Shown here: one piece after another, positions 1 to 64,000 of the stretch
Layout of the letters: each line of letters opens with the position of its first letter
Position numbering within the stretch: the stretch's first letter is position 1
IMG/VR virus record: IMGVR_UViG_3300020048_005080
Source: a virus
DNA: 64,000 bases
Direction: 5' to 3' (one strand)
The notes under the pieces: model-generated
What the model saw: only the letters and a program-made list of their open reading frames with translations
Told to the model about the DNA's origin: nothing
Databases searched by the model: none
Position numbers and translations under genes: made by a program

Positions 1-957
1 TTAATTCTCTACCAATCTGTTCTTTTGCTTGTTCAATATGATTTGAATATAAATGTGTATCACCCAAATTACCAATCAATTCATCAGGAACCATATTAAC
101 TTCTTTTGAAATAATTTCAATTAGTAAACCATAAGAAGCAATGTTGAATGGTAAACCTAAGAATGTATCTACACTTCGTTGATTCCACATTAAAGAGATT
201 GCTCTAGTTGGAACATTGTTCTCGTTCATTTCCTGTTCAATATGATCATGGTGCATATGAGAACCTATTTTATTTCCATACCAATTAAATCGTTCACTCT
301 CACTCAACTCTCTTGTATAAACTTGAAATCCATAATGACAAGGTGGAAGAACCATTTGGTCTAATTCTCCAACATTCCAAGCATTAACCATTAATCGTCT
401 TGAGTCTGGATTTGTTTTAAGGTCGTTGATTAGGTTCGCGATTTGGTCATAATTATGAGGCATCCATCCTTTACTTTTATCAAAATATGTTTCCCAACTT
501 CTCCATTGCTTACCATATACTGGACCTAAATCACCCCACACTTTAGCAAACTCGTCATCTGTTTTGATTTTATTAATAAATTCTTCTTGTGTTAATATTT
601 TAATATCTTTAAGATACTCATAATATTCATCTTCTGATGAATGTTGTTTTTGTATATTCTTAGCATGTTCCCATCCTTTTAGATAGTTCTTATAAGCATC
701 ACCATCCCAAATATGACAATTGTTATCAACTAAATACTTGATGTTTGTATCACCACGTAGGAACCATAACAATTCTGTTGTAATTGTTTTGAATGGCATT
801 TTTTTGGTTGTAAGCAGTGGAAACCCATCTGACATATTGTGTCTGATTTGTCTTCCAAATACTGAAAGTGTACCTGTACCTGTTCTATCTTGTTTGGTTA
901 CTCCATTATCTAAGATGTCTTGGAGTAATGCTGTGTATTGTTTATCTAATTTATTCA
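1..957 (-). CDS. thyA: thymidylate synthase (complete; stop at window edge)
   Basis: The reverse-strand translation starts MNKLDKQYTALLQDILDNGVTKQDRTGTGTLSVFGRQIRHNM, continues through FPLLTTKKMPFKTITTELLWFLRGDTNI and LPPCHYGFQVY, and ends at the TAA at 1-3. These are the classic ThyA motifs. The ORF is absent from the supplied track because it touches the window edge. Confidence 0.9.
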
Positions 958-969
958 TAATTATCCATA

Positions 970-1209
970 TTAATACTTTATAAATTCTTTGATAATATAT
1001 TCTGGAGCAGGAAGAATGTCTAGTCTACTTGCAATCTCAGTTAAACCAAATTCTTTATCTGTCATTAGTTCTTCTCTTAATTGATCAGCATCCGTTTTAT
1101 TAGGCTCTTCCCAGTACCCAACGAAATGTAAGATGTCTTTCATTTCACCCTCTTGTTCAGGATCAATAACCATTAATCCGTACTTTATATCTTTTACGTC
1201 CTTATCCAT
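970..1209 (-). CDS. hypothetical protein
   Basis: 79-aa ORF, co-oriented and tightly packed with its neighbours. Confidence 0.45.
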   Translation of the reverse strand: MDKDVKDIKYGLMVIDPEQEGEMKDILHFVGYWEEPNKTDADQLREELMTDKEFGLTEIASRLDILPAPEYIIKEFIKY

Positions 1210-1744
1210 TTTTATTCGTTATTTTGTCTAGACTTTCTTTAGTCCTTTCTAATGTTTCGTTTGCTTTTGCTAATTTTTCAGGAAATAATGTCTCTGTAGG
1301 CTCTTCTATTTTTGACTCTTCCTCATCTCTCTTAAATATAGCATCCCAGTTTTCGCCCCACATTTTATCTATAGCATCTTTGTATTTAGGATCATCCGCC
1401 ACTAAATTCATTAGATCTTTATACATCCAATATGTAAATTTTAGTTCAGCTAGATATCCTTTACAGTAATCTCCATCAGGATGCTGTTTACAACTAGTTG
1501 CTGGACAGCATCCATCTTCCCCACATGCTTCGCATATTGGACAATAAGGGGATCTTAATTCTTCATCCATCTCTTTTAAAGGTGATCTTAATTCTTCATC
1601 CATCTCTTTTAATTCTTTTTGAATTCCCTTGTCATTAATAAATTTAGCATCTTCCCACGCTTCTTTTCTATCTCTCCATTTTATCCAGAGTCTAAAAAAA
1701 TCGTATATCAGTTTTATTTTATTCATCTTTTTTGAATTTTTCAA
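1202..1744 (-). CDS. hypothetical Cys-rich protein with internal tandem duplication
   Basis: It contains CPICEACGEDGCCPATSCKQH plus a duplicated KEMDEELRSP(L/Y) segment that corresponds to a 33-bp DNA tandem repeat near 1545-1610. Confidence 0.5.
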   Translation of the reverse strand: MKNSKKMNKIKLIYDFFRLWIKWRDRKEAWEDAKFINDKGIQKELKEMDEELRSPLKEMDEELRSPYCPICEACGEDGCCPATSCKQHPDGDYCKGYLAELKFTYWMYKDLMNLVADDPKYKDAIDKMWGENWDAIFKRDEEESKIEEPTETLFPEKLAKANETLERTKESLDKITNKNG

Positions 1745-1919
1745 ATCCTTCTATTATAAAGAAAGGACCTTCCGAATCTGTATCTGTTAGAAGTTCTGCT
1801 GTGGTATCTGCTTGCTCTTTTATATAAAATCTGGTAGCAAATTCTATACCTCCAAATCTTTTACTATGTTTTGAATAGTATCTTCCTTTGATATTTTGAA
1901 TCAAAAATATTCTTTTCAT
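1719..1919 (-). CDS. hypothetical protein
   Basis: 66-aa ORF in the minus-strand operon. Confidence 0.35.
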   Translation of the reverse strand: MKRIFLIQNIKGRYYSKHSKRFGGIEFATRFYIKEQADTTAELLTDTDSEGPFFIIEGFEKFKKDE

Positions 1920-2275
1920 TATAATGGTTTTAAATATTCGACCTTTATTCCGTTTTGTTTTGCAAATTCAATCTCTGCGGCAACTCCTTTAGAATTTTCC
2001 CATCCTGGTATGGTATTACATACTAGAAGCTTATCGCATTTAGTGAGAAGAACTATACAGAAGTCCATCCAAAATGCCCAATCAGTTGGCATTTCTTTAC
2101 ATTCAGATAGAACATGTCCATATGTTATAGGAGAAATAGCAACATGTCCTTGTGCTACAAGATCTGCAGCTATTTCAGTCACAGCCTCATAATTCTTAAT
2201 TCTAATACTATCGTCAGAATTAGTATAAGGTGAAGCAATGTAGATTAATTCTTTATCCGTTTTCATCTTCGTCAT
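1919..2275 (-). CDS. nucleoside 2-deoxyribosyltransferase / DNPH1 (Rcl)-like protein
   Basis: YIASPYT near the N-terminus and the overall size fit the nucleoside deoxyribosyltransferase-like fold. It has a paralog at 24165..24653. Confidence 0.5.
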   Translation of the reverse strand: MTKMKTDKELIYIASPYTNSDDSIRIKNYEAVTEIAADLVAQGHVAISPITYGHVLSECKEMPTDWAFWMDFCIVLLTKCDKLLVCNTIPGWENSKGVAAEIEFAKQNGIKVEYLKPL

Positions 2276-2729
2276 TTTCCTCGTTATCTGCTTGTTCTTT
2301 GTATTCCAATGCTATACGGAGAAGTCCATTTAGATATTGCCATCTAGGAGCTCCGTGTGGATAACTAGGAAACAGTTCTTTAAGAACAGATTCTTGCCAT
2401 TCTTTTTCTGATTTAATGGGAGAGATCCATGAGCCATCTTCAGCATTAAAAGAGACAAAAGTTTGTACGCCCTTAATAAAGATTTCTAAATCCTCCTTCT
2501 CTGGTTTCATATCTCGTGGATATGAGCCGTAGTATATTTGTTTACCGTCAGTTCCTGTTAATGGAACATTGTTGTATATAAAGTCGGTAAATTGACTAGT
2601 GGATAGAATATCAACTATTGTATCCTCACGGTCGTACAAAACGTATTCATCTGAATCTGTTTTTTTAGCGGTGAGAATTGGGCCTTCACTATTTAGAAGC
2701 TCGATCTCTTCTGATTTTTTCGATCTCAT
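2253..2729 (-). CDS. hypothetical protein
   Basis: 158-aa ORF with an acidic C-terminus. Confidence 0.5.
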   Translation of the reverse strand: MRSKKSEEIELLNSEGPILTAKKTDSDEYVLYDREDTIVDILSTSQFTDFIYNNVPLTGTDGKQIYYGSYPRDMKPEKEDLEIFIKGVQTFVSFNAEDGSWISPIKSEKEWQESVLKELFPSYPHGAPRWQYLNGLLRIALEYKEQADNEENDEDENG

Positions 2730-2901
2730 TTTTTATAAAATTATTCTCGGGATTGTAATCACCGAGATTGTAAGTGATATAATTCTTCTCTATTGGATTA
2801 AATAATCTTACCATTAGATAATTTAACTCTGATATATGAATATTTTCCAATTCATACTCTTTATCATCCAAAATTATTTTTGGGTTTGTTTTTGCTGACA
2901 T
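2689..2901 (-). CDS. hypothetical protein
   Basis: 70-aa ORF. Confidence 0.35.
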   Translation of the reverse strand: MSAKTNPKIILDDKEYELENIHISELNYLMVRLFNPIEKNYITYNLGDYNPENNFIKNEIEKIRRDRASK

Positions 2902-3216
2902 CTATTTAGGTTTAAAAGCACCGAATAATTTTTTAAGTAATCCATTATCTTCTTTCTTAGATTTTTTCATGGGTATCACTTCATTTTTAATTTTAATTTT
3001 TTCTTGCCTGGGTTCTTTTTCGAAATCAAATTCTGTTTTAATCTCCGTGGGTTTTTGCATCTTCTGATGAAGCTCCCAATTAATAATAGAATCCATTTTT
3101 TCTTTGGAAAAATCATCAAAAAAATCATCATCTCCTCTCCTTGTTTTTTTACCTCTGTCTCTAGGAGGTGGTGGAGGATGTGAATGTGAACTAAATTGTG
3201 AAAGTTTTATTGCCAT
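2902..3216 (-). CDS. hypothetical Pro-rich basic protein
   Basis: HSHPPPPPRDRGKKTRRGDDD. The stop and start overlap that of 3216..3647. Confidence 0.4.
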   Translation of the reverse strand: MAIKLSQFSSHSHPPPPPRDRGKKTRRGDDDFFDDFSKEKMDSIINWELHQKMQKPTEIKTEFDFEKEPRQEKIKIKNEVIPMKKSKKEDNGLLKKLFGAFKPK

Positions 3217-3647
3217 TACTTTTCTTCTTTTACTACACGAAAGTAAGAATTTTCTACAAGAAAGCTATGAAGATTTTTAAGATTTTTACAAATTTCTTTT
3301 CCGTTCTCGTCCCAAGCTTGCATATCTTTTCTAGGTTTTCCTGATATTCCATCTTTCTCGTACAAATACCAACTCAGCCAATCTTGTCCATTATCAGTTA
3401 ATATCTGACTCCATAATAGGTAGATAACTTTATCGTAGGGATCTGTATAATCTATAAGGTCTATCTTTAATTGATAAGCTTCATTGCTTTTTCTGTGCAT
3501 TTCGATTAAATTATCTATGCACTCCTTAAAATCTTTAAAATTCATATTATTTTTACGGAATAAAGGAACAAAAGTTCCGGAACAAAAAACAAAAAAATAT
3601 GTATAATTTTTATGATATATTTTACTTCTGATACCCATTACGGTCAT
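3216..3647 (-). CDS. hypothetical protein (possible shorter start at 3545)
   Basis: The longest ORF overlaps the + gene at 3612. The internal Met in MNFKDFKECIDN would leave a 66-nt divergent intergenic region. Confidence 0.45.
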   Translation of the reverse strand: MTVMGIRSKIYHKNYTYFFVFCSGTFVPLFRKNNMNFKDFKECIDNLIEMHRKSNEAYQLKIDLIDYTDPYDKVIYLLWSQILTDNGQDWLSWYLYEKDGISGKPRKDMQAWDENGKEICKNLKNLHSFLVENSYFRVVKEEK

Positions 3648-4220
3648 AAGAATTTAGTTTCTGGATGTACTTCATGGGATAATGACAAAAGATGCAGAAA
3701 GTTTAATTCACTTTCTGAGCATGACGAATTTATAGTTAGATCGATAAATTCCACTGTGGGATACGAAGACACGCTTTACCATTTAGGAGATTGGAGTTTT
3801 GGAGGATTCGATAATATTAAAAAATTCAGAGACAGAATAAACTGTGCTAATGTACATTTGATCTTAGGAAATCATGATCATCACTTAGAGAATAATAGAG
3901 AAGATTGTCGTGATTATTTTTCCAGCGTGCAACATTATTTAGAAATTGAGATTGATGGCATTCGAATAATCATGAGTCATTGGCCAATGAAGGTATGGAA
4001 TAAGTACCATAAAGGATCTTGGCAATTGCATGGGCATTGTCACAATAATCTACAGCCAGATGAATGGTGGACTTCTTCGAAAGTAAACGAAAGAAGAAGA
4101 ACAATGGATATTGGGTTGGACACAAACTCTCTTAAACCTTGGTCTTTTGCTGAGCTTAAGAAGATAATGAATAAGCTAGATAAATTCGGAAAAGTTTTAG
4201 ATCATCACGAGAAAGACTAA
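3612..4220 (+). CDS. calcineurin-like metallophosphoesterase
   Basis: FTSDTHYGH, LGDWSFGG and LGNHDHH are the metallophosphoesterase motifs. Confidence 0.75.
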   Translation: MIYFTSDTHYGHKNLVSGCTSWDNDKRCRKFNSLSEHDEFIVRSINSTVGYEDTLYHLGDWSFGGFDNIKKFRDRINCANVHLILGNHDHHLENNREDCRDYFSSVQHYLEIEIDGIRIIMSHWPMKVWNKYHKGSWQLHGHCHNNLQPDEWWTSSKVNERRRTMDIGLDTNSLKPWSFAELKKIMNKLDKFGKVLDHHEKD

Positions 4221-5293
4221 ACCGTAGGTATATTAATCTGATTGATTAGATCTTCCGGTTTTTTATTCTCTATATCTTTCCAAACGTCAGATATAGTAAT
4301 TCCTATATCTTCAGTCATAATTAGTGCTTTATCTGTCCATTCAGATTTAACAGCTAAATTTATTGCCTGTATATTTTCTGTGCATGCAACAGACCCTAAA
4401 TCTAGGGATTCCTTAATAACATCAGATGCCTTATTTATAAGTTCTAAACAGCAATTATCGTGATTTTTTTTCTGTCCGCTAATATGAAAATGGAAAATGT
4501 TGTCAAAGTAGTTTTTTGATTCCTGACCATTTATTCTTGTCAATAAAGCATTTCCGATTTCTCTATAAGTTATAATCTTTAGACCTTCTAATTCGCTTGA
4601 ATTATTTGCTTTTAATCCGCTTATAAGCTCCGAATATATTTCAATAAGTGTATTTATGGCTTGTATCTCTTTAGCTCCACTTACATCATTTAAAGTGCAT
4701 AATACTGGATCTTTACTAAATATAGAATGATCTATATTTCCTATTTTTATTCCAAAAAATTCAGGAAGATAATCAATTACTATATTTAATGCTTCTTGAG
4801 GAATTCTAGTTGCAGTATTTTTCCAGATATGATTAGCAATATGTGTTAATGGTGTAATTGCTTGGTATTTACTAAAAAATGGTGGATCTATTCTAAATTC
4901 ACCTCTATAGGGCAATCCATTAACAGCATCTATTCCGCCATTAACAACTATTTCACCTGATCCAAAACTTCTTGGAATATTAAATTTACCCTCAGAATCA
5001 CTAATTGCTGTTTTTATTAGTCCTCCGCTATAGGCATATATAAAGTTCACCCTAGCTCCAACTAAAGCAGCATCGGAAACTACTCCCATATGATTTGAAA
5101 TAATATCTAAAGCTCCATCATAAGCTCCTTCTTCCCCGTCCTCATTTTTTTTACTAAATGGGTCTTTATATTTCTTTTTCTCCTCAGCTTCATTTAGTAG
5201 TCTTTGGGTCTCTTTTTCTCTCTGCCATATTTTATACTTTATACGCAGTTGATCCTCCGAAAGACCTGGATATTTTGCTCTGAAACTTATCAT
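4217..5293 (-). CDS. hypothetical protein
   Basis: 358-aa ORF at the 3' end of the long minus operon. Confidence 0.55.
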   Translation of the reverse strand: MISFRAKYPGLSEDQLRIKYKIWQREKETQRLLNEAEEKKKYKDPFSKKNEDGEEGAYDGALDIISNHMGVVSDAALVGARVNFIYAYSGGLIKTAISDSEGKFNIPRSFGSGEIVVNGGIDAVNGLPYRGEFRIDPPFFSKYQAITPLTHIANHIWKNTATRIPQEALNIVIDYLPEFFGIKIGNIDHSIFSKDPVLCTLNDVSGAKEIQAINTLIEIYSELISGLKANNSSELEGLKIITYREIGNALLTRINGQESKNYFDNIFHFHISGQKKNHDNCCLELINKASDVIKESLDLGSVACTENIQAINLAVKSEWTDKALIMTEDIGITISDVWKDIENKKPEDLINQINIPTV

Positions 5294-5311
5294 CGGATTA
5301 TATATCCGAAT

Positions 5312-6322
5312 TTAGATTTTAGAGCTACCAAAGCCAATTCCTGATTTCTTTTTACCCCCTTTGATTCTTGGCTTATCTGATAGAGCATTAAGAGTAGCTA
5401 AAGATTCTTTAAAATCTTTGCCCATAACTATTACAGAAATAACTAATTCTTTTAAATGTGATAATGACATATCTTCACTCGAATCTAACCATTCTTCTAG
5501 ATTGATGTTTTTAAGATCCTCATCAGATAATTTATTCTTAATATATGATTCTCTAATCGCTCTAGATGGCATTTGAACCTCATATCTTCTATCAAATCTA
5601 GAAGGTCTGTTTGTAATACGCTCTTGCAGTTTTTCTGGGTAATTTGTAGTTGCAATATAAACTACATTCTCAATTTGTTTAACACCGTCTAGAATGTTAA
5701 GCAATTTTGTAGTGGAATATCTGTCCTCGCCTGCTAATGAATCAATATCTTCAAGTATTACAATAAGAGGTCTTTCAGGTTCAATTGTTCTGATTGTTGG
5801 AACAAATTCAACAAATGCTTTAAAATCTTCATCCTCTTTGATATTAATAACAATCCCATTCTCTTCTTCAATTAGGTTCTTAACGCAAAGTTGGATAATT
5901 CCTGATTTACCACACCCAGGATCTCCATAAAGTAAAATACCCCTTTTGTGTACGAAGTTATACTCTTTATATGTTTCTCTTTTTCTCCAGAATATTTTTA
6001 TGTCACTTAGAATGCTTTCGATCTCAGGGGAAGGCAGTTCATAAAGTTCATCAATATTTAAAGCCTGTTTAGCAATAACCCAAGTCTGTAATGAGCTATT
6101 CCATTTCATTTCATAAAGCCCAGATGGAACATGCGGAATTGAAACATACGAGGGTGCAAATTGGTCATTCTGTAATACAGACCATTGTGTGTGTGTATGC
6201 GTGTCTATCGATTCTAAATCATCGTCAAAATATCCTTCTCTCATTTTTCTAGTTATATTAATTAAATTGTTTATTCTTTCCGTAACATCTGCCTTAGTTC
6301 TTGCAGTCTTTTTATTTTTCAT
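5312..6322 (-). CDS. AAA+ ATPase
   Basis: Walker A is LLYGDPGCGKSG, Walker B is IVILEDID, sensor-1 is ATTNYP, and the Arg finger region is RPSRFDRR. Confidence 0.8.
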   Translation of the reverse strand: MKNKKTARTKADVTERINNLINITRKMREGYFDDDLESIDTHTHTQWSVLQNDQFAPSYVSIPHVPSGLYEMKWNSSLQTWVIAKQALNIDELYELPSPEIESILSDIKIFWRKRETYKEYNFVHKRGILLYGDPGCGKSGIIQLCVKNLIEEENGIVINIKEDEDFKAFVEFVPTIRTIEPERPLIVILEDIDSLAGEDRYSTTKLLNILDGVKQIENVVYIATTNYPEKLQERITNRPSRFDRRYEVQMPSRAIRESYIKNKLSDEDLKNINLEEWLDSSEDMSLSHLKELVISVIVMGKDFKESLATLNALSDKPRIKGGKKKSGIGFGSSKI

Positions 6323-7334
6323 TCAATAGGAATTTATTACTGATAACTTTAAAAGATATCTTTCTATCAATGCTTCTTATAACAACACCCTCTCTGTCAA
6401 AATTAGGATTATGATAAGATTTTCCGTCTGCATAAGATAAAAGATCCTCTATTGTATCGGGTAAAGTAAATTCTGTTTCAATTTTGGGTACTGTATCAAG
6501 ACCTAATCCATGAATAGTATTAACAAATTCTGTTAACCCCACATATTCACGTGTGTCTATATTAAACACATTAAAGAACTTAACCGTCTGTCCTAAGATT
6601 TTATAAGGATTACCTTGTATACCTTCTCCGATTAGCTCTCCTTGAAAACACACATTATATTCTAAAGATTTCATTTTGTTCTCTAGATCTAAATTTCTTG
6701 CAACTTTCCAGAATGAATTTCCTTCAGTTTCTAAAAGCTCTAAATTTCTAGAACAAACACCAAACTCTCCATCTTTGTAATAGTATGTAGCAGAACTTCC
6801 GTCTAGTTTTTCTGTCACATAGAATTTATTGTCTTCTACTTTCCATCCTTCAAATACTGATGAAAGATTTTGAATTCTTTCTTCATCAGTCTTTGGAATG
6901 AATCCAGGAAATAGTCCTTTAGCTACTCCAGATAATTCTGCAGGCATAGGTGGTTCGTATTTAATGATTCCCAAAATTTCAGATACATCAGATCCTTCTT
7001 CAAATTCTACTATAAAATTCTTATATCTCATAAGAACATTTATTGGAATAATTAGACCTTGAGAAACCTGTCCTCTAAGTTTAATTGTTCTCAATCTGAA
7101 TCCTTCTGAGCCATCTGCCATTTTTTTGTATGAAGACTTTCTAAGGAATTCAAATTCTTCTTTAATTGGAAGGAATGAATCGATCTCGCAGTAGATTACA
7201 TAATCACCCTCTTTGTGTTCTACGTTTTTCCCTACTACCACCTTCCATCCGTTTACAATTGCCAATTCAATAGCATCCGCACCTTCAATTGGAAGGATTT
7301 CTTTAATTTTCTGAATCGTTGCTAGTTTTCTCAT
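6312..7334 (-). CDS. ATP-dependent RNA ligase (KxDG nucleotidyltransferase, DRB0094/TIGR02306-like)
   Basis: The N-terminus MRKLATIQKIKEILPIEGADAIELA is typical of this ligase family. The KxDG motif is TEKLDGSS. Confidence 0.75.
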   Translation of the reverse strand: MRKLATIQKIKEILPIEGADAIELAIVNGWKVVVGKNVEHKEGDYVIYCEIDSFLPIKEEFEFLRKSSYKKMADGSEGFRLRTIKLRGQVSQGLIIPINVLMRYKNFIVEFEEGSDVSEILGIIKYEPPMPAELSGVAKGLFPGFIPKTDEERIQNLSSVFEGWKVEDNKFYVTEKLDGSSATYYYKDGEFGVCSRNLELLETEGNSFWKVARNLDLENKMKSLEYNVCFQGELIGEGIQGNPYKILGQTVKFFNVFNIDTREYVGLTEFVNTIHGLGLDTVPKIETEFTLPDTIEDLLSYADGKSYHNPNFDREGVVIRSIDRKISFKVISNKFLLNEK

Positions 7335-7914
7335 CTATTAACTTATTTTGTTTATATGCGTCTCTCAATATCTCGTCTAGCGACAATTTATTGTTTTCTT
7401 TCTTGTAGATCACTATAGTTACCTGACAATCTCTAAGTTCCTTCTGTATAAGATATTTAATATGATCCCAATCACCTCCTGCAAGTCCTGCTCCGATCAT
7501 AGGAAGTCCTATACGTTTACCTTGAAACACCATATTCATTTTTCTTAGACATAATGTCAAAGCTTCATAATCAATAGGTCTTAAAACACCATCAGAGTGA
7601 TTTCTTCCGTAGTTGTATTGTGTATAGGCATTAACAACAGTTAATTCTGGTTCATTGCGATTGTTCTTTGCATCTTCCAAAGACCATATTGCATTTTCAC
7701 CTAATACAAATGTTTCATGGTCAATATTACCTAATTTGTTAATATCAGAACCAATAAGTTCCATTTCAAATTTATCACATCCAAAAGCCTTAGCCATCTG
7801 GGGAGCAATACCTGCTCCCATAGTTGAATGACAATTGCATCCGTGTGCAATCACATCAAATATGCCTTGCTTAGCATATTCAATTAGATCCCCTTTTATC
7901 TCTTGGTATCTCAT
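7303..7914 (-). CDS. macro domain (ADP-ribose binding/processing) protein
   Basis: GDLIEY...DVIAHGCNCHSTMGAGIAPQMAKAFG is a macro-domain glycine-rich loop. Confidence 0.7.
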   Translation of the reverse strand: MRYQEIKGDLIEYAKQGIFDVIAHGCNCHSTMGAGIAPQMAKAFGCDKFEMELIGSDINKLGNIDHETFVLGENAIWSLEDAKNNRNEPELTVVNAYTQYNYGRNHSDGVLRPIDYEALTLCLRKMNMVFQGKRIGLPMIGAGLAGGDWDHIKYLIQKELRDCQVTIVIYKKENNKLSLDEILRDAYKQNKLIDEKTSNDSEN

Positions 7915-8087
7915 GTCTCCTTAATATAAAATTCTCTATTAGGTGAATCATAATCCCATGACATATCTCTAACGAGAGCTGAGTAAACCCAGTTAGCAAT
8001 CATTTCTGTTGGACATTGACACACCAGCTCATCCCTTGTAATATCTCCTGAATCTGGATCAATATCTTTATATCTAATTTCTGTCAT
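7911..8087 (-). CDS. small hypothetical protein (58 aa, below the track threshold)
   Basis: ORF MTEIRYKDIDPDSGDITRDELVCQCP... fills the gap between the two neighbours with ATGA overlaps. Confidence 0.25.
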   Translation of the reverse strand: MTEIRYKDIDPDSGDITRDELVCQCPTEMIANWVYSALVRDMSWDYDSPNREFYIKET

Positions 8088-8362
8088 GAATTAATTCCTC
8101 TAACCTCATTAATAATTTTACCTTCTTCCTTAGGTTTATCTTCTTCTTTGATTTCTACAAAATCTTCAATAGATTCTATCATTGTATTTACTATAGGATA
8201 ATAGCATAGAATTTTTCTTCTAATTATTTCTTCATTCGGATTATTTTCATCATTATAGAAATAATAATACCCTGAGCCAGAGCTGAAATCATCACAGATT
8301 ATTTCTCTTTTGTAATCACCTGGTGGTGCAATTATAATGAGTTTAAATTTTTGCTTAGCCAT
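8084..8362 (-). CDS. hypothetical protein
   Basis: 92-aa ORF. Confidence 0.4.
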   Translation of the reverse strand: MAKQKFKLIIIAPPGDYKREIICDDFSSGSGYYYFYNDENNPNEEIIRRKILCYYPIVNTMIESIEDFVEIKEEDKPKEEGKIINEVRGINS

Positions 8363-8366
8363 AATT

Positions 8367-8627
8367 TTAGCCTAATTTTATCGTGGAAAATGTTAACCAA
8401 TCGCCTTCTCTTTGGTCACTGTTCCATTTTACATCTTCCCATCCAGCTTTAAGATATCTTTCCTTAATTATTTGAAAATGAGAAAAAGACATCCCTGAAG
8501 GAACTCCTGTATTCACTGAAGAATTTGGTGCTACCTTTTTATTAGCTAATTCATGATCTATTTTATTTTCGAAAGTATCAAGCTCTGCTAGAAAGTTAGC
8601 ATTTAATTGATTCGGTCCTATTGCCAT
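8367..8627 (-). CDS. hypothetical protein
   Basis: 86-aa ORF. Confidence 0.4.
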   Translation of the reverse strand: MAIGPNQLNANFLAELDTFENKIDHELANKKVAPNSSVNTGVPSGMSFSHFQIIKERYLKAGWEDVKWNSDQREGDWLTFSTIKLG

Positions 8628-8628
8628 A

Positions 8629-8964
8629 TTATTTTTCTTTGATTGTTTGTTCTGATTTAACTCTGTACCCTTTTTCTTCTTCTAAAGATTCTCTAAATCT
8701 TTTTAAAAATTCTTTAGCGTCTTTTTCATTGTCGTAATATCTATAGGCATACATTTCGTATCCTATCATATAACAGCAATTCATCCAGATTAAAGCAAAG
8801 GGAACTCTTTGTTGAATGTAATATCTTTTCTCCCCGTTTTGATAAATTACTTTTCTGATCCTGTGTCCCCATGAATATTTGGAAATATCAGACATATGGA
8901 AAAAAATTATACAAAATAACGGAAGTAATATAACTAATACTGATGCTATAGTAAGAAATTTCAT
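8629..8964 (-). CDS. hypothetical membrane protein
   Basis: N-terminal TM helix LTIASVLVILLPLFCIIFF. Confidence 0.4.
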   Translation of the reverse strand: MKFLTIASVLVILLPLFCIIFFHMSDISKYSWGHRIRKVIYQNGEKRYYIQQRVPFALIWMNCCYMIGYEMYAYRYYDNEKDAKEFLKRFRESLEEEKGYRVKSEQTIKEK

Positions 8965-8979
8965 TGATAGTGGTTTAAA

Positions 8980-9900
8980 TTATAATACTTCTAATTGCCA
9001 TAAAAATTTCGAATCAACCGTGTAATCTGAATGTGAATCACATTCTATAACGGAAAAACTGTTTGTTGAATATACATTTTCAAAATACTTAGATAACTCC
9101 AAAAATGAATTGCTGAATATTCCATGAGTCACACAAAGGAATACTTTATTATCTGGAAATTTCTCTTTAATTGCTTTTGAAATCTCTATGAAGGTTCTTC
9201 CTCCATCACAAATATCATCAAAGATTACAAATGTCTTATTAGCATGTGTCATATCCAATGGAACATTTGTACTTACAATTTTACCTGTAGTAATATCTCT
9301 ATGTTTGCTAGCTACAATAACATCGGTTATTCCGTTATGTTCTGCAACATCATAGATTTTCTTTAATGCACCAGCATCAGGAGAAATTATAGCAATATCT
9401 TTCTTGTCAATTGAATGTTCGAAAAATATTCTAGAAATACATTTTTTAGAAAACTCAACGTTAGAGTCTTTTTTAAAATTTATAATACATGATTCTAAAG
9501 CATCTGAATGAGGATCTAACACGATAACTTCTGAATATCCTTGAGCATTTATAATTGGAGAAATTACATCTTTAATATAATTAAATCCACCATCAGAGAA
9601 TTTTCTGTCAGATCTTGCACCAATGAAATAAGGAACGTATAATGAAATATCAGAAACTCCTGCTTCTTTTAATGCTGCAGTTGCACATAAGAGAATCTCG
9701 ACATCTTTAAAATTTCTTAATCTCTTATAAATACGTACGGGGTAACATTTATTAGTACCATATTCATCTTCTTTTTCTTTGTACCAAATTAATGAATCAG
9801 GATCAGTTAGTGTCAAAGATTGTTGTCCGTCAGGAAACTTAGAAATCTTATAAGATATTCCTGTTTGTTCTGGTGTTTCTAGATTAATTATTTTTCTCAT
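8980..9900 (-). CDS. ribose-phosphate pyrophosphokinase (PRPP synthetase) family protein (Prs or ADPR-PP synthetase-like)
   Basis: PRPP-binding loop VIFDDICDGGRTF, Prs-like length, and the N-terminal domain DGQQSLTLTD. Confidence 0.8.
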   Translation of the reverse strand: MRKIINLETPEQTGISYKISKFPDGQQSLTLTDPDSLIWYKEKEDEYGTNKCYPVRIYKRLRNFKDVEILLCATAALKEAGVSDISLYVPYFIGARSDRKFSDGGFNYIKDVISPIINAQGYSEVIVLDPHSDALESCIINFKKDSNVEFSKKCISRIFFEHSIDKKDIAIISPDAGALKKIYDVAEHNGITDVIVASKHRDITTGKIVSTNVPLDMTHANKTFVIFDDICDGGRTFIEISKAIKEKFPDNKVFLCVTHGIFSNSFLELSKYFENVYSTNSFSVIECDSHSDYTVDSKFLWQLEVL

Positions 9901-10480
9901 TCTCTTGTGTTTTTAATTGTTTTTCAATATAATCTGCAATAATAATTACCGCTTCGTCTTGTATCCACCAATGTTCATTACCATTTATAGTAACAGAGAA
10001 ATCCCCGTCTGTTGGATCAAGAACCACTTCATTAATAATGACAACTGGATTTTGCTTTCTTTTCTTTTCTTTATCAAATTTCATAAAAATCTCAGAAGCT
10101 AAACCTACATAATCTTTTCTTCTGATCCTTTCCTTGTAGGCATAATAATAAGTGCTCTCTCCAGTAGGACTGTGAATCACAACCACTTCTAAATCACTCC
10201 AGTCTTTTACCAGCTTCCAATTTTTGTGAATGTAACTTTTTGCTATATTAGCAATGTGTCCCATAGCAGCTAGATGTTTCTGATATTCATCCTTGAATTC
10301 TTTATCAACATAAAATATTGATTCCTTATAACCTTCTTCGAATTCTTCCTCTGTCATGAAGCACGGACTCATTATAGATCCGTGTATAAGATTAGGATGG
10401 TCTTTTTTTCTCGCCATATTCTTTTCTGATTTTATCAACTTCTTCAAAATATCGATCTGCATCATCGTGCCACACATCAA
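9884..10480 (-). CDS. hypothetical protein
   Basis: 198-aa ORF. I checked for NMNAT and 2H motifs and could not confirm either. Confidence 0.5.
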   Translation of the reverse strand: MMCGTMMQIDILKKLIKSEKNMARKKDHPNLIHGSIMSPCFMTEEEFEEGYKESIFYVDKEFKDEYQKHLAAMGHIANIAKSYIHKNWKLVKDWSDLEVVVIHSPTGESTYYYAYKERIRRKDYVGLASEIFMKFDKEKKRKQNPVVIINEVVLDPTDGDFSVTINGNEHWWIQDEAVIIIADYIEKQLKTQENEKNN

Positions 10481-10775
10481 CAGTTCCGTAATAAACTACA
10501 TCTTCTACTTCCTCGATTTTTTTAATTTCATTAGAAACCCATTCTTTATCCGATTCGTTTTTTAGACTATCAAAAAAGAATTGGTATTTCTCTTGATCAC
10601 CTCCGCCAGTACAATCCATTCCCTTAGATATAACAATATCGATTATCTTATCTACAATTTTTCCTTCAGGATCAGGACCACAGTAAACATCAATACAAAA
10701 TCCATATTGTCTGAATTCTCCGACTCTCTTTTTCTTCCTAATTCTTCTGCTGTATTTGCTCCTTTGGAACTCCAT
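10392..10775 (-). CDS. hypothetical protein (first gene of the long minus operon)
   Basis: It lies directly downstream of the conserved promoter cassette at 10790-10840. Confidence 0.45.
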   Translation of the reverse strand: MEFQRSKYSRRIRKKKRVGEFRQYGFCIDVYCGPDPEGKIVDKIIDIVISKGMDCTGGGDQEKYQFFFDSLKNESDKEWVSNEIKKIEEVEDVVYYGTVDVWHDDADRYFEEVDKIRKEYGEKKRPS

Positions 10776-10789
10776 TCTCTTAATTTTAG

Positions 10790-10881
10790 GTAAAGATAGA
10801 AATTTCTTATTGATTAAAAAAACGTTTTAACGAAATTGGATAAATACTTTACTGAATTATAATATATAATGAAAGAATTCT
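10790..10881. promoter_or_regulatory. divergent promoter pair sharing a palindromic TTAAAAAAACGTTTTAA core
   Basis: The minus-oriented cassette AAACGTTTTTTTAATCAATAAGAAATTTCTATCTTTAC drives 10775. The + side, ACGTTTTAACGAAATTGGATAAATACTTTAC, drives 10882. Confidence 0.55.
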
Positions 10882-11283
10882 ATGGAACATTTATTGGAAT
10901 ATGAGAAATTCTCAGGTGATATTTTAAACGAAGCACAGATTGTATATGACGGAGTAAAAATAAGTGCAGCTGGCGACGGAACAGGTAGACTACTTCTAAC
11001 CTACGGTTCAACAAAAAGTTACTATAAGATTAAAGCTAAGGTAAAAAAATTACTAGTTGTTTGGTATGATGGACCAATAGCTGTAGTAAATGCTTGGGAA
11101 AATGAACAAAAAGAATGCTGGGTTAAAGATAATACTGGTAAGCTATTTAAACTTAATAAAGAAACTTTAAAAACTATCGCGGCAAAAGCAAAGGCAAAAG
11201 CTCCATCCATAGAATTAGCAGGAACCGGGGAAATTAAAGGAGTAGAAGGAACATATAATGCAACATTAACCAAAGTTGCTTAA
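10882..11283 (+). CDS. hypothetical protein (N-terminal MEHLLEYEKF tag)
   Basis: 133-aa ORF. Its N-terminus matches the recurring tag. Confidence 0.5.
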   Translation: MEHLLEYEKFSGDILNEAQIVYDGVKISAAGDGTGRLLLTYGSTKSYYKIKAKVKKLLVVWYDGPIAVVNAWENEQKECWVKDNTGKLFKLNKETLKTIAAKAKAKAPSIELAGTGEIKGVEGTYNATLTKVA

Positions 11284-11292
11284 TTTATATTT

Positions 11293-11877
11293 ATGAAATA
11301 CCCAAAAAAATACTTATCGACCAATCCCAATGTCATGAAAAGGGAGATCAAAAAACATGGAGACAAAGAGGATTCTGATTCTTCTGCTTATGGTCCATGG
11401 GATGCTGATTATAAATCACGCAAAGCAGGCAAGGGCAAAGCGGTAAAAACCAAAACAAGTAAGTACACTAAGAAATATAAAGAAATGTTTGGGGAGAATC
11501 TAATGACAGATCCCTATCAATTCATGAATGTCTTAGAAGAACTCGAGAATGAGTTTATCGATTTATTAGAATCTTTGTCAGAAAATGAGATATCGGAAAT
11601 TGAGGGATTTTTAAATGAGGGGGTAACTTCTGCTGGTAGTCCAGTAAAAAAAGCTCTAAAGAATAAATCAGACAAGACTGGATTTCCTCAGGGTATATTA
11701 ACACAAGTATGGAAAAGGGGATATGCAGCTTGGAAAAATGGACATATTCCAGGAACAACGCCTCAACAATGGGCAATGGCTAGAGTTAATTCTTTTGTAA
11801 CTGGTGGTAAAACAACAAAAATGGGAGATAAAGCTTTATATAAACAAGCTAAAGCTAATAGAAAAGACAAGAAATAA
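11293..11877 (+). CDS. hypothetical protein
   Basis: 194-aa ORF with a basic N-terminus. Confidence 0.5.
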   Translation: MKYPKKYLSTNPNVMKREIKKHGDKEDSDSSAYGPWDADYKSRKAGKGKAVKTKTSKYTKKYKEMFGENLMTDPYQFMNVLEELENEFIDLLESLSENEISEIEGFLNEGVTSAGSPVKKALKNKSDKTGFPQGILTQVWKRGYAAWKNGHIPGTTPQQWAMARVNSFVTGGKTTKMGDKALYKQAKANRKDKK

Positions 11878-12270
11878 TCACTTATAGAAAGGATTTAGCT
11901 CGCTTAATACTGAAACGACCTCGTCTATTTTTTTGCAATCGTCTATAAATCCTATTACTTCTTCATCATTCAGATGAAAAAATTCATTATTAGATAGTGT
12001 TCTTTTCGCTTTATATTTTCTATGAAGCCATCTTTCAATTTTCTTATAGTTTTTACTTCTATAAGTTTTAAGCACAGATAAGTCTCCTGAATTCCCGGTT
12101 TTTAATTTCTTTAATCTTTCTTGTGGATCGTTTTTAGTGATTCCGATTTTATACTTCTCTTCGCCGTGCTGGTCTCCTTCTATAATTAGATAAACATAAC
12201 CTTCATTCATATTATATTTATCTTTTATTTTTACGAGAGGAAACTTAAACCTGCAATTAAAATATAACAA
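11878..12270 (-). CDS. GIY-YIG superfamily (T5orf172/MUG113-like) protein
   Basis: GYVYLI...KIGITKNDPQERLKKLKTGNS is the T5orf172-type pattern. Confidence 0.5.
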   Translation of the reverse strand: MLYFNCRFKFPLVKIKDKYNMNEGYVYLIIEGDQHGEEKYKIGITKNDPQERLKKLKTGNSGDLSVLKTYRSKNYKKIERWLHRKYKAKRTLSNNEFFHLNDEEVIGFIDDCKKIDEVVSVLSELNPFYK

Positions 12271-12272
12271 TC

Positions 12273-12746
12273 ATGAAAAAAGAACAGAAGATAAAGCCTT
12301 TAAGTGATTGGGAATGGACACTCACTTGGTCTTCTCTTAGATATTTTTGTGGAAGATACACAATAGCTTCTGCAACATATCCTAGTGATTTACTTATGAA
12401 CTTTGGAAAAAGATTATCAGAAGATCAAAAAAGAGCATTGGTTCAAGAAATACAAAAACAGATTGAAGATGCTATAAGGGTAGATGATAATATGTGGCTA
12501 AAAACAGATATGGAGCCATGGAGTGCATTAAGAAATTATTTAGATGTGTCAACATGGAAAGAGCTCTTCTGTCAAGGAGAGGACATAAAAGACACCACAG
12601 TGATAGCATTTCCATGTGAAAGAAAAGAAGAGGAAACAATAGTTACTCGTTGGATCCCTATAGATGCTTATGAAGGATCAGGATCAGTAAGAACGTCGGT
12701 TTACGAACCCTATATAAAACAAATAAAAGAATATGAATCTAAGTGA
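12273..12746 (+). CDS. hypothetical protein
   Basis: 157-aa ORF. Confidence 0.5.
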   Translation: MKKEQKIKPLSDWEWTLTWSSLRYFCGRYTIASATYPSDLLMNFGKRLSEDQKRALVQEIQKQIEDAIRVDDNMWLKTDMEPWSALRNYLDVSTWKELFCQGEDIKDTTVIAFPCERKEEETIVTRWIPIDAYEGSGSVRTSVYEPYIKQIKEYESK

Positions 12747-13008
12747 AATGAAACTAACTGCAATGTTAGCAGAGAAATTTAATAGTATGGACTCTGATGC
12801 TATTGAACAAGAATGGAAATTAATCGAAAAAGAGGGTGAAAATGCAACACCAGAAAAAGTAGAAGACGTTCTAAAAAGAACCCCAGGATTTACTGCTGTT
12901 GATATGATCAACTTTGGGGAATACTGCAAGAAAGGTTTTACTGATTACGAATGGGACGAGTTAACTCCTGAGCAGCACTTTGCTAATTGGTTAGAAAAGA
13001 TTAGATAA
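12733..13008 (+). CDS. hypothetical protein
   Basis: 91-aa ORF. Confidence 0.4.
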   Translation: MNLSEMKLTAMLAEKFNSMDSDAIEQEWKLIEKEGENATPEKVEDVLKRTPGFTAVDMINFGEYCKKGFTDYEWDELTPEQHFANWLEKIR

Positions 13009-13112
13009 TCAAAAAATGAAAAGAATAATCCAAAAGATTGCTCTGTGGATTTCTTTTAAATTCCCAAGGAGAAAGAAAAAAAGTATATGGGATTTATAAA
13101 AAATAAAAATAA

Positions 13113-13898
13113 ATGCAAGAAACATTAACACTAGCTCAGGCTATGGAAAAATATCATAGACCTGACTTAGCTCCATTAGATAGAGTAAGAGTCAATAAGA
13201 TCTTTGATATAATGATAGACAAAAAACTCTATCCAGTTTATTCTATTCCTGGTTACGAACACCAATTAGGAAAATCTAACGGATGTCCTGATACATGGTG
13301 GTTAGACTGGTCAGATTATGAAGCAACTTCTGACGAGGATGGAGATATACACGAACCTTGTATAAGAGAACTAATCCCTTATATTGACAAAGGAACACAC
13401 AGGACGTGTTGGGAAATTAGATATCGTCAGTTCAATAGAATGAAATACAAGTGGGACGAATGGGACATTAGAAATGGCGGTGTTTGTGAAATGTATGCAA
13501 ACGGTAAATTGGTATACAAATTTCACTCAAGAGAAATAGGTTATGCTCTTTCAAAAGCTCAATCATTAGAAGTGACTCTTTTAGAACACCCGTTTGATTT
13601 TCTTAATCAAGAAAAAGAAGCTGGCAGAAAAATTTGGTACTATGGTCTACCTGCAACTATTAGAATTGGAGTCGAGCCAGGGGAAATTGGTATAGTTCCT
13701 GATTATTCTTATATGAGCAAATCCGACTGGTGGAAAGAACTTAAAAACAAAAAAACTAAGATCACTCCAGAGGGTTATAAAAAAGATGAGGATGATTTCA
13801 TGGACGATGATGATTTCAATGAAAATATGAGAACTGGAGGTTGGATCAATCATGGTGATGCCCTTTGGGACGGGATGATCTGGTGGTTTAGAGATTAA
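13113..13898 (+). CDS. hypothetical protein
   Basis: 261-aa ORF. Confidence 0.5.
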   Translation: MQETLTLAQAMEKYHRPDLAPLDRVRVNKIFDIMIDKKLYPVYSIPGYEHQLGKSNGCPDTWWLDWSDYEATSDEDGDIHEPCIRELIPYIDKGTHRTCWEIRYRQFNRMKYKWDEWDIRNGGVCEMYANGKLVYKFHSREIGYALSKAQSLEVTLLEHPFDFLNQEKEAGRKIWYYGLPATIRIGVEPGEIGIVPDYSYMSKSDWWKELKNKKTKITPEGYKKDEDDFMDDDDFNENMRTGGWINHGDALWDGMIWWFRD

Positions 13899-13939
13899 AA
13901 TCATTTTTTATTACAATTAGTAATTTCTAGATTTGCAAT
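13898..13939 (+). promoter_or_regulatory. promoter cassette (AAATCATTTTTTAT ... TTTCTAGATTTGC)
   Basis: AAATCATTTTTTATTACAATTAGTAATTTCTAGATTTGCAAT sits immediately 5' of the ATG at 13940. The -7 element is TAGATTTG. Confidence 0.55.
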
Positions 13940-14347
13940 ATGGAAAAAATAGCAAAACAGGTTATTGTGATCCGAAAGGATCTTAACATGAGAAAAGGAA
14001 AGATGGTAGCACAAGGTGCTCACGCATCTATGGCAGCAGTACTTGATCAAATGGTTATAAGAAATTGTCCTACAGGAATTCAGGAAAAAACTCTCTCACT
14101 AGAAAGTGGAACACCGATGGAATCTTGGATTAACGGTCTATTCACTAAAGTTTGTGTTTCTGTAGATTCTGAATCGGAATTAATGGAGATATATGAAAAG
14201 GCTAAAGGAGCAGGACTTATTGCATCTATAATCACTGATGCTGGCCTTACTGAATTTGCTGGAGTTCCAACAAAAACATGTATTGCAATTGGACCAAATT
14301 GGTCAGAAGAAGTTAACGAAATAACAGGACATTTAAAACTATTATAA
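13940..14347 (+). CDS. peptidyl-tRNA hydrolase, PTH2 family
   Basis: KQVIVIRKDLNMRKGKMVAQGAHAS and the C-terminus GLIASIITDAGLTEFAGVPTKTCIAIGP...TGHLKLL closely parallel archaeal/eukaryotic PTH2. Confidence 0.8.
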   Translation: MEKIAKQVIVIRKDLNMRKGKMVAQGAHASMAAVLDQMVIRNCPTGIQEKTLSLESGTPMESWINGLFTKVCVSVDSESELMEIYEKAKGAGLIASIITDAGLTEFAGVPTKTCIAIGPNWSEEVNEITGHLKLL

Positions 14348-15534
14348 TGTTACAAGAATTTTTAGATCTTATAGAAAGCAAGTCTCCAGGAGCACAGCCT
14401 CTTCTTATTGTTAAGAGAGGATCGCAGGCTTATGGTACTGCCATTCCCACATCAGATATTGATTATGCTGGAGTTTATATCCAACATATTGATAATATAT
14501 TGGGCTATGGCTACAAAGAGCAGATCAATGATGATAAGAATGACACTGTTTTTTATGAGATTAAAAGATTCTTAGATCTTGTATCTACAAATAACCCGAC
14601 TATTTTAGAGCTCTTAAACACACCAGAAGACTGCATTCTATATAAACACCCATTGATAGGTGAGATACTTCAGCACAGAGACAAATTCATCACTAAAAAG
14701 TGTTCTAATTCATTTGCTGGGTATGCTATTCAACAGATTAAGAAGGCAAAAGGACAGGACAAGAAACAAAACTGGGAGAAAGACAAAGTAACACGTAAAG
14801 ACGTTCTAGACTTTTGCTATGTTATAAAAGGAGAAAAATCTATGCCTTGGAAAGTTTGGAGCGAAGCCCGTTACGAAGAGAAATTTGTTGGTGTTGTAAA
14901 TTTACCTAATGCAAGGGATGTTTATGCTGTTTATTATGATACTGATTCTCACCTTTGCTTTTCTGAATCAATTCCGGAAGGTTCTAGAAATGTATATAAA
15001 AATAATCGAAAAGAATTAGGACTTGTTATGGGTCTAGGCTATAAAGGTCTAGTTAAGTCGGGTGAAGGTGCTAACGTTGCTGAATCCAACCAATTGAGAC
15101 TTTCAAGTATACCCAAAGGAGAAACCCCTATATGTAATATCATATACAATAAAGATGGTTACACTGCACATTGTAAAGATTATAGAGAATACCAAGAATG
15201 GTTAGATAATCGAAATGAACAGAGATGGACTGATGTTAAGACCCACGATCAGAAGATTGATGGTAAAAATATGATGCACTGTCGTAGACTCCTAGAAATG
15301 GCTAAAGAAATTGCTGAAGGTAAAGGCATTCTTGTAAGAAGAGAAAATGCTCAGGAGCTATTAGCAATTAGAAGAGGAGAGGTTGATCTACAAAGTCTAA
15401 TTGATAGAGCTGAAAATGACATCGTAGAAATTGATAGATTATTTAAAGAATCAGATCTTCCAGAATCGGTTGATCTTGGCTTTATTAATGATTTACTTGT
15501 TTCAGTAAGAAAAGAATTTTACGGATTAGCATAA
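14347..15534 (+). CDS. Pol-beta superfamily nucleotidyltransferase (GS-x9-DxD)
   Basis: RGSQAYGTAIPTSDIDYAGVY is the minimal nucleotidyltransferase signature. I cannot assign the subfamily, which could be RNA-repair associated, OAS-like or CD-NTase-like. Confidence 0.55.
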   Translation: MLQEFLDLIESKSPGAQPLLIVKRGSQAYGTAIPTSDIDYAGVYIQHIDNILGYGYKEQINDDKNDTVFYEIKRFLDLVSTNNPTILELLNTPEDCILYKHPLIGEILQHRDKFITKKCSNSFAGYAIQQIKKAKGQDKKQNWEKDKVTRKDVLDFCYVIKGEKSMPWKVWSEARYEEKFVGVVNLPNARDVYAVYYDTDSHLCFSESIPEGSRNVYKNNRKELGLVMGLGYKGLVKSGEGANVAESNQLRLSSIPKGETPICNIIYNKDGYTAHCKDYREYQEWLDNRNEQRWTDVKTHDQKIDGKNMMHCRRLLEMAKEIAEGKGILVRRENAQELLAIRRGEVDLQSLIDRAENDIVEIDRLFKESDLPESVDLGFINDLLVSVRKEFYGLA

Positions 15535-15551
15535 AGGATATATAGTGTCGT

Positions 15552-16124
15552 ATGAGACACATAGAAGCTTACAGCTCATTTAAAAAAGAAACAATATCAG
15601 AAAATTTATCCTATCATCTAAATGAAGGCATAGGTATATTAGAGAGCGTTTTTAGATTGGAATCTGAAAGTTGGTTAGATCTAGTCAACGAATCAAGAGA
15701 TTTATATTATTCAGGAAAAATTGGTCTAACCGAAGATGAAATTTGGTTGGTCGGAACAGATGCTGGCAAAAAGGGAATATATGAGGGAAGAGAGGTTCTT
15801 CTCGACATACCTTTTGAAGATGTAGAAGAGCTACATGAAGCAGAGTATAGAGGTAGAAAAGTAGACCTCAATCGACCATTCAGAACACCTTCGGGGCCTA
15901 GGAAATTTGGCGTATATACCAAAAACGAAAAAGGCAATGTTGTTAAAGTCGGATTTGGTCAGCCAGGTATGAGAGTTAACAATAGCGATCCTAAAAAAGC
16001 AAGATCATTTCAGAAAAGAATGAGATGCGATAATCCAGGACCTAAATGGAGTGCTAAATACTGGTCTTGCAACGTGGCAAGATACAGAAAGCTTTTAGGA
16101 ATTAAATCAAGTAACCCGTGGTAA
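15552..16124 (+). CDS. hypothetical protein (N-terminal MRHIEAYSSF tag)
   Basis: 190-aa ORF. Confidence 0.5.
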   Translation: MRHIEAYSSFKKETISENLSYHLNEGIGILESVFRLESESWLDLVNESRDLYYSGKIGLTEDEIWLVGTDAGKKGIYEGREVLLDIPFEDVEELHEAEYRGRKVDLNRPFRTPSGPRKFGVYTKNEKGNVVKVGFGQPGMRVNNSDPKKARSFQKRMRCDNPGPKWSAKYWSCNVARYRKLLGIKSSNPW

Positions 16125-16465
16125 TGGAACATATAGAATTATACGAGAATTTTAATCAAAGAACAATGATTATTAAACACAGAAACTTTGGGGAGATTAA
16201 AATCGAACTCCAAGGGAGCCAAATAATGGATGTCGTAAATAATTCCAATGTTATGTTTCCCTTCGGTGTAGGTTCTTCATGGAACAGATCAATAGAGACT
16301 TGGGCTTGTAGAAACAACTTTATTAAAATTGAAACATGGATGAATAACCGAATGGCTAGACAAGAAGACACATGTCCGGAGGAAAAAGTAGCAGGGATTA
16401 GAGTTAAAGATATTCCACCTGGACATCCTCTAAGAATCATGTACCCAAATAAGTTTAAAAAATAA
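16124..16465 (+). CDS. hypothetical protein (N-terminal MEHIELYENF tag)
   Basis: ATG at 16124 with a TAATG overlap. The track starts at a GTG at 16118. Confidence 0.45.
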   Translation: MEHIELYENFNQRTMIIKHRNFGEIKIELQGSQIMDVVNNSNVMFPFGVGSSWNRSIETWACRNNFIKIETWMNNRMARQEDTCPEEKVAGIRVKDIPPGHPLRIMYPNKFKK

Positions 16466-17067
16466 TGAGATTTATTGCTATAATTATAGCGTCGTTCTTT
16501 TTTCTTTCAAATGCTGTAGATACAAATGCTGTAGATAATAAGAAGAGAGAGATTAAGGTTGATGCAGGAATATACACAGTGCTATATTCAGAAGCTCTAG
16601 AACAGCCTAAAGAAGTTTGGTACACAGTGGAATGTACAGACGGAAGGGTTTCTAGGAAAGGAATGGATTTTTACACTAACGATTCAATCTATACATCATC
16701 TAAAGAGGATTACGAAAATAACGAATGGGATAAAGGCCATATGGCACCTGCAGCGGATTTTTCTTGTGAAAAGACAACATTATATCAGACATTCTCTTAT
16801 CTTAATTGTTCTTTACAGCATCAGGATTTAAACAGAGGTGTATGGAGACTATTAGAATCTAGAGAAAGAGAGTTAGCAAAAAAGACCGATGTTGAAATTC
16901 ATATATTAGTAGACTTCACTAAAGGCACAAAGAAATTACCATCAGGTGCAACAGTACCAGGTGGATATAGAAAAGAAATAAGATATAGTGGGAAGACTGA
17001 GGTATATTATTTCAAAAATGAAAAACCTTTATCAAATTCTTTCGATAAGTATATCGTTAAGAATTAA
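16465..17067 (+). CDS. secreted DNA/RNA non-specific endonuclease (NucA/EndoG family)
   Basis: Signal peptide MRFIAIIIASFFFLSNA and the active-site motif DKGHMAPAADF, which corresponds to DRGH. Confidence 0.75.
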   Translation: MRFIAIIIASFFFLSNAVDTNAVDNKKREIKVDAGIYTVLYSEALEQPKEVWYTVECTDGRVSRKGMDFYTNDSIYTSSKEDYENNEWDKGHMAPAADFSCEKTTLYQTFSYLNCSLQHQDLNRGVWRLLESRERELAKKTDVEIHILVDFTKGTKKLPSGATVPGGYRKEIRYSGKTEVYYFKNEKPLSNSFDKYIVKN

Positions 17068-17924
17068 GCCATATTTGATGCCCCAGTAGTAGTAATATTA
17101 AATTGATTTGCTATCGCTGTAGCTTTTTCTAGTCCTCCTAAATATGTGCCAGAAACATCGTTACCTAAACCAGCATTTATATTAACTATACCTTTTAAAG
17201 CAGTATTTTGATCGGTGAATGCGTTGATATCTTTAGTACCATATTTTCTCTGCATCACATCATTTTTTGCACCGTTAATAAAGAATAATACTGCTGCTTC
17301 TGCTGCTACATCAATTTCATTTAATTGATCTGGATTATTAACAATATCTACTTTTCTACCTAATTTATTGTCCTTATTCAACATATCTTGGTATTTCTGA
17401 TAAAGACTTTTGAAAGTTATACCATTAAATCCTCTTCCTCTATATTTGTAACCGTCGCCAGGTGCTGTATTACCTGTGTTCCAACCGAAATTTTTAGTTG
17501 CTGCTTGTCCATAAACCATATCATAGAATCTAACATCATCTTTTTTGATTGTCTCTAATTCAGCATCGCTTACCGTGATTCTTTTTCCAAATATTTTTCG
17601 AATTCTATCATTAGAAGTGTTTCTGTAACTGGTTTCGTCTTGCGGAATAAATCCAGACTCTTTTCCTATACATCCAAGAATTGCTTTTTGAGTATACGGG
17701 TTAGTTATTCCGTGTCTTTTCATTGCATCCATAATAGCTTGAACGTTCTTAGCTTTGTCTCCAGATACCGGTATATTAGTTATAGATCCAGATATTGGAG
17801 ATGCACCAGTTTTAGATTGATCATTAGGATCACCAAATAACGCATTTGATAATTTCTTACCATAATCACCAAAAAGCTGTTCGTTAACTGCTTTGAATTC
17901 TTCTATAGATTTTAAATGTTTCAT
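17064..17924 (-). CDS. GH19-like muramidase with N-terminal targeting tag
   Basis: YRGRGFNGITFKSLYQKY...AAVLFFIN resembles the GH19 catalytic region. The N-terminus is MKHLKSIEEFKAVNEQLF. Confidence 0.55.
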   Translation of the reverse strand: MKHLKSIEEFKAVNEQLFGDYGKKLSNALFGDPNDQSKTGASPISGSITNIPVSGDKAKNVQAIMDAMKRHGITNPYTQKAILGCIGKESGFIPQDETSYRNTSNDRIRKIFGKRITVSDAELETIKKDDVRFYDMVYGQAATKNFGWNTGNTAPGDGYKYRGRGFNGITFKSLYQKYQDMLNKDNKLGRKVDIVNNPDQLNEIDVAAEAAVLFFINGAKNDVMQRKYGTKDINAFTDQNTALKGIVNINAGLGNDVSGTYLGGLEKATAIANQFNITTTGASNMA

Positions 17925-17987
17925 ATCGATTAATATTTAATATATATCCATTTTGAAAACATTAAATAGTTTTTTAGTATAACCATT

Positions 17988-18581
17988 ATGGAAGTAAAAT
18001 TTGCAGATAGCTTTTGGGAAAGCTTAGACCGTATGGTCAAAAGAGAAAGATGGTATTGGAAGACTTGGGATTTCCTAAGATATGATATACCTAAAGGAGT
18101 AAAGAATATTATTTTCTTTTGGAGAGTGATATGGAATTTCAGACCATGGGATCACACATATAATTTAAGAATATTTGCAAAATCTTTAGAACCTTTAAGG
18201 GATTCTATAATTAAAGGTAGAGAAGTTGATGTTCCAAGATTAAAGAAGGTAGCAAAGATTGAAAGAGCAATAGAAATTCTTAATAATATCACAGAGGACA
18301 AATACATAGAAATTGCAGAGTCTCAGCTAGGATGTGAAATGAACTATGACTATACTTTTCGTGATGATGAACCAGAGGAAATAAAAGGAGCAAATAAGAT
18401 AATTAGGGATCTTTCTCAAGAAATAGAGGATAAAGAATGGAAAGAGCTCTGGACTATTTTTCACGGGCAAGAACACTCTCATTATGTAATGCTATTAGAT
18501 AAAATGACTCCTGAGCAGAGAAAGGAAGGGGTTTGGAATAATTGGTATGATGGATCAGGAATGGGCCATTGGTGGAATTAA
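17988..18581 (+). CDS. hypothetical protein
   Basis: 197-aa ORF. Confidence 0.5.
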   Translation: MEVKFADSFWESLDRMVKRERWYWKTWDFLRYDIPKGVKNIIFFWRVIWNFRPWDHTYNLRIFAKSLEPLRDSIIKGREVDVPRLKKVAKIERAIEILNNITEDKYIEIAESQLGCEMNYDYTFRDDEPEEIKGANKIIRDLSQEIEDKEWKELWTIFHGQEHSHYVMLLDKMTPEQRKEGVWNNWYDGSGMGHWWN

Positions 18582-18815
18582 CTAAAGATTGTTCAAAACT
18601 TTTTTACGTATATCATATATTATTTTTAATTTAGCAATAACAATATAAATCCTAGTATATGAAATTCAAAATTAGAAAATTAAGATTCTGGCTTGATAAA
18701 ACATTCGGGTGGTTTTTTATTAATGGAAGAAAACAGGAATTTTGGGAGAAAGGGGTAATGAGAGAAGAAAGAGAAATTGCAAGAATAGAAGCTGAAATTA
18801 AAACAAAACCAAATA

Positions 18816-19130
18816 ATGAGTAAAAAAGTTTATCTTATCAAAGGTGCATTAGTCGATACGGAAGGAAAAAAAGAATGGATAGAATCAATAACAGCTTCTA
18901 AAGAAAGAGCAAATAAAATAAAAGCTCAATTGAATCGTTCATTAGAGGATGAGATTATCGTATCAAAAGAAATATTTGATAAGTACACTAAAGAGGGTTC
19001 AGAAGAATTAGAATGGGGTAAAATGGAATTTCACACTGATAATATGACAGATGACGAATTCGAAAAGTTCTGTATTTATAGATACGGAACTAAGATGCCA
19101 TTTAAAATAGAAGTATCAGATCTTGTCTAG
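18816..19130 (+). CDS. hypothetical protein
   Basis: 104-aa ORF. Confidence 0.45.
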   Translation: MSKKVYLIKGALVDTEGKKEWIESITASKERANKIKAQLNRSLEDEIIVSKEIFDKYTKEGSEELEWGKMEFHTDNMTDDEFEKFCIYRYGTKMPFKIEVSDLV

Positions 19131-20002
19131 ATACTTCCTTTTAAATTTCTTCTACTAACAATAGCTTTTATTCTCCTTTCAGCTTTATTAGATACACCTC
19201 TAGCCCATTCAGCGGTTCTTTCAAACGATTCCCCAATTTGTCTAAAAGATTGGGGTTCTTTATTTTCATCTAATCCGTATTTAAGTATAGTGATTTGTCT
19301 TTCCATTGGTTTGAGCTCGGATAATATACTCATTATAGATTTTTTTAAATCCTCATTTATTATATTACTGTCTGTGCTTGTTTCAGATTCTATCCAATTG
19401 ATAGGACTAAAAGAATCATCATCACTAGCATTTGTGCTACTTTCTAAAGGAATCGATCTTGGTGTATTTTTAATAGTTTCTATAGCTGATGCTGATAATT
19501 GAATATCCGTGTTCTCTTCTATTATTAATAACATTTCATCAATCGAAGGTTCTCTTCCGTGATAAGAAATAAAGCTTTCTTCCAGAGTTTGGTATTGTCT
19601 TAATTGTTGTGTGATATTAGTAGGGATTCTAACAGATCTTGAATTATTGTTCAGATACAGAAATATATTTTTTCTGATATGCCATACAGCATAACTGATA
19701 AATTTAAAACCTGTAGACGGATCGAAAGTTTCTATAGCTTCTACTAGACCTTTATTACCTTCAGATATTAGATCCTCTAAAGGATTTTGTTGTGAAGCAT
19801 AAGCTTTAGCAACAGATACAACAAATCTTAGATTTGATTTTAATATAAGCTCTTTAGCTTTAAGATCTCCATTTTTTGATTTAACTGCTAATTCAGCTTC
19901 TTTCTCAGGACTTAATATTTCATACTTACTTATTTCAGTGAAATATCTAGATATATTATCGTTAGTATTTGTAATTCTATTGATAATCTTAAATTCCCTC
20001 AT
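19127..20002 (-). CDS. RNA polymerase sigma-70 family factor (divergent)
   Basis: Region 2 is LRFVVSVAKAYASQQNPLEDLISEGNKGLVEAIETFDPSTGFKFISYAVWHIRKNI. Region 4 is the helix-turn-helix SFRQIGESFERTAEWARGVSNKAERRIK. Confidence 0.75.
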   Translation of the reverse strand: MREFKIINRITNTNDNISRYFTEISKYEILSPEKEAELAVKSKNGDLKAKELILKSNLRFVVSVAKAYASQQNPLEDLISEGNKGLVEAIETFDPSTGFKFISYAVWHIRKNIFLYLNNNSRSVRIPTNITQQLRQYQTLEESFISYHGREPSIDEMLLIIEENTDIQLSASAIETIKNTPRSIPLESSTNASDDDSFSPINWIESETSTDSNIINEDLKKSIMSILSELKPMERQITILKYGLDENKEPQSFRQIGESFERTAEWARGVSNKAERRIKAIVSRRNLKGSI

Positions 20003-20048
20003 GATTGTATTTTAAAGTTTCTAATTTTATTCTTAGAAACCTGTTTAG

Positions 20049-20255
20049 TTACAAAGGATTTTGATTTTTGTTTTTTTCCATCCACATTTTAGCTCCATTT
20101 CCAAGCATATCAAAAATGTCATTCGAAGGCATTTCCGACTGTTGCATATGTTTTTTGAACTCTTTATTAGCTTCTGGGTCTACACCTGCTGCTTTATTCA
20201 TTGCATCAAGTTTTTTCTTGATATTTTCTAAATACTCGTTATAGTTTGGAATCAT
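20049..20255 (-). CDS. hypothetical protein
   Basis: 68-aa ORF. Confidence 0.4.
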   Translation of the reverse strand: MIPNYNEYLENIKKKLDAMNKAAGVDPEANKEFKKHMQQSEMPSNDIFDMLGNGAKMWMEKNKNQNPL

Positions 20256-20277
20256 ATTTTTCTTTTTTTAACAATGT

Positions 20278-20339
20278 ATATATTAAATCATTTTTTTTAT
20301 CAATAAGAAATTTCTAATATTGCAAGGTAATTAAAAAAT
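20278..20339 (+). promoter_or_regulatory. promoter cassette
   Basis: AAATCATTTTTTTTATCAATAAGAAATTTCTAATATTGCAAGG. The segment TCAATAAGAAATTTCTA is identical to the 10775 promoter. Confidence 0.55.
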
Positions 20340-20651
20340 ATGGAAACTTCTAAAAGCGATTACAGATTCAGATTCATAAGCGATGTTCTAGTTATAGAGG
20401 ATCTAAATCTAGGAAGAATGTCAGTAACAAATAATGCTGAAGATGTTATTTCAGAAATAAGAACAAGTACCGACAGAAGATTGACTGAACATTTTATAAT
20501 CTATAAAGATAGCGATGGAGTTTGGGATCAAATGATTCCTTCATATTCTTTAACAGGTTGCTCTGAAGTTTTTTTTAAACATATCGGAGAAACTAATCTT
20601 GAAGATGCTATTATAAAACTAAGAGAATCATTAACTTTAAAACACCAATAA
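20340..20651 (+). CDS. hypothetical protein
   Basis: 103-aa ORF. Confidence 0.45.
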   Translation: METSKSDYRFRFISDVLVIEDLNLGRMSVTNNAEDVISEIRTSTDRRLTEHFIIYKDSDGVWDQMIPSYSLTGCSEVFFKHIGETNLEDAIIKLRESLTLKHQ

Positions 20652-20657
20652 ATAAAT

Positions 20658-22184
20658 ATGATAAATCCAGCTCTGCTAACAGACGGGTATAAAACTGGGC
20701 ATCACCAGCAATATCCCAAGGGAACGACATTAGTCTATTCCAATTTTACACCAAGAAGCAACAAGTACGCACCTAAGGGATGTGATATGGTAGTTTCTTT
20801 CGGACAACAATTAATCATGAAGCAAATTCACGAGAGTTTTAGAAAAGATTTCTTTGATCAACCAAAAGAAGCAGTATGTAAAGAGATTAGAGAGGAGCTC
20901 TCTTTATACCTAGGTGTAGATTATGACACAAGTCATTTCGAAGCTCTTCATGATCTTGGACATCTTCCTATTAAAGTTAAAGCATTACCAGAAGGCACAT
21001 TGGTTCCTATTAAAGTTCCAGTTTTAACTATCTACAATACAAACCCAGATTTTTACTGGATAACAAATTATTTGGAAACCCTAGTTTCTAATCTTCTTTG
21101 GAAACCAATAACCTCAGCAACTATTGCATTCCAATACAAAAGAGTACTTACAGAATGGGCTCTTAAAACAAATCAAGAAGCTAAAGAATTTGTTTACTGG
21201 CAAGGACACGATTTCTCTATGAGAGGTTTAGATTCTATTGATGCTGTAGTTTCATCTGGACTTGGTCACTTAACATCATTCTACGGTACGGATTCTCTTC
21301 CAGCAATTTACGGAGCACGTAAATTCTACGGAGCAGAAGGATTTGTTGGAGGCTCAGTTCCTGCAACAGAACACTCAGTTATGTGTGCAGGTGGTAAAGA
21401 AGACGAGATTGATACGTTCAGAAGATTACTTGAAACATATCCTAAAGGAATTCTTTCTGTAGTATCTGATACATGGGATTTATGGAAAGTGTGTACAGAA
21501 CACGTAGTCACTTTGAAAGATGAAATTCTTGCTCGTGATGGTAAATTAGTTATACGTCCTGACTCAGGAGATCCGGTTGATATTCTTTGTGGGTGGGGTG
21601 GCTTTGATCCTGAAGGTGAAAGCGAAGAAGCTAAAAATGAGCCACAAAATAAAGGAGTAATTGAATTACTTTGGGACGTATTTGGCGGAACAGTCAATGC
21701 TCAAGGTTACAAAGTACTTGACCCACACATCGGAGCTATCTATGGGGATTCAATCACAATCGACAGAGCAAATGAAATCTGCGCAAGACTAGAAGCAAAA
21801 GGATTCGCATCAACAAATGTTGTATTAGGGGTTGGTTCTTTCACTTATCAATATAACACTCGTGACACATTTGGTTTTGCAATGAAAGCAACGTATGTCG
21901 AAGTAAATAAACCAAAATTCGAAGGCGATTTCAATCCAGAAGGACGTGAGATCTTTAAAGATCCTATCACAGATGATGGAACAAAAAAATCTGCAACGGG
22001 ATTATTAAGTGTTCACAGTCATGATGGCGAATTGGTTTTAATTGACAAATGTACATGGGAAGGTGAAGAGGTTAGTTTATTACAAACAATTTACCAAGAC
22101 GGTATTTTTCACAATCCAGTTACTCTAAATGAAATCAGAGAGAAATTAGATAAAGCTATACATTTACAATTCGAATTAGCTTAA
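20658..22184 (+). CDS. nadV: nicotinamide phosphoribosyltransferase (NAMPT family)
   Basis: N-terminus MINPALLTDGYKTGHHQQYPKGT. The 508-aa length and colinear conservation are typical of NadV/NAMPT. Confidence 0.85.
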   Translation: MINPALLTDGYKTGHHQQYPKGTTLVYSNFTPRSNKYAPKGCDMVVSFGQQLIMKQIHESFRKDFFDQPKEAVCKEIREELSLYLGVDYDTSHFEALHDLGHLPIKVKALPEGTLVPIKVPVLTIYNTNPDFYWITNYLETLVSNLLWKPITSATIAFQYKRVLTEWALKTNQEAKEFVYWQGHDFSMRGLDSIDAVVSSGLGHLTSFYGTDSLPAIYGARKFYGAEGFVGGSVPATEHSVMCAGGKEDEIDTFRRLLETYPKGILSVVSDTWDLWKVCTEHVVTLKDEILARDGKLVIRPDSGDPVDILCGWGGFDPEGESEEAKNEPQNKGVIELLWDVFGGTVNAQGYKVLDPHIGAIYGDSITIDRANEICARLEAKGFASTNVVLGVGSFTYQYNTRDTFGFAMKATYVEVNKPKFEGDFNPEGREIFKDPITDDGTKKSATGLLSVHSHDGELVLIDKCTWEGEEVSLLQTIYQDGIFHNPVTLNEIREKLDKAIHLQFELA

Positions 22185-22193
22185 CAAAATATT

Positions 22194-22233
22194 CCATAGC
22201 AGCAATATCCCTGTGTTGCTATGGATTTTAAAA
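22194..22233 (+). terminator. rho-independent terminator
   Basis: CCATAGCAGCAA-loop-TTGCTATGG hairpin followed by ATTTTAAAATTT. Confidence 0.6.
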
Positions 22234-22269
22234 TTTCGGGGATTTATTTAATCATATAAATCAAAAAAA

Positions 22270-24162
22270 ATGTTTATGAATTTAATTTTAGATTACTGGT
22301 GGACCATCATCCCAGTACTTGCGTTGGTCTTTTACAAGTTCACGCTCCGTTTCTTCTTCGGTATGGTAATTATACCAGAAGATAAAATTGGTTTAGTAAC
22401 CAAAAAATTCGTTCTCTTTGGAGACAACAAATCTTTACCAGACGGTAAGATTATTGCTCTAAATGGAGAACCAGGGTATCAAGCAGATACATTAGCACCA
22501 GGTTTATACTGGGCTTATTGGGTTTGGCAATACTCAATTGATCAAGCAGATTTAATAATCGTTGAGAAAGGAAAATTAGGTCTTATCACTGCAAAAGATG
22601 GTATGTCACTACCTACTGGTTCTATCTTAGCTCGCCACGTAAAATGTGACGATTATCAAGACACACGTGCATTCTTAACTAACGGGGGTCAAAGAGGTAA
22701 ACAAGTTGGATATCTTAACAACGGGGTTTATCGAATCAATACACAACTATTTGAAGTGTTTCAAGCAGATATCACTTACATTGAAGATGGAATGGTAGGT
22801 ATTATAACAACACTTGATGGTAAGCCACTAGATCAAAATGCTATTGCAGGATCACCAGTTAATGACCATAATAACTTCCAAGATTTTGATAGATTCTTAG
22901 ATCATGGAGGACAAAGAGGTTTACAAACTCAAGTTATCCAAGCAGGTTCTTATACATTAAACCCTTGGGCAGTTGAGGTAGAGAAGAAAGAAATGACTTC
23001 TATTCCTATTGGTCACGTAGGTGTTGTTATATCATACGTTGGAGAAGAAGGAATTGATCAAACTGGAGACACTTTCAAACACGGTAACATCGTTAAGAAA
23101 GGACAAAAAGGAGTTTGGATTACACCTTTAGATCCAGGTAAATACGCGGTTAACCCGTACACTCAAAAAATCGAGATCGTACCTACAACAAACTTAGTAC
23201 TTAACTGGGCAAATGCTAGAAGTGAATCACACAACTTAGATAAGAACTTAAGTACTATCACAGTGCGTTCTAAAGACGGTTTCCCTTTCAATTTGGACGT
23301 ATCTCAAATTATCCATATTCCTTCTACTGAAGCACCTAAGGTAATTGCTCGATTTGGTTCTATGTCAAACTTAGTTTCTCAGGTACTTGAGCCAACAATT
23401 GGTAACTACTTCCGTAACTCTGCACAAGATTCAGATGTTATCTCTTTCTTAAGTACACGTCAGACAAGACAAAATGCTGCTAAAGATTCAATCTCTAAAG
23501 TATTAGAGGAATACAACGTACATGCAGTAGACACATTGATTGGAGATATCACACCTCCAGCAGAACTTATGAAAACTCTTACTGATCGTAAGATCGCACA
23601 AGAGGAGGAAATAACTTTCGAAACTCAGCGTAAAGCTCAAGACCAACGTAAGACTTTAGAGTCTGCTAAGTCATTAGCTGATATGCAAGGTAAAATGGTT
23701 GCTGCACAGCAATCAGTAGAAATCTCACAACGTGAAGCAGAAGCATCTGTTAAGAGATCAGAAGGTGAAGCTCAGGCAATGAAACTTAAAGCTGGTGCTC
23801 AGGCAGAAGCTAAAAAGATGATGGCTGAAGCAGATGCTGCTCAGATCAAATTAACGGGAGACGCAGAGGCAAGTAAGATTGAAGCAATAGGTAAAGCAAC
23901 TGCTGAAGCTTATGATCTTCAGGTTAAGGCAATGGGATCTGATAACTTTGGTAAATTGAAAGTTACCGAAATGATTGGGACAAATGGAATTAAAATTATT
24001 CCGGAAATACTTATCTCTGGCAATGACGGAGGTAACGGGCCAATCTCAGGACTTCTCGGAATGGAGTTATTAAAACAGATTACAGAAAAAAATAAATCTG
24101 AAGTTTTAACAGAAACTTCTAGTAAAAAACGAAACAATTCAGGAGAAGGTGAAGTAAAATAA
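22270..24162 (+). CDS. flotillin / SPFH (band 7) domain membrane protein
   Basis: N-terminal TM, an SPFH body, and the C-terminal Ala/Glu-rich coiled coil AQAEAKKMMAEADAAQIKLTGDAEASKIEAIGKATAEAY typical of flotillins/YqiK. Confidence 0.8.
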   Translation: MFMNLILDYWWTIIPVLALVFYKFTLRFFFGMVIIPEDKIGLVTKKFVLFGDNKSLPDGKIIALNGEPGYQADTLAPGLYWAYWVWQYSIDQADLIIVEKGKLGLITAKDGMSLPTGSILARHVKCDDYQDTRAFLTNGGQRGKQVGYLNNGVYRINTQLFEVFQADITYIEDGMVGIITTLDGKPLDQNAIAGSPVNDHNNFQDFDRFLDHGGQRGLQTQVIQAGSYTLNPWAVEVEKKEMTSIPIGHVGVVISYVGEEGIDQTGDTFKHGNIVKKGQKGVWITPLDPGKYAVNPYTQKIEIVPTTNLVLNWANARSESHNLDKNLSTITVRSKDGFPFNLDVSQIIHIPSTEAPKVIARFGSMSNLVSQVLEPTIGNYFRNSAQDSDVISFLSTRQTRQNAAKDSISKVLEEYNVHAVDTLIGDITPPAELMKTLTDRKIAQEEEITFETQRKAQDQRKTLESAKSLADMQGKMVAAQQSVEISQREAEASVKRSEGEAQAMKLKAGAQAEAKKMMAEADAAQIKLTGDAEASKIEAIGKATAEAYDLQVKAMGSDNFGKLKVTEMIGTNGIKIIPEILISGNDGGNGPISGLLGMELLKQITEKNKSEVLTETSSKKRNNSGEGEVK

Positions 24163-24164
24163 GT

Positions 24165-24653
24165 ATGAAAGTACAAATTTTAAAACCTACTGACGGTGAC
24201 CCTGTGCTTAACAAGGTCACCGTTTTTCTTGCTGGTTCTATAGAAATGGGAGCAGCAGAGGATTGGCAGACTATTGTTTCTAACAAGATGGAAGAATTGG
24301 AAATGCCTATTACTATATTTAATCCAAGAAGAGATTCATGGGATTCATCTTGGGAACAGAGAGAATCTAATCCACAATTTAGCCAACAGGTTAACTGGGA
24401 GATGGATAGACTTAATGAATGTGATATTATATTTATGTACTTCTCCCCTGGTACAAAATCCCCTATCTCTCTATTAGAATTAGGTCTTCATGCAGATTCA
24501 AGAAAAATGATCGTGTGTTGTCCTGATGAATTTTGGAGAAAGGGCAACGTTGAAATTGTTTGCTCTAGACACAATATACCTTTACATGACAATCTAGAAC
24601 ACGCTATGATGTGTTTGTCAGCTGTAACATCATCAGAATTAATTAATAAATAA
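24165..24653 (+). CDS. 2'-deoxynucleoside 5'-phosphate N-hydrolase / nucleoside deoxyribosyltransferase-like (DNPH1/Rcl fold)
   Basis: VFLAGSIEMGAAEDWQ, FNPRRDSWDS, ECDIIF, and SLLELG. It is a paralog of 1919..2275. Confidence 0.6.
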   Translation: MKVQILKPTDGDPVLNKVTVFLAGSIEMGAAEDWQTIVSNKMEELEMPITIFNPRRDSWDSSWEQRESNPQFSQQVNWEMDRLNECDIIFMYFSPGTKSPISLLELGLHADSRKMIVCCPDEFWRKGNVEIVCSRHNIPLHDNLEHAMMCLSAVTSSELINK

Positions 24654-24660
24654 AAAATAT

Positions 24661-25551
24661 ATGGATTTTTTAGAAACAGCAAAGAACTTAGAAACCACGC
24701 ACAGTCACGGTACAATTACATATTTAGATTTTAATCTAGATCCTAGTACATCAGATAAGGATTATCCACATTTGAAATTAAACACTAAGACTAAACATAT
24801 AGAATTACAGACATATCAGGTAAAGTCTAGAATTGACGAAGATGTTATAGCTGATTTAAAATTATTTCATGCTGTAGATGGAGAGGGAATGGTAAGGTCC
24901 GTATTAGAGTCTGAATCATTAATTCAAAGACAGAAGAATCTATTAAATATCTATAATATTTTAGGAGAAGAAACAGCAGGAGAGATTCTAACAGGATGGA
25001 AAAAAACTATAAAAAAAATATTTCCAAAAATTAGATATAAAACATACTTAATAAATGACTCAATAGAGGGATCAAAATTATTAATATATAGTATTATAAG
25101 TAGATCACATTTAATTGCAGCTAGAAGCAGAAGAGGACCTGCAAATTTTATTATATGTAACGGACAGGTTGGTTCTTTAATACAGGATCACCCATCTTTT
25201 GTTTATATAAATAATAATATTCCAGTCAGTTTGTCCGATAAAATTAGATCTATAGGAAGTATAGCAGGAAATATAGAAGTATTTATTAATCCTTTCCAAA
25301 GATTTACTGACAACAATATTATAATAGGAAGAAAAACACAGGAGCATGAGCCAGGAGTTTATATTGTGGAAAATAAAGGTTCCAAAGAGATTATGGAAAC
25401 TGCTATGTGGGAAGAATCAAAAATGATTAAATCAAAATCACTTCGTGAAAAATTAGCTTTTGTAGATACTGAAAATGCAAGCAGAAATTTTGTAAAATTC
25501 GAAGTGGAATTTACTAAAAAACCACTATGGAGAAGAATGTTATTCGTATAA
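24661..25551 (+). CDS. hypothetical protein
   Basis: 296-aa ORF. Confidence 0.5.
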   Translation: MDFLETAKNLETTHSHGTITYLDFNLDPSTSDKDYPHLKLNTKTKHIELQTYQVKSRIDEDVIADLKLFHAVDGEGMVRSVLESESLIQRQKNLLNIYNILGEETAGEILTGWKKTIKKIFPKIRYKTYLINDSIEGSKLLIYSIISRSHLIAARSRRGPANFIICNGQVGSLIQDHPSFVYINNNIPVSLSDKIRSIGSIAGNIEVFINPFQRFTDNNIIIGRKTQEHEPGVYIVENKGSKEIMETAMWEESKMIKSKSLREKLAFVDTENASRNFVKFEVEFTKKPLWRRMLFV

Positions 25552-25554
25552 ATT

Positions 25555-25767
25555 ATGAGCGAATCTAATACAACAAAACAAGGTGGCGGATTATTATATC
25601 TACTACTCTGTTTAGCAACTTCGATGATAGGATACACTATCCATGGCAGTATTTTTTGGGCTATTATCGATTGGATATTTATGCCTATTGCTTGGTGTAA
25701 ATGGCTAATCTGTCACGAAGTTAATATGACAATAATTAGAGAAACATTCTCTTTCTTTTTTAAATAA
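25555..25767 (+). CDS. small membrane protein
   Basis: 70 aa with two hydrophobic helices. Confidence 0.35.
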   Translation: MSESNTTKQGGGLLYLLLCLATSMIGYTIHGSIFWAIIDWIFMPIAWCKWLICHEVNMTIIRETFSFFFK

Positions 25768-25776
25768 ACAAAAACA

Positions 25777-26331
25777 ATGGAAGTAAAGAAATTAATATTT
25801 GATAAGCTAGAAGCTCTTCTAAATAAACCCGCAACAATAAATAAATTCTTCGTATTCACATTAGAGGATTTAAAACATGATTCAGAGGGATGTATAGAAG
25901 TAATAGAAAATTACCTAGAACAACACAAAGACAAAATTGAAGACATCGAATTTGATACGTGGATAGACGAAGCAACATTTTCTCCTGTAGTAATGATGCG
26001 AATGATCCCAAATAAGGAATTAGGAAGATACCTACACATAACTAATGTATTAAATAGTCTTCTTCCATCTTCTACTGAAGCTCATCTACTTAGAGAAAGA
26101 GTTACTGGGGTATTTGAGAAATTCCAATTTGAGTTTAATGAGACTTCTATTAGAAATAATATGAAGCAAGAAATAGAATACATTTTAGGGGTAACTATTA
26201 TAGATAAAACAACAGATACTAATTCTGATCAAGGTGTTGCTAATTTCGTTGTTATCGATGATTCTAATGAAATGACCTTAACAGAGTATTTAGATGCTGT
26301 AGCGGCAAAGAAAAGGCATGAAAACGGGTAG
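25777..26331 (+). CDS. hypothetical protein
   Basis: 184-aa ORF. Confidence 0.5.
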   Translation: MEVKKLIFDKLEALLNKPATINKFFVFTLEDLKHDSEGCIEVIENYLEQHKDKIEDIEFDTWIDEATFSPVVMMRMIPNKELGRYLHITNVLNSLLPSSTEAHLLRERVTGVFEKFQFEFNETSIRNNMKQEIEYILGVTIIDKTTDTNSDQGVANFVVIDDSNEMTLTEYLDAVAAKKRHENG

Positions 26332-26338
26332 CTAAATG

Positions 26339-27184
26339 CTACCCTAACATGTTTTTATTTATAATTCTTAATGATTCCATGTATTCCTCTTCTTTTTTAG
26401 CTGATCCACATAAGTGTGTGTAATGATCCTGTTCAATATTAGGGTCTTCAAGTACCACTTTTATATGATATCCGTCAACTATTTCCATTGCCCTCAATAA
26501 AGATTGCTCTATCCACACAACAGCTAAATATCTTTCACCTACGAATTCATTAGATTGTATCTTACTGTCATAAAGATTAACTAGCGATATCATATTATGA
26601 GCCCATTTTTTTAAGAACTCAAGATCATTCCCTCCTACTACTCCTGTATTATAAGCTAAATGCTCTAAATTTTCAGCATGAAAATTATCAAAGTATTTAC
26701 AAGCACCCTCAAAATTCATATGATAGTCGTCAGATCTTTTGGAGTATAACTGATTTTGATATGGATCCCATTTTCCCTCTCTGCTCTGTGCAAACACTTT
26801 AGATTCTAATATCTCCTTATTTAATCCAGACCATAAATAAACATCAGGATCTAAATGAACAAAGGGATCGTCCATTTCCATTATCGCATAAGCTTTTGCA
26901 GTTGACCACATATCCGTTGTGTAATTTATGTCGTCAAGTATTATCTTAACCTCATCAATAGGTAGTCCTAAAGGTTCAAATAGATTTTTCCATGCCCATG
27001 TGTCAGTAACAAGAATGACCTTAGTGAAATGTCTTCTTGCTAATTTTACAGAAACACTCCAGCTTAAAAGAAAATCTTCTTTTGTATTAAATTCGCCAAA
27101 AGTCTTAAATTCAGCTTTGGCTAAAAAAGGTTTAGACCAAAAACTATACAGAGCTGTTTTTACCATATTATAACATTTTATCAA
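26339..27184 (-). CDS. hypothetical protein, possible DxD nucleotide-sugar transferase
   Basis: 281-aa ORF. DDPFVHLDPD is a weak GT-A-like DxD, and I am not confident of the function. Confidence 0.45.
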   Translation of the reverse strand: MIKCYNMVKTALYSFWSKPFLAKAEFKTFGEFNTKEDFLLSWSVSVKLARRHFTKVILVTDTWAWKNLFEPLGLPIDEVKIILDDINYTTDMWSTAKAYAIMEMDDPFVHLDPDVYLWSGLNKEILESKVFAQSREGKWDPYQNQLYSKRSDDYHMNFEGACKYFDNFHAENLEHLAYNTGVVGGNDLEFLKKWAHNMISLVNLYDSKIQSNEFVGERYLAVVWIEQSLLRAMEIVDGYHIKVVLEDPNIEQDHYTHLCGSAKKEEEYMESLRIINKNMLG

Positions 27185-27572
27185 TTCTTATCACCGATCC
27201 CTGTCCGTGCATAACTTGAATAATGTAAGATCCCATATAATAAGCTTCTCCCGTGAACATATTCAGATATTTTTCATCTGTACATTCTTTGCAATATTTC
27301 TTTGCGTATCCTAAAGCTATCCATAGAAGAGATTCTCTAGGTTCATATCCTAAAGAATATTCTCTTCTTACGTATTCATCAGAATCGTATTTTTCTATTA
27401 ACTTCTCAAGATAAGCGTCAATATCGGACTCTGCTAATTTTTTGAATTTTTCGATCCATCTATCTTTACGCTCTTCCTCTCTTTTTATTTTGTTTCCAAA
27501 TTCCTCAATGGATTTCTTACCCTCTTCGGTATCTAAAAATTCTCTCAATTTTTCTACCATGCTTTTACTCAT
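27168..27572 (-). CDS. hypothetical protein
   Basis: 134-aa ORF. Confidence 0.5.
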   Translation of the reverse strand: MSKSMVEKLREFLDTEEGKKSIEEFGNKIKREEERKDRWIEKFKKLAESDIDAYLEKLIEKYDSDEYVRREYSLGYEPRESLLWIALGYAKKYCKECTDEKYLNMFTGEAYYMGSYIIQVMHGQGSVIRIDKML

Positions 27573-28303
27573 AACTCAAATGTTGGTTTTAACCATATGC
27601 CCCTGCTGAAAACTAATTTAGTAAATCCAGGTAATGTATTTTCAACTTCTCTAAAAAGATCTAAAGATGCAACAGTGTCGTGCTTCATCATCTTAAAAAC
27701 TTCCTCTCTAATTCTTTCTGCAGAAACAACCTTCTCAAGCTTTTCTAAAATTTCAGGTTGTGTCATTGCAGAAATAATATCGTAATTTATTAGAAATCCC
27801 TTAGTAACCGCAAATCTTAAGGCTCTTAAAAACCTTAAAGGATCATCCATCATAGTCTGCTCAGCTGGAAGTGGTGTTCTTAATATTTTTCTTTCTAAAT
27901 CTTCTTTACCTCCAAATAGATCTATGATGTTTCCATCATCATCCTCTGCCATAGCATTTAGAGTAAAGTCTCTCCTGATAAGATCATCTTCCAAAGTTCC
28001 AAGAACCAAAATTGGCTGTCTTGTCCCCTGTACATATCCAATCTCTTTTCTTGCCATTACAAAATCTGCAACTAGTCCTTCGTTTTTATGTCCTTTTGGA
28101 AACTTAGCTCTGATAGTAAAACAATCAGGAGTAGACAAGAATATACTAAATGCCTCTTGGGCTAGCCAATTTGTCATTGATTGAAATCCTTCTTCTACTG
28201 TCTGATCTAGATTATCTAGAATAAATGTGAAATCGATATCTTTAGATTCTACGCCTAATAGCTTATCCCTTACACATCCTCCAACTTTAAATATCTGTGG
28301 CAT
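27569..28303 (-). CDS. tRNA nucleotidyltransferase (CCA-adding / poly(A) polymerase head domain, class II), minimal
   Basis: VGGCVRDKLLGVESKDIDFTF matches GGxVRD...DxD, and RRDFTLNAMA is the class II NTase motif. Confidence 0.8.
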   Translation of the reverse strand: MPQIFKVGGCVRDKLLGVESKDIDFTFILDNLDQTVEEGFQSMTNWLAQEAFSIFLSTPDCFTIRAKFPKGHKNEGLVADFVMARKEIGYVQGTRQPILVLGTLEDDLIRRDFTLNAMAEDDDGNIIDLFGGKEDLERKILRTPLPAEQTMMDDPLRFLRALRFAVTKGFLINYDIISAMTQPEILEKLEKVVSAERIREEVFKMMKHDTVASLDLFREVENTLPGFTKLVFSRGIWLKPTFEL

Positions 28304-28309
28304 TTTTTT

Positions 28310-28356
28310 TATTTTTTGTAAAGATAGAAAAAACTAATTAAATTAAAAAATGATTC
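28310..28356 (-). promoter_or_regulatory. promoter cassette
   Basis: On the minus strand: GAATCATTTTTTAATTTAATTAGTTTTTTCTATCTTTAC, about 20 nt before the ATG at 28303. Confidence 0.55.
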
Positions 28357-28382
28357 ATAAAAAAAGGCCCGAAGGCCTTTTA
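28357..28382 (-). terminator. rho-independent terminator (bidirectional hairpin)
   Basis: AAAAAAAGGCCCGAAGGCCTTTT is a perfect GC stem flanked by an A-run and a T-run. Confidence 0.7.
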
Positions 28383-28398
28383 ATTAAATCATTAAAGA

Positions 28399-29064
28399 TT
28401 ATTTAGATTCTTCTCTTTGCTTGTCATCAAAGTTAAGATCTTTTGAAAGTTGTTCCATATCAACATCACTTAAATTCATTGAAGCAAATTTAGAGCTTCT
28501 GTATTTAGACATGTTAGAAGAAACATTTGCAAATACATTCCCTGTTGATTTGTCATTTGATGAATAGTTAATTGAATTGGATCCTCTAATTCCTATAGAT
28601 CCACCAGCTTTAATAGCATCTTGGTTAGCTGCAAGGAATAAGAATTTCCATCCTGCTTCAGTTTGAGTTTCAATCATTTTCATAATTGCTTCTCTTTTAT
28701 AAGTCTTACTTGAGTTTTCTTCCCCGTCTGTGATGATTACAAAAACTACGTCTCTATCAGTATTAAGATCCTCAATAGTTTTACCAATAGCATCAAATAA
28801 TGAAGTACCACCTCTAGGAATGAAATTCTCTCCAAGAATTAATGGTGTTGCATCTTTTACTGGTAATCCTTGGTAATCCATTTCATATCTGTCATCGAAT
28901 TGTACAAGAGTGATAAATGCTTCACCTTCTGAATTTTTTTGCTCGTCTAAGAATTTATTAAATCCTTCAACTGTTGCTTTTCCTATAGAAGCCATAGATC
29001 CTGATCTATCCAAAATTACTACGATCTCTGTTTGTTCTGTGTTTTTAATTTTTTTACTTTCCAT
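28399..29064 (-). CDS. von Willebrand factor A domain protein
   Basis: The MIDAS motif is VVILDRSGSM. GGTSLFDAIG and FVIITDGEENSS are also present. Confidence 0.8.
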   Translation of the reverse strand: MESKKIKNTEQTEIVVILDRSGSMASIGKATVEGFNKFLDEQKNSEGEAFITLVQFDDRYEMDYQGLPVKDATPLILGENFIPRGGTSLFDAIGKTIEDLNTDRDVVFVIITDGEENSSKTYKREAIMKMIETQTEAGWKFLFLAANQDAIKAGGSIGIRGSNSINYSSNDKSTGNVFANVSSNMSKYRSSKFASMNLSDVDMEQLSKDLNFDDKQREESK

Positions 29065-29124
29065 TTTAAATGTGTTTATTATTTTAGTGAATTATTTCAT
29101 TAAGTTTCTTCTAATATATAAGTT

Positions 29125-29400
29125 ATGAATCAAGATTTACCCTTTAACGAAAACTGGATATCAAATAACCAATCTATTAGAATATTTAGTCCTGATCTAG
29201 AAGACGAAGAACTAAAATGGCATTTTGATGAAGAGGACAGAATTGTTATATCCTCCAATGAAACCGATTGGAAATTCCAATTTGATAATGAGTTACCAAT
29301 CTCTATCAAAGAGGAAATTAAAATTCCTAAAGGCGTATGGCATCGGTTAATTAAAGGATCAGGAACTCTTGAACTTTTAATAACACGGCCAGAGCTTTAA
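29125..29400 (+). CDS. hypothetical protein
   Basis: 91-aa ORF. Confidence 0.45.
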   Translation: MNQDLPFNENWISNNQSIRIFSPDLEDEELKWHFDEEDRIVISSNETDWKFQFDNELPISIKEEIKIPKGVWHRLIKGSGTLELLITRPEL

Positions 29401-29538
29401 AAAGAGCATCCCGAAAAAATGTTTTATTACGTAAATCAGTTAAACATAGTCAAACAGCGGAAAGCTAGAACACAGGCAAATGTAAAATAAACTGAGCCTC
29501 CAACTTTTTATTTCAACGAGATGCTCAAAAATTATAGC

Positions 29539-30327
29539 TTAAATAAGCCCTTTAATCTCTGCTAGAATCTCTCTAAATCGAGCTAATTCTTTAATCCCTT
29601 TGTGATAAGCTAGACCTTCCTCTAATAGATCATACGTTTTAACCACCGTACTTCCTTCGTTATCTTTGTTTGCTAGAACTAACACAGTGTCAGCAATAGC
29701 ACAAGATGTTTCAATATCATGTGATACGACAACCAAAGTGTTCATTTCATCTAAGTTTGATACTTTAATAAGAAGTTCAACAACTTTATCTTTCATGATT
29801 GTGTCCAATCCAGAGAATGGTTCGTCCAAAAGAATAAATTTGTTACCTGCAAGAACTTGTTGTAAAATAGACACCCTCTGCTTTTGTCCTCCTGATAAAT
29901 CACAAGGGTATTTACTAAGCTGATCTGTTAATTCAAAATGCTCAGCATATTGTTTGATTGTCTCTATTTTCTCTTTACCCTTCATACTAGTTAAAGCTAA
30001 TGAAAGATTCGTCATAATAGTTCGATGATTAAATAGGTGATAATCCTGTGGTACCACACCCATTTCTCCAGTTTTAACCGGGTGTTGATCTGCTCCAACT
30101 TTAATATCTCCCGAATTGGCTTTGTTGTATCCAGATAGAAGTTTAAATAAAGATGTTTTACCACATCCGCTTCTTCCACATATTGCTACGATTTGCCCTT
30201 GTGTCATACCAGGTCTTGTAACATTATGGATCTGCATATTGATATCTTTTAGTATTGGCTTATCGTCATAAGTGAGACTCACATTATTGACAGATAAGAT
30301 CAATTCTTCTTTTTTGTAGTCAATCAT
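29539..30327 (-). CDS. ABC transporter ATP-binding protein (NitT/TauT-like)
   Basis: Walker A is GRSGCGKTS, the ABC signature is LSGGQKQRV, and Walker B is ILLDEPFSGLD. Confidence 0.85.
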   Translation of the reverse strand: MIDYKKEELILSVNNVSLTYDDKPILKDINMQIHNVTRPGMTQGQIVAICGRSGCGKTSLFKLLSGYNKANSGDIKVGADQHPVKTGEMGVVPQDYHLFNHRTIMTNLSLALTSMKGKEKIETIKQYAEHFELTDQLSKYPCDLSGGQKQRVSILQQVLAGNKFILLDEPFSGLDTIMKDKVVELLIKVSNLDEMNTLVVVSHDIETSCAIADTVLVLANKDNEGSTVVKTYDLLEEGLAYHKGIKELARFREILAEIKGLI

Positions 30328-31136
30328 TTTCTAAGAATTTTATTGATCCATAATTTATTATAACGAGTGGTATCTGTATAAGGGAAGATCCAAACTTTCA
30401 TTAAATCGAATAAGTAATCGAATACGATACCTATAATAAGAATCACAATTAATACACCAAACACATCGTCCATTTTTAAGTACTTATTAGATTTGATCAT
30501 CATAGTACCTAAACCTCCTTCAGACATACAAATCCCTTCCACTGAAGTTATCATCATCCAAGCAATTGCAAAGTTCTGTCTAATAACTTCCAGAACTAAA
30601 TGAAGCTTACCTTTAATAACCACTTCATATAATGTCTTCCATGTGCTGAATTTAAGGGAGTAACAAAGTTCGTATTCTTTCTTAGGTATATCTCCAATGT
30701 AAGCTAAAAGAGATGTAACAAAGTATGGTATAATACCAAATAAAAGCAGTGAGATCTTAATATCGCTTCCATCCTTGATGAGTATAGTAAAGACGAATAA
30801 AAGTCCAGTATACGTCAAGAAACGAAGCTTAGAAACGAATATTGCTATTCCTTTAAAAGCTGGAATTAATGCAAGATAAACTATAGCTAAAGAAATAGTT
30901 ATAGATATCACCATTCCTTTTAGTATTAGTCCTAGTGTTGCGAAGAAGTTATCTAAGAATCCAGGTCCTGTAATAATCTTCCATGATGAATTTAAAATTC
31001 CTGAAGGTTTAGGAAGTAACTCATTTCCGTTTACCTGTGCTATAAATAGAAATATAGCTATTTGAATTATCCCGATGATAAGCATAGTTCTTACACTTAC
31101 GCTCTCTAGGAATCTTGGTGAGAATATTTTCTTCAT
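30324..31136 (-). CDS. ABC transporter permease
   Basis: Six predicted TM helices. It is overlap-coupled to the ATPase. Confidence 0.7.
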   Translation of the reverse strand: MKKIFSPRFLESVSVRTMLIIGIIQIAIFLFIAQVNGNELLPKPSGILNSSWKIITGPGFLDNFFATLGLILKGMVISITISLAIVYLALIPAFKGIAIFVSKLRFLTYTGLLFVFTILIKDGSDIKISLLLFGIIPYFVTSLLAYIGDIPKKEYELCYSLKFSTWKTLYEVVIKGKLHLVLEVIRQNFAIAWMMITSVEGICMSEGGLGTMMIKSNKYLKMDDVFGVLIVILIIGIVFDYLFDLMKVWIFPYTDTTRYNKLWINKILRK

Positions 31137-31151
31137 CTTATTTATATAATA

Positions 31152-31190
31152 AGGGGCTACTCAGTTGAGAATAGCCCCTTTTATTGTTTT
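31152..31190 (-). terminator. intrinsic terminator-like hairpin
   Basis: AGGGGCTA-12 nt loop-TAGCCCCT followed by TTTATTGTTTTT. Confidence 0.5.
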
Positions 31191-31192
31191 TA

Positions 31193-32968
31193 TTATTGTC
31201 CTAAGATTGAAATCTCTACTCTTCGGTTTTGTGCTCTTCCTGCTGCATTTGAATTGCTAGCAATTGGATTTGAAGATCCGTATCCTTTAGATTGTAGACG
31301 TGTAGAAGTCATACCTTTTTGCTTTAAGTAATTAAGTACTGATAAAGCTCTTTGTTCAGATAAAGGAAGGTTGATAGACTCACTACCTACATTATCTGTA
31401 TAACCTCCGATAAGTACTTTAGTACCATCTGCTGTTACTGCGTCTTGAAAAATCTCATCTAATACACTCATAGAAGATGCAGAGATTTGAGCAGATCCTG
31501 TGACGAACTCGATGTGATAAGATTTATTACCAATCTTATTTGTCATCTTAGTGTTCGTATAGTCTGTCAAATTGATCTTACCTTGTAATAGATCTGGGTT
31601 GTTTGCTACAACTGACATTAGGATCGATTTATCAAATGCTTTAGAGTAATCTAAGTATGATGGTAAATCGCTAGAGTAATACTTAGACTGTAATGTACCG
31701 AATGTATTATAGATTGCTCTGTAGATGTCCGTGTTGTCAGTTTTACCTTCTACATAAATACCTAACATATTCGCCATATCACCCAAGTTAAATACCATCG
31801 AACCTCCTAAGTGTGTGTCATCGTCAGTTTTAATACCGTTGTAGTATGTGTACCAATATTGACCATTTTGTTCGTCGTAAATTTTAGCATTCAATCCGCA
31901 AGCAAATCTTTTAGCATCATCGAATGTACGGATTTGATCCCCTGCAATAGCAGTGCATTTAGTGATTTCCTCTGCTGCTGTACGGTGATCGTTTAACCAC
32001 TTACGACATGTGATAGTGATGTTAGGCATAATTGAAGAATATTCTTTAGTAGAGATAATAGTTACTCCGCCACGTCCATTCTTAGCATTAACGTCACCAG
32101 GTGTCCAAGTAGCAACTAAGTCCGCTCTTACTGTAGTGTCACGTCCAATAGTTTTACCGTCTTTCATGATCTTACGTGTTTCTCTATATCCTGAGTTGTA
32201 TTTAACTACAGCATCTAAGAAATCTTTACAGTACATGAAGTTAAGAGCATCAGGATCATATGTTGTTTCGTCTACGTTAACTTTTACACCATTGTCTCCT
32301 GCTAATTTAAGAGCTAAGTCTAAGTCTCCATCCATACGATAACCAACGATTGTTGCTCCTTTTAGATTTTGCTTATTGTTCTTGTATTTGATATCTCCAA
32401 TAACTTGGTCTTCTCCATAAGATTTACCAGTTGTTAAGAAGGCTACCGGCTGATATTCAGGACCTAAATCTTTCACTGCATTTGAAATACCTGTAATATA
32501 AGAAGGAATTCCTGATCCCATAAAGGTGATGAATACACCTGGTGTGTTAGGATTGCTTTTATACTCCTTACAGAATTTAACTAATTCAGCGCAAGATTGA
32601 GCACAGTCGTCTTGACGGATAAGGCTGATATCCAAACCTGAGCGATCAAATAAAGATCCTTTTGTTGTTTGTTTACCTCCATTTGCATAAGCAATACCGT
32701 TTTGTGATTGCCAAGCCATGATGTACCAATTAACTTTAGTACCTCCGTTGTTTGCAGGTTCAGCTGAAGGAAAGTTCAACTTGATAGCTGCTTTTCCAGA
32801 TAATGAAGCTTCGGGAGCGTCTGGAATTGCCACTTGTCCGAATGTTTTTGAGTCTTCTACTTCGTGTGGTCTGTTGTCCCACCATAACACTTTAAGTGCG
32901 AAGATTACTGCTACAGCGAATAGTCCAATAACGACTTTACCGCTTGTTTTTAACTTTACATTTGCCAT
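31193..32968 (-). CDS. periplasmic substrate-binding-like protein fused to a C-terminal OmpA/MotB peptidoglycan-binding domain
   Basis: N-terminal signal anchor and an SBP-like body. The C-terminal OmpA signature is DNVGSESINLPLSEQRALSVLNYL...RRVEISI. Confidence 0.7.
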   Translation of the reverse strand: MANVKLKTSGKVVIGLFAVAVIFALKVLWWDNRPHEVEDSKTFGQVAIPDAPEASLSGKAAIKLNFPSAEPANNGGTKVNWYIMAWQSQNGIAYANGGKQTTKGSLFDRSGLDISLIRQDDCAQSCAELVKFCKEYKSNPNTPGVFITFMGSGIPSYITGISNAVKDLGPEYQPVAFLTTGKSYGEDQVIGDIKYKNNKQNLKGATIVGYRMDGDLDLALKLAGDNGVKVNVDETTYDPDALNFMYCKDFLDAVVKYNSGYRETRKIMKDGKTIGRDTTVRADLVATWTPGDVNAKNGRGGVTIISTKEYSSIMPNITITCRKWLNDHRTAAEEITKCTAIAGDQIRTFDDAKRFACGLNAKIYDEQNGQYWYTYYNGIKTDDDTHLGGSMVFNLGDMANMLGIYVEGKTDNTDIYRAIYNTFGTLQSKYYSSDLPSYLDYSKAFDKSILMSVVANNPDLLQGKINLTDYTNTKMTNKIGNKSYHIEFVTGSAQISASSMSVLDEIFQDAVTADGTKVLIGGYTDNVGSESINLPLSEQRALSVLNYLKQKGMTSTRLQSKGYGSSNPIASNSNAAGRAQNRRVEISILGQ

Positions 32969-33008
32969 TTTGTTTTTCTTTTTAAATTAATACTGATTTT
33001 TACTGATT

Positions 33009-34001
33009 TTACTTTAACAGATTGTCATACGAATCTGAACTAGCTTTTGGAGTAGGCATTACTACCTCCGGCTTAGCATTTTCACCTTCATTGTTGTAAA
33101 TGAATAATTCTGGTTTATATTCTTCTAGCATTCTTAGACCCTCAATTTGATAAGAAGCATTTTCTAAATCGATTGATTTCATAAAGTCTGAAGAGTAGCT
33201 TATTGCTTTTTTCATTGAAGCAAGTTTACCTGCGATGTCATCTTTAAGGTAATCCATGCTTTGTTCTACCATTAAACGTTTTTCTACGTCCCCATTAAAG
33301 ATAGACATTGCTGATTTAAGAGCGTTGTTACCTTTGGTTACTGAATGATAAAGATCCTTTTTTAACTCAAGATCATTCTTCATATCATCTAGCATGAATT
33401 TTGAATTTTTATGGACCTGAGTAAGGTATGCTCCTATTTTATCGAGATTGTCACGGATAGGGGTTAATTGTTGGATATAACCTTCCAATCTAGATACCTG
33501 TCGTGTAGCTGTAGCAAGTTCCATTCCCATGTTATTTGCTTTTGCTGCTGCAGCGATATCGAGTTGTTTTCTTTTCTCTTTTTCCTTCTCTTTAATCTTA
33601 GAGTCAATACCTTCTTTTTGACCATCAACCTCTACTGATTTATTATAGAGATTTTCTCTCTCTTTCTCAATATCTTTGATGTAATCTTCTGCTATAATAA
33701 ATGGATCTAATTCGATTACGATTCCTACCAATTTTTTAAGAAGGATCTCGTAAAGATAAAATAGACTCATCCATAATTTACGATTTGAAAGAATCATATA
33801 AAGAATGAAAGCTACTGCACATGCAATACCAAAATTGATGGTATTCCAAACGATAGTTGTAAGAAGCGGAACTACATAATATCCTATTGCTCCTAAAATA
33901 CCCAATCCTAAGATTGATCCTATTTTACCTCCCGGACGATTCCAGTAGGATTTAATTTTATTTTCCTTGGAGTCACCAGAGGGAAAGACCTGTGTATTCA
34001 T
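33009..34001 (-). CDS. membrane protein with coiled-coil domain
   Basis: Two TM helices followed by a long coiled coil. Confidence 0.5.
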   Translation of the reverse strand: MNTQVFPSGDSKENKIKSYWNRPGGKIGSILGLGILGAIGYYVVPLLTTIVWNTINFGIACAVAFILYMILSNRKLWMSLFYLYEILLKKLVGIVIELDPFIIAEDYIKDIEKERENLYNKSVEVDGQKEGIDSKIKEKEKEKRKQLDIAAAAKANNMGMELATATRQVSRLEGYIQQLTPIRDNLDKIGAYLTQVHKNSKFMLDDMKNDLELKKDLYHSVTKGNNALKSAMSIFNGDVEKRLMVEQSMDYLKDDIAGKLASMKKAISYSSDFMKSIDLENASYQIEGLRMLEEYKPELFIYNNEGENAKPEVVMPTPKASSDSYDNLLK

Positions 34002-34012
34002 ACTGATTTGTT

Positions 34013-34678
34013 TTATTTGATTAGATTATTGATTTTTTGTAGATCTGATGCGATCATAGATTTTCTAGATTCACATGCTGCTTTGTAAGTCAAAGACTTT
34101 TGGTTTGCTTTATTTTCTTGCTCAGATGCTTCAGCTTCAAGTTTAGCAATACCAACAGTTTCGTTTGCAATTTCTTGTTGAAGATTTTTAATCATATCTT
34201 CACGTTCCATTATAGATTTCCTTTTCTGTTCTGCTTCTGATCTTTTGTTTTGCACATCGGAAAGAATTTTTTGATCAATTGCACTATTGAATTTGTTAGC
34301 GTCCTCATCAATAATAGCAATATAATGATTTGCAGACTCAAGCAATTTTTCTTTGGTTAGACCTTGTACCTGTAGACCTCCAAATGCTGCAGTGAATTTC
34401 ATATCCTCTGGTAATGTGCTCATTGCCTGACACATTTTGGAAAATTCAAAGTAATCAGGACCAGGAAGATTTGCCTTATCAAATAGCTCATCGAAGTGCT
34501 GATTGAATTTTTGTAGGTCATCCGTAGAAACAGAAACTGTTCCCTGATATGATGTTGTGCGTGCTTCCATTGGTATTGGAGGCACTGTTGTATTTGTCTG
34601 GGTAAGAACTGGCGGAGTATTTTTTTGATCTCCTTTTGGTTCCTCTTCCCTTTCAATAAAATAATCTATTAATCCCAT
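34013..34678 (-). CDS. coiled-coil protein (start chosen at MGLIDYF)
   Basis: The promoter cassette at 34700-34750 lies inside the longer ORF from the track (34013..34753), so the internal ATG at 34678 is preferred. Confidence 0.45.
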   Translation of the reverse strand: MGLIDYFIEREEEPKGDQKNTPPVLTQTNTTVPPIPMEARTTSYQGTVSVSTDDLQKFNQHFDELFDKANLPGPDYFEFSKMCQAMSTLPEDMKFTAAFGGLQVQGLTKEKLLESANHYIAIIDEDANKFNSAIDQKILSDVQNKRSEAEQKRKSIMEREDMIKNLQQEIANETVGIAKLEAEASEQENKANQKSLTYKAACESRKSMIASDLQKINNLIK

Positions 34679-34699
34679 TTCTATTTTAGTTTGGTTTTT

Positions 34700-34752
34700 A
34701 ATTATGGTGTAAAGATAGAAACTTCCATTTGATAAAAAAAACGTTTCCTTCA
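34700..34752 (-). promoter_or_regulatory. promoter cassette
   Basis: On the minus strand: GAAACGTTTTTTTTATCAAATGGAAGTTTCTATCTTTAC. Confidence 0.5.
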
Positions 34753-34823
34753 TTTTTTACTGAAATTTACTGAAAAAATTTCAATACCCCTTATATTATT
34801 AAAAAACACGCACGCGTATGACC

Positions 34824-34861
34824 ACAAAAAAAGCCAGAAAAACTGGCTTTTAATTTTTTTT
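34824..34861 (-). terminator. rho-independent terminator
   Basis: AAGCCAGAAAAACTGGCTT hairpin flanked by an A-run and TTAATTTTTTTT. Confidence 0.65.
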
Positions 34862-34870
34862 GTATGTAAA

Positions 34871-36031
34871 TTATTTTACTACATCCAAAGCTATTTGAGC
34901 GGATCCTTTTTTTAATATACTTGGTTCAGCTGTTATAAATTTGAATTCGAAAGCTTGATCAGGATCTAATTGATTTCCTTTTTTAGCTTTATTAATATAG
35001 ACTTTATCTCCGGGGTTTAGTGTAACTGCTTTAGGAAAAGACGATAATTTTCTGTAAACTGGAATGGTGGGATTTCCCCCCATATATCTCTCAAACTTAT
35101 CCATCGGATATCCTTTAAATATTACTGGTGTTTCTTTAAGTAAATCGGTTTTATTCTCTTTGTCACCTAAATAATTCAAATACATTTGCTCTGTATTTAA
35201 TGGATCGTCAGCAACCTCATAAATATTCTTTTTTCCTGTTTCCGGATTAACAATAGAAATAGTAAGACCTTTAGATATCTGAATTCTTTTGTAATCCACA
35301 TTTGCATAATTTATCTCCTTCTTTTTCATCTCACCTTTTAGTGCAGGTCCTAATTTCCATTCTTTCTCTTCTACCTGGGCTTTTAATTTATTAACAATAA
35401 ATAATTCTAAATCCTCGGTAAGATCCACTATTAATTCAAAATTTTGTCCATAAGGATATCCATATGCTGAATTATTATAGAAAGCAAATGGCTTAAGATT
35501 GCTTACTCTTTCAGAGTCTTTATACATATCATCTTTCCCTTTCTCATCAGATAGATAATATTTAATAGTAACTCCCACTATATTAGATTTAACTAGTCCC
35601 CAAACTTTATCTCCTTCTCTATAAAATCCAGGCTTATCTGGTCCTTTTCCTCCTTTGAAAATAGGATAAAGCTTAGTATCATCCTTATAGAAACATATTC
35701 TTCCAAGATCTAGCATCTGTGCTTCCTTATCATTATCAGGAATCCAAGCTGCTAAGTTTTTACTATTAGTTAGAATATTTAAAGCTTTACTAATGTATTT
35801 ATTTACGGAAGTATTATCCATCTTTAATAATCTAATACCATCATAGAGAGATATTTTATTATTTTTTGAATCTAAAAATCCTGTCAATTCAAATCCGAAT
35901 CGATAATCATTATCATAGGGTACAATTCTTGATTGCAGATCTTGTAAAGATGTGCGTTCTATCCAATGTGCGTCGTATTTTATTTCGTCTAATCTAGAGA
36001 AATATGATTCAAATAATAATAAATGTTCCAT
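34871..36031 (-). CDS. hypothetical protein (N-terminal MEHLLLFESYF tag)
   Basis: 386-aa ORF. Confidence 0.55.
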   Translation of the reverse strand: MEHLLLFESYFSRLDEIKYDAHWIERTSLQDLQSRIVPYDNDYRFGFELTGFLDSKNNKISLYDGIRLLKMDNTSVNKYISKALNILTNSKNLAAWIPDNDKEAQMLDLGRICFYKDDTKLYPIFKGGKGPDKPGFYREGDKVWGLVKSNIVGVTIKYYLSDEKGKDDMYKDSERVSNLKPFAFYNNSAYGYPYGQNFELIVDLTEDLELFIVNKLKAQVEEKEWKLGPALKGEMKKKEINYANVDYKRIQISKGLTISIVNPETGKKNIYEVADDPLNTEQMYLNYLGDKENKTDLLKETPVIFKGYPMDKFERYMGGNPTIPVYRKLSSFPKAVTLNPGDKVYINKAKKGNQLDPDQAFEFKFITAEPSILKKGSAQIALDVVK

Positions 36032-36034
36032 GTG

Positions 36035-36685
36035 TTATATATCTGTTGATTCAATAAGTGTATAAGAGAATTTATTTCCGTGAATTTTTGCTGCTTTTTT
36101 ACAAATCGCTAGAAAAGCATCAAAATCTTTTACTCTTTTAAATACCTGACATCCTTCGCTCCAGTTTTCTACCCATGTAGAATCCGTACCTGCTTTATGA
36201 ATATTAATACCGAACATACCTGTGTCAGTTACTTTCTCTTCAAAAAGTAAATCTTTGTTAGCATCTCGCCAAACTGTAACATTACCGTTTCTTTGGCAAA
36301 GAGCTTCATATTTACCTTGATGTTTATCGATAGACCATACTCCTCTGTATTGTCCAGGAACTAATCTTGCAACACCTTTATTGTTATGAAATTCCATAAC
36401 TCCTTTTTTACCTGGGTCACATGTAGCATTCCAAGCATAATATTGCCAATTTTTACTTTCATCTTTAAATGAAATAGTTAGCGTGTCATCAAAAACGTTA
36501 GTAACTTTATCTGCTATTGACGGAGCGTTATTTCTAACGCCAACAATATTAACATCATAAGTTTTGTTTGATGTGTCTTCAAACCAAGCATAGCCTTTTG
36601 CTTTAACTGCTTTTTCTATCTGTTCTCTTGTATAACTCATTTTTTTGTTTTTATTTTGTAATTTTTTTATATTAATCAAAACCAA
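36035..36685 (-). CDS. L,D-transpeptidase (YkuD)-like cell-wall enzyme
   Basis: GINIHKAGTDSTWVENWSEGCQVFKR resembles the YkuD catalytic motif IHG...SHGC(I/V)R. I consider this tentative. Confidence 0.4.
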   Translation of the reverse strand: MVLINIKKLQNKNKKMSYTREQIEKAVKAKGYAWFEDTSNKTYDVNIVGVRNNAPSIADKVTNVFDDTLTISFKDESKNWQYYAWNATCDPGKKGVMEFHNNKGVARLVPGQYRGVWSIDKHQGKYEALCQRNGNVTVWRDANKDLLFEEKVTDTGMFGINIHKAGTDSTWVENWSEGCQVFKRVKDFDAFLAICKKAAKIHGNKFSYTLIESTDI

Positions 36686-37827
36686 TTTTTAGGATTCCAT
36701 TTTGATTTTTTAGCATCTTCTGCAGCTTTATTTAAAGCATCTTGTGTTTCTCTAGCTACTCTTTCTGTTTCTCTTTGTGTTGCTTCAGCTGCTTCTCTAG
36801 CTACTCTTTCTGTTTCTCTTTGTGCTGCTTCAGCTGCTTCTTGTGTTTCTTTAGCTACTCTTTCTGTTTCTTTTTGAGCAGCAGCTGCTTGTTCTGCTAA
36901 GACTCTATCAGCTTCATCAGCTAAACGTTTAGCTTCTGCTGCTTGTTCATCAGCAAATTTTTGAGCTGCTTCAGCTTGTTCTTTAGCAATTCTTTCCGCT
37001 TCACCGTCAGCAATTGCATTACCTAAGTCAATAGCAGGATTCAAATCTAGATTAACATTAACATCGGCGTCAAGTCCAACTAGTAAAGCAGCTTCTCCGC
37101 TAATCCCTACGCTTACTTCTCCATCGTTAAAAGTTCCATGTGCTTCACCTTCAGCGCCAACTTGAACGCCAATACTAGCTCCAGCTGAACCACTTGCCTC
37201 TGCACCTCCAATTGGAGTATTGACACCAACAGTTCCACCAGCTTCAACACCAACACCGGCACCGGCCATAGCTCCACCGCCAACATCCACACCATGTTCG
37301 CCTACAGTAGCGTGTCCTTCTACTCCAGCGTGTGCTTCCGCGTAAGCACCTGCGTGTCCTTCAGCATCTGCTTCAACCTTAACCTCACCTAGTGGAGTAT
37401 CAAGTCCTGCTTCAGCATGAGCTTCTGCACTTGCTTCAACTTCAACTCTAGCGCTAACTTCTGCACCTGCTTCTATTTTAGCATCCGATCCGTCCCATCC
37501 CGCTTCTGCGTGTGCTTCTGCACTTGCCTCTGCACTTGCGTGTGCTTCCGCCCGAGCATCAACCTCTGCACCAATACTTACTCCCCCGCCTAAATCTTGG
37601 CTTGCGTGAGCTTCTGCATTTGCATCTACATTTACTTCAGCACTTACCTCTGCTTCCGCACTTGCATGAGCCATAGTACCATCGATACCTGCTTCTGCAC
37701 TTACATGAGCTTCTGCTGAAGCATCATAACTTGCATCTGAACTTGCTCCTAGATTTTCATTTCCTGTTTGTGTTGATACATTCCCATTTAAAGATGCGCT
37801 TGCTCCTATTTCTACTTCTTCGTTCAT
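36676..37827 (-). CDS. Ala/Glu/His/Gly-rich repeat protein with C-terminal coiled-coil repeats
   Basis: AEAHASAEA-type repeats, and a C-terminal RETERVA(R/K)E repeat matching about 42-bp DNA tandem repeats at 36720-36900. There is a local GC-rich island. Confidence 0.55.
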   Translation of the reverse strand: MNEEVEIGASASLNGNVSTQTGNENLGASSDASYDASAEAHVSAEAGIDGTMAHASAEAEVSAEVNVDANAEAHASQDLGGGVSIGAEVDARAEAHASAEASAEAHAEAGWDGSDAKIEAGAEVSARVEVEASAEAHAEAGLDTPLGEVKVEADAEGHAGAYAEAHAGVEGHATVGEHGVDVGGGAMAGAGVGVEAGGTVGVNTPIGGAEASGSAGASIGVQVGAEGEAHGTFNDGEVSVGISGEAALLVGLDADVNVNLDLNPAIDLGNAIADGEAERIAKEQAEAAQKFADEQAAEAKRLADEADRVLAEQAAAAQKETERVAKETQEAAEAAQRETERVAREAAEATQRETERVARETQDALNKAAEDAKKSKWNPKNWF

Positions 37828-37830
37828 ATT

Positions 37831-38142
37831 TTATTTATTTTTTAATTCGTCTATTGCATCTTGTGCATATCGATCCGTTTGGTCTTGGAGATACTTAATT
37901 CTATCTAGCATTATTTGCTTGTCGTTTGCTATGGTTTGTTCAATATAAGCTTCTTTCACCTCATATTCATCTTGCCAAAATGCTACTCTCTCCTCCATTA
38001 ATCTGTGTTGATAATATATTACACCAAGCATAAGAATAATCACAAATGACTGCTCTTTTAGCTTAGAAAGAAATACATCAGAAAATCCAGATAATGTTGT
38101 TTTGTCTTTATTTTCCTCTTTATTTTCCTCTTTATTTTCCAT
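37831..38142 (-). CDS. small membrane protein with N-terminal ENKEE repeats
   Basis: MENKEENKEENKDK from a 13-bp DNA repeat, followed by one TM helix. Confidence 0.4.
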   Translation of the reverse strand: MENKEENKEENKDKTTLSGFSDVFLSKLKEQSFVIILMLGVIYYQHRLMEERVAFWQDEYEVKEAYIEQTIANDKQIMLDRIKYLQDQTDRYAQDAIDELKNK

Positions 38143-38174
38143 TAATTACTATATAATTTTTTGTAATATTTATA

Positions 38175-38987
38175 TTATTTAAGCAGAGCGTAATATTCTT
38201 TGAAATGCTTAATTCTATCAGGAAGACCAATAGTTCCACCATTAACTCTTTTAGTTACCGCAGTCACTGTTGCATCATCAGCACCTTTATCACAGATAGA
38301 CCAAAGTTTATTTGAATTGAAGAAGAATGCAGCTGAAGCTAAAGGATATTTAGTCGCAACCAAATCTGGGTTTGCAACAGTATCTTCTCCTATGAATTTA
38401 GCGAAGTTAGTGTAATTTGATTTTCCAGTTAATTGAATATAACCTCTACCACGAAACTTGAATCCTTCTTTAGAAGATTCATCGCCATTACCCATACGGG
38501 AAGCATAAACTCTAGCAGCAATCTTTTCTGGCTGACGAGCATAAGATTCGTTAAGATTTCCAGGGAAATATTTACCAAATATTTTCTTAAGTCCGTCTGC
38601 TGAATAATTTAAGTTTTCTGAAACTGCTTTAAATCCTCCAGACTCGTGTCCGCATTGAGCAAGAAAATGAGCTAATCTAAGAACGTTAGTGATTCCAAAT
38701 TTAGCTGCAGTATCTGGGATTTGTGCAATTACAGAATCAGGAACGTGTCCTTTTAGTTTTTCTAATTTGAAAGGAGATGAAGGAACTGCTAAATCTGATT
38801 CTAGCAATATTCCCATTTTTTTAAGTGTAACCGGACCAGCTACACCATCGTCTTTTAGACCGTTAGATTTTTGCCAAGCTTTTAATGAGGTATCAACTTG
38901 AGCGTCAAAAGTACCGTTAATTGGAAGTCCTAAGAAATTTTGGAGTTTTTCTACTTCTACTCCTACAGAGCCTAATTTAAGTATCAT
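38175..38987 (-). CDS. endolysin: PG_binding_1 domain plus GH19 muramidase/chitinase-like catalytic domain
   Basis: The N-terminus LKLGSVGVEVEKLQNFLG...DGVAGPVTLKKMG is a PG-binding domain. The catalytic region has FKFRGRGYIQLTGKSNYTNF and AAFFFN. Confidence 0.85.
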   Translation of the reverse strand: MILKLGSVGVEVEKLQNFLGLPINGTFDAQVDTSLKAWQKSNGLKDDGVAGPVTLKKMGILLESDLAVPSSPFKLEKLKGHVPDSVIAQIPDTAAKFGITNVLRLAHFLAQCGHESGGFKAVSENLNYSADGLKKIFGKYFPGNLNESYARQPEKIAARVYASRMGNGDESSKEGFKFRGRGYIQLTGKSNYTNFAKFIGEDTVANPDLVATKYPLASAAFFFNSNKLWSICDKGADDATVTAVTKRVNGGTIGLPDRIKHFKEYYALLK

Positions 38988-39028
38988 AGAGATATATTTT
39001 ATTTATATATCCATATGACATTTATAAA

Positions 39029-39283
39029 TTATTTGACCATTATCACCTTAAATGCTAATGTATCACCTATTTTATATGGTTCCGAAGATATGCACTCATT
39101 TCCACACGAAGTTTTAAGTTTCCATTTTCTTCTACCCATATTCATTTCATCGTGAATAGATTTAGGGGTATTGTCGATTTCGACACAATAATTAACCACA
39201 CATTTTCTTTGTTCTATTTTAGTGTTATTATTACACGAAAATAATAATGCAGGGAATACAAAAAATAAGATCTTTTTCATCAT
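39029..39283 (-). CDS. lipoprotein (possible spanin-like lysis accessory)
   Basis: MMKKILFFVFPALLFSCNNN is a lipobox-type signal with Cys. The gene lies immediately downstream of the endolysin. Confidence 0.4.
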   Translation of the reverse strand: MMKKILFFVFPALLFSCNNNTKIEQRKCVVNYCVEIDNTPKSIHDEMNMGRRKWKLKTSCGNECISSEPYKIGDTLAFKVIMVK

Positions 39284-39468
39284 CTATTAAATACTGAGTT
39301 AATATAATGCTCTATTCTTTCGTCATGTAATTCTTCGCACATTTTAAATTGCATTTCTGTGTTCCCTTTAGGGTAAAGTCTTCTCATGGTTTCAAATAGA
39401 ACTTTTCTTCTATCGGTTAAATTAATGTCTTTTTCTTTAGAAGCTACGATGATTTTAGTTTTTTCCAT
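39280..39468 (-). CDS. hypothetical protein
   Basis: 62-aa ORF. Confidence 0.35.
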   Translation of the reverse strand: MEKTKIIVASKEKDINLTDRRKVLFETMRRLYPKGNTEMQFKMCEELHDERIEHYINSVFNR

Positions 39469-39624
39469 ATAATCTTTGATAAGTATTATATGTTAAATAA
39501 CGAGTAAAATTTCATTATAAGACTATCAGTTAATATTAATATGGCGAAATATTATGGATTGTAAGATAGATATAATAATAAAATCACACACGGCTTAGGA
39601 CCGTGATGTTACGCAAGTATCATT

Positions 39625-39668
39625 GAGAGTCAGGATAAATCGCAACCTTCCTGGCTCTCTTTTTTTAA
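39625..39668 (+). terminator. strong hairpin plus T8 (plus-strand intrinsic terminator geometry)
   Basis: GAGAGTCAGGA-loop-TCCTGGCTCTC (11 bp, one G-U) followed by TTTTTTTT. Confidence 0.45.
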
Positions 39669-39679
39669 TTCAAATAAAT

Positions 39680-40255
39680 CTAATTGTTTTTATTCTCGCT
39701 GGCGTATTTAACACCCATGATAGTACCAACTATTGAGAAAGCATTAGTCAGAAGAATACCAAACATATTACTCCATGTAGATCCTATGATCTGTGTGTCC
39801 TTTCCTGTCATCATTGCAATTCCGTACATAATAGTCGTAATAACACCAACACTTATAATAACTAATAAAGCAACTTTAACAATTGTTCCTATAAGTTCTG
39901 TCTGTGATTTTTTTTGCATTACGTCTAAATCGTTTAATGCAATATCTTTTGCTTCTAGAGCTTCATTTTTAGAATCCTCTGCTTCATGTAATGCAATCTT
40001 AAGCTCCTCGTTTATTCTTGTATTCTCCTCTTCAGAAGCTTGGAGCTCACGATTTCGTTCTTGTACCTGTTTAGTTATTTCAAGTCTTTTCCTCCTACCG
40101 TCTTTATCCTTCTCTATTGATACGGAGAGATAATTTTTAAAATCATTATCTCCATCCTCTGCCTCAAGGATCTTTAGTATATTACCTTCTAAGCTTACCC
40201 TTTTTGTTTTTTGTATTTCAAGTAAGCAATCCCTGACTTCTTTACTTACTTTCAT
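39680..40255 (-). CDS. coiled-coil protein with C-terminal TM helices
   Basis: 191-aa ORF. Confidence 0.5.
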   Translation of the reverse strand: MKVSKEVRDCLLEIQKTKRVSLEGNILKILEAEDGDNDFKNYLSVSIEKDKDGRRKRLEITKQVQERNRELQASEEENTRINEELKIALHEAEDSKNEALEAKDIALNDLDVMQKKSQTELIGTIVKVALLVIISVGVITTIMYGIAMMTGKDTQIIGSTWSNMFGILLTNAFSIVGTIMGVKYASENKNN

Positions 40256-40686
40256 TACTTATAAATCTTAAATGGATTTGTTCTATTTTTGTATCCTGGA
40301 AAATCATTTTTGAAATCCTCTAATCTTGGTTCAATATCATCTGATTTTATAATCCAAAATTGAGCACCTGCTTTAACTGCTTTAGCTTGTTCTTCTGGTT
40401 CATTAGAGGAAGATATTATTCCAATAACAACATTATTACCATACTCAAAATTAATCTTACGGATTAATTCTATACCATCATAGGAAGATCCAATTATGTT
40501 TAGGTCTACAAATACACATTCAGGTTTTCCGTCTGGATTTTTTTGCCATTCTGCAAAAAGTCTAGCAGCTTCATCTGAGCTATCAAGACTTTCTAAAGAA
40601 AGTGAAATATCAAGAAGACTGCAAGCATCTTCAAATACAAGATGAAATAGACTTTCGTCATCTACTAATAAAATTGAATCAATCAT
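40255..40686 (-). CDS. response regulator receiver (REC-only) protein
   Basis: ILLVDDE and FVDLNI are the phospho-acceptor context. The protein is CheY-like in size. Confidence 0.7.
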   Translation of the reverse strand: MIDSILLVDDESLFHLVFEDACSLLDISLSLESLDSSDEAARLFAEWQKNPDGKPECVFVDLNIIGSSYDGIELIRKINFEYGNNVVIGIISSSNEPEEQAKAVKAGAQFWIIKSDDIEPRLEDFKNDFPGYKNRTNPFKIYK

Positions 40687-42814
40687 TTTTTAAGTTTATT
40701 TTTATTTGACTTCCTTCAACTGGAAGTTTATCACAAGAAACACTAAACCCATGTTCTTCTAATATTGCTATACATATATTTAATCCCAGACCAGTGCCAG
40801 ACTCTTTCTGTCCTTCCTTACGAGTATATGGTTGCGAAAGTAATTTGAACTCTTCTGAGCTTAATCCTCTTCCGTTATCCTCTACATATAATGTATCATC
40901 TATTCTATAGATCTTTACAATCTTATTATTGCTATCATTATATTTTAGGCCATTTCTGATTAAATTATCCAACGCTGTACAGAATAGTGCTTCGTTAACA
41001 CTTAATTCTCCTAAATCTGATAGATCAACCTGAGGTCTATATGCAGTTGCTGATAGATAATCCTCAAGAATATTTTTCAAATTACATTCTTCTCTATTAA
41101 GTACTACGTCTTTCTTTACAAGATTTGTAAACTCGTAAACTCCTTTATAAACTTTTTGTGTGTGACGAAGTCCTTCTTTAATCATTTTAATAGGGGCTTC
41201 AATCTTAAGTTCCTTTATTTGCTCCTCAGATAATCTTCTATCTAAAGAGCTTAGTCCTCTAGGCATGTATGTGTTAATGCCACTGTGCATATCATGTCTA
41301 AGTATTTTAGCAGCATGCTCAAGATACGTATTTTTCTTTTCTAGTTCTTTCTGTTGATTATAACTTTCAGTAATATCGGTAGCAATTTTCATCACTCGAT
41401 ATGGTTTTTCATCAGGTCCTATGATAGGATTGTATGTTGCTTGGAGATAAATTAATGCCCCATTTTTTCTTCTTCTTGTAACTTCGCCTCTGAAGAATTT
41501 TCCGTCGCTTAGTGATTTCCAAAAATCTTGATATTCTTTGGTATTCTTTTCTGAATTTTCTATAAATATGCTATGGTGTTTTCCTATAATTTCTTCTTGT
41601 GAATATCCTAATATGCTCAAAAATGAATCATTTGCAAATTTTATATTACCATCTAAATCAAATTCAATAACAGCATTTGATCTATTAATAGCATTCATTC
41701 TATTGGATATTTCAACCTCTTTTCTTTTTAACTCAGTTACATCTTGGCGTATAGAAGAGAATCCACAAAGTTTATTATTTTCGTCAAATCTAGCTTTAAT
41801 AAAAGTATCTACATAATATAGACTTCCGTCTTTAGCTCTATTTGTACAAACAGCATTCCATATTTTTTTTTCGGCTACAACTGTTTTGTACATATCACTC
41901 CAAAACTCTTTAGGATGTGTACCTGAGTTTACTATATTATGATCCCTTCCTATAACTTCATCTAAAGAATATCCAGAAACATCAGTGAATCTTTGATTTA
42001 CATAAGTTATTTTTCCTTTCTCGTCAGCAACTGAGATAATAGAAGAAGCATCAAGAAATTTTTCATTCTCAATTATTTCGTGAGATAATTTATTAGATTC
42101 TTTAACTGAATACCCAAACGAGTATAATGAAGAAAGCATCTGTGCAAAATCTACCTCGTCTTTATCCCATATTCTTGGTGAAAGACTTTCAATACATATA
42201 ACTCCTATTACTTCCCCTTTATACCAGATAGGAACATCGAGCATTGATTTTACACCTAATGGTTTAAGATATCCTTCTAAAAAACAAGAAGTTGCTGGAT
42301 GTGTTTCTGCATTATCTGCAATGATTATTGGATTATCTTTTATTGCTTCAAAATATGGAAAAAAGTCTTTCTCAAATAGCTCTATATCTTTATAAAAATT
42401 ATCCTCCGATCTAATATAAAGATTCTGACAGATAATAGACGTACGATCGTTATTATAAAGCCAAAAAGAACATCTATCAGATTCTATAGTATCTGAAACT
42501 TCTTTAGAAAGAATAGCAGATCCTGCTTCTATATTACCAGAAAAAAATACCTCATTATGAGATTGTCTGATTAAAGAGTCCGATAATTTCTTATTGTATT
42601 TTAATTTCTTTTTTTCCTGTCTGCTTTTATTTAAAAATGTTCTTCCTATAAAATATGAAGGGACACAGAAAGAAATAAAACATAGATACTCGATTAAATT
42701 GTAAAAATCTGAGTCTTTAACTATTCCGAATGTGATAGATGTTTTTATCACAAAGAAAAATATCATAATAAGAATAGCGGACGCCGTAGAAAATAATAAT
42801 CCAAATTTTTTCAC
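40679..42814 (-). CDS. sensor histidine kinase with TM, GAF-like and two PAS domains
   Basis: PAS region ITYVNQRFTDVSGYSLDEVIGRDH. H box RHDMHSGI. N box LIRNGLKYN. G boxes DNGRGL and GTGLGLNI. Confidence 0.85.
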   Translation of the reverse strand: MKKFGLLFSTASAILIMIFFFVIKTSITFGIVKDSDFYNLIEYLCFISFCVPSYFIGRTFLNKSRQEKKKLKYNKKLSDSLIRQSHNEVFFSGNIEAGSAILSKEVSDTIESDRCSFWLYNNDRTSIICQNLYIRSEDNFYKDIELFEKDFFPYFEAIKDNPIIIADNAETHPATSCFLEGYLKPLGVKSMLDVPIWYKGEVIGVICIESLSPRIWDKDEVDFAQMLSSLYSFGYSVKESNKLSHEIIENEKFLDASSIISVADEKGKITYVNQRFTDVSGYSLDEVIGRDHNIVNSGTHPKEFWSDMYKTVVAEKKIWNAVCTNRAKDGSLYYVDTFIKARFDENNKLCGFSSIRQDVTELKRKEVEISNRMNAINRSNAVIEFDLDGNIKFANDSFLSILGYSQEEIIGKHHSIFIENSEKNTKEYQDFWKSLSDGKFFRGEVTRRRKNGALIYLQATYNPIIGPDEKPYRVMKIATDITESYNQQKELEKKNTYLEHAAKILRHDMHSGINTYMPRGLSSLDRRLSEEQIKELKIEAPIKMIKEGLRHTQKVYKGVYEFTNLVKKDVVLNREECNLKNILEDYLSATAYRPQVDLSDLGELSVNEALFCTALDNLIRNGLKYNDSNNKIVKIYRIDDTLYVEDNGRGLSSEEFKLLSQPYTRKEGQKESGTGLGLNICIAILEEHGFSVSCDKLPVEGSQIKINLKND

Positions 42815-42870
42815 TGAGAATATTTTCTTTTATATATCCCCCCGTGCCAAAAAAATCGATATGGAATTAT

Positions 42871-43194
42871 CTATTTATAGTAGATCTTCTCTGGATATTT
42901 ACCAAATACAAATTCAGTGACTGAACACAGCCAAATTGTCGAAGGACCATGCCAAGCATCATTGTTGTAATAACCCTCACTAGACTCGTTATGATCATAG
43001 GAAAGTATCTTAGAATCTTCGAATGGTTCGTCTGCAAAGGTAACAAAACAATAGTCGGATTCGCCAGATAATATCTCCAAAAGAATATCTGCTCCTAACA
43101 CCATTTCAAGTTCATCTTTTTCCCCTTCCCATTCTGGAAGATCCACGAACCATCTATTATCTTCTTCCTTGTAAAATTTGAATCTTCTTATCAT
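42871..43194 (-). CDS. hypothetical protein
   Basis: 107-aa ORF. Confidence 0.45.
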   Translation of the reverse strand: MIRRFKFYKEEDNRWFVDLPEWEGEKDELEMVLGADILLEILSGESDYCFVTFADEPFEDSKILSYDHNESSEGYYNNDAWHGPSTIWLCSVTEFVFGKYPEKIYYK

Positions 43195-43346
43195 AGCTTA
43201 GGCTTAATAAAATTAATTCCAATTAAGAATATCATAACTAAATTAGTAGTTAGGTGAAGACCCCTTCCGTTGTATTTATAGCAAAGAATATTTCCAATGG
43301 CTAAGGCAATTAGTAAAATAATTGGAAAGATATATTTTTTTATCAT
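43191..43346 (-). CDS. small membrane protein (51 aa, below the track threshold)
   Basis: MIKKYIFPIILLIALAIG... with ATGA overlaps on both sides. Confidence 0.25.
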   Translation of the reverse strand: MIKKYIFPIILLIALAIGNILCYKYNGRGLHLTTNLVMIFLIGINFIKPKL

Positions 43347-44164
43347 ACTTCTAAATCTAAAATTAGTACATCATCATAATCATCCCATGGACAATCAACT
43401 AAATAATGTGTGACCTCTCCACAGATAATATCTTTTATCATTTTTTGTGGAGTGTGTCCAACTATCTGATTAACCCCTTCTAAAGGAAAATCATTTAGTA
43501 TTGTGGGCCTAACCCAGAAAGGCCCTGCCCATAAGTTATAGCCTCCGCTGTGTGCATCAACATTAAATATGTTATCGACTCTGAGCTCAAATAGATCATT
43601 TATAAATTTTTCCAGATCATTAGGATCAAAATCTTTAGTTATTTCATGTTTTTTATATCTTGGGTTATTAATATCTCTACAAACATCTTTTAGCCATCCG
43701 TTAGTAACTCCTGCATGTGTCCATAAATACTTAACACCTGTATTATCTTTTTCTAAATGAGCCGCTTTAAAACATTCTTTATTATCAGTAAATAATTGAT
43801 AAAGATCTGGCTTCATTTCTGCTCTATATCCGCTACAAACTTCGTTGGGAACAAAATATTGAATATCGTGATTTCCAAGTAAAAGTACAACCTTGTCAGG
43901 TAATGCTTTTTTGAAGAAAAGTATTTTTTTAAGATTGTCTAGGATTGTAACATTGCTAATATCAAAGCTGTCTACATAATCTCCGACGAATATGATTTGA
44001 TCATATTCAGTATAAGGCATTTCTTTCCAAAATTCTTCAGCATCTGCTGGAACTCCATTTTCAACCATTGTCATCCAGTGATTGAATTCATAAGGGCTTC
44101 CGTGTGTATGAAACATCCACTTATCCCGCCCATGAACATCCCCTAATGTTAAAATCTTCTTCAT
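43343..44164 (-). CDS. Ser/Thr phosphatase-like metallophosphoesterase
   Basis: LGDVHG, GDYVD and LLGNHD. Confidence 0.75.
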   Translation of the reverse strand: MKKILTLGDVHGRDKWMFHTHGSPYEFNHWMTMVENGVPADAEEFWKEMPYTEYDQIIFVGDYVDSFDISNVTILDNLKKILFFKKALPDKVVLLLGNHDIQYFVPNEVCSGYRAEMKPDLYQLFTDNKECFKAAHLEKDNTGVKYLWTHAGVTNGWLKDVCRDINNPRYKKHEITKDFDPNDLEKFINDLFELRVDNIFNVDAHSGGYNLWAGPFWVRPTILNDFPLEGVNQIVGHTPQKMIKDIICGEVTHYLVDCPWDDYDDVLILDLEV

Positions 44165-44204
44165 GCTGTAAATTTAATAGAAAATTCGGTAAGTAAAAAA
44201 CGAT

Positions 44205-44645
44205 TTACTTTTCTTTTTTATATCGACAGGATTTGCATAGATTATAAAGCCACCCTTTACCCATAGTTCTTACGTTCTTATTGCTTCCGCATCTTTCGCA
44301 AGTTCTGTAGCATTCGTCCTCCGCTTTATCTATTATTTCCTCTATTTCCGGTCCAAAATGTCCATAAATTCTAAGTGATGCAAACTTATCCTTAATATCA
44401 GTAACCATTTGACCTTTAGTTAGCTTCTTACGCACTTTATCCCAGAATCTATACTTAACCCAAACAACAGAATTTCCAGTAGCTAAATAGTGGATCTTAC
44501 GCTTAATAAACATGGGTATCCATCTTGGCCACATTTCTTTTTCTATATCAACTATAGCTTTCTCAACTATTTTAACCCACCCCTCAGGAACAGAAGGATA
44601 AGAATACCCTACATGTTTATATTTTTCAGATATTTTCATTTTCAT
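44205..44645 (-). CDS. zinc-ribbon protein
   Basis: CYRTCERCGS...CKSCRYKK contains two CxxC pairs. Confidence 0.45.
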   Translation of the reverse strand: MKMKISEKYKHVGYSYPSVPEGWVKIVEKAIVDIEKEMWPRWIPMFIKRKIHYLATGNSVVWVKYRFWDKVRKKLTKGQMVTDIKDKFASLRIYGHFGPEIEEIIDKAEDECYRTCERCGSNKNVRTMGKGWLYNLCKSCRYKKEK

Positions 44646-45009
44646 TATTTATTTCTGGATCTTCTAGATCCTCCTCTGGCTTATCTTCGCTCAGATATCC
44701 TATAGATCTTAACCACACCGCCAAAGATACACCTGCGGATAATTTCTCAAAGAATTCCGCTTTATAACCTATCAATAAAAATATTAGATATAATATAGCA
44801 AAAATCCCTATTATTCCTAATCCAGGTTCCCAGATATATTTATCTTCCTTCAATTTATTAAAATTGAATATAATAATAAAGAACCCTACAATATAGACTA
44901 GGGTTAATTCAGGAATTGGAATATTAAATAGAACAGATAATTCTTCTGCAATACCAATTCCGAAGAAAATAGCTAATAGGTGTTTAACCTTAGAATCGTT
45001 TAAGTACAT
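44626..45009 (-). CDS. membrane protein
   Basis: Three TM helices. Confidence 0.4.
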   Translation of the reverse strand: MYLNDSKVKHLLAIFFGIGIAEELSVLFNIPIPELTLVYIVGFFIIIFNFNKLKEDKYIWEPGLGIIGIFAILYLIFLLIGYKAEFFEKLSAGVSLAVWLRSIGYLSEDKPEEDLEDPEINNENENI

Positions 45010-46426
45010 ATAATTTTTTACTTGATCTTGTGTATGCTGTATATTTTATTCTATTTCTTTCTACAACATTTGGATTAACATCTATATCATCTTCCAAAAC
45101 GAAAGCTGTTGTATATGTACTTCCTTGCGATTTGTGAGCAGTTATAGAATATGCGTAGCTAACATCAGCAAATCTCCTGATAAAGTCATAATACTTTATC
45201 CATGATTTTTCCTTGCCTCTTTTTTCTATTGCTATCTTTTTTAATTTGTTCGCTAGAACAAAGAAATATGATTCGCTGTCTTCATGAAGTATATCAATAA
45301 AATATGTAACCTTCTTGTCTTCATCATTCAAAAATGTAACACCAGTTTCATAATATTTTAATGTGCCTTCCTCGTCAGCAACTCTGACCTTCTCTTTTTT
45401 TATTTCGAATTTATCAACAGTAAATTCGTCGTTGGTATTAAAAAGAATTTGACCCATTTCTATTATAGGATTATTTGCTATAAGCTTTTCACCTAGTAAT
45501 ATCTTAGATCCAATAGATTCATCACCATAAATAACTTTCCTTACAAGCTGATTCATCTTCTCAACAGTCTTATTCCTCCATGCAATTATTTTAGAATATT
45601 CAGGATCTTCTTTAAAATCTTCACTATTAAAATAGGATGAGAGTATATCATTAAAGGATTCTCTGATTGATGATGAGTTAAGGTTAAGAAATTCTATACC
45701 CTCTCCTTTATCATTCAACATAGATTCTACCCCAGTCTCAATATAAGGATTTTCTAAATCAGTTCTAATTAATACTGATGTATCGATTATAGGATTATCT
45801 CCTTTCTGTCTCATGATGGTTTTTAACTCCAAAGTTTTTATTCCATACATTTCTAATAGTTCATCTCTAAAAGGAATACAATCAGGTTTACCAACAGGTG
45901 GGATTTGAGCAGGATCTCCCATGCAGATTATCTTAATATCACTTCTATATCTAAGAATCTCGTGAAATAAATCATCATTAAGCATAGAAACTTCGTCTAT
46001 TATAAGAAGCTTTGTCTTTCTTATTTGTGGCTCAAAATCTCCTTGATTTACAAACTCTTGCTGACCGTCAGAGGTGATTCTTTCAGTCAGGCCCAAAAGC
46101 TTGTGTATGGTCTGAAAAGTTACCCTTGCATTCTTTATTCCTGTGGTTTTTTTAATAACTCTAACAGATTTATTAGTTGGGCCTGTTACTGCTATTTTGT
46201 ACCAATTTTTGTTCGGATAAATCACATCAAGGACATACCTTACCAAGAAACTCACACAATAGGTTTTACCTGTTCCTGCCCATCCCTTTAATACGTAAAT
46301 ATTATCATCATTCTTATCATGAATAAAATCTTTCAACTCGTCAAAAGCTTTCTTCTGATCACCATTTAATGTGGAAATATCTACTATTGGTTTGTATTTT
46401 TTTTCCTTAACTTTTTCCTCACTCAT
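44990..46426 (-). CDS. SF1B DNA helicase (Dda/RecD-like)
   Basis: Walker A is LKGWAGTGKTY and Walker B is LLIIDEVSM. Also present are GDPAQIPPV and SITAHKSQGSTY. Confidence 0.85.
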   Translation of the reverse strand: MSEEKVKEKKYKPIVDISTLNGDQKKAFDELKDFIHDKNDDNIYVLKGWAGTGKTYCVSFLVRYVLDVIYPNKNWYKIAVTGPTNKSVRVIKKTTGIKNARVTFQTIHKLLGLTERITSDGQQEFVNQGDFEPQIRKTKLLIIDEVSMLNDDLFHEILRYRSDIKIICMGDPAQIPPVGKPDCIPFRDELLEMYGIKTLELKTIMRQKGDNPIIDTSVLIRTDLENPYIETGVESMLNDKGEGIEFLNLNSSSIRESFNDILSSYFNSEDFKEDPEYSKIIAWRNKTVEKMNQLVRKVIYGDESIGSKILLGEKLIANNPIIEMGQILFNTNDEFTVDKFEIKKEKVRVADEEGTLKYYETGVTFLNDEDKKVTYFIDILHEDSESYFFVLANKLKKIAIEKRGKEKSWIKYYDFIRRFADVSYAYSITAHKSQGSTYTTAFVLEDDIDVNPNVVERNRIKYTAYTRSSKKLYVLKRF

Positions 46427-46429
46427 TTC

Positions 46430-47002
46430 TTACAAAATAATCTCGTCTATAACTTTAAGTTTAATTGCTTCATTTGAATCCATATACCAATCTTTTTTTG
46501 CTTTATAGATTCTTTCTAATTTTTTAGCAGTAATTCCTGTTTGTTGAAGAGTAATTTCTTCAACCTGTTTTTGTAGTCTTAGCATTTCAATAAGCTCTTC
46601 TTCCATATCTTTTGATTTCCCGAAAGCGCCTCCACCAACTTGGTGATAAAGATATGTTGATCTCTCATATCCATATCTCTTGTGTCCTGAAATTGAAATT
46701 AGGAATCCGCAAGACATAGCACATCCAGTAACTATAGTGTGAATAGGAACTTTGCTAGTTTTCATTATGCCTAAAAGCCCCATACACTGATAAACTAATC
46801 CTCCATATGAATCTATGTATAGCTTTATCGGTTTTGCTATGTATACTAGATCGTGAGCTTCGTATATTCTTCTAATGTACTCATCATGATCGTTAATCTC
46901 AATTATTTCTTTCGAGATAGCATTAATAGAACTTTGCGAGACCTGACGATCAAGAAATAGTTTTCTTTCCTTTGGACTTGGTAAATTGATAGTTTCTGCC
47001 AT
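46430..47002 (-). CDS. ClpP-like serine peptidase (S14)
   Basis: IDSYGGLV, TGCAMSCGFLI (the catalytic Ser context), and GHKRYG. Confidence 0.75.
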   Translation of the reverse strand: MAETINLPSPKERKLFLDRQVSQSSINAISKEIIEINDHDEYIRRIYEAHDLVYIAKPIKLYIDSYGGLVYQCMGLLGIMKTSKVPIHTIVTGCAMSCGFLISISGHKRYGYERSTYLYHQVGGGAFGKSKDMEEELIEMLRLQKQVEEITLQQTGITAKKLERIYKAKKDWYMDSNEAIKLKVIDEIIL

Positions 47003-47003
47003 T

Positions 47004-47525
47004 TTATTTTGTTATGTGTAGTTTTATTTGATGTAAACAATCTTTATTATATAGATTGAATATAGGGATAAAGTTTCTCTTAGCAATTCTAAGAGCCTGT
47101 CCAGTACCTCCATCTATTCTACCACCTTTAGTCCAACACACAATAAATGAAACAGGGGTTTTGAGATCATCGCCTAGAACTTGGAATGTATTTCTAGTCA
47201 TAAGTTTTTTTGCAGCTTCCGATAAATAATTCCAAGAAGGATGGTTAGCTTTAGCTATCTCCCTAGCTTCAGCTATTTTAACCTGATCCATATTGTCAAG
47301 ATACAGATCGGAGATATTATCATTGAAGCCTTTCCATGGTAAATAAATTTGTTTATCATGAATGCAATGCTTTTCGAACATAGAATCAGCACCAGGAGCA
47401 CCCCCTGATCTTAACGTGTATCCGAAAATTCCTAAAAACCGAGCAGCTTCCTCTATCATCGGTTCTACCCCAGGAGGAGTTTCTCTGGAACCTATTCCAG
47501 CATAAAATTTATTAGCGGTTTCCAT
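47004..47525 (-). CDS. SLOG/DprA(Smf)-like Rossmann protein
   Basis: GIGSRETPPG...LRSGGAPGADSMFEKH. Confidence 0.5.
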   Translation of the reverse strand: METANKFYAGIGSRETPPGVEPMIEEAARFLGIFGYTLRSGGAPGADSMFEKHCIHDKQIYLPWKGFNDNISDLYLDNMDQVKIAEAREIAKANHPSWNYLSEAAKKLMTRNTFQVLGDDLKTPVSFIVCWTKGGRIDGGTGQALRIAKRNFIPIFNLYNKDCLHQIKLHITK

Positions 47526-47530
47526 TAAAA

Positions 47531-47830
47531 TTATTTGGTGTTTTCTTCTTGTAATTTTTTGTAGTGATCTTTTCCTGATCCTTTTACATATTGTACTGAA
47601 ACCCCTTTTGGTGTATGTAGTTCTACAAATAAAGGATTACCTATTGCAAGACAAATATGTATATCTCTCGAGTTAAGCTTCATTTCAAGTAGGAATTCCC
47701 GATCCTTTCCTAGAAATTTAATTTTGCTGTCTGTGATGTCTAAGGATTCACCGATCTTTATGTTTATACATTTCTCGCTCTCAACGAAAGCTTCCCAATC
47801 TGTTAATGCTGGTGATTGATGTTTTTCCAT
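47531..47830 (-). CDS. hypothetical protein
   Basis: 99-aa ORF. Confidence 0.4.
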   Translation of the reverse strand: MEKHQSPALTDWEAFVESEKCINIKIGESLDITDSKIKFLGKDREFLLEMKLNSRDIHICLAIGNPLFVELHTPKGVSVQYVKGSGKDHYKKLQEENTK

Positions 47831-47832
47831 CG

Positions 47833-48210
47833 TTATAATATTATTTTCTTTTTAACAAGCATTTCCCTAACTTTGACCCAGTCAACAAAATCTCGGTGCT
47901 CAGAAACTAGCGGACATCCCAAAGCAGCGTCGTCAATATAAAGCTGGCAAAAAGCTTTTGGTGATGAAGTCCAAGATGATTGCTCGGGATTAGTTTGAAT
48001 ACCATAGAGAGGAATTTCGTTTTCTTTAAACCAATTTATTGCATCATCCAAGAAATTGCCCTTATCACCATTCGATCTCATTGTCCATAAGATTAGACTA
48101 TGACCATTAGCAATGAGTTCTTTTAGTACTGGAGCAGCTCCAATATCTCTTCCTACATATGGAAACGCGTGAACTACACAAGTTCCATCAAAATCAATTC
48201 CAATTACCAT
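47833..48210 (-). CDS. small HAD-superfamily phosphatase
   Basis: Motif I is IGIDFDGT and motif IV is YIDDA. Confidence 0.55.
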   Translation of the reverse strand: MVIGIDFDGTCVVHAFPYVGRDIGAAPVLKELIANGHSLILWTMRSNGDKGNFLDDAINWFKENEIPLYGIQTNPEQSSWTSSPKAFCQLYIDDAALGCPLVSEHRDFVDWVKVREMLVKKKIIL

Positions 48211-48211
48211 A

Positions 48212-48364
48212 CTACTTATTTTCTTTCACTTCAGCTATAGTCTTTTTAAATATCCCTTTAGCTACAAAGTATTCTCTTAATTTTTTACCTAGATCCAAAT
48301 CATTTGGATATTTTATAACCATCTCCTCAATAGTTCTGATTTCATCAATTTTATTATCGCTCAT
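48212..48364 (-). CDS. small hypothetical protein (50 aa, below the track threshold)
   Basis: MSDNKIDEIRTIEEMVIKYPNDLDLGKKLREYF... Confidence 0.2.
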   Translation of the reverse strand: MSDNKIDEIRTIEEMVIKYPNDLDLGKKLREYFVAKGIFKKTIAEVKENK

Positions 48365-48398
48365 AATCTTTTATTTATTATACCGAATTAAAATTGTT

Positions 48399-48908
48399 TT
48401 ATTTCGTTAATAAACTTTCAGATGCTTTTGAATAATCTAATAAATTGTCTCCTCCTGGATTTTTACCTGGATTAACTTTCTGCTTGTCCCAGTATTCATG
48501 AAGAGAATCTTCAGAGAAAAATCCAACAGGAAATATATCTACACAAAGTCTATCAAGAGATAATTCATCAATACCCTCTTGCTTCATTTTGTATGCTATG
48601 TAATAAGTGTACATAACAGCAGCTCCTGGAGTCGAACAAGAAAGAGATATTAAAAGTCTAGAAGCTTTATCAAGCTTACAGTCAATATGATCCAATCTGC
48701 CTTCTAATATTCCTAAAATCCAATGCTTTGATTTAATATCATCATACATTTCCTCAATCTTATCAGGTGAAAGTTGAAGTAATGTGATAAGGATTTTCAT
48801 TTGTTGTTCATCTAATCCTTTTCTTACACCATTTTCGTCTAATGGTTTACAAAAGATCATTTCTACGCTGTCAGGTAATTGTGTTACCTCATAATCTAAA
48901 TAAGTCAT
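48399..48908 (-). CDS. hypothetical protein
   Basis: 169-aa ORF. Confidence 0.5.
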   Translation of the reverse strand: MTYLDYEVTQLPDSVEMIFCKPLDENGVRKGLDEQQMKILITLLQLSPDKIEEMYDDIKSKHWILGILEGRLDHIDCKLDKASRLLISLSCSTPGAAVMYTYYIAYKMKQEGIDELSLDRLCVDIFPVGFFSEDSLHEYWDKQKVNPGKNPGGDNLLDYSKASESLLTK

Positions 48909-48959
48909 GTTTTTAATTTTTTAATTATGCTATAAATTGTACTTATGAAACATACATAA

Positions 48960-49301
48960 TTAGATTTTTAAATCTTGTGTGTGTCTCTTAATAAATTGCG
49001 CTTTAGTAAGGAGTGAGGCATTAGTTTTTAAACCAATCATTCTATTGATATCCTTCTCTGTGATGTACAAAGGTTTTTTATTCTTATAGAAAAAGCTACC
49101 TTTGGTTTTCTCTATGAAAGAAACCCTCTCGATGAACTTAGAAGAGTTCTCTTCCGTTATCTCTCTCATTCCCACTATCATTGTACAAAAAATTATTGTA
49201 CGATATGGTTCTTTCATCTGTGTATTTTCTTGCGTAATTTCGCTTCTTTCCCACAATTTTTTGTAATCCTTTATTTGAGATAAGTCATAATTTAGTGCCA
49301 T
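48960..49301 (-). CDS. hypothetical protein
   Basis: 113-aa ORF. Confidence 0.45.
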   Translation of the reverse strand: MALNYDLSQIKDYKKLWERSEITQENTQMKEPYRTIIFCTMIVGMREITEENSSKFIERVSFIEKTKGSFFYKNKKPLYITEKDINRMIGLKTNASLLTKAQFIKRHTQDLKI

Positions 49302-49312
49302 GATATTTAAGT

Positions 49313-49768
49313 TTAATTTGTTTTTATTAAATGTTCAACAAAATTTAATGTGACTATATCCATTGACGATTCAATGAAAGACACAGGATTTGCATATATT
49401 TCACCGTTAACTCTAGCGATCTCGTCAGAAGTTAATTTGTAATCCGTCCCGTCAGCATAATGAATTTCAGCTTTTGTTACTTGGTTATCGTCCCAGCTAA
49501 AATCTATCAATCTTTTAATCTCTTTGTTATTAATAATAAAAGATACATTACCTTTTACTGGGGTAATAAAATAAATAGTACAAGATTCAACTTTTTCTCT
49601 TTCGAGTATATAATTTGCTATGCCCTCTGTTAGTTCGTCAGCAGTACGATTTCCTATGCTATTGTGCATTTGTATGTCTAATAAAAATCTATTAGACTCA
49701 GTATTTCTTGAATTTTTAATTTGATCCTTTTTCATTTGTTTCAGATTTAAAGTTCTGAGGGTATTCAC
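49313..49768 (-). CDS. hypothetical protein
   Basis: 151-aa ORF. Confidence 0.45.
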   Translation of the reverse strand: MNTLRTLNLKQMKKDQIKNSRNTESNRFLLDIQMHNSIGNRTADELTEGIANYILEREKVESCTIYFITPVKGNVSFIINNKEIKRLIDFSWDDNQVTKAEIHYADGTDYKLTSDEIARVNGEIYANPVSFIESSMDIVTLNFVEHLIKTN

Positions 49769-50177
49769 TTTTTGCTAATTTAATATATTTAGCTACATCT
49801 TCTTCTTTATCGGGAGATCTCATCATTATTCCCATTGTTAAAGAGAAATCGTACCATCCAAATGCGATGATCCAAGAATAATACAATTCTGAGCTTCCTT
49901 CTGGTAAATAAACTTCTCGTCTATATCCTTTGATGTAGTCGTAAGCATCTTTAAATTCTGCGGAAGGAAATCTTTCTTTTAATTCCTTCATAAATTCTTT
50001 TTCAGCTTCTCTAGCTTCAGCAGCTTCTTTTGGTTCGTGATCGTATCCGAAGTAAACCAAATCTTGATATTCAAGATTATCTTTCGAACTTGAGCTCTCC
50101 ATCGACATAAACTTTAATGATTGATTCGTCTTTAGTGATTCTTTTAATATATGCTCCAGGATTTTTAATCTTGTCAT
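49716..50177 (-). CDS. hypothetical protein
   Basis: 153-aa ORF. Confidence 0.45.
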   Translation of the reverse strand: MTRLKILEHILKESLKTNQSLKFMSMESSSSKDNLEYQDLVYFGYDHEPKEAAEAREAEKEFMKELKERFPSAEFKDAYDYIKGYRREVYLPEGSSELYYSWIIAFGWYDFSLTMGIMMRSPDKEEDVAKYIKLAKSEYPQNFKSETNEKGSN

Positions 50178-50289
50178 ATACTAATCTTAGACCTTTGTCG
50201 TTAAAAGTCTCTACTACAGAACCGCCAGGAATATGGCTTTCTGGATTTGTCCGGTAATTATCCAGGACCTTAATAATTTTTTCACCCAT
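50077..50289 (-). CDS. hypothetical protein
   Basis: 70-aa ORF, the first gene after the promoter cassette at 50295-50345. Confidence 0.4.
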   Translation of the reverse strand: MGEKIIKVLDNYRTNPESHIPGGSVVETFNDKGLRLVYDKIKNPGAYIKRITKDESIIKVYVDGELKFER

Positions 50290-50294
50290 ATTAG

Positions 50295-50345
50295 TTATTT
50301 TGGGTAAATATAGAAACTTCTAGTTGTATAAAAAAATGATTTCAG
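50295..50345 (-). promoter_or_regulatory. promoter cassette
   Basis: On the minus strand: GAAATCATTTTTTTATACAACTAGAAGTTTCTATATTTACC. Confidence 0.55.
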
Positions 50346-50348
50346 AAA

Positions 50349-51122
50349 TTATGCTAGAGGAGCTCCAGATTCCCATGTTTTTTTGTATGGCCCAACGTAT
50401 CTGAATGATGCAGTTTGTGAAGGATTTCTTGCAGCAACACTAGACCAGCTATTTAGATTATAGTTCATTTCAATCTGTCCTTTTTTGTCTCCTTTAAATC
50501 CACCTGATGAATTTGAAATTATATTTCCTCCATCTATAACAACACCAACGTGACCGGGTTTTGATGCTCTAGCAGTTAGTATTATATCTCCAGGTTGTGA
50601 TCCATTTTTCCAATCTGTAATTTTTTGCCAAACTCCGCCGCTCTTTTTACTCTCAGAATCCATATAACTCCAAAGAGATCCCGTTCCAAGAGTAATAGCT
50701 CCTGATCCAGCTATAGCATATCCAGTTGCTCTATAGAATATAATAGAAGCTGCTGCTGCACATCCCAAATTACCTCCACCTGTACCCGGTATTTTTCTTG
50801 TTGATACATTAAGATTAGCATAAGCTGAATTGACTATGTTTCCTATAGGACCTCTAAGTGGTTGTTTTAATTCTGCTGAGTCATTTTTGTCAGTGATACC
50901 CACTGTTGATCCAAAAGAATCCATTTGACTTGTGTTTACATTAGCTATAGGAACTAATGCTTGGCCTAATCCTACTGGAGATTCTGCTGCAAAAAGATTA
51001 GGTTCTGCCATTCCTGTATCCTCAACAGAAATTCCCATCAATTTATTAAACATGGCTATTTCAGATCTAAACAATTGCTCGTTTACTATTTTAAAATTCT
51101 CTATACTTTTGAGATGTTTCAT
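50349..51122 (-). CDS. CHAP/NlpC-P60-like peptidase with N-terminal targeting tag
   Basis: MKHLKSIENFKIVNEQLF at the N-terminus. GCAAAASIIFY carries the candidate catalytic Cys, and PGHVGVVID the candidate His. Confidence 0.6.
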   Translation of the reverse strand: MKHLKSIENFKIVNEQLFRSEIAMFNKLMGISVEDTGMAEPNLFAAESPVGLGQALVPIANVNTSQMDSFGSTVGITDKNDSAELKQPLRGPIGNIVNSAYANLNVSTRKIPGTGGGNLGCAAAASIIFYRATGYAIAGSGAITLGTGSLWSYMDSESKKSGGVWQKITDWKNGSQPGDIILTARASKPGHVGVVIDGGNIISNSSGGFKGDKKGQIEMNYNLNSWSSVAARNPSQTASFRYVGPYKKTWESGAPLA

Positions 51123-51124
51123 TA

Positions 51125-51913
51125 TTAAATGTATTTCATTAATGCTTCAACTGCATCATTATTTGTATCCATGTGATCGTTTTTATTATTCGATACTGAT
51201 TTTGAAACAGCCTGGGAAATTGAGTTTCTTGCTGTATTGTTATCTGCTCCAAAACTAGTATAGTAATATTCAACCTTTCCTTTATTTTCTCTAGCTAGCT
51301 TAGTATAAAAATCAGATACTGAAGCATTACCCATCCATATATCAACAAGATATATTTTATCAAAGGCATCAGCGCCAACACTTTTTAATAATTCCATTCC
51401 TGGTTTATATCCCCCGGAAAATAAATATAGTATCTTTTTAGATGGATTTATATCTTTTTTCATTACTGAATCATAAGAAGCCTTACCATTGACATTTGAA
51501 TTAGATGCGACAAAAAGATTAAGCTTGTTTCCTGTTTTATTAAAGTAATCGTACATATACTCTCCACTTTGTTTTCCTCCTACTGGAATTCCACCAAAAA
51601 CAATAGCTAATGGCGATGTTTTACTTGCACCATCACTAAATTTACCATAATCTCCTACACTTCCTGCTGCCTTACCTGGTGCAGGCCCTGTTCCCCCTTT
51701 ATTATCTTTAGAATCTCCTTCCGCAGATTTAGGATCCATAATTTTTAAAAGACCCTTAGTGAGTTCCCTAGTATCATTACCGAATAATTGTTCGTTTACT
51801 TGCTTAAACTCATCTATTGATTTTAAATGCCTCATTCTATTTCTTTTATTATGTATATAACCCAATGTTGAAATAATAAAAACCAGTGCTATAATAACAT
51901 AAGATCTTATCAT
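51125..51913 (-). CDS. hypothetical protein carrying the MRHLKSIDEFKQVNEQLF tag (the true start may be the internal Met at 51835)
   Basis: The tag starts at residue 27 of the longest ORF. The upstream 26 aa are hydrophobic. Confidence 0.5.
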   Translation of the reverse strand: MIRSYVIIALVFIISTLGYIHNKRNRMRHLKSIDEFKQVNEQLFGNDTRELTKGLLKIMDPKSAEGDSKDNKGGTGPAPGKAAGSVGDYGKFSDGASKTSPLAIVFGGIPVGGKQSGEYMYDYFNKTGNKLNLFVASNSNVNGKASYDSVMKKDINPSKKILYLFSGGYKPGMELLKSVGADAFDKIYLVDIWMGNASVSDFYTKLARENKGKVEYYYTSFGADNNTARNSISQAVSKSVSNNKNDHMDTNNDAVEALMKYI

Positions 51914-51949
51914 ATACTATATATCAAAAAAAATGTACGTGTTTTTAAA

Positions 51950-51980
51950 ATAAGGGAGGGTACTTAATGTACCTTCCCTT
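51950..51980 (-). terminator. hairpin terminator
   Basis: AAGGGAGGGTAC-TTAA-TGTACCTTCCCTT followed by TTATTTG. Confidence 0.5.
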
Positions 51981-52961
51981 TTATTTGTCTAATATCCAAG
52001 AAAAGATAAGTGGAGCAACAATAGTTGCATCTGACTCGACAATAAATTTAGGTGTGTTAGTATCCAATTTACCCCAAGTGATCTTTTCATTTGGTACTGC
52101 TCCCGAGTAAGATCCATATGATGTTGTAGAATCTGAAATTTGACAGAAATAAGCCCAGAATGGTACATCTTCCCATTCAAGATCTTGGTACATCATCGGA
52201 ACAACACATATTGGAAAGTCCCCTGCAATACCTCCTCCGATTTGGAAGAATCCTATTCCAGGCTCAGAACAATTGTTTCTGTACCATTCACTAAGGTAAA
52301 CCATATATTCAATACCATTTCTCACCGTATTAGGCTCCAATTCTCCTTTTATAACATAAGAAGCAAAGATATTACCTAATGTGGAATCCTCCCATCCAGG
52401 TACAACCATTGGAAGATTTCTTTCCGCTGCAGCAATCATCCAGGAGTCTTTAGGATCAATCTCATAATATTGCGTAAGAATTCCGCTATTAATTAGCATG
52501 TACATGAATTCATGAGGAAAGTATTTTTTACCCTCGGCTTCCGCTTCTTTCCATAGATCATAAATATAAGATTGTAATCTTCTAAAAGCTTCTTCCTCAG
52601 GAATACAAGTGTCAGTGACTCTATTTAAACCTTGATCTAACAATTCTCTTTCTTGCTCTGGTGTAAGATCCCTATAATTAGGTATTCTTTTATAATGAGA
52701 ATGTGCTACAAGATTCATTAAATCCTCTTCCAAGTTAGCTCCAGTACAAGATATAATATCAACTTTACCAGCTCTAATCATTTCAGCTAAAGAAATACCA
52801 ATCTCTGCTGTACTCATTGCACCAGCAAGAGAAATTAGCATCTTGCCACCTTTATCTATATGTGTCTCGTAACCAATTGCTGCATCCTTTAATGCTGCAG
52901 AATTAAAATGCTTATAATTTCTATTAATAAACATTGATATAGGACCTTTCTTCTTTACCAT
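51981..52961 (-). CDS. deoxyhypusine synthase-like / homospermidine synthase-like enzyme
   Basis: KMLISLAGAMSTAEIG, DIISCTGANLEEDL and EKITWGKLD track the DHS family, which is NAD-dependent. Confidence 0.65.
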   Translation of the reverse strand: MVKKKGPISMFINRNYKHFNSAALKDAAIGYETHIDKGGKMLISLAGAMSTAEIGISLAEMIRAGKVDIISCTGANLEEDLMNLVAHSHYKRIPNYRDLTPEQERELLDQGLNRVTDTCIPEEEAFRRLQSYIYDLWKEAEAEGKKYFPHEFMYMLINSGILTQYYEIDPKDSWMIAAAERNLPMVVPGWEDSTLGNIFASYVIKGELEPNTVRNGIEYMVYLSEWYRNNCSEPGIGFFQIGGGIAGDFPICVVPMMYQDLEWEDVPFWAYFCQISDSTTSYGSYSGAVPNEKITWGKLDTNTPKFIVESDATIVAPLIFSWILDK

Positions 52962-53070
52962 ATTATCTTTATTTAGTTATAGTGAGATTGTATGAAATTA
53001 TTTCGAATATATAATATACAATAATATGTAGTAAATTCTTATATTTACAAAAATACTAATATAAAACCCT

Positions 53071-53292
53071 ATGAAGTCTTACGAAAAACAATTGGAAGAA
53101 TTTGGAAGAGAAATTGCTGACGAGGTTATCTCTAAAGAAAAAGATTACAAATACGAAGCATCTTTAGACCGATACCAAATATCAAGATCCCTATCTTCTA
53201 TATACAGTCAGGATTTAAGAAAAACTACAGAAGATTTAGACAGATCAATAAATAAATCGCTGGCTAGAATGAGAAGCCAGGATCAATACTAA
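53071..53292 (+). CDS. hypothetical protein
   Basis: 73-aa ORF preceded by TTCTTATATTTAC. Confidence 0.35.
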   Translation: MKSYEKQLEEFGREIADEVISKEKDYKYEASLDRYQISRSLSSIYSQDLRKTTEDLDRSINKSLARMRSQDQY

Positions 53293-53597
53293 ATACCTCT
53301 AACTAATCTCACATACAATTCATTAGATTGATCTGTAATGTGTGGTGAATATCCCTTAGATAGATTGTAGTACCATGCTTTAGTACCTGACGAAGATGCT
53401 GACCAATATTTATCAGGTTTAAATCTACCTATTCCTAATTTATCAAAGTCATAAATACTTTTAAATTCAGCTTCTGTTGGTAGTCTCCATCCGTTCCCAC
53501 CTAATGCTTCAAGTTCTCCTGCCACTGAGGTCCATGGCATTTTATTAGGAAGATCTTCTGCCATTATTTCCAATTTATCAAAAATAATATTGTTCAT
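53289..53597 (-). CDS. DUF1566 (Lcl C-terminal)-like protein
   Basis: GWRLPTEAEFKSIYDFDKLG...YWSAS. Confidence 0.45.
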   Translation of the reverse strand: MNNIIFDKLEIMAEDLPNKMPWTSVAGELEALGGNGWRLPTEAEFKSIYDFDKLGIGRFKPDKYWSASSSGTKAWYYNLSKGYSPHITDQSNELYVRLVRGI

Positions 53598-53634
53598 ATA
53601 TCCTATATATTAAAGAATGTATAATATATAATAT

Positions 53635-54150
53635 ATGTTCAAATATATCTCAAAAATTCTAGCACAATTCTCAACGCCACAAAAAATAGTGGCTCTTTCT
53701 ATGCTACTTTTAGCAATAGTAATAATATCCATAGCTCCTTCTATTATTTCTTCTGTAACATTAGATAGAGATGAATTAAATTCGGAAATAAAAAGACAAG
53801 ATACTAAAATAAAAAATCTAGAAATCCATGCAGATTCTTTGGAATATAAGATAAGAAAAAGTGGTATGGAATGTACAAACCAAATAGTTCTTAGAGAAGA
53901 GGAATTCTTAGAAATGTTGGAAAATCTAAAAGGTGACCTTAGAAATCATAATAATATGGAAGATAGAATAGTAAGACTTAATACTGTTTCAAAAGAAAAA
54001 AGAATATACCAAGTTGGAGACTCTTCTGTATCTATGATGATGGTACATGAAGAACCAAGACAAGAAAAAGTAATAATCTATAAAAAACCACAAATCAGTT
54101 CAACTCTATCGTTGATAGATGAGATGAAAAAGAAGATAAAAAAGAATTAA
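53635..54150 (+). CDS. membrane coiled-coil protein
   Basis: N-terminal TM plus a coiled coil. Confidence 0.45.
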   Translation: MFKYISKILAQFSTPQKIVALSMLLLAIVIISIAPSIISSVTLDRDELNSEIKRQDTKIKNLEIHADSLEYKIRKSGMECTNQIVLREEEFLEMLENLKGDLRNHNNMEDRIVRLNTVSKEKRIYQVGDSSVSMMMVHEEPRQEKVIIYKKPQISSTLSLIDEMKKKIKKN

Positions 54151-54522
54151 TTATCTAGGAAAATCTTTCCCTCTAGCAACTACGTGTATTTCGCAATCTT
54201 CGGGTTTAAATAAATCCTTAGTTATCTGTATAGCTCTTTCAACATCAAAATCTTTACAAGAGAATATATCAATGAAGCAATATCCTTTATCTTCGAATGA
54301 ATGAACAGATATATGGCTTTCCGCAATAATAACTATTCCAGTAATTCCTTTATCTTCTGGTACTAATCCTGAATAAGGGAAAACATATGGCTGAGTTATA
54401 GGGGTCATGTGAATTAACTCCGGGAGTGATTTTAAATAATTGAAATGTAAGTTATAATCTGATAATACTTCTTTTGGGCATCCTTTTAAATCGAGTGTAA
54501 TGTGAGGTCCAAATTCTTCCAT
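54151..54522 (-). CDS. speH: S-adenosylmethionine decarboxylase proenzyme, SpeH class (pyruvoyl-dependent)
   Basis: GPHITLDLKGC and IAESHISVHSFEDKGYCFIDIFSC, which holds the ES self-cleavage site and resembles the ESH(I/L)S(V)HTWPE motif. Confidence 0.75.
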   Translation of the reverse strand: MEEFGPHITLDLKGCPKEVLSDYNLHFNYLKSLPELIHMTPITQPYVFPYSGLVPEDKGITGIVIIAESHISVHSFEDKGYCFIDIFSCKDFDVERAIQITKDLFKPEDCEIHVVARGKDFPR

Positions 54523-54572
54523 TTCTTTAAAAATTATTTACTGATTATATATCCCCCTTATTACAAAAAACC

Positions 54573-54612
54573 ACAAAAAAAGCCTGTTTTTTAAAACAGG
54601 CTAATATTTTTA
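54573..54612 (-). terminator. rho-independent terminator
   Basis: AGCCTGTTTT-TTAA-AACAGGCT perfect hairpin between an A-run and a T-run. Confidence 0.65.
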
Positions 54613-54622
54613 TGAGAAATTA

Positions 54623-55054
54623 TTATACGTCATCATCATCATTCTGTGTAAATCTAGATATTCCTGATGCAGCTCTTGTGTATGCTCCAAAATCCATTTC
54701 GTTTCCTGGAACATTTTCGAAATTACCAATTTGATTGAATTCTCTATCAAATACAGCAACATCAAAAGATAACGGAGATAACGTTTTTGTAATATATCTG
54801 GTAAACCCACCATCTCCTGTCTTTTTATGAGCCATAAAAAGACCTGCTTTTTCTAAATCACCAGATCTTAAGTCTGTTGCTGATTCTTTTAAAGATCCTA
54901 AAAAATTACCTAGATCTTTGCTATTTAATTCAGCAGGCATAGATGATTGTATAGGATTCGTAATTTGATCATCGAAAGGCATCCAATCAAAAATCAGATC
55001 TGTTGATTTACCTATATTTGCATCAAAGTTTTCGAATAACTTAATATATCTCAT
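54623..55054 (-). CDS. hypothetical protein, paralog A (MRYIKLFENFD ... RFTQNDDDDV)
   Basis: It shares its N-terminal tag and poly-Asp C-terminus with 55755..56396. Confidence 0.5.
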   Translation of the reverse strand: MRYIKLFENFDANIGKSTDLIFDWMPFDDQITNPIQSSMPAELNSKDLGNFLGSLKESATDLRSGDLEKAGLFMAHKKTGDGGFTRYITKTLSPLSFDVAVFDREFNQIGNFENVPGNEMDFGAYTRAASGISRFTQNDDDDV

Positions 55055-55211
55055 TTTATATTATTTTTTATAGATTATATATCCTTAGGAAAAACAAAAA
55101 TATAATAAAGAACTAAATGAAATAATAAAAACAGCAAATATTAGATATTCTTGGATCTCACTTAATGGTTTACATTTAAGATCACAATTAGGATCCCCGC
55201 AATAAACACAT

Positions 55212-55487
55212 TTATTTTTTTCTTCCCTTTCCATTTTTTTTCTTATTACTTACACAACAATATCTATCTATAGGAAGAATATTTACTAAAAGAATAACAG
55301 GCTTTTTCTGCTCTGGTGTATCTTCGTAGTCTTTCCAAGAATGCGCTATTAAATGTCCAATATTGTTATTAAGCAACCATAAGGTATCTTTAGATGGGGA
55401 TACAAAAGAGATTCTTTCGGGTTCATTGTTTTGTGAATATGCTACTCCTTGAAACAGTAAAAATAATAGGATACAAATTTTTTTCAT
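55212..55487 (-). CDS. small secreted protein
   Basis: Signal peptide MKKICILLFLLFQGVAYSQ. Confidence 0.4.
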   Translation of the reverse strand: MKKICILLFLLFQGVAYSQNNEPERISFVSPSKDTLWLLNNNIGHLIAHSWKDYEDTPEQKKPVILLVNILPIDRYCCVSNKKKNGKGRKK

Positions 55488-55545
55488 AATATATTTGGAT
55501 ATTATATTTGCTGTAAATATTTTTGTTTCCTAAAATATATAAATT

Positions 55546-55758
55546 ATGAATTTAAAAAAAGAATATATCAAAATCATATCAGAAAAAATATCTCTAAAAG
55601 AAGAAGATTTTAGCCATATAGAGAAAGAAATAGTAAATCTAGGGTTTGATATGGTAAAGGAGAAAATAGAAGAAATAAGAGAGCTTAATGATGAAATAAT
55701 AAGGCTTAAAATAGAAATATCAAATCTTAAATCTTATAATGACAATAATGATTATTAA
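55546..55758 (+). CDS. small coiled-coil protein
   Basis: 70-aa ORF. Confidence 0.3.
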   Translation: MNLKKEYIKIISEKISLKEEDFSHIEKEIVNLGFDMVKEKIEEIRELNDEIIRLKIEISNLKSYNDNNDY

Positions 55759-56396
55759 TCATCATCATCATCTCTAGTAAATCTATAAATACCTACTGCA
55801 CCTCTAGTAAGATCTGGGGTTTCTTTTCTAAACATTTCACATTTATCTTTTAAACCCTGTGGAAGTATAGGTTTGGTTGTATCAGTCCTTGAATCGTCGA
55901 AATTTATAAAATACTCAGCAAGATATTTTATAAGATTAATCATATCTTCTTTTTTTATCCATTCGGATTTATATTCCATATTATCTAATTCGTACTCGTT
56001 GACTTCGTCCTTATCTAAATAAAAAGCGGATTCAATTTCAATATCACTTAATTGATATTCTCCACCTTCTGGAGGATCATTATAAGTTCCTGTATAGTAT
56101 TTAGAAAATCCTCCACTGAATAAAATAACACAACTTATGTAAACCAAGGATTCAGATTTTTCTACAGGGAAACTAAAAATCATTTCCAAACTGCCATCAC
56201 CATCTTCATCAGGTTCAGCTTCATTTGTTCCGTCATATTCAACTTCAAACAATGATTCCTTTTTATCTTTTTCTAGCATATATGAATATAAGCCAAGAAA
56301 GCATAACTCCTCAGGCTCTAACTTATTAAGCCAAAATATTGAATCAGGCCATAGGTAATGAGAATCAAAATTTTCAAATAATTTTATGTTTTTCAT
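55755..56396 (-). CDS. hypothetical protein, paralog B (MKNIKLFENFD ... RFTRDDDDD)
   Basis: See 54623..55054. Confidence 0.5.
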   Translation of the reverse strand: MKNIKLFENFDSHYLWPDSIFWLNKLEPEELCFLGLYSYMLEKDKKESLFEVEYDGTNEAEPDEDGDGSLEMIFSFPVEKSESLVYISCVILFSGGFSKYYTGTYNDPPEGGEYQLSDIEIESAFYLDKDEVNEYELDNMEYKSEWIKKEDMINLIKYLAEYFINFDDSRTDTTKPILPQGLKDKCEMFRKETPDLTRGAVGIYRFTRDDDDD

Positions 56397-56412
56397 TATT
56401 TATATATCACTA

Positions 56413-56871
56413 TTATTTATGCTTACCTGATTTAAAATTTTTAAGCACATCTCCGACTTTATATTTTTTATCGGAATAGAAAAGAATTCCACATTCGGTA
56501 ATATAAGCATATGGAGGATTAGTTCTTCTTTCTATAATAGTCTCTGCTACTACACAATCGAAGTGCTTTTCGTCAGGAGCTATATAATCTTTATCTTCTA
56601 TTTCTAATCGGCAGGAATCTTTATATTCCCCTTTATGTATTGGATTAGAGCAGTTACCTTTATGTGAACCCCATCGAGTATTTCCGACTCCAATCACAAT
56701 ATATTCACATCCTTCTAAAGTGTATACTTTATAATTCAGATCATAACGTCTAGAGTTGTTACTTAATTCTCTAGTTTCTTTTTTACTTTCTACTGGATTG
56801 GAATTACATGACATTAAAACAACAGTAGTAATAAAGATCTGTAATATAGACAATATGCTATTTTTTTTCAT
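56413..56871 (-). CDS. lipoprotein
   Basis: MKKNSILSILQIFITTVVLMSCNS is a lipoprotein signal. Confidence 0.5.
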   Translation of the reverse strand: MKKNSILSILQIFITTVVLMSCNSNPVESKKETRELSNNSRRYDLNYKVYTLEGCEYIVIGVGNTRWGSHKGNCSNPIHKGEYKDSCRLEIEDKDYIAPDEKHFDCVVAETIIERRTNPPYAYITECGILFYSDKKYKVGDVLKNFKSGKHK

Positions 56872-56930
56872 TTTTAGATTTTATACAAATCTATAGAATA
56901 TTCGACTTAGTAAAAAATGATTTTTTAGAA
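56872..56930 (-). promoter_or_regulatory. promoter cassette (embedded in the 3' end of the upstream ORF)
   Basis: On the minus strand: AAAATCATTTTTTACTAAGTCGAATATTCTATAGATTTG. Confidence 0.45.
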
Positions 56931-57109
56931 AATATCCTATTATGTAAAAATAGGTAGGTATAAACAGATATTAGGCTAAAAGGCCAAAATAGACACCCAA
57001 TTAAGTAAATTAATGGTCTTTCTACTCTAGAATTAAATATTGATATTAACCAGAAAATAATTCCAGATGATATCATAAGGGTCATAAAAATCACAAACAA
57101 TGTATACAT
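56891..57109 (-). CDS. small membrane protein
   Basis: Two TM helices. Confidence 0.35.
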   Translation of the reverse strand: MYTLFVIFMTLMISSGIIFWLISIFNSRVERPLIYLIGCLFWPFSLISVYTYLFLHNRIFSKKSFFTKSNIL

Positions 57110-57119
57110 ATCAGTTATA

Positions 57120-58832
57120 TTAAATAAATTCTAAATTGTCAAAAGATTTAAGATAGCTCATTTCCCAAATTTGTGACTCTTTAACTTTCTCTTTTTTCTT
57201 CTCGACTTTACCTTCTGATTTATTAACAGCTTTCTTAATAAGCTTCACATCTTTTTTAGTAACATTCTTAGGATCTATTTTATGTTTAGGAGCTAATGGG
57301 TTGTGTGATCCTTTTCCACTTGGTTTATGTACTGCGTGATGTGATATACCTGTATGTAATTCGTGCTTATATTCTTTTAATAATGTATTAGCTTCAGCAA
57401 AAGATTTAATTTGTAGATCAAACCATTTTTTAACACCATCAACTGTAGGCTGTATATATTTTGCTATCACTTTAGCTGCAGAGCTTGTCATAGGCTTAAC
57501 CAATTTATCCAGTCCTTTAGCTATAATTTTTGTAAATGTATTATTTGCTTTCTTCGATATAGAACTAATAAATGAAGTTATTTTAGCAGGCATATTTATT
57601 AAGAAATCAAAACCTTTAACTATACCCTGGCCAGCTTTAAGAATAAAGTCCCAAATCCATCCAAGAACAGAAGAAAGTATTGATGATGATGCTAAAGCAA
57701 CAACACCCGTTAATATTTTACCAATTGCTCCTGCTCCCGCTTTTTTAAGAGCTGCTTTAGCTACCTCGTCTCCAGCTTTTTTTGATAAATCTACTCCGAA
57801 TTTTTTTGCTGTAGCTACTCCTGCTGCTTCTATAAAGTGGTGTATTGCTCCTCCTGGCTTAGCTATAGTTTTAGCTGCTCCTGATAATGCAGATTTAGTA
57901 GAAGTACCAACTGCTACACTTTCTGTACCTGATGCAGGATTTATAATAGATGTTCCAGCTTTAACAACATCATATATTCCTAATGCTACCATACCGCCTC
58001 CTATTACTACTTCGGGCAAAGCCTGAGAAACACCAGAAGCCATTTTTGCTAGCGGGGTTATAGTTTGGTTTTTATCAAGTATTTTTTTAGAATTTTTTAT
58101 TTTTACCCATCCTTCGTAAAGATGAATTCCCCCACCTAGTGCCTGAAATACACCAGCAGCTACAGCAAGAGGTGGTTCTAGCCAAGAAAAAGCAGCAGAT
58201 CCTAGAGCTACAGCTCCTAATATACCTAATATAGCAGATATAACACTCATAGCTAAAGCTGCCCAATCTAGCCATGTCATGTCTTTTACGAATTGTACAA
58301 CTACATTTCCACATGTTTTAAGAAATTCCCAAGCTTTTTGAGCTCCATAAGATAAAGCGTCGTATCCTTTTTTAAGAACGGATGCAGTTTTTTTAATTGC
58401 ACTCTTAGCGACAGATTTTACTTTATTCCATCCGGCTTTTATATCGCTCCAGCCAATTCCCCATTCATTTATATTATTGCTTCTTCCTCTAGCAACAGCA
58501 AATGTACTTTTTTCAATAACGAATCCTTCGCCATTTTTCATTAGTATCATATGTGTATCTGCATCAAGATATACGAATTGTCCAGGTGTTTCTAACCAAT
58601 GAGACTTGTTCTCATAAAGCATTGATATTTCATAGTAAGCATGAGCTTTTTCTAATAAAGCTTCATCAACGGATCCTTCAGATTCTAGCAAAGGGCCTCT
58701 GAACATATTTTTAAATTCTGCCTTGCTATACTTGGGTGCTGATCCGTTCTCGTTTAAAGAGAAAACATCATCAAGATCTATAAGATTAGATTCATTAGAA
58801 AATTGATCAAAATCAGATATAATATTAGTCAT
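57120..58832 (-). CDS. large Ala/Gly/Lys-rich membrane-associated protein
   Basis: 570 aa with a central hydrophobic Gly/Ala-rich region and a highly basic C-terminal tail. Confidence 0.55.
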   Translation of the reverse strand: MTNIISDFDQFSNESNLIDLDDVFSLNENGSAPKYSKAEFKNMFRGPLLESEGSVDEALLEKAHAYYEISMLYENKSHWLETPGQFVYLDADTHMILMKNGEGFVIEKSTFAVARGRSNNINEWGIGWSDIKAGWNKVKSVAKSAIKKTASVLKKGYDALSYGAQKAWEFLKTCGNVVVQFVKDMTWLDWAALAMSVISAILGILGAVALGSAAFSWLEPPLAVAAGVFQALGGGIHLYEGWVKIKNSKKILDKNQTITPLAKMASGVSQALPEVVIGGGMVALGIYDVVKAGTSIINPASGTESVAVGTSTKSALSGAAKTIAKPGGAIHHFIEAAGVATAKKFGVDLSKKAGDEVAKAALKKAGAGAIGKILTGVVALASSSILSSVLGWIWDFILKAGQGIVKGFDFLINMPAKITSFISSISKKANNTFTKIIAKGLDKLVKPMTSSAAKVIAKYIQPTVDGVKKWFDLQIKSFAEANTLLKEYKHELHTGISHHAVHKPSGKGSHNPLAPKHKIDPKNVTKKDVKLIKKAVNKSEGKVEKKKEKVKESQIWEMSYLKSFDNLEFI

Positions 58833-58871
58833 AAGATATTTTTAACTAATTATATATCCAGATTTAAAAAA

Positions 58872-59738
58872 TTACCCCAAGTATGATCTTAGTAATCTGC
58901 TTCTTGTAGAAACTCTAAGTTTCTTAATTCCCTTCTCCTTTATCTGTCTTGCACGTTCTCTAGATATCTCTAATTTCTGTCCAATTTCGTCTAATGATCT
59001 TGGACAAGACTGATCGATACCATAGAACATTTTAATCACATTTTTAGAGCGTATGTCTAGTGTATTAAGACTTCTTTCTATTTCTGTTCTTAAAGATTCG
59101 TGAATTAATAAATTGTCTGCAGATGGAGAATCGGGATTAATTAAAACCTCAATCATTGCTGAAGCTTCAGAATCCCCGCCTAACGGTGCATCAAAGGATG
59201 TGTGTTTTAAAGATGTCTTGACAGTTTCTGAAATTTTATATTCAGGAATATCCAAAGCTTCTGATATCTCTTCGTGAGTTGGTATTCTTTCTAGATCCTG
59301 CTCTAATTTTCCTATAGTTCTATTAATTTTACTAAGAACCCCAACCTGATTTAAAGGTATACGAATAACCCTAGATTTTTCAGAAAGAGCTTCTAATATA
59401 CTCTGTCTAATCCACCAAACTGCATACGATATAAATTTGAATCCTCTTGTTTCGTCAAATTTTCTAGCTGCTTTTATTAGACCTAGATTACCCTCGTTTA
59501 TAAGATCTATTAGTGGTAATCCTTGATTCTGGTATTGCTTAGCAACAGATACTACGAATCTTAGATTTGCTTTAGTTAATTTATCTAAAGCAGCTTGATC
59601 TCCTTCTCTAATTCTTCTTGCTAATCTAGTTTCTTCCTCTATTGTAATCAGAGCCTCCTTAGAAATATCACTAAGATACTTTTCCAATGATTTATCTGCA
59701 CGGTTAGTAATAGATTGGGTAATCTTAAGTTGTCTCAT
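58872..59738 (-). CDS. rpoD: RNA polymerase sigma factor, near copy of the Bacteroidota primary sigma A
   Basis: MRQLKITQSITNR, LTKANLRFVVSVAKQYQNQGLPLIDLINEGNLGLIKAARKFDETRGFKFISYAVWWIRQSI, and the terminal LRSYLG. The short 288-aa form is characteristic of Bacteroidota. Confidence 0.9.
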   Translation of the reverse strand: MRQLKITQSITNRADKSLEKYLSDISKEALITIEEETRLARRIREGDQAALDKLTKANLRFVVSVAKQYQNQGLPLIDLINEGNLGLIKAARKFDETRGFKFISYAVWWIRQSILEALSEKSRVIRIPLNQVGVLSKINRTIGKLEQDLERIPTHEEISEALDIPEYKISETVKTSLKHTSFDAPLGGDSEASAMIEVLINPDSPSADNLLIHESLRTEIERSLNTLDIRSKNVIKMFYGIDQSCPRSLDEIGQKLEISRERARQIKEKGIKKLRVSTRSRLLRSYLG

Positions 59739-59744
59739 CTATAG

Positions 59745-59812
59745 GCTTTTAAAGTTTATAAGCGCTAATGTAGAAAATTCTTATGCTATAAAAAAATGAT
59801 TTTCAAGGATAT
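59745..59812 (-). promoter_or_regulatory. promoter cassette
   Basis: On the minus strand: GAAAATCATTTTTTTATAGCATAAGAATTTTCTACATTAGCG. Confidence 0.5.
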
Positions 59813-59841
59813 TAATAAAATTTCTTGTTATAACAGGTAAA

Positions 59842-60387
59842 TTATATCTTAAATTTATTTATAAACTCATCTATATTATCACTCCACATTATCATAGCAT
59901 TTTCTTTTATCTTATCTTCGTCCCAATTCCACCATGAAATATTTAGAAGATCTTCTATTTGCTGATAAGTAAATCTCATCTTTACAACCTTAGCAGGATT
60001 ACCTGCAACTATAGAATAAGGTGGAACATCCTTTGTTACTACAGATCCGCTAGCTACAATAGACCCATTAGATATTTTTACACCTGACATTATAGTAGCT
60101 TTTGCGCCTATCCACACATCATTCTCTATTATAATATCTCCCTTACAAGAAGGATGACCCATTTTCATGTGCATTTCTGCTATTGTATCATTTACTAGAC
60201 CTAGTAGCTGAGAGCTAGTAGTTACCCAATCTGGTCTATGATTTGCATGTAGAAAAAAATTACAATCCCTGCCGACCGAATTATATTTGCCTAAGATAAT
60301 CTTATATTGATCACTCCATGTAATTATGTTTACATTCCTATCAAAATATGTTCCTCTATCAGGATGCCACAGGTGTATATTTTCCAT
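59842..60387 (-). CDS. hexapeptide-repeat acetyltransferase (xenobiotic acetyltransferase, CatB/Vat-like)
   Basis: NVWIGAKATIMSGVKISNGSIVASGSVVTKDVPPYSIVAGNPAKVV is a left-handed beta-helix. The N-terminal domain is XAT-like. Confidence 0.8.
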   Translation of the reverse strand: MENIHLWHPDRGTYFDRNVNIITWSDQYKIILGKYNSVGRDCNFFLHANHRPDWVTTSSQLLGLVNDTIAEMHMKMGHPSCKGDIIIENDVWIGAKATIMSGVKISNGSIVASGSVVTKDVPPYSIVAGNPAKVVKMRFTYQQIEDLLNISWWNWDEDKIKENAMIMWSDNIDEFINKFKI

Positions 60388-60469
60388 TGCTTTAAATTTT
60401 TACATTCAAGATTATTAACTCTACTAATTTATATACTAAATAGGATCTTAAGTTTCTGCCTCAGCACAC

Positions 60470-60508
60470 AAAAAACCCCAGAATTTTTAAAGTTCCGGGG
60501 TTTTTAAA
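60470..60508 (-). terminator. rho-independent terminator
   Basis: AAAAAACCCCAGAA-loop-TTCCGGGGTTTTT. Confidence 0.6.
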
Positions 60509-60509
60509 T

Positions 60510-62048
60510 TTATCCTAATATACCTTTGATCTTATCTTTATTGTCTATTAATTTTTTAAGTAATCCTTGTAGTTCAGATGTAAGAATCTTACCTCCATCA
60601 ACCTTAACTTCTTTTCCAGCTAGGCTTTTAATCATATTAGAAACCTTAACTATCGCTTTCTCTGTATTTCTACCGTATGCTCCGTCAGTTGTAAGTTTTA
60701 CTCCTATTCCTAAATTGTTATAGTCTTCTTGGAATTTTTTAATAGCGGGTGCATTAGGCCCATCTTTTTTAAGATTTCCTTTTTCAACATTACCGCTCTT
60801 AATATCTTTACCTTCTTCTTTAGGCTCTTCTTTACCGCCTTCTACTTTTCCTGTAAGGTCTTTTTTATCCTTAGTAAATTCTTTTCCTTCTTTATCTTTA
60901 AAGAATACCTTATCACCCTCCATTTTAATTATTTCACTTTGAGCTTCTTCTCCGTTTTCTTTTTTGTATTTAACTACATCGCCTTCTTTATATTCTATAA
61001 CTGGTGTACTTGCTTTAGCATCAGCAATTGCTTTATCGTCGATCTCTTTAGCTTTATCTGACATAGAATTTATACTTGTGATAATAGTAGACATACCATC
61101 TGCTATTTTCTTATCCACTCCGATTTTAGTTAATTCTGATTTTTGAAGATCGTTAGTTTCTTGTATTATTTTATCAATTTCTGTATTCATTGATTCAAGT
61201 TTATCCTTTCTTTCTTTTCTTTTCATCTTCTCCCAAGCTCCTTTATCAGTAAGTAACTTTTGGTATTCATCAAATTTACCAATAACCTCTGAAGCTTTAC
61301 CCTTTAAGGCATCGGTACTAGGCGTTTTTTGTTGAGAGACCATTTCAGAGTAAATAGATTTCATTTTATCCGAAAGAGCATCTCTTTCATCATCAAATGT
61401 ATTTTTCTCGTAAAGTGAAGGATAACTGTAATTATCGAATCCTAATAGATTTTTATAAGGAGAGACATTACGATTTTCTTTTAGAGGCTGACTCTTAAGA
61501 ATATCTTGATAGCTTATTATCTTACTAGTAACCATTTTATTGATTACCTCTGCGTATTTCTTAGCTTCTTCTGTTGAAGCAACATCATTATAAATGTTTT
61601 TAATAGCACTGGCTGATTTATTTGCATCTTCTTTAATGCTATCATATTTAGGGTCTACCTTTTCTGCTACTTTTTTAATTACAGATTCCATAGTATCTGC
61701 TCTTTTAGCTGGATCTTTTTCCTCTGATACTGATAATAAATCTGCAAGTACATCCGGATATTTAGGTGCCTTAGTTGCGACAAACATGTAGCATTTAAAA
61801 AATAGAGATACTATCTCGCTTATAGTTTTTACTGTTCCTGATGTTGCTCCTGCTCCTGTAGCTGCTCCTGTAGCTGCTCCCGTCGCTGCTCCTGTTGCTG
61901 CTCCTGTCGCTGCTGGTGCTGCTCCTGTAGCTGCTGGTGCTGCTCCTGTAGCTGCTGGTGCTGCTGGTGTAGGTGCTGCTCCAGTTACTGCTACTTGTTC
62001 GTATACCTGTGTATAACTATTAAAGTTTAATATATTTCGATATTGCAT
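60510..62048 (-). CDS. Lys-rich protein with N-terminal (A-A-P/T-G) repeats and a C-terminal PG_binding_1 domain
   Basis: AAPAATGAAPAATGAATGAATG repeats from 15-18-bp DNA repeats at 61850-61990. The C-terminus is IKKFQEDYNNLGIGVKLTTDGAYGRNTEKAI. Confidence 0.6.
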   Translation of the reverse strand: MQYRNILNFNSYTQVYEQVAVTGAAPTPAAPAATGAAPAATGAAPAATGAATGAATGAATGAATGAGATSGTVKTISEIVSLFFKCYMFVATKAPKYPDVLADLLSVSEEKDPAKRADTMESVIKKVAEKVDPKYDSIKEDANKSASAIKNIYNDVASTEEAKKYAEVINKMVTSKIISYQDILKSQPLKENRNVSPYKNLLGFDNYSYPSLYEKNTFDDERDALSDKMKSIYSEMVSQQKTPSTDALKGKASEVIGKFDEYQKLLTDKGAWEKMKRKERKDKLESMNTEIDKIIQETNDLQKSELTKIGVDKKIADGMSTIITSINSMSDKAKEIDDKAIADAKASTPVIEYKEGDVVKYKKENGEEAQSEIIKMEGDKVFFKDKEGKEFTKDKKDLTGKVEGGKEEPKEEGKDIKSGNVEKGNLKKDGPNAPAIKKFQEDYNNLGIGVKLTTDGAYGRNTEKAIVKVSNMIKSLAGKEVKVDGGKILTSELQGLLKKLIDNKDKIKGILG

Positions 62049-62090
62049 CGTTTATTGTTTTTCTTATATATATCTAAGAAAAAAATGATT
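62049..62090 (-). promoter_or_regulatory. promoter cassette (short variant)
   Basis: On the minus strand: AAAATCATTTTTTTCTTAGATATATATAAG. Confidence 0.4.
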
Positions 62091-62447
62091 TTATTTCTTA
62101 TCGCTATTTCTTTTTAAATTTTCAGATCTTGATATAGCTAATAAATTACTTGGGTCATCATTATATCGATCCCCGTCTATATGTATAATAACATGCCCTT
62201 CTGGAATAGGCCCAAATGTTTCCTCGTAAGCAACCCTAGGTCTTCTAGCCCTTTTACCTGTGCCATTCCAAAGATATGTACAGTCTTTTTTCATTACTTG
62301 AACTCCTCCGCCCCAGGTGATATGGGTTTCTCCTGTATGGTGTTCACCCTTAGTAAATACAGTATCAGATTTTCCGTTAACACCTTTTTTACCTTTATTC
62401 CAAGGGGGTTTCCCCTTAATAAATTGTCCATTACTGCTTCTCTCCAT
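62091..62447 (-). CDS. HNH endonuclease
   Basis: GHVIIHIDGDRYNDDPSNLLAISRSENLKRN is an HNH motif. The N-terminal domain has PWNKGKKG repeats. Confidence 0.65.
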   Translation of the reverse strand: MERSSNGQFIKGKPPWNKGKKGVNGKSDTVFTKGEHHTGETHITWGGGVQVMKKDCTYLWNGTGKRARRPRVAYEETFGPIPEGHVIIHIDGDRYNDDPSNLLAISRSENLKRNSDKK

Positions 62448-63055
62448 TATTTAATCTTTTTGTAGATCCAGCAAGCATCATTTATACCAGAAAATTTAGG
62501 TATATTAAAACAATCACACTCTTCAAAATCATTGTAAAGGGACTCAAAGAAAGCATCATCACCCGTACAACCACCGTGTCCTTCACCTACATATATTAAA
62601 TATGCTCCAACTTTCATACTGGTTACAACATTATGAGCCATTGGCTTATCGTAAGGAGGCCAAGCCATAAAAACATTACGATCTTCATATTTTTTCACAG
62701 CTTCATCAGCATGTAATTTCTCTACTTTGCAGTGAAATTTACCGTCTCTGCACCATCCATTTTTTTTATTTGGCTGTATATCAGTTGCTATAATATCAGC
62801 TCCTTGAACAATTGCTATGCTTTCAGTATAAGCAAATCCTGCCCCTACCGAAACAATTGGACCATGTTCTAATAATTTAGATACCAATTCTTGATTTGGT
62901 ACATGCCATGATGTTCCCACCCTGAATTGCTCTCTTTTCTCGTAAGAAGCATAAAAATCTCCAGACTCCCGCATTTTTTTCATCATGCTTAAAAAATCCA
63001 TATCAGGAGATACCATCTCTTTTATGTCATCTGGTGCAAATACTGTGTTATCCAT
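62447..63055 (-). CDS. hypothetical protein
   Basis: 202-aa ORF. Confidence 0.5.
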   Translation of the reverse strand: MDNTVFAPDDIKEMVSPDMDFLSMMKKMRESGDFYASYEKREQFRVGTSWHVPNQELVSKLLEHGPIVSVGAGFAYTESIAIVQGADIIATDIQPNKKNGWCRDGKFHCKVEKLHADEAVKKYEDRNVFMAWPPYDKPMAHNVVTSMKVGAYLIYVGEGHGGCTGDDAFFESLYNDFEECDCFNIPKFSGINDACWIYKKIK

Positions 63056-63061
63056 AATTTT

Positions 63062-63268
63062 TTAATTACCTTTTAATGAACTGATGCAAACATTCTTATC
63101 CGTTATGCTCTCTTTATAACCCCATATATCAGAAGTTATCATATGACAAGCATGTTTTTTATTTTGAATCTTTCCAATCCCTTCAATAGTTTTAACATAT
63201 CCTGGCCAAGATTTACTGTGTGAATCATCTTTAGTCCAGGGGCATTCTTTACATGGCTTTCTATCCAT
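63062..63268 (-). CDS. small Cys-rich protein
   Basis: CKECPW...CHMI...CISS. Confidence 0.35.
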   Translation of the reverse strand: MDRKPCKECPWTKDDSHSKSWPGYVKTIEGIGKIQNKKHACHMITSDIWGYKESITDKNVCISSLKGN

Positions 63269-63560
63269 TTGCTTTACACATTAAACATCCATTATCCATT
63301 TCTGGATTACTTCTTTCTCCTGGCATTCCTTTGTACTTAATCCATGGGCCAGAAGGATCTTCTTTGCCATCCCATTTATTAAGAGCTTCTAAAGCATCTG
63401 ATTCATTCGAATAACAATATCTTCCGTAATATAGATTCTCATCCATTCCTATTACCAATCCAGTAGTGAAAATAAATTTTCTAAGTCCGCATAAGCCTCT
63501 TCCTGGAATTTCTCTTATTTCGTAATAACCTTCTGTCTCAAGATATGCTTTTAAATCCAT
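63261..63560 (-). CDS. hypothetical protein
   Basis: 99-aa ORF. Confidence 0.45.
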   Translation of the reverse strand: MDLKAYLETEGYYEIREIPGRGLCGLRKFIFTTGLVIGMDENLYYGRYCYSNESDALEALNKWDGKEDPSGPWIKYKGMPGERSNPEMDNGCLMCKANG

Positions 63561-63625
63561 GTCTATTATTTTTATAAAACAAATATAGAAACATCTACTA
63601 AAACAAAAAAATGATTTCAGTAAAT
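63561..63625 (-). promoter_or_regulatory. promoter cassette
   Basis: On the minus strand: GAAATCATTTTTTTGTTTTAGTAGATGTTTCTATATTTG, with -33 TTTG and -7 TATATTTG. Confidence 0.55.
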
Positions 63626-63639
63626 TAATTTTATTTTCT

Positions 63640-64000
63640 CCCCCAGGTATAATAGATCACCTTACCGTCAATATATTCCTTCCATGTTTTTTCCCATGGA
63701 CCAGATATTAACATAGTTAAGCATCCTTTACTATTTGCTATTCTATGATAAGAATCCCTAGGAAACCACTTAAATATTGAAGTTCTTCTCTGAATATAAT
63801 ATTCTCCTGTCTCTTCAGATGTAAGAATGTGTTCGTCATATTCACCAAAGAACTTAATAGATAAAGCATTAAATGCGTGTGTATGAAATCTATCTTGAGA
63901 CTTTGTAGATTTATGAAAATAGAAGAAAATGATACTACCTATCCATTTCAGCTCAAAGACTACAAACTGAGAAACTATCTGGTCTCCAAATTCGAATCTG
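63640..64000 (-). CDS. hypothetical protein (5' truncated at window edge)
   Basis: The ORF has no stop codon before the window edge. It ends ...VIYYTWGRK with a TAA near 63640. Confidence 0.4.

Follow-up and report, generated by a model that had tools for sequence, protein, structure and literature searches.

A predicted NAD+ reconstitution pathway, NARP1-AP, split over two units, and a separate optional Rnl5 RNA ligase in a mosaic phage island

Gene content of the eleven-gene run and RNA-repair genes in the window

The window, that is the whole 64-kb stretch of viral DNA analysed here, carries a minus-strand run of eleven open reading frames from position 10775 down to 4217, and identical gene calls were obtained on separate assemblies (ENA ERZ27262918 k141_180887 and JGI 3300042863). 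The promoter cassette claimed ahead of gene 1 proved to be a real repeated motif, ATAAGAAATTTCTAWMTTT, with seven matches in the window versus 1.1 expected. One promoter-like copy precedes the run, an exact match (ATAAGAAATTTCTATCTTT) at 10792-10810 on the minus strand, 16 nt upstream of gene 1. A sigma-70 scan upstream of gene 1 found nothing at this motif; the 3' part of ATAAGAAATTTCTATCTTT presumably resembles the Bacteroidota -7 element TAnnTTTG. Further copies lie at 13916-13934 and, with two mismatches, at 20303-20321 on the plus strand, so that the same motif precedes g1 and a second unit discussed below. The eleven genes probably form a single early transcription unit. ATGA or 4-nt overlaps, said to occur throughout, were confined to two ATGA junctions; at the remaining ones the genes overlap by 11-32 nt or are separated by 1-18 nt. 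The first gene, g1 (10392-10775, 127 aa), encodes a YggL-like (DUF469) protein of the 50S-ribosome-binding type (PF04320, 1.5e-7, above cut-off) and is kept in the relatives L010, L011, and L012.

The predicted KxDG RNA ligase, g9 (6312-7334), was confirmed by matches to PF21189 (1e-36) and PF09414 (1e-22) and by a KLDG motif at K176. The protein scored 200.9 bits against TIGR02306 (cut-off 151), matched NgrRnl (5COT) end to end over residues 1-338 (4e-73), and showed motifs I, III, IV, and V (K176LDG, E-LIGE, EGVVIR, FKVISN). By these features g9 is a full-length, ATP-dependent nick-sealing RNA ligase of the known Rnl5 (DraRnl/NgrRnl) family and not an analogue of T4 Rnl1. To our knowledge, no physiological substrate has been established for Rnl5 enzymes. 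The AAA call at 5312-6322 also held (PF00004, 5e-15; Walker A GDPGCGKS): g10 encodes a single-domain, classic-clade ATPase of the unfoldase type with a unique N-terminal region of about 120 aa and matches to Afg2, VAT, and Cdc48 of 1e-24 to 1e-18. Its homologues occur in 36 viral loci (52-85% identity), most of them without a ligase and with neighbours that are not conserved. The last gene, g11 (4217-5293), is conserved alongside the AAA gene in this lineage of phages, and its product combines a transthyretin-like beta-sandwich with a helical domain.

A plus-strand metallophosphoesterase (MPE; 3612-4220; PF00149, 1.8e-5; phrog_547, 1e-47) is a candidate RNA 3'-end-healing enzyme. Rather than diverging from the operon, as had been described, it converges with it in a 4-nt tail-to-tail overlap. 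Its homologues include the phosphoesterase encoded in the MPE-Rnl1-kinase triads of JSF10, PAK_P2, and PD06 (30% identity to the JSF10 and PAK_P2 proteins, E about 1e-24). The second metallophosphoesterase, at 43343-44164, was likewise present. On the plus strand, the domain calls of PTH2 (13940-14347; PF01981, 1.5e-34) and of a Pol-beta nucleotidyltransferase (14347-15534; PF10127, 8e-18) stood, the latter being RlaP (PMC12776372). Preceded by their own motif copy, the two make up a separate predicted early unit for RNA repair and ribosome rescue; the macro-domain gene with which PTH2 had been paired lies in another transcription unit. The proposed CCA-adding enzyme (27569-28303, minus strand) has the PolyA_pol head (PF01743, 4e-20; phrog_24229, 3e-61), but it is a short, 244-aa class II CCA-adding/poly(A)-polymerase-type nucleotidyltransferase that stays under all NCBIfam cut-offs. 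Similarly, the predicted HAD phosphatase (47833-48210) shows a DxDGT motif but had no Pfam match, and its PHROG label is phosphoheptose isomerase. A toolkit of the RNA/tRNA-repair type (Rnl5 ligase, RlaP, PTH2, short CCA-type enzyme, and metallophosphoesterase) is thus encoded in the window, as originally predicted. A tblastn search with E. coli KptA (E<0.01) revealed no KptA/Tpt1 homologue in the 64 kb, and no P-loop 5'-kinase was found there.

Adps, Namat, and macro-domain genes

The third gene, g3 (8980-9900), had been called a Prs-like enzyme. While the Prs-family domain call held (phrog_619, 6e-59), signatures and scores were those of Adps, the ADP-ribose pyrophosphate synthetase of the same family and first enzyme of NARP1 (10.1101/2024.02.11.579819). 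The signatures DPHSD, DDICDGGRTF, and K199-x-R-D..TG are common to NARP1-linked Adps, whereas E. coli Prs carries DLHAEQ and DDMIDTGGT at the corresponding sites, and in the alignment K199 takes the place of K162, the catalytic lysine of SPbetaL1 Adps. Against TIGR01251 (cut-off 113 bits), g3 scored 106.9 bits, compared to 96-106 for validated Adps, 110-135 for NARP1-linked Adps, and 423 for E. coli Prs, and it stayed below every Prs equivalog cut-off. These comparisons identify g3 as a predicted Adps and not a true Prs.

The second NARP1 enzyme, the nicotinamide ADP-ribose transferase Namat, is encoded at 20658-22184 on the plus strand (PF04095 and PF18127), in a gene overlooked in the original prediction. 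The protein matched the SPbetaL1 Namat structures 9W5X and 9W5W (PMC12774641) at E=1e-162, compared to 1e-65 for human NAMPT, and is 54% identical to biochemically validated Namat. Its R300, F395, and Y399 correspond to the catalytic Arg (R306) and the two clamp-helix aromatics (F392, Y396) of Namat; at the clamp positions it keeps the Namat-specific residues in place of the Gly and Lys of Nampt. The distance from Adps to Namat is 10.8 kb, or about 19 genes, and the two are encoded on opposite strands. A published survey found Namat close by for 97% of Adps-clade genes, and homologues of g3 lie immediately upstream of or adjoining Namat in 68 of the 80 viral loci compared here. The closest relative with Adps plus macro (L128) has an Adps only 52% identical to g3 and no Namat at the syntenic site.

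The macro-domain call at 7303-7914 (g8) was borne out by phrog_335 ('phosphatase', 2e-47), the Pfam match being weak. Viral contigs carry macro genes 56-75% identical to g8 between Adps and Namat, and a g8-homologous macro gene occupies this position in 26 of the 80 loci, in line with the published layout Adps-Adpp-Namat. Identity to the macro genes in the NARP1 loci of JSF10, Wyman, and PAK_P2 was 29-33%. One NARP1-associated macro protein has been demonstrated to be an ADPR-1''P phosphatase, and g8 is a probable Adpp; its predicted conversion of ADPR-1''-phosphate, or of other 1''-substituted ADP-ribose, to ADP-ribose would feed Adps.

Some of the small genes of the run recur in similar settings. 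The product of g2 (9884-10417), most likely starting at 10417 (177 aa) in agreement with independent gene calls, had no match in Pfam, PHROG, or NCBIfam; its homologues in L053, L063, and L097 are encoded near Namat, and thus in some NARP1 neighbourhoods. Downstream of g3, g4 (8629-8964; phrog_24605, 9e-8) encodes a small protein with a hydrophobic N-terminus and is missing from relative L010, and homologues of g5 (8367-8627, 86 aa) adjoin the macro gene in other NARP1 loci (L053, L063, L066, L068, L123). For the 92-aa product of g6 (8084-8362), Pfam and PHROG searches gave no match. The 58-aa g7 (7911-8087) keeps its place between Adps and macro in L010 (81% identity) and also occurs in L012 and L019-L021.

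From homology, conserved residues, synteny, gene presence or absence, and the promoter-like motif common to the g1 and Namat units, we infer, with a probability of roughly three in four, that g3, g8, and the distant Namat make up NARP1-AP split over two units, and that the Rnl5 ligase is a separate, optional element of a mosaic counter-defence island. NARP1-AP, described only recently, regenerates NAD+ once bacterial defences have destroyed it (10.64898/2026.01.28.702374). In the proposed sequence, the macro enzyme would release ADP-ribose from ADPR-1''-phosphate or other 1''-substituted ADP-ribose, Adps would pyrophosphorylate it with ATP to ADPR-PP, and Namat would join ADPR-PP and nicotinamide to NAD+, restoring a pool depleted by host NADase defences (Thoeris, DSR, SIR2-HerA, SEFIR, aRES). 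With Namat in view, the Prs-like and macro genes, formerly read as repair genes, thus fall to an NAD+ pathway. In a second cassette, g9 would seal 3'-OH/5'-PO4 nicks in duplex RNA and plausibly joins the metallophosphoesterase, RlaP, CCA-type enzyme, and PTH2 in repairing RNA damaged by host nucleases.

Mosaic organization and alternative readings

Close relatives have gained and lost the Adps-macro block, the ligase, and PTH2-RlaP independently. L011 lacks Adps and macro, its g1 leading straight into the ligase; L012 retains a 26-aa remnant of the ligase, and L014 has none. All three retain AAA-g11-MPE, so that the ATPase is kept with or without the ligase and the MPE persists in relatives lacking it. 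PTH2-RlaP is present in L128, partial in L133, and absent from L129, L130, and L132. AAA-g11 is lineage backbone, unrelated to the NARP1 or the ligase cassette. Functionally, the eleven genes would represent a patchwork of cassettes that move separately, set in a hypervariable island that serves counter-defence in a large uncultivated phage.

RNA-repair genes recurrently adjoin Prs-like and macro genes in many phages, as had been anticipated. An RNA-repair-type gene lies less than 10 kb from Namat in 50 of the 80 loci versus 1/73 and 2/29 control loci, although some of the controls belong to other phage populations and the loci, through shared phylogeny, are not independent; CCA-type homologues do so in 17/80. 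MPE-Rnl1-AAA_33-kinase triads adjoin Adps-Namat in the unrelated cultured phages JSF10 and Wyman, on the one hand, and PAK_P2 and PD06, on the other, and Rnl5 and Rnl1 ligases fill the same neighbourhood, a non-orthologous displacement. These patterns would suit a mechanistic tie of RNA repair to NAD+ reconstitution, for instance if end healing consumed NAD+ or if both responded to one trigger, and NAD+-dependent RNA repair in phages has been proposed (PMC9503650). However, no NAD+-using repair enzyme (KptA, sirtuin) was found in the window, ligase and macro genes are anticorrelated in NARP1 neighbourhoods (2/17 vs 21/41, p=0.007), and no ligase was found near the NARP1 loci of Staphylococcus, Listeria, Bacillus SPbeta-like, and Felixounavirus phages. 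Accessory and anti-defence genes also gather in islands when their functions are unrelated, and we consider such a tie unlikely. The commonest NARP1 companion in this phage group is a nucleoside-2-deoxyribosyltransferase-like protein (here 24165-24653, plus strand; PF15891, 4e-36), encoded less than 10 kb from Namat in 55/80 loci (44/66 after de-replication) and co-occurring with macro (p=8e-4), a candidate further accessory enzyme.

A profile search of g8 against the PDB ranked BT1257 (9e-15) and TARG1/OARD1 (2.5e-9) above Poa1p (2.4e-6), which makes phosphatase specificity a tentative assignment; a partial match to a DarG model (1.3e-7) also outranked Poa1p. The protein might accordingly act chiefly by removing ADP-ribose from macromolecules, against defences of the DarT, CmdT, or ART type, rather than by feeding NARP1. 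The embedding of its orthologues between Adps and Namat and the phosphatase activity demonstrated for a NARP1-associated macro protein make this decidedly unlikely as its main role, but the two roles are not exclusive, as every such activity frees ADP-ribose, the Adps substrate.

A reading along the lines of the original prediction, with one integrated tRNA heal-and-seal operon in which macro and Prs-like proteins would serve RNA repair (for example by handling Appr-1''-p left by 2'-phosphate removal and by providing PRPP) and the ATPase would assist the ligase, could draw on the translational coupling of these four genes in one run, on the repair enzymes elsewhere in the window, and on the use of macro domains on Appr-1''-p in yeast tRNA splicing (PMC9503650). 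It is very unlikely given the lack of KptA/Tpt1 and kinase matches in the window, the Adps features of g3, the ligase-macro anticorrelation, and the independent gain and loss of cassettes with an AAA gene conserved regardless of the ligase. Classical salvage, with g3 as true PRPP synthetase, 20658-22184 as true Nampt forming NMN, and a phage or host Nmnat completing NAD+ (KVP40-type or NARP2-like), has in its favour the Pfam and PHROG labels (Prs, Nampt), the NMN-forming activity that Namat enzymes retain in vitro, and the possibility that an Nmnat, none being seen within the window, lies elsewhere because the 64 kb are part of a larger genome, but is extremely improbable given a TIGR01251 score a quarter that of real Prs and the clamp residues and Namat identity described above.

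Comparison with known systems

All three enzyme families of NARP1-AP (Adps-Adpp-Namat) in Vibrio phage Gary and relatives (Osterman et al. 2024, 2026) are also encoded here, with catalytic and selectivity residues conserved. The same three genes are carried by the JSF10 and Wyman loci, and related viral contigs contain contiguous Adps-macro-Namat operons whose proteins are 45-79% identical to those described here. In contrast to the Gary type, the pathway is split: four small genes separate Adps from macro inside a larger operon, and Namat, encoded on the opposite strand 10.8 kb away, belongs to a unit of its own that carries a copy of the promoter motif. The predicted macro enzyme is only about 29-33% identical to its counterparts in the Vibrio and Pseudomonas phages.

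The ligase shares the N-terminal OB module and the adenylyltransferase domain of DraRnl (Deinococcus radiodurans) and NgrRnl (Naegleria gruberi), in addition to the end-to-end match, equivalog score, and motifs given above. Unlike these enzymes, it is encoded by a phage, within the same operon as predicted NAD+ reconstitution genes, and its gene overlaps that of an AAA ATPase. As in the triads beside NARP1 in JSF10, PAK_P2, and PD06, which recall T4 Pnk plus Rnl1, a ligase and a homologous MPE lie near Adps and macro, and by this analogy a counter-nuclease role of ligase and MPE is plausible. The ligase, however, belongs to Rnl5 rather than to Rnl1 (PF09511), the window yielded no polynucleotide kinase, and the neighbouring ATPase is a classic unfoldase-type AAA protein instead of an AAA_33 kinase. 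Finally, the jumbo-phage RNA-repair toolkit (Iyer et al. 2021, PMC7824862) combines ligase, RlaP, CCA-adding enzyme, PTH2, and calcineurin-like phosphatase. The same families occur together in one large phage genome here, but dispersed over several units, with RlaP not adjacent to the ligase and a short CCA-type enzyme.

Adps, macro and Namat genes

The third gene (g3; 8980-9900) of the eleven-gene minus-strand operon (g1, at the 10775 end, to g11, at the 4217 end) had been called Prs-like. Membership of the Prs family stood (phrog_619, 6e-59), but its features are those of Adps, which together with Namat forms the phage NAD+ reconstitution pathway NARP1. Three g3 motifs, DPHSD, DDICDGG-TF and K-x-R-D..TG, are shared with the Adps encoded in the NARP1 operons of a Felixounavirus and of the phages JSF10 and PD06, E. 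coli Prs departs from the Adps-type sequence at all three, and K199 of g3 aligned to K162, the catalytic lysine in SPbetaL1 Adps. TIGR01251, a Prs model, gave g3 106.9 bits, which is under its cut-off of 113 and within the 96-135 bits seen for Adps; SPbetaL1 and FADO Adps, both validated biochemically, reached 106.0 and 96.5 bits, compared to 422.7 bits for E. coli Prs. A canonical PRPP synthetase was rejected because g3 did not pass the curated Prs models, on which E. coli Prs scored 423-533, and stayed far under every Prs equivalog cut-off. The motifs, K199 and the model scores thus mark g3 as a predicted phage Adps-type enzyme distinct from canonical Prs.

A gene missed by the original prediction (20658-22184, plus strand) encodes a Nampt-like protein of 508 aa, which matched SPbetaL1 Namat (crystal structures 9W5X and 9W5W; PMC12774641) with E=1e-162 and human NAMPT with 1e-65. 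Its residues R300, F395 and Y399 aligned to R306, F392 and Y396, the catalytic arginine and the two clamp-helix aromatics, the latter setting Namat apart from Nampt; at the variable position R40 of the clamp loop, the window Namat has K36. For the macro domain proposed at 7303-7914 (g8), PHROG (phrog_335, 2e-47) and profile matches to the PDB agreed, while Pfam remained under threshold, and the identity of g8 rests on PHROG, the profile search against the PDB and synteny. Its family profile matched BT1257 (9e-15), TARG1/OARD1 (2.5e-9) and, more weakly and confined to the N-terminal part, Poa1p (2.4e-6). The g8 protein is homologous to the NARP1-linked macros of JSF10, Wyman and PAK_P2, and its gene shares the operon with Adps.

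Among 80 viral contigs with the nearest relatives of Namat, 68 have a g3 homologue directly 5' of the Namat gene, and 26 have a g8 homologue (56-75% identity) between or beside Adps and Namat. This is the published Adps-Adpp-Namat layout (NARP1-AP, with Adpp as the macro enzyme), and the synteny supports the Adps/NARP1 reading of g3. In NARP1-AP as published, the macro enzyme dephosphorylates ADPR-1''-phosphate from aRES defence so that NARP1 can remake NAD+. We conclude that g3, g8 and the gene at 20658-22184 probably make up a dispersed NARP1-AP, with activities predicted by homology. Adps and Namat are separated by 10.8 kb and about 19 ORFs and lie on opposite strands, with a promoter-like motif common to both. 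An inversion between two copies of this motif was rejected as the cause of the split, since it would leave the flanking genes unmoved.

In the proposed mechanism, host NADases would cleave NAD+ to nicotinamide and either ADP-ribose or ADPR-1''-phosphate. Judged by homology, g8 would deliver ADP-ribose, g3 would use ATP to form ADPR-PP, and Namat would use nicotinamide to form NAD+. The operon's ligase together with end-modifying enzymes encoded elsewhere would, by the same token, repair nicked RNA.

The ligase and the RNA-repair genes

The expected KxDG RNA ligase at 6312-7334 (g9) was borne out, with K176LDG as motif I and QGELIGE, EGVVIR and SFKVISN as motifs III, IV and V. The protein carries PF21189 (residues 4-98) and PF09414 (170-331) without a C-terminal appendage, exceeded the cut-off of the equivalog model TIGR02306 for the Deinococcus DRB0094 ligase (200.9 versus 151 bits), and its residues 1-338 aligned end to end to residues 4-336 of Naegleria NgrRnl (4e-73). 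On these grounds g9 belongs to the Rnl5 family (DraRnl/NgrRnl) and is predicted to seal 3'-OH/5'-PO4 nicks in which RNA provides the 3'-OH end. A role as NMN adenylyltransferase was rejected, as the OB module is kept and the alignment with a proven nick-sealing ligase is end to end. As published, Rnl5 enzymes act on nicks in duplexes and not on anticodon loops (PMC4408790).

The original prediction had joined the operon and genes elsewhere in the window into a tRNA-repair system with T4 Pnk plus Rnl1 as precedent. This precedent was not supported: the ligase is of the Rnl5 type, and the 64 kb yielded no homologue of a 5'-kinase. Searches for a polynucleotide 5'-kinase gave no AAA_33 kinase homologue within the window, which is part of the genome, and apart from two chance matches its only P-loop ORFs are those of the AAA protein, an ABC ATPase and a helicase. 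Likewise, tblastn with the Rnl1-type ligases of JSF10, PAK_P2, Wyman and PD06 had no match in the window. Of the wider repair set, RlaP, PTH2 (13940-14347), a short CCA-type enzyme (27569-28303) and a metallophosphoesterase (MPE) are present, while the kinase, Rnl1, Thg1 and KptA were not found. For Thg1 this refers to homologues in the 64-kb window, and for KptA to a tblastn search of limited sensitivity with the E. coli protein (E<0.01) in the window and related loci. Sir2 was absent from Pfam scans of about 80 window ORFs, all but about 20 small ones, and tRNA and Rfam scans of the window gave no matches.

Among the genes present, the MPE (3612-4220, plus strand), a candidate for 3'-end healing, is 30% identical (E about 1e-24) to the phosphoesterase found in MPE-Rnl1-kinase triads and is retained in relatives without the ligase. 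RlaP (14347-15534; PF10127, 8e-18), described to add nucleotides at damaged RNA 3' ends (PMC12776372), is encoded in a separate unit at a distance of 7 kb from the ligase, and its occurrence in relatives does not follow that of the ligase. A toolkit of RlaP, PTH2, CCA-type enzyme and phosphoesterase has already been reported for jumbo phages (PMC7824862). Beyond the left edge of the window, the same phage encodes a cREC_REC protein (L208:17150-17563), for which cyclic-phosphate processing is predicted in the literature; just outside the window lie a thymidylate synthase, a 4HBT thioesterase and another metallophosphoesterase.

Operon layout and cassette mosaic

Gene calls made independently in ERZ27262918 (ENA) and 3300042863 (JGI), other assemblies of this phage, recovered the same eleven minus-strand ORFs (4217-10775) and place the start of g2 at 10417. 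The predicted tight packing was confirmed, with overlaps of 4, 4, 11, 17, 26 and 32 nt and gaps of 1, 4, 15 and 18 nt at the junctions, but the ATGA or 4-nt overlaps said to occur throughout came down to ATGA overlaps at two junctions only. The MPE, described as divergent from the operon, is convergent with it.

A sigma-70 scan revealed no promoter in the 106-bp gap 5' of g1, nor at 10790-10840, and fewer sites in the window than shuffled sequence gives. The promoter question was then addressed by a repeated-motif search instead, in which the motif ATAAGAAATTTCTAWMTTT was found in the 106-bp gap and in seven copies across the window (1.1 expected). Copies are located 5' of g1 (10792-10810), PTH2 (13916-13934), the Namat unit (20303-20321), a sigma-factor gene (59766-59784) and one other gene, with a looser copy 5' of the CCA-type gene. 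The 3' portion of the motif resembles the Bacteroidota -7 element. Two sigma-70-family paralogues, 37% identical, are encoded on the minus strand, one with all of regions 1.2-4 (58872-59738) and one with regions 1.2-2 only (19127-20002). The g1 product (10392-10775, minus strand), of the YggL-like 50S-ribosome-binding type, has no PHROG family and thus seems to be uncommon in phages; its presence along with PTH2 hints that translation is manipulated.

Comparison with close relatives in IMG/VR revealed that the operon is a mosaic. One relative has the order g1-g2-Adps-g7-macro-ligase-AAA-g11, with Adps 52% and macro and ligase 95-96% identical, another passes from g1 directly to ligase-AAA-g11, a third retains a 26-residue ligase remnant 5' of the AAA gene, and one has no ligase. 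AAA-g11-MPE was kept in all of them, and PTH2-RlaP and the block of Namat and its Band-7 neighbour vary independently in presence. As AAA-g11 is kept while the ligase varies, AAA and g11 belong to the backbone, whereas the ligase has been inserted optionally. In the closest relative with the full block, Adps (L128:2129-3010) is 52% identical to 8980-9900 next to a macro and a ligase at 95-96%, a pattern that suggests allelic replacement of Adps. The visible part of this contig has no Namat at the syntenic site.

The AAA ATPase predicted at 5312-6322 (g10) is indeed one, with a single classic-clade domain closest to Afg2, VAT and Cdc48. It was found at 36 viral loci, most of them lacking a ligase, and has no conserved neighbour there; neighbour clustering over 22 loci gave no conserved partner. 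A role as ligase helper was rejected. Family searches with g2, g4-g7 and g11 gave no informative match; in a confident model (pLDDT 85), g11 combines a transthyretin-like sandwich with helices, and structural search gave no useful neighbour for it. At two related loci the AAA gene and g11 are separated by an insert of about 0.9 kb (L010:12030-12965 and L011:12015-12946), whereas the window has only an 18-nt gap at this junction, which includes a perfect hairpin (5293-5309).

At the DNA level, cultured phages match the window over short stretches of 70-78% only, so that there is no close cultured isolate. The window further encodes a GAF-PAS-PAS-HATPase sensor histidine kinase (40679-42814, minus strand; 711 aa), unusual in phage and kept in two related loci (L130 and L132), and, consecutively, an ABC transporter ATPase, a permease and a 591-aa OmpA-domain protein (29539-32968, minus strand), which are host-like transport/envelope genes. 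A protein of the NAD+-dependent deoxyhypusine-synthase family (51981-52961, minus strand; PF01916, 9e-40) has a looser copy of the promoter-like motif 5' of its gene. Also encoded, at 11878-12270 (minus strand), 16465-17067 (plus strand) and 44990-47002 (minus strand), are T5orf172/MUG113 (GIY-YIG-like), a non-specific DNA/RNA endonuclease, a Pif1/RecD-like helicase and a ClpP-like protease.

NARP1 neighbourhoods and known systems

The cultured phages JSF10, Wyman, PAK_P2 and PD06 have a T4-Rnl1-type ligase, an AAA_33 kinase and an MPE adjoining Adps-(macro)-Namat; no ligase, kinase or MPE neighbours of that kind were found at Staphylococcus, Listeria, SPbeta-like and Felixounavirus NARP1 loci. 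One or more RNA-repair-type genes were present within 10 kb of Namat at 50 of the 80 Namat-anchored loci, compared to 1/73 and 2/29 loci for two control anchor genes; the Namat loci are phylogenetically non-independent, and the control loci come partly from other phages. Thg1-like tRNA-His guanylyltransferases (16/80 loci; 55-57% identical to the NARP1-adjacent one of Bacillus phage FADO) and AAA_33 kinases (15/80) occur within the same distance, neither being encoded in the window.

The commonest NARP1 companion in this phage group is a nucleoside-2-deoxyribosyltransferase-like gene, in the window at 24165-24653 (plus strand; PF15891, 4e-36; closest structure 4MCJ, uncharacterised). At 55/80 loci (44/66 de-replicated) it is no more than 10 kb from Namat, mostly 0.5-3.5 kb, and its product may act as another feeder or in base exchange. 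Among the full texts searched, none linked NARP1 with such a gene, and a single one, incidental to the subject, mentioned NARP1 as well as RNA ligase.

Several other window genes have homologues beside Namat. The gene at 1919-2275 (minus strand) encodes another protein of the deoxyribosyltransferase-like superfamily (DUF1937/DUF4406/DUF7768) and has homologues adjoining Namat in L097 and L120. Directly 3' of Namat, past a terminator-like hairpin, lies a gene for a 630-aa SPFH/Band-7 protein (22270-24162, plus strand), an order recurring in 5-6 other viral loci at 79-87% identity; as no tRNA-like RNA was found near this gene, a tRNA-like partner of its product is unsupported. A 152-aa protein encoded 34 kb from the window Namat (56413-56871, minus strand) has homologues directly 3' of Namat in 19/80 loci (14/66 de-replicated; e.g. 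L051, L072, L080 and L095). The 296-aa product of 24661-25551 (plus strand) matches the middle of the T4 Gp23 major capsid model only (2.5e-14); its gene sits among accessory genes, has weak homologues 3' of Namat in eight loci, and may not be the true capsid gene.

In loci of 12 kb or longer, the kinase accompanied the ligase (12/17 with versus 0/41 without ligase, p=7e-9), ligase and MPE co-occurred (p=0.002), and the macro gene was anticorrelated with the ligase (2/17 with versus 21/41 without, p=0.007) and co-occurred with the deoxyribosyltransferase-like gene. The simplest reading is that NARP1 is surrounded by an island of alternative accessory cassettes and not by a single pathway. A broader reading, to which we give a probability of about 0.2, would make NARP1 the hub of a modular damage-reversal island, in which RNA heal-and-seal cassettes and ADPR feeders are coupled to NAD+ reconstitution, and the window a dispersed example co-regulated through one promoter type. 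Its cassettes would comprise ligases of interchangeable families, AAA_33 kinase, metallophosphoesterase, and CCA-type and Thg1 enzymes. Coupling could arise through RNA end-healing that consumes NAD+ or through conversion of other NAD-derived immune signals to ADP-ribose, and the main ADPR-feeder candidate would be the nucleoside-deoxyribosyltransferase-like protein adjoining Namat in two thirds of loci. Functional coupling of RNA repair with NAD+ reconstitution as such we consider improbable. The strong gathering of RNA-repair cassettes round NARP1 in environmental and cultured phages is a lead to new accessory anti-defence enzymes, and the deoxyribosyltransferase-like companion a second one.

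NARP1 (2024), NARP1-AP (2026) and Rnl5 (2007-2015) are already known; new are the split layout, which fails the NARP1 adjacency rule, and an Rnl5 ligase in one operon with NARP1-AP genes. A NARP1-AP set complete by homology can thus be dispersed in a phage genome, and since detectors requiring Adps-Namat adjacency would miss a dispersed pathway, surveys may undercount NARP1-AP. Three labels change accordingly, from 'ribose-phosphate pyrophosphokinase' to Adps, from 'nicotinate phosphoribosyltransferase' to Namat and from 'phosphatase' to Adpp-like. Phages JSF10 and Wyman share the three-gene NARP1-AP layout of Vibrio phage Gary, and a published survey places Adps within ten genes of Namat in 97% of the Adps clade; in contrast to such loci, the window pair falls outside this distance. 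The T4 Pnk plus Rnl1 system uses Rnl1 (PF09511) as its ligase, whereas the ligase of the window is Rnl5.

Follow-up and report, generated by a model that had tools for sequence, protein, structure and literature searches.

Sequence signatures of a probable dispersed NARP1-AP NAD+ reconstitution pathway in an uncultured phage

The window analysed here, a 64,000-nucleotide stretch of the IMG/VR virus record IMGVR_UViG_3300020048_005080, contains a Prs-like and a NAMPT-like gene that lie in two separate gene clusters (Table 1). The open reading frames on which the original prediction was based, namely the Prs-like, NAMPT-like and macro-domain genes and a 198-aa ORF, were all recovered, the last of them as a mechanical ORF. 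As predicted, the Prs-like and NAMPT-like genes are encoded on opposite strands about 10 kb apart; the measured gap is 10,758 bp and holds around 20 called genes. The Prs-like and macro genes share a strand and are separated by four small ORFs, with all junctions between -32 and +15 nt. The 3' end of the macro gene is in turn overlapped by an RNA ligase gene (32 nt). Megablast of 25 kb against cultured phages returned only short matches (the thymidylate synthase of a Flavobacterium phage and a crAss-like NAMPT), and the window has no close relative among them.

Table 1. Features of the two gene clusters and their surroundings in the window.
Feature	Coordinates	Strand	Length	Remarks
PHA02142-type RNA ligase	6312..7334	-		Pfam PHA02142 OB-fold 1e-36, RNA_ligase 1e-22
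Adpp-like macro-domain protein, predicted ADPR-1''-phosphate phosphatase	7303..7914	-	203 aa	
o58, small protein	7911..8087	-		recurs between Adps and macro/Ndt gene
o92	8084..8362	-		small intervening ORF, no module link
o86, small conserved protein	8367..8627	-		recurs in NARP1 clusters
o111	8629..8964	-		small intervening ORF, no module link
Adps, PRPS-like ADP-ribose pyrophosphate synthetase (predicted)	8980..9900	-	306 aa	
p177, conserved protein	9884..10417	-	177 aa	the 198-aa ORF with its start revised
YggL-like gene	10392..10775	-		first gene of the Adps-macro cluster
Upstream element, copy 1	10797..10830	-	34 nt	21 nt ahead of the YggL-like gene start codon
Upstream element, copy 2	20283..20316	+	34 nt	23 nt ahead of the o103 start codon
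o103	20340..20651	+		first gene of the Namat-Band7-Ndt cluster
Namat, nicotinamide ADP-ribose transferase (predicted)	20658..22184	+	508 aa	
SPFH/Band_7 protein	22270..24162	+	630 aa	between Namat and Ndt-like gene; Pfam Band_7 E 1e-26
PF15891 nucleoside 2-deoxyribosyltransferase-like protein (Ndt)	24165..24653	+	162 aa	Pfam Nuc_deoxyri_tr2 E 4e-36

The Prs-like gene had been described as operonic with the macro gene. Their common strand, the tight junctions and a scan of positions 4000 to 11300 that revealed no terminator-like site above chance make co-transcription plausible, which is as far as that description can be carried. Over the same interval sigma-70 promoter-like sites were fewer than in shuffled sequences and intrinsic terminators were at chance level; both scans are uninformative for a low-GC phage that is probably of Bacteroidota type.

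The Prs-like protein has matches in PHROGs (PHROG 619, 'ribose-phosphate pyrophosphokinase', E 5.6e-59) and in Pfam (Pribosyltran, 27.2 bits). By its sequence signatures, however, it is predicted to be an ADPR-pyrophosphate synthetase (Adps) and not a canonical Prs. In Adps the PP loop, to which the ATP donor binds, is remodelled; it spans C215-S220 in the ICP1 enzyme and is conserved across Adps (PMC13586617). This loop reads DDM(I/V)DT(G/A)GTL in canonical Prs, DDICDGAASF in ICP1 Adps and DDICDGGRTF in the window protein, where it runs D228-DICDGGRTF-F237 and is the same as in the Adps of wV8, PD06 and GuuelaD (from Felixounavirus, Justusliebigvirus and a mycobacteriophage), each encoded next to a Namat gene. 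ICP1 Adps uses Lys185 for catalysis and contacts ADPR through F18, R87, F92, H121, D161, D212 and D213 (PMC13586617). All of these residues are kept: F18, R87, F92, H121, D161 and K185 correspond to F22, R96, F101, H131, D175 and K199 in the window protein, and D212 and D213 to D228 and D229. Most of them are also kept in Prs, so that only F92/F101 discriminates between the two families.

Similarity scores are in line with this assignment. The window protein scores 106.9 bits against TIGR01251 (cut-off 113), close to the values of ICP1 Adps (98) and the Gary-like Adps of Vibrio phage Athena (98.5) and far from that of E. coli Prs (422.7), and like validated Adps it reaches none of the NCBIfam Prs cut-offs. 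Prs structures in the PDB match it with at most 49.7 bits. BLASTP gave 93-119 bits to Adps of Gram-negative phages and 47-65 bits to 16 Prs; Adps of Firmicute phages reached 55-74 bits, no better than Prs. Aligned after the TNS motif, the C-terminal tail is 25 residues long, compared with around 18 in ICP1 and around 40 in E. coli, and by alignment it does not contain the Prs motif LLAEAIRRI..E.S.S..F; the C-terminal alpha11-alpha12 module of Prs, whose loss is a trait of Adps, may therefore be missing here as well. A phylogeny against Prs and phage Adps had been proposed as a check, and the protein groups among Adps, apart from Prs: a neighbour-joining tree (200 bootstraps) split the window clade and seven Namat-adjacent phage Adps from Prs at 100%, a value that is weakly informative because the outgroup comprised only proteobacterial class I Prs (gamma- and betaproteobacterial sequences). 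Internal support for where the window clade branches within Adps was low (30%).

The second enzyme belongs to the NAMPT family (Pfam NAPRTase 6e-37 and NAMPT_N; PHROG 448 1e-190) and its signatures are those predicted for a nicotinamide ADP-ribose transferase (Namat). Its best solved relatives are the SPbetaL1 Namat structures 9W5X and 9W5W (545 bits, E 1e-162), while Nampt structures score 231 bits (Xanthomonas) or at most 224, around 220. The SCH adenine-clamp signature of Namat, GSX-phi-X-phi-X-phi-TRD with an aromatic X (PMC12774641), is matched exactly by G393-SFTYQYNTR-D403, which equals the SPbetaL1 sequence, whereas Xanthomonas Nampt has GMGGALLQKVDRD. The SCL of Namat has Arg, Lys or Tyr as its third residue and, in the case of Lys or Tyr, the following residue stacks; here K36-Y37 aligns to R40-V41 of SPbetaL1, an arrangement of the Bas63 type. 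Alignment to 9W5X places the catalytic core at F186, R189, D212, H239, R300 and D302, the counterparts in SPbetaL1 being F189, R192, D215, the catalytic His, R306 and D308. Identity is 44-54% to Namat-type phage proteins and around 28-34% to NAMPT homologues from T4-like phages of Klebsiella, Enterobacter and Aeromonas, which rank near the bottom of the match list.

Ordinary NAD+ salvage would also employ such a pair: the Prs-like enzyme would supply PRPP, the NAMPT homologue would make NMN following NadV/NARP2 logic, and a host or an unseen phage NMN adenylyltransferase would complete the pathway. The two proteins' membership in the Prs and NAMPT superfamilies is compatible with it, as are the separation of their genes, the NCBIfam name of the second protein ('nicotinate phosphoribosyltransferase', 543 bits, above the cut-off) and the ability of Namat enzymes to make NMN from PRPP in vitro (10.1101/2024.02.11.579819). 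Nevertheless, we regard salvage as very unlikely. The R5P-phosphate loop DT(G/A)GT, the DLHA.QIQGFF motif and the KRR flexible-loop motif of Prs are replaced by their Adps versions, TIGR01251 gives only 107 bits against 423 for E. coli Prs, and the NAMPT homologue bears an adenine clamp that is missing in Nampt. Orthologues are also tightly grouped with a macro/Adpp gene, and the Pfam lists covering the window hold no NMNAT domain. Searched for a NARP2-type NMN adenylyltransferase, these lists likewise show no match to CTP_transf_like, Nudix or NadR, and NMNAT, Nudix, NadR and PnuC domains are absent both from near-identical contigs, covering around 10.7 kb to the window end, and from an 81%-identical relative (L006) that covers the left part. 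Between the two uses that the original prediction had offered for the pair, the PP loop, the SCH signature and the synteny of relatives point to the defence-countering NARP1 type, Adps plus Namat, over Prs/NadV salvage.

The macro-domain protein matches PHROG 335, 'phosphatase' (2e-47), whereas its Pfam Macro score stays below threshold (18.1 bits, cut-off 22). Over its full length it is 33% identical (E 3e-19) to gp176 of Vibrio phage Athena, which shares 98.1% identity with Vibrio phage Gary Adpp, an enzyme characterised by experiment; direct matches to Poa1p structures are weak (6LFU, E 0.0024). The invariant macro loops are HxCNC, MGxGIAP and GxPxIGxGLAGG. The earlier description of this domain as an ADP-ribose binder is too narrow: the protein is homologous to Adpp, a Poa1p-like phosphatase acting on ADPR-1''-phosphate whose presence is the defining trait of NARP1-AP (bioRxiv 10.64898/2026.01.28.702374). 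Being present in 2421 phage records, among them T4-like phages where no Prs-like match was seen, the PHROG 335 family is not exclusive to NARP1.

This breadth, given that only 1298 records have an Adps-like gene, leaves room for a macro function outside the NAD+ pathway, either RNA repair in concert with the ligase encoded by the overlapping gene, by analogy with the tRNA-splicing role of Poa1p, or DarG-like reversal of DNA or protein ADP-ribosylation. The 32-nt overlap itself, nearby genes of RNA-repair type (PTH2, RlaP and a PolyA_pol/CCA-type nucleotidyltransferase) and weak C-terminal matches to DarG models (NCBIfam 1.3e-7, PADLOC 1.6e-8) would agree with such a role. The DarG matches, however, span only the generic GLAGG loop, and the Pfam lists covering the window contain no Tpt1/KptA 2'-phosphotransferase domain, the source of ADPR-1''-P in splicing. 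Gene neighbourhoods also favour the NAD+ pathway: among the best 80 of 230 IMG/VR relatives, 41 have a macro orthologue (53-96% identity) no more than 10 kb from Adps, while close RNA ligase orthologues (at least 56%) occur in only 6, the other 14 ligase matches being at 25-34%. We therefore hold a macro function outside the NAD+ pathway to be rather unlikely. Roles of the macro protein in RNA repair or ADP-ribosylation and in NAD+ metabolism are not mutually exclusive.

The relatives just mentioned were retrieved from IMG/VR with an alignment as query, as a search with the Adps protein by itself found no close relatives; the counts that follow refer to the best 80 of 230. Namat lies within 10 kb of Adps in 70 of them, always on the same strand and with gaps of 14-9348 bp, and in 40 of the 45 loci flanked by 8 kb or more on each side. 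For L021, L033 and L037, ORF maps show compact operons with the macro gene between Adps and Namat; in L021, for example, Adps occupies 2812-3699, macro 3696-4211 and Namat 4224-5714. Given that the orthologues form compact same-strand clusters, the window, with its genes 10.8 kb apart on opposite strands, represents a dispersed copy. The idea of a split NARP1-like pathway put forward in the original prediction is thereby borne out, relatives keeping a compact module where the window has two clusters. The published distance rules, Namat no more than 10 genes from Adps and macro no more than 2 genes from NARP1, do not capture this arrangement. A Namat homologue is found within 10 genes in 97% of the Adps clade (Osterman et al. 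2024), compared with around 20 genes, 10,758 bp and the opposite strand in the window; similarly, the macro gene lies within two genes of NARP1 in the three mapped relatives, while here there are four ORFs between it and Adps, and Namat is far away.

Each cluster is preceded by a copy of the same element. An exact 18-mer, ATCAATAAGAAATTTCTA, has just two occurrences in the window, one per cluster, within a similarity of 34 nt that has 3 mismatches and holds the 10-bp palindrome AGAAATTTCT. The 11-mer core was found twice, compared with 0.41 expected occurrences, and 8 of 100 shuffled sequences had at least two. Copy 1 is kept at the same position in L006. We infer that the shared element keeps both halves of the pathway co-expressed; alternatively, the rearrangement may have left it behind.

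Dispersal might also mean that the module is broken, with its halves no longer co-expressed after rearrangement and at least one gene a decaying remnant. Set against the 70 scored relatives, the window alone has Adps and Namat on opposite strands, and its gap is the largest. Furthermore, 5 of the 45 well-flanked relatives have no Namat within 10 kb, including L100, with the same arrangement as the window, and the related contig L078 is devoid of the whole Adps-to-macro block. Such decay is nonetheless extremely unlikely: no ORF is disrupted and no catalytic residue has been lost, several independent contigs from metagenomes encode identical proteins, the arrangement persists together with the upstream element in L006, and the same 34-nt element stands ahead of both clusters.

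Several further genes accompany the pathway. Of the 80 relatives (best 80 of 230), 50 have the PF15891 gene no more than 10 kb from Adps; seen from the PF15891 gene, 40 of 57 loci have Namat within 6 kb. Gene order differs among these loci, L017 and L018 being compact Adps-Ndt-Namat clusters. The closest solved structure to its product, 4MCJ, is that of an uncharacterised protein; the predicted nucleophile of the product is E105, in SLLELG. This linkage was absent from the two cultured phage records inspected (Erythrobacter phage L02 and Xanthomonas phage X1) and is confined to the uncultured clade that comprises the window's relatives. A literature search for NARP1 together with deoxyribosyltransferase or PF15891 found no paper linking them. 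SPFH orthologues (75-83% identity) follow Namat directly in 6 of the 7 Adps-clade loci that have one (best 80 of 230) and occur in 8 of the 57 Ndt loci.

Among the small ORFs, o58 has homologues (72-84% identity) in L006, L081, L069 and L061, placed between Adps and the macro or Ndt gene. Outside the window, o111 and o92 were found only in L006 and are absent from all 80 Adps-clade loci (best 80 of 230). The 198-aa ORF has a mechanical span of 9884..10480 on the minus strand, and alignment of 26 homologues places its real start at M22 (10417), giving p177. Its family comprises 225 hypothetical proteins with no Pfam domain; searches of Pfam, PHROGs, NCBIfam and PADLOC gave no family match, and no fold match was obtained. 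The gene adjoins NARP1 genes in 8 of 21 IMG/VR loci, upstream of Adps or downstream of Namat. The original prediction had proposed this ORF as a missing adenylyltransferase, a role we reject: no family or nucleotidyltransferase fold was matched and the gene is missing from the close, 81%-identical relative L006. Moreover, Namat joins ADPR-PP and nicotinamide directly into NAD+, so NARP1 has no adenylyltransferase step to fill.

Taken together, the sequence signatures, the synteny of orthologues and the shared element make it likely that the window encodes a dispersed NARP1-AP (NAD+ reconstitution pathway 1 plus associated phosphatase). A NADase defence of the host would cleave NAD+ to nicotinamide and ADP-ribose or, for defences of the aRES type, to nicotinamide and ADPR-1''-phosphate. 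The putative Adpp would then strip the 1''-phosphate to yield ADPR, the predicted Adps would move the beta,gamma-pyrophosphate of ATP onto the terminal ribose of ADPR to form ADPR-PP, and the predicted Namat would swap this pyrophosphate for nicotinamide, regenerating NAD+. These steps would be served by two divergently oriented clusters 10.8 kb apart, each behind a 34-nt element with its palindrome. It is from homology and gene context that we infer the enzyme activities, together with co-regulation of the genes and their anti-defence effect.

More tentatively, the locus may possibly be an extended NARP1 organised as a regulon, with the clusters joined by a shared palindromic operator or promoter and supplemented by a PF15891 pathway enzyme and by p177, o86 and o58 as anti-defence accessories. 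The PF15891 protein would then act as a glycosidase or transglycosylase channelling a further NAD+-derived defence product to ADPR or nicotinamide, as Adpp and RyDEP do for theirs; candidates for this product include a cyclic ADPR isomer and other ribosyl conjugates. RyDEP, an accessory enzyme in NARP1 operons that turns 2'/3' cADPR into ADPR (10.64898/2026.05.28.727677), offers a possible analogy. In contrast to RyDEP, none of the ten scanned proteins around both clusters matches RyR (PF02026), and the PF15891 fold is unrelated.

The main finding is thus a known pathway in a new arrangement, with the accessory genes as an interesting lead. NARP1 and NARP1-AP are recently described means by which phages undo NAD+-depleting immunity (Thoeris, DSR, SIR2-HerA, SEFIR and aRES). 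Since the genes of a full pathway can lie farther apart than search rules allow (10 genes or 2 genes), its prevalence in uncultured phages is probably underestimated, and the palindromic element shared by both halves provides a concrete test case for co-expression of a dispersed counter-defence pathway. Comparative genomics also identifies the PF15891 enzyme and several small proteins as frequent NARP1 companions in the clade related to the window; given that Adpp and RyDEP were both found through such association, these are good candidates for new steps.

Compared with known systems, the putative Adps shares with the canonical class I Prs (E. coli 7XMU and human PRPS1) a common fold family, the FxDG(E/Q) adenine contact, the RxDR loop, HS/HA, the catalytic Lys and the DD pair. 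It differs from them in its low identity (19-25%), in the replacement of the DT(G/A)GT loop by CDGGRT, in the C-terminal LLAEAIRRI...ES.S..F, absent by alignment, and in scoring under all curated Prs cut-offs. NARP2 (Vibrio phage KVP40, Nampt plus Nmnat/Nudix) and NARP3 (PnuC plus a NadR-like protein; PMC13464706) are also encoded by phages to rebuild NAD+, and NARP2 shares a NAMPT-family enzyme with the window, where no Nmnat, Nudix, NadR or PnuC match was found and the NAMPT homologue has the Namat adenine clamp.

The closer resemblance is to NARP1. In Bas63, SPbetaL1 and ICP1 (Osterman et al. 2024; PMC12774641; PMC13586617) the pathway is an adjacent two-gene operon, whereas the window genes lie apart. 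The PP loop is that of Felixounavirus-type Adps, the catalytic and ADPR-binding residues of ICP1 are kept, the SCH signature equals that of SPbetaL1 Namat and the SCL type is that of Bas63. Relative to ICP1 Adps, the window protein (306 versus 280 aa) has around 20 residues inserted in its N-terminal domain and extends slightly further at the C terminus. NARP1-AP of Vibrio phage Gary (Adps-Adpp-Namat; bioRxiv 10.64898/2026.01.28.702374) comprises the same three enzyme families, and its gene order, with macro between Adps and Namat, recurs in three mapped relatives of the window Adps. The window proteins are only around 32-33% identical to Gary-type Adps and Adpp, and their genes do not form one operon, with four small ORFs between Adps and macro and Namat 10.8 kb away on the other strand. 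Finally, the window adds to the enzymes found in Gary a set of conserved companions, namely the PF15891 and SPFH proteins, p177, o86 and o58.

The open reading frames named in the original prediction were all recovered at their coordinates. The window has a G+C content of 32.9%, and sequence identical or nearly identical to it is found on several metagenome contigs from ENA, JGI and Logan. No close cultured relative was found, the nearest matches being a gene of a Flavobacterium phage and the macro protein of a Cellulophaga phage, and the source is probably a large uncultured phage of a Bacteroidota host.

In NAD+ reconstitution pathway 1 (NARP1), the Prs homologue Adps pyrophosphorylates ADP-ribose (ADPR) and the NAMPT homologue Namat joins ADPR-PP to nicotinamide, giving NAD+; Namat lies within 10 genes of 97% of Adps-clade genes (Osterman et al., 2024, 10.1101/2024.02.11.579819). 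NARP1-AP adds Adpp, a Poa1p-like macro-domain phosphatase present in ~15% of NARP1 phages, which converts ADPR-1''-P, yielded by aRES defences, to ADPR (Osterman et al., 2026, 10.64898/2026.01.28.702374).

In the structures of ICP1 Adps the PP loop is remodelled and the C-terminal alpha11-alpha12 module is lost, and Lys185 and F18/R87/F92 are further signatures of the enzyme (Liu et al., 2026, PMC13586617). Using MAFFT we aligned the Prs-like protein with seven Namat-adjacent phage Adps (ICP1, Athena (Gary-like), wV8, PD06, GuuelaD, Skywalker and a Kayvirus) and three Prs. Its PP loop, DDICDGGRTF, is the same in wV8, PD06 and GuuelaD and differs from the DDM(I/V)DT(G/A)GTL of Prs; all ligand and catalytic residues of ICP1 Adps are kept, and where Prs have the motifs DLHA.QIQGFF, KRR and THP, the window protein has the Adps forms DPHSD, K.RD..TG and THG. 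Against the NCBIfam model TIGR01251 it scores 106.9 bits, below the cut-off of 113, compared with 98.0 for ICP1 Adps, 98.5 for Athena Adps and 422.7 for E. coli Prs. BLASTP gave 93-119 bits against Adps of Gram-negative phages and 47-65 against 16 proteobacterial Prs, while solved Prs from bacteria, archaea and human all reached at most 49.7 bits. In a neighbor-joining tree, the window clade (100% bootstrap) groups with Adps and is split from Prs at 100%. Two caveats apply: the Prs outgroup of the tree is purely proteobacterial, and the Adps of Firmicute phages are no closer to the window protein than Prs. Judged by its sequence, the Prs-like protein is an Adps.

The NAMPT homologue is likewise predicted to be a Namat. 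Its top solved relatives are the SPbetaL1 Namat structures 9W5X and 9W5W (545 bits, E 1e-162), compared with 231 bits for Xanthomonas Nampt and ~220 for other Nampt. Lan et al. (2026, PMC12774641) describe as Namat signatures an adenine clamp, an SCH motif of the form GSX-phi-X-phi-X-phi-TRD, and the SCL. The SCH segment of the window protein, GSFTYQYNTRD, is the same as in SPbetaL1, whereas Xanthomonas Nampt has GMGGALLQKVDRD; K36-Y37 of the SCL form a Bas63-type arrangement, and the catalytic core is intact. Each signature tested speaks against ordinary Prs/Nampt salvage, which is disfavoured.

The macro protein is an Adpp homologue. Its whole length aligns with Athena gp176 (33% identity, E 3e-19), whose gene sits between Adps and Namat and which shares 98.1% identity with Gary Adpp, a characterised enzyme, and the macro-domain loops are invariant among the window protein, the Gary type and operon-embedded orthologues. 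The family extends beyond NARP1, with 2421 phage records that include T4-like phages, so membership alone is not decisive and the tie to NARP1 comes from synteny. An independent role of the macro domain, in RNA repair alongside the ligase whose gene overlaps its own or in DarG-like de-ADP-ribosylation, is possible, but this is not the association that is conserved.

For synteny we inspected 10 kb flanks in the best 80 of 230 IMG/VR relatives, whose Adps share 45-55% identity with that of the window. Near Adps we found Namat in 70 of these 80 loci (40 of the 45 flanked by at least 8 kb on each side), the macro orthologue in 41, the small proteins o86 and o58 in 8 and 3, an SPFH protein in 7 and p177, the mechanical 198-aa frame, in 5. 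The relatives' Adps and Namat always share a strand, with gaps of 14-9348 bp. Compact operons were mapped with the orders Adps-macro-Namat-Ndt (L021), Adps-macro-o157-Namat-SPFH-Ndt (L037) and Adps-macro-o84-o149-Ndt-Namat (L033), Ndt being the PF15891 protein; two ~300-kb contigs, L017 and L018, have Adps (52-56%)-Ndt-Namat, with Ndt and Namat of L017 62% and 75% identical to those of the window. In the window Adps and Namat lie 10,758 bp apart on opposite strands, which makes it the most dispersed case when set beside these best 80 of 230. L006, the relative whose Adps is 81% identical, has the same left-hand arrangement. A decayed module is unlikely, given the intact frames and the conserved arrangement. 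The locus is also mosaic. In L081/L100 (IMGVR_UViG_3300009068_000049) the macro protein and RNA ligase share 95-96% identity with those of the window and Adps just 52%, and in L078 (IMGVR_UViG_3300032219_002522) YggL-p177 is followed directly by the RNA ligase, without the Adps-to-macro block, which suggests cassette exchange or deletion at this site.

The two halves share an upstream element. Two exact copies of the 18-mer ATCAATAAGAAATTTCTA, and no more, are present in the window, and they are alike over 34 nt with three mismatches, enclosing a perfect 10-bp palindrome, AGAAATTTCT; the 34-nt element was found nowhere else in the window. Its 11-mer core is present twice where 0.41 would be expected, though at least two matches also arose in 8 of 100 shuffles. 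The element is kept at the same place in L006 (9546-9563) and was not found in the other 250-odd loci. The element is a putative shared promoter or operator that would couple the two NARP1 halves. The window has two sigma-70-family genes, one just upstream of the divergent intergenic region of the Namat cluster and a candidate regulator of the element.

In 50 of the best 80 of 230 relatives the PF15891 gene is no more than 10 kb from Adps, and in 40 of 57 loci Namat is no more than 6 kb from the PF15891 gene, in variable gene order; the gene was not seen adjoining NARP1 in two more distant cultured phages inspected. In its product the glutamate of SLLELG, E105, is invariant and would fit as the nucleophile of this glycosidase superfamily. 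Homologue alignment places the true start of p177 at M22. The protein, absent from L006, lies beside NARP1 genes in 8 of 21 loci at differing positions, and neither a family assignment nor a fold match was found for it. The suggestion that this frame is the missing adenylyltransferase fails, since NARP1 has no adenylyltransferase step. AlphaFold models of p177 and o86 were confident, with no convincing fold match. A DUF6717 (PF20475) gene directly follows Namat in the two jumbo-size contigs, L017 and L018; that of the window is far from the pathway genes.

Coordinates of features in the window or, where named, in relatives
Feature	Position (strand)	Details
Adps (Prs-like)	8980..9900 (-)	306 aa; PHROG 619 (5.6e-59), Pfam Pribosyltran
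Mechanical 198-aa frame	9884..10480 (-)	
p177, true start	9884..10417 (-)	177 aa
Macro protein	7303..7914 (-)	203 aa; PHROG 335 'phosphatase' (2e-47)
Namat (NAMPT family)	20658..22184 (+)	508 aa; PHROG 448 (1e-190), Pfam NAPRTase + NAMPT_N
o86	8367..8627 (-)	recurs in/beside NARP1 clusters of related uncultured phages, positions vary
o58	7911..8087 (-)	recurs as o86, positions vary
Ndt, PF15891 nucleoside 2-deoxyribosyltransferase-like	24165..24653 (+)	
Ndt, relatives	L017 10890-11372; L018 10893-11378	also L021, L033, L037, others
18-mer copy 1	10797..10814 (-)	21 nt before first gene of Adps-macro cluster
18-mer copy 2	20299..20316 (+)	23 nt before first gene of Namat-SPFH-Ndt cluster
34-nt element	10797..10830 (-), 20283..20316 (+)	
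Sigma-70-family genes	19127..20002 (-), 58872..59738 (-)	
DUF6717	42871..43194 (-)	
DUF6717, relatives	L017 13041-13382; L018 13249-13599	
NADAR genes, relative	L177 789-1283, 3427-3933	
RNA-repair-type genes	6312..7334 (-), 13940..14347 (+), 14347..15534 (+), 27569..28303 (-)	
Cargo unusual for a phage	40679..42814 (-), 40255..40686 (-), 29539..31136 (-), 31193..32968 (-)	
AdoMet decarboxylase-like, deoxyhypusine synthase-like	54151..54522 (-), 51981..52961 (-)	

NADAR (PF08719) is a further family tied to ADP-ribose processing, and two such genes on L177, a contig of the same phage, correspond to ~0.9-4 kb past the window's right end. A PHA02142-type RNA ligase, a PTH2 peptidyl-tRNA hydrolase, an RlaP nucleotidyltransferase and a PolyA_pol/CCA-type nucleotidyltransferase may counter tRNA- or RNA-targeting defences. 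Among the unusual cargo are a 711-aa GAF/PAS sensor protein with a response-regulator receiver protein after it, and the ATPase and permease of an ABC transporter, paired beside an OmpA-domain protein. The AdoMet decarboxylase-like and deoxyhypusine synthase-like genes, less than 2.5 kb apart, possibly serve polyamine metabolism.

NARP1-AP is the most likely reading of the Adpp, Adps and Namat genes, and we regard it as probable. Adpp would convert ADPR-1''-P to ADPR, Adps would use ATP to turn ADPR into ADPR-PP, and Namat would combine ADPR-PP with nicotinamide to form NAD+. Nmnat, Nudix, NadR and PnuC domains, of NARP2/3, were absent from the precomputed Pfam lists of near-identical contigs (window from ~10.7 kb to its end) and of L006 (left part). 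No paper tying PF15891 to NARP1 was found in the literature searched, in which neither the recurring small proteins nor the shared element is described. The core finding is a new member of the known NARP1 system, and a split one.

Follow-up and report, generated by a model that had tools for sequence, protein, structure and literature searches.

The window analysed here, a 64 kb stretch of viral DNA taken as a whole, carries ten full copies of a 42-nt cassette. The repeat is real and conserved, and very probably constitutes a family of promoters. More specifically, we give somewhat better than even credence to the reading that the cassettes are a clade-specific family of Bacteroidota sigma-A-type phage promoters, served by the host holoenzyme first and probably early in infection. 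That transcription starts from the cassettes, which sigma factor reads them, what binds their upstream box and when they are active is in each case what we infer from the arrangement and conservation laid out below.

A promoter cassette of roughly 45 nt in front of at least ten transcription units had been proposed in the initial annotation of this DNA. After the eleven stretches listed there had been anchored on C(A/G)TTTTT, a 42-nt matrix was built from the copies, and a scan of the 64 kb window with this matrix bore the proposal out: ten cassettes were found with scores of 27 to 46 bits (range 26.7–46.5), and the next best site in the window scored 12.6 bits. With the same matrix, 50 Markov-shuffled windows yielded a maximum of only 23.4 bits and a mean of 12.0, while leave-one-out scores of the cassette copies were 12–42 bits. 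All ten cassettes are located in intergenic DNA, which makes up 4.5% of the window (95.5% being coding), and all ten are co-oriented with the next ORF.

The consensus of the window copies reads rRAATC(A/G)TTTTTT-N-tAGAAtTTTC-TAnnTT(T/A)(G/A)c. From C(A/G)TTTTT to the TA of the downstream box the distance is exactly 19 nt in 10/10 full copies, and this gap holds even in the two copies (56884 and 44167) in which TCTA is out of phase. Its constituent words are also enriched, as AATCATTTTTT with at most one mismatch was observed 27 times in the window against 14.5 expected, and TTTCTANNTTTR 8 times against 2.6 expected; moreover, CATTTTTT and ATCATTTT ranked among the top words in an unbiased 8-mer count of intergenic DNA versus the whole window. 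The identical 17-mer that had been reported for two of the copies is real, being TCAATAAGAAATTTCTA at 10797–10813 on the minus strand and at 20300–20316 on the plus strand. With regard to the downstream (–7) box, TAnnTTTG is present exactly in three of the ten copies and as TAnnTTTA in five, the remaining two having TACATTAG (TTAG) or TAATATTG (ATTG). Across the window, TAnnTTTG occurs at 72 sites, 8 of which are intergenic, and 3 of those 8 lie inside cassettes. Promoters of the E. coli –35/–10 type were not enriched in the window (88, 69 and 96 found versus 93, 84 and 101 expected).

Two of the cassettes lie on the plus strand. The copy at 13896..13937 (44.8 bits; –7 box TAGATTTG) precedes the PTH2 gene (13940..14347), with RlaP further downstream, and the PTH2 ATG starts 4 nt after the G of the –7 box, a spacing shared by the ortholog in locus L035. 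The copy at 20283..20324 (40.0 bits; –7 box TAATATTG) precedes 20340..20651 and the NAMPT gene identified by Pfam at 20658..22184.

The minus-strand copies include the best-scoring one, at 50303..50344 (46.5 bits; –7 box TATATTTA), which stands before a conserved 70-aa ORF (50077..50289) and shows the true start of that gene to be 50289. Aligned with loci L074, L011 and L054, this copy has a diverged spacer between two boxes that do not vary. The copy at 10789..10830 (42.7 bits) has a variant AAAACGTTTTTTT box and TATCTTTA as –7 box, and precedes 10392..10775 and a long minus-strand operon. The same –7 box, TATCTTTA, recurs in the copy at 28317..28358 (41.1 bits), which is located before a gene resembling those of CCA-adding enzymes and poly(A) polymerases (27569..28303; Pfam PolyA_pol) and has a GGCCTTCGGGCC hairpin with a T-run directly upstream; the orthologous cassette in L002 scores 43.5 bits. 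It recurs again in the copy at 34708..34749 (39.4 bits; GAAACGTTTTTTTT box), upstream of which lies a terminator-like hairpin (34851-34829), and this copy shows that the gene behind it truly starts at 34678 (MGLIDYF...) and not at 34753. The copy at 59763..59804 (38.9 bits; –7 box TACATTAG) stands before the gene for the phage sigma-A ortholog, and that at 63578..63619 (37.9 bits; –7 box TATATTTG) before 63261..63560, its ortholog in L033 scoring 35.0 bits.

The two lowest scores, also on the minus strand, belong to the copies with a displaced TCTA. The copy at 44167..44208 (27.3 bits; AAATCGTTTTTT box, –7 box TAAATTTA, 19-nt gap) precedes a metallophosphatase gene (43343..44164; Pfam Metallophos) whose ATG (44164) starts 4 nt after the –7 box, and the orthologous region of L054 aligns across the cassette position. 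In the copy at 56884..56925 (26.7 bits), before a lipoprotein-like gene (56413..56871), TCTA is shifted by 2 nt and TAGATTTG sits at the standard 19-nt gap; its orthologs in L062 and L074 score 30–31 bits. Nine of the ten copies listed in the initial annotation thus held, and the one at 44167..44208 had been overlooked. The listed copy that did not hold is that at 62049..62090 on the minus strand, before 60510..62048, which has only the upstream box, as AAAATCATTTTTTT, with GATATATA (62067-62074) after it; it is absent from the matrix matches, and no TAnnTTTG –7 element is found there at cassette spacing.

The cassette is not confined to the window. An exact-pattern scan of viral contigs yielded 70 loci, with most matches on a handful of large contigs, namely IMGVR_UViG_3300036770_006296 (206 kb), 3300032307_000764 (248 kb), 3300027734_000044 (130 kb), 3300035670_000118 and 3300044953_000377. 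Nucleotide identity to the window amounts to 72–84% for contigs 3300009068_000049, 3300042307_001176 and 3300032219_002522. In the related viral contigs of 130–250 kb the cassette recurs dozens of times, with at least 40 cassettes in those parts of one 248 kb contig that were fetched, and locus L004 has 17 cassettes on one strand within 11 kb, each before a small ORF. Scanning the fetched loci with the matrix revealed many more cassettes than the exact pattern, 118 distinct ones in all, and for 107 of these 118 an ORF of at least 30 codons starts within 90 nt.

The consensus of the 118 cassettes, rRAATCATTTTTTtnTTtaaatAGAAtTTTCTAyATT(T/A)Gc, carries some bias, since an exact pattern derived from the motif had served to fetch most of the loci. 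Within its –7 box, the T and A at –12/–11 and the TT at –8/–7 are at least 99% conserved and the G is present in 70%, which, together with the exact matches in three of the ten window copies, supports the earlier assignment of a Bacteroidota-type –7 box (TAnnTTTG) to the cassette. Across the T-run the frequency of G is 0.00 in the 118 cassettes, meaning that the –33 G of TTG/TTTG is never present. In three alignments of orthologous spacers (A1–A3), the two boxes alone were invariant, and the intervening bases and flanks had diverged or could not be aligned.

Loci that had been fetched with the sigma protein, and hence independently of the motif, have the cassette in the same position before the sigma gene. 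This cassette is kept in L074, L075, L062, L043/L160, L071-73 and L157-159, at sigma identities down to about 68%, and here too the boxes are invariant and the flanks unalignable. Chromosomal DNA of Bacteroidota from around rpoD, 222 kb in all, yielded no matrix match of at least 15 bits, and more distant viral and cellular contigs with sigma-A-like genes carry ordinary TTG-N20-21-TAnnTTTG promoters instead.

The distance between cassette and gene is bimodal, as a fixed transcription start predicts, and this bears, if indirectly, on the expectation in the initial annotation that starts map 5–10 nt downstream of the TAnnTTT(G/A) element. Counted from the last base of the –7 box, the start codon lies at 4 nt in 10 cassettes and at 5 nt in 3, and 93 of the other 94 scored cassettes have it at 14–40 nt, with none at 6–13 nt; in the single cassette with a 2-nt spacing, the start codon seems to have been miscalled. 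Were transcription to begin about 5 nt beyond the –7 box, the 4–5 nt class would give leaderless mRNAs beginning at the AUG; in the window, these are predicted for the PTH2 gene, with its start at 13940, and for the phosphatase gene, with its start at 44164. Under the same assumption, the second class would have 5′UTRs of about 10–36 nt, the missing class would correspond to UTRs of 1–9 nt, and the elements would be placed at –12 to –5 (TAnnTTTG), –16 to –13 (TTTC), –21 to –18 (AGAA), –36 to –30 (T-run) and –41 to –37 (AATCA). The upstream box would therefore occupy the –33 position rather than lie upstream of it. The initial annotation had taken this box for an extra, phage-specific upstream element, and the two parts of that claim fared differently: its absence from the 222 kb of Bacteroidota DNA and its conservation in the clade support the phage-specific part, whereas its location, about –41 to –30, is where a host promoter has its –33 box, which speaks against its being extra or upstream.

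These spacings also bear on whether the cassette is primarily a promoter at all. It might instead be a recombination or mobility module similar to the promoter-terminator cassettes known as PeSLs, which mediate gene shuffling in T4-like phages (PMC2839356, PMC4122927), or a terminator, pause or translation signal. Like PeSLs, the cassettes are reiterated, flank small variable ORFs and have a terminator hairpin before some copies (a hairpin with T-run at 28317, the hairpin at 34851-34829, and hairpins with T-runs before cassettes in several relatives), and some copies are near-identical, as seen in the shared 17-mer and in duplicates in L008/L041. Unlike in PeSLs, the stem-loop is missing from most window copies: it lies directly upstream only at 28317 and about 80 nt upstream at 34708, and none was found upstream of the other eight in a hairpin scan that ran up to the last 4 kb, in which the 63578 copy lies. 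The searches returned no Rfam family match and no tRNA. Moreover, the orientation of the cassette is strictly tied to the downstream gene, an exact known –7 promoter element stands at fixed phase, and few other explanations would account for the 4–5 nt spacing to leaderless ATGs. Since a shuffling role would, as in PeSLs, add to promoter function rather than replace it, we regard a primarily non-promoter role as very improbable indeed.

As a promoter, the cassette invites comparison with those of the Bacteroidota primary sigma factor (sigma ABfr), which have TAnnTTTG at –7 and TTTG at –33 (PMC7366714, PMC2483708, PMC9330008), the –33 box reportedly not being identifiable in F. johnsoniae (PMC7366714). 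The cassette resembles these promoters in its –7 box, TAnnTT(T/A)(G/A), in a T-rich segment at about –33 and in the short A-rich 5′UTRs with TAAAA-like sequences of its units, and the DNA-reading residues of sigma A recur in an ortholog that the phage carries. It differs from them in that the –33 G is lacking, an invariant AATC(A/G) precedes the T-run, AGAA and TTTC stand in the spacer, and all 42 nt are conserved, far beyond the host consensus. As the –33 G is absent from cassettes while cellular-type rpoD promoters show TTG-N20-21-TAnnTTTG, the cassette is not simply an optimised host promoter.

In the mechanism that we favour, host RNA polymerase with a sigma-A-type factor would bind TAnnTT(T/A)(G/A) at about –12 to –5 and start some 5 nt after it, with the host's own sigma A reading the cassettes at the start of infection. 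The phage sigma-A ortholog, itself expressed from a cassette, would probably join or replace host sigma A later on. The host –33 box (TTG/TTTG) would be replaced by the invariant AATC(A/G)TTTTTT at about –41 to –30, and the additional conserved AGAA (about –21 to –18) and TTTC (about –16 to –13) would make for a promoter of unusually high information content by which phage DNA is marked. The natural reader of the cassette, given its host-type –7 box, would be a sigma factor with a host-type region 2, that is, host sigma A or the phage copy. With the gene for the sigma-A ortholog lying behind a cassette in every relative examined, an earlier reader would be needed, most simply host sigma A. The timing would be that of an early, pre-replicative class, as suggested by the units themselves, which comprise small-ORF arrays (in relatives) and tRNA-repair, NAD-salvage, phosphatase and sigma genes, besides small genes of unknown function.

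T4 early promoters, which belong to the host-sigma type and have further conserved positions (PMC2988021), provide a parallel to this early, host-sigma reading. They, too, occur in many copies per genome, each before a short early-looking unit, and combine a host-type core element with extra conserved positions over about 45 nt (about 42 nt in the cassette), and the cassette phage fits the lineage that has a gp23 capsid and lacks a polymerase of its own. The likeness has its limits in that the host –35 box of T4 early promoters is excellent where the cassette has its –33 box replaced, and in that the host of the cassette phage belongs to the Bacteroidota, with a different promoter grammar.

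The replaced –33 box has another possible meaning, which we judge unlikely, namely that the cassettes are middle-type promoters. Sigma A would then read the –7 box while an early, MotA-like phage activator would bind the AATCATTTTTT box, and the cassettes would stay silent until that activator is made. The architecture is indeed that of T4 middle promoters, in which a MotA box replaces the –35 element at a fixed distance from a host –10 (PMC2988021). Similarly, the cassette joins a host-type downstream element to a phage box at fixed distance; its box is nevertheless unrelated in sequence to the T4 box, which lies at –30 and works through AsiA/MotA, and is located about 7 nt further upstream (centre at about –36). 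A further difference is that the cassette phage encodes RpoD-like sigmas, which T4 does not.

Besides this architecture, the middle-type reading can draw on the absence of the –33 G from all cassettes and of the box from host-like DNA, and on the C at about –38, which is invariant. This C, along with the exact phasing, suggests base-specific recognition by some protein, and so implies sequence-specific binding. Against an activator, no MotA, AsiA or other candidate turned up in Pfam scans of about three quarters of the window (the first 8 kb, 58.9–60.5 kb and small pieces, about 16 kb, lying outside), and the window has few alternative host-type promoters that could serve immediate-early genes. 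The small-ORF arrays with a cassette each likewise look like early regions. What keeps a factor-dependent mechanism of this type alive is the lack of the –33 G, together with the invariance of the C at –38.

The initial annotation had also counted two phage-encoded sigma factors, and both genes exist. The first, at 58872..59738 on the minus strand, encodes 288 aa with Sigma70 r1.2, r2, r3 and r4 domains and is 57–66% identical over residues 1–288 to 80 cellular RpoD proteins (Flavobacteriales, Crocinitomicaceae, Bacteroidales and others). Its region 2.4 core WWIRQSIL (FISYAVWWIRQSIL) is identical to that of cellular sigma A, and its 4.2 helix, (S/T)RER(A/V)RQIKEK, keeps the R-E-R-x-R-Q...K contact residues. 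By the marks of a primary sigma factor (similarity over the full length, a size of about 287 aa without region 1.1, and conserved regions 2.4 and 4.2), this protein is, judged on its sequence, a full-length ortholog of Bacteroidota primary sigma A. With reading residues in regions 2.4 and 4.2 that it shares with cellular sigma A, the protein could serve as a reader of the cassette. Database proteins annotated as "primary sigma factor" and 70% identical to it were considered as the host sigma and discarded, as those of 70–98% identity turned out to be syntenic phage relatives; the cellular sigma A sequences were taken from a genome scan instead. Among solved structures, no Bacteroidota sigma A appeared in the matches.

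The second sigma gene, at 19127..20002 on the minus strand, encodes a divergent sigma-70-family protein of 291 aa (Pfam and NCBIfam sigma-70 matches) that is 35% identical to the sigma-A ortholog. It has VWHIRKNIF in region 2.4 and TAEWARGVSNK as 4.2 helix, and these changes are common to its three viral orthologs. The equivalent residues of E. coli sigma-70 read the –12 position and the –35 element. No cassette stands upstream of this gene, which follows a conserved 68-aa ORF with a AATATATA box upstream.

Conceivably, and in line with the proposal in the initial annotation of a promoter class read by a phage sigma, it is this divergent sigma that reads the cassette, with a remodelled region 4.2 recognising the AATCATTTTTT box. 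The 4.2 helix differs at the positions equivalent to –35 contacts and is conserved in the orthologs, which hints at a specificity of its own, and the protein occurs in the clade that has the cassette, with L236 and L238 coming from cassette-carrying contigs. Its region 2.4 is changed as well, though (WHIRKNIF versus WWIRQSIL), while the –7 box of the cassette is exactly host-type, which makes it the poorer candidate for this promoter. Moreover, only three viral orthologs of the divergent sigma were found, whereas the sigma-A ortholog is present in every cassette-rich contig checked. We consider this assignment quite improbable; another motif, described next, would better suit a sigma with a degenerate region 4. 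No pattern of covariation between sigma region 4.2 and the box stood out across subclades when alignments and listings were compared by eye.

Next to the cassette, the window contains a second motif class, (G)GATATATA together with GATAAATA, with 17 sites in the window, of which 14 are located 4–35 nt upstream of a co-oriented start codon. Exact GATATATA occurs at 12 sites in the window, 11 of them 4–23 nt upstream of a co-oriented start; at the remaining site (42831-42838), the distance is 16 nt to a GTG at 42814 and 64 nt to the ATG of the gene model. In 280 kb of related loci, 56 of the 62 GATATATA sites lie 4–27 nt upstream of an ORF start, compared with 8% of random positions and 0/61 in reverse orientation. 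Their spacing is bimodal as well (4–7 nt or 14–27 nt), and no upstream element accompanies the GATATATA box. The box resembles the T4 late promoter, TATAAATA. As this –10-only class would suit a sigma factor with a degenerate region 4 better than the cassette does, we speculate that it is the better match for the divergent sigma.

The genome that carries these two motif classes is that of an uncultured large phage, of which the window (about 32% G+C) probably represents 64 kb out of more than 150 kb. Apart from the two sigma-70-family proteins, the window encodes a Gp23-like protein, NAMPT, PTH2, an RlaP nucleotidyltransferase, a CCA-adding-like enzyme, ClpP, deoxyhypusine synthase, AdoMet decarboxylase, a sensor kinase with response regulator, and a GH19 lysin. 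Close cultured relatives were not found: the only nucleotide match was one of 74% in the NAMPT gene to a crAss-like phage, and protein matches to isolates reached at most 42% (sigma), 31% (helicase) and 25% (gp23-like). Such a gene complement is in keeping with group 2 of the jumbo phages as classified by Iyer et al., whose members have a gp23-type capsid and RpoD-like sigmas of their own and lack an RNA polymerase of their own (PMC7824862).

While reiterated phage promoters are a well-known phenomenon, none has been described in this host phylum and phage clade; a literature search found no motif of this kind, and promoter use by Bacteroidota phages that depend on host polymerase is essentially undescribed. 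In an uncultured clade of jumbo phages, the cassette can be used to mark transcription units and the starts of genes, as in the two starts corrected here, and it predicts leaderless mRNAs. It is also a strong candidate promoter part for Flavobacteriia. Furthermore, it could serve to ask how Bacteroidota sigma A uses or dispenses with a –33 element, a question to which it is suited because it combines a host-type –7 with a replaced –33, because a phage copy of the primary sigma is under the same cassette, and because a second, T4-late-like class exists alongside.

A broader picture, which we put forward only tentatively as possible, is that of a clade of T4-related jumbo phages of freshwater Flavobacteriia with its own two-class promoter code and two sigmas derived from host sigma A. 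The cassette, its AATCATTTTTT box replacing –33, would then work by a mechanism new to Bacteroidota, be it an activator or a form of sigma appropriation that is new, or a sigma-A copy exempt from a block that the phage imposes on host sigma, and the –10-only (G)GATATATA would be read by the divergent sigma. Such a two-class promoter code would, if true, be the first temporal promoter grammar for Bacteroidota phages using host polymerase.

Both motif classes meet in the spacer at 10790-10881, which had been annotated as two cassettes fused head to head around a palindrome. That arrangement had to be abandoned, as there is no plus-strand cassette at 10830-10881 (none appears there among the 40 best matrix matches, the lowest of which scores 2.8 bits) and the palindrome is not conserved in the orthologs. 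The palindrome consists only of AAAACGTTTT and is specific to this genome, arising from a CG in the 10789..10830 copy at the place of the TCA present in most copies; the orthologous spacers of L035 and L064 read AAATCATTTT (AAAATCATTTT and TAAATCATTTT) and keep both cassette boxes. On the plus strand of the spacer, TTGGATAAATACTTT is invariant in the window, L035 and L064, and contains a GGATAAATA box. With its preceding G, this box corresponds to the GATAAATA box at 10839..10846 (plus strand), which is conserved in the orthologs and is a candidate promoter of the divergent gene 10882..11283. By its sequence, this box belongs to the second motif class and is not a second cassette, so that the spacer does contain two promoter-like elements that diverge, of different kinds rather than fused cassettes.

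Besides the cassette, the roughly 42-nt promoter-like repeat, the window contains a second class of promoter-like sites with the sequence (G)GATA(T/A)ATA, which have no upstream partner box and are followed by a co-oriented start codon 4–35 nt downstream. The sites of this class were located on the plus strand at 10839–10846 and 15537–15544, and on the minus strand at 5299–5306, 12215–12222 and 17941–17948 in the first half of the window, and at 36036–36043, 39004–39011, 42831–42838, 51918–51925, 54546–54553, 55076–55083, 56401–56408, 58851–58858 and 62067–62074. The distance from motif to start codon was bimodal, being either 4–7 nt or 14–27 nt. Analysis of relatives revealed the same placement before co-oriented starts for 56 of the 62 sites of this class. 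Random positions gave 8%, and the reverse orientation 0 of 61.

The late promoter of phage T4 has the sequence TATAAATA, to which the (G)GATA(T/A)ATA class is similar. Two sigma factors are encoded in the window. The first (58872–59738, minus strand) is orthologous over its full length to the primary sigma A of the host, with 57–66% identity to cellular RpoD. The second (19127–20002, minus strand) is a derivative 35% identical to the first, in which regions 2.4 and 4.2 are remodelled, a state that is conserved in its orthologs. This divergent sigma may be the reader of the (G)GATA(T/A)ATA class.

Many cassette-driven 5′UTRs of more distant relatives (loci L004, L012, L028, L034, L049 and L060) have (a)aGTAACCAATTAAAc in common, a few nt past the predicted transcription start, and the 5′UTRs of the window carry weaker, ATAATTAAAA-like versions of it. 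Bacteroidota are a phylum without Shine-Dalgarno use, and (a)aGTAACCAATTAAAc could act as a signal for translation or mRNA stability.

In intergenic DNA of the window, TCAGTAAA is overrepresented (6 of 9 occurrences), with minus-strand sites at 32999–33006, 54537–54544, 10848–10855 and, as a tandem pair directly upstream of the cassette at 34708–34749, at 34756–34763 and 34766–34773. Ahead of gene 31193..32968 the word takes the form TCAGTAAAAATCAGTA, and it may represent an operator-like site. A degenerate cassette-like sequence (GGAATCATATTTTTC..., 12.6 bits against the cassette matrix; 20247–20288, plus strand) sits directly upstream of the full copy at 20283–20324 and may have been left behind by a tandem duplication. 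Outside any cassette, a canonical TACATTTG (29477–29484, minus strand) lies within an ORF-free gap of 138 nt (29401–29538) that may harbor a small RNA or else a short ORF missing from the annotation.

The window encodes proteins of NAD salvage (NAMPT and one resembling PRPP synthetase) and of tRNA or translation repair (PTH2, an RlaP nucleotidyltransferase and a CCA-adding-like enzyme) at 20658–22184 and 13940–15534 on the plus strand and at 8980–9900 and 27569–28303 on the minus strand, and the majority of these genes sit immediately behind cassettes. A GGGGGATATATA box was observed upstream of phage-encoded genes for a GAF-PAS-PAS histidine kinase and a neighbouring response-regulator receiver protein (40255–42766, minus strand). 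Deoxyhypusine synthase and S-adenosylmethionine decarboxylase are also encoded (51981–52961 and 54151–54522, minus strand), by genes that keep their order in the related viral loci L071–L075, which suggests phage-driven polyamine or hypusine-like modification. Finally, two low-complexity proteins are encoded on the minus strand (36676–37827 and 60510–62048), one with long AEAHA/SAEA repeats and the other with an N-terminal (ATGAAPA)n run.
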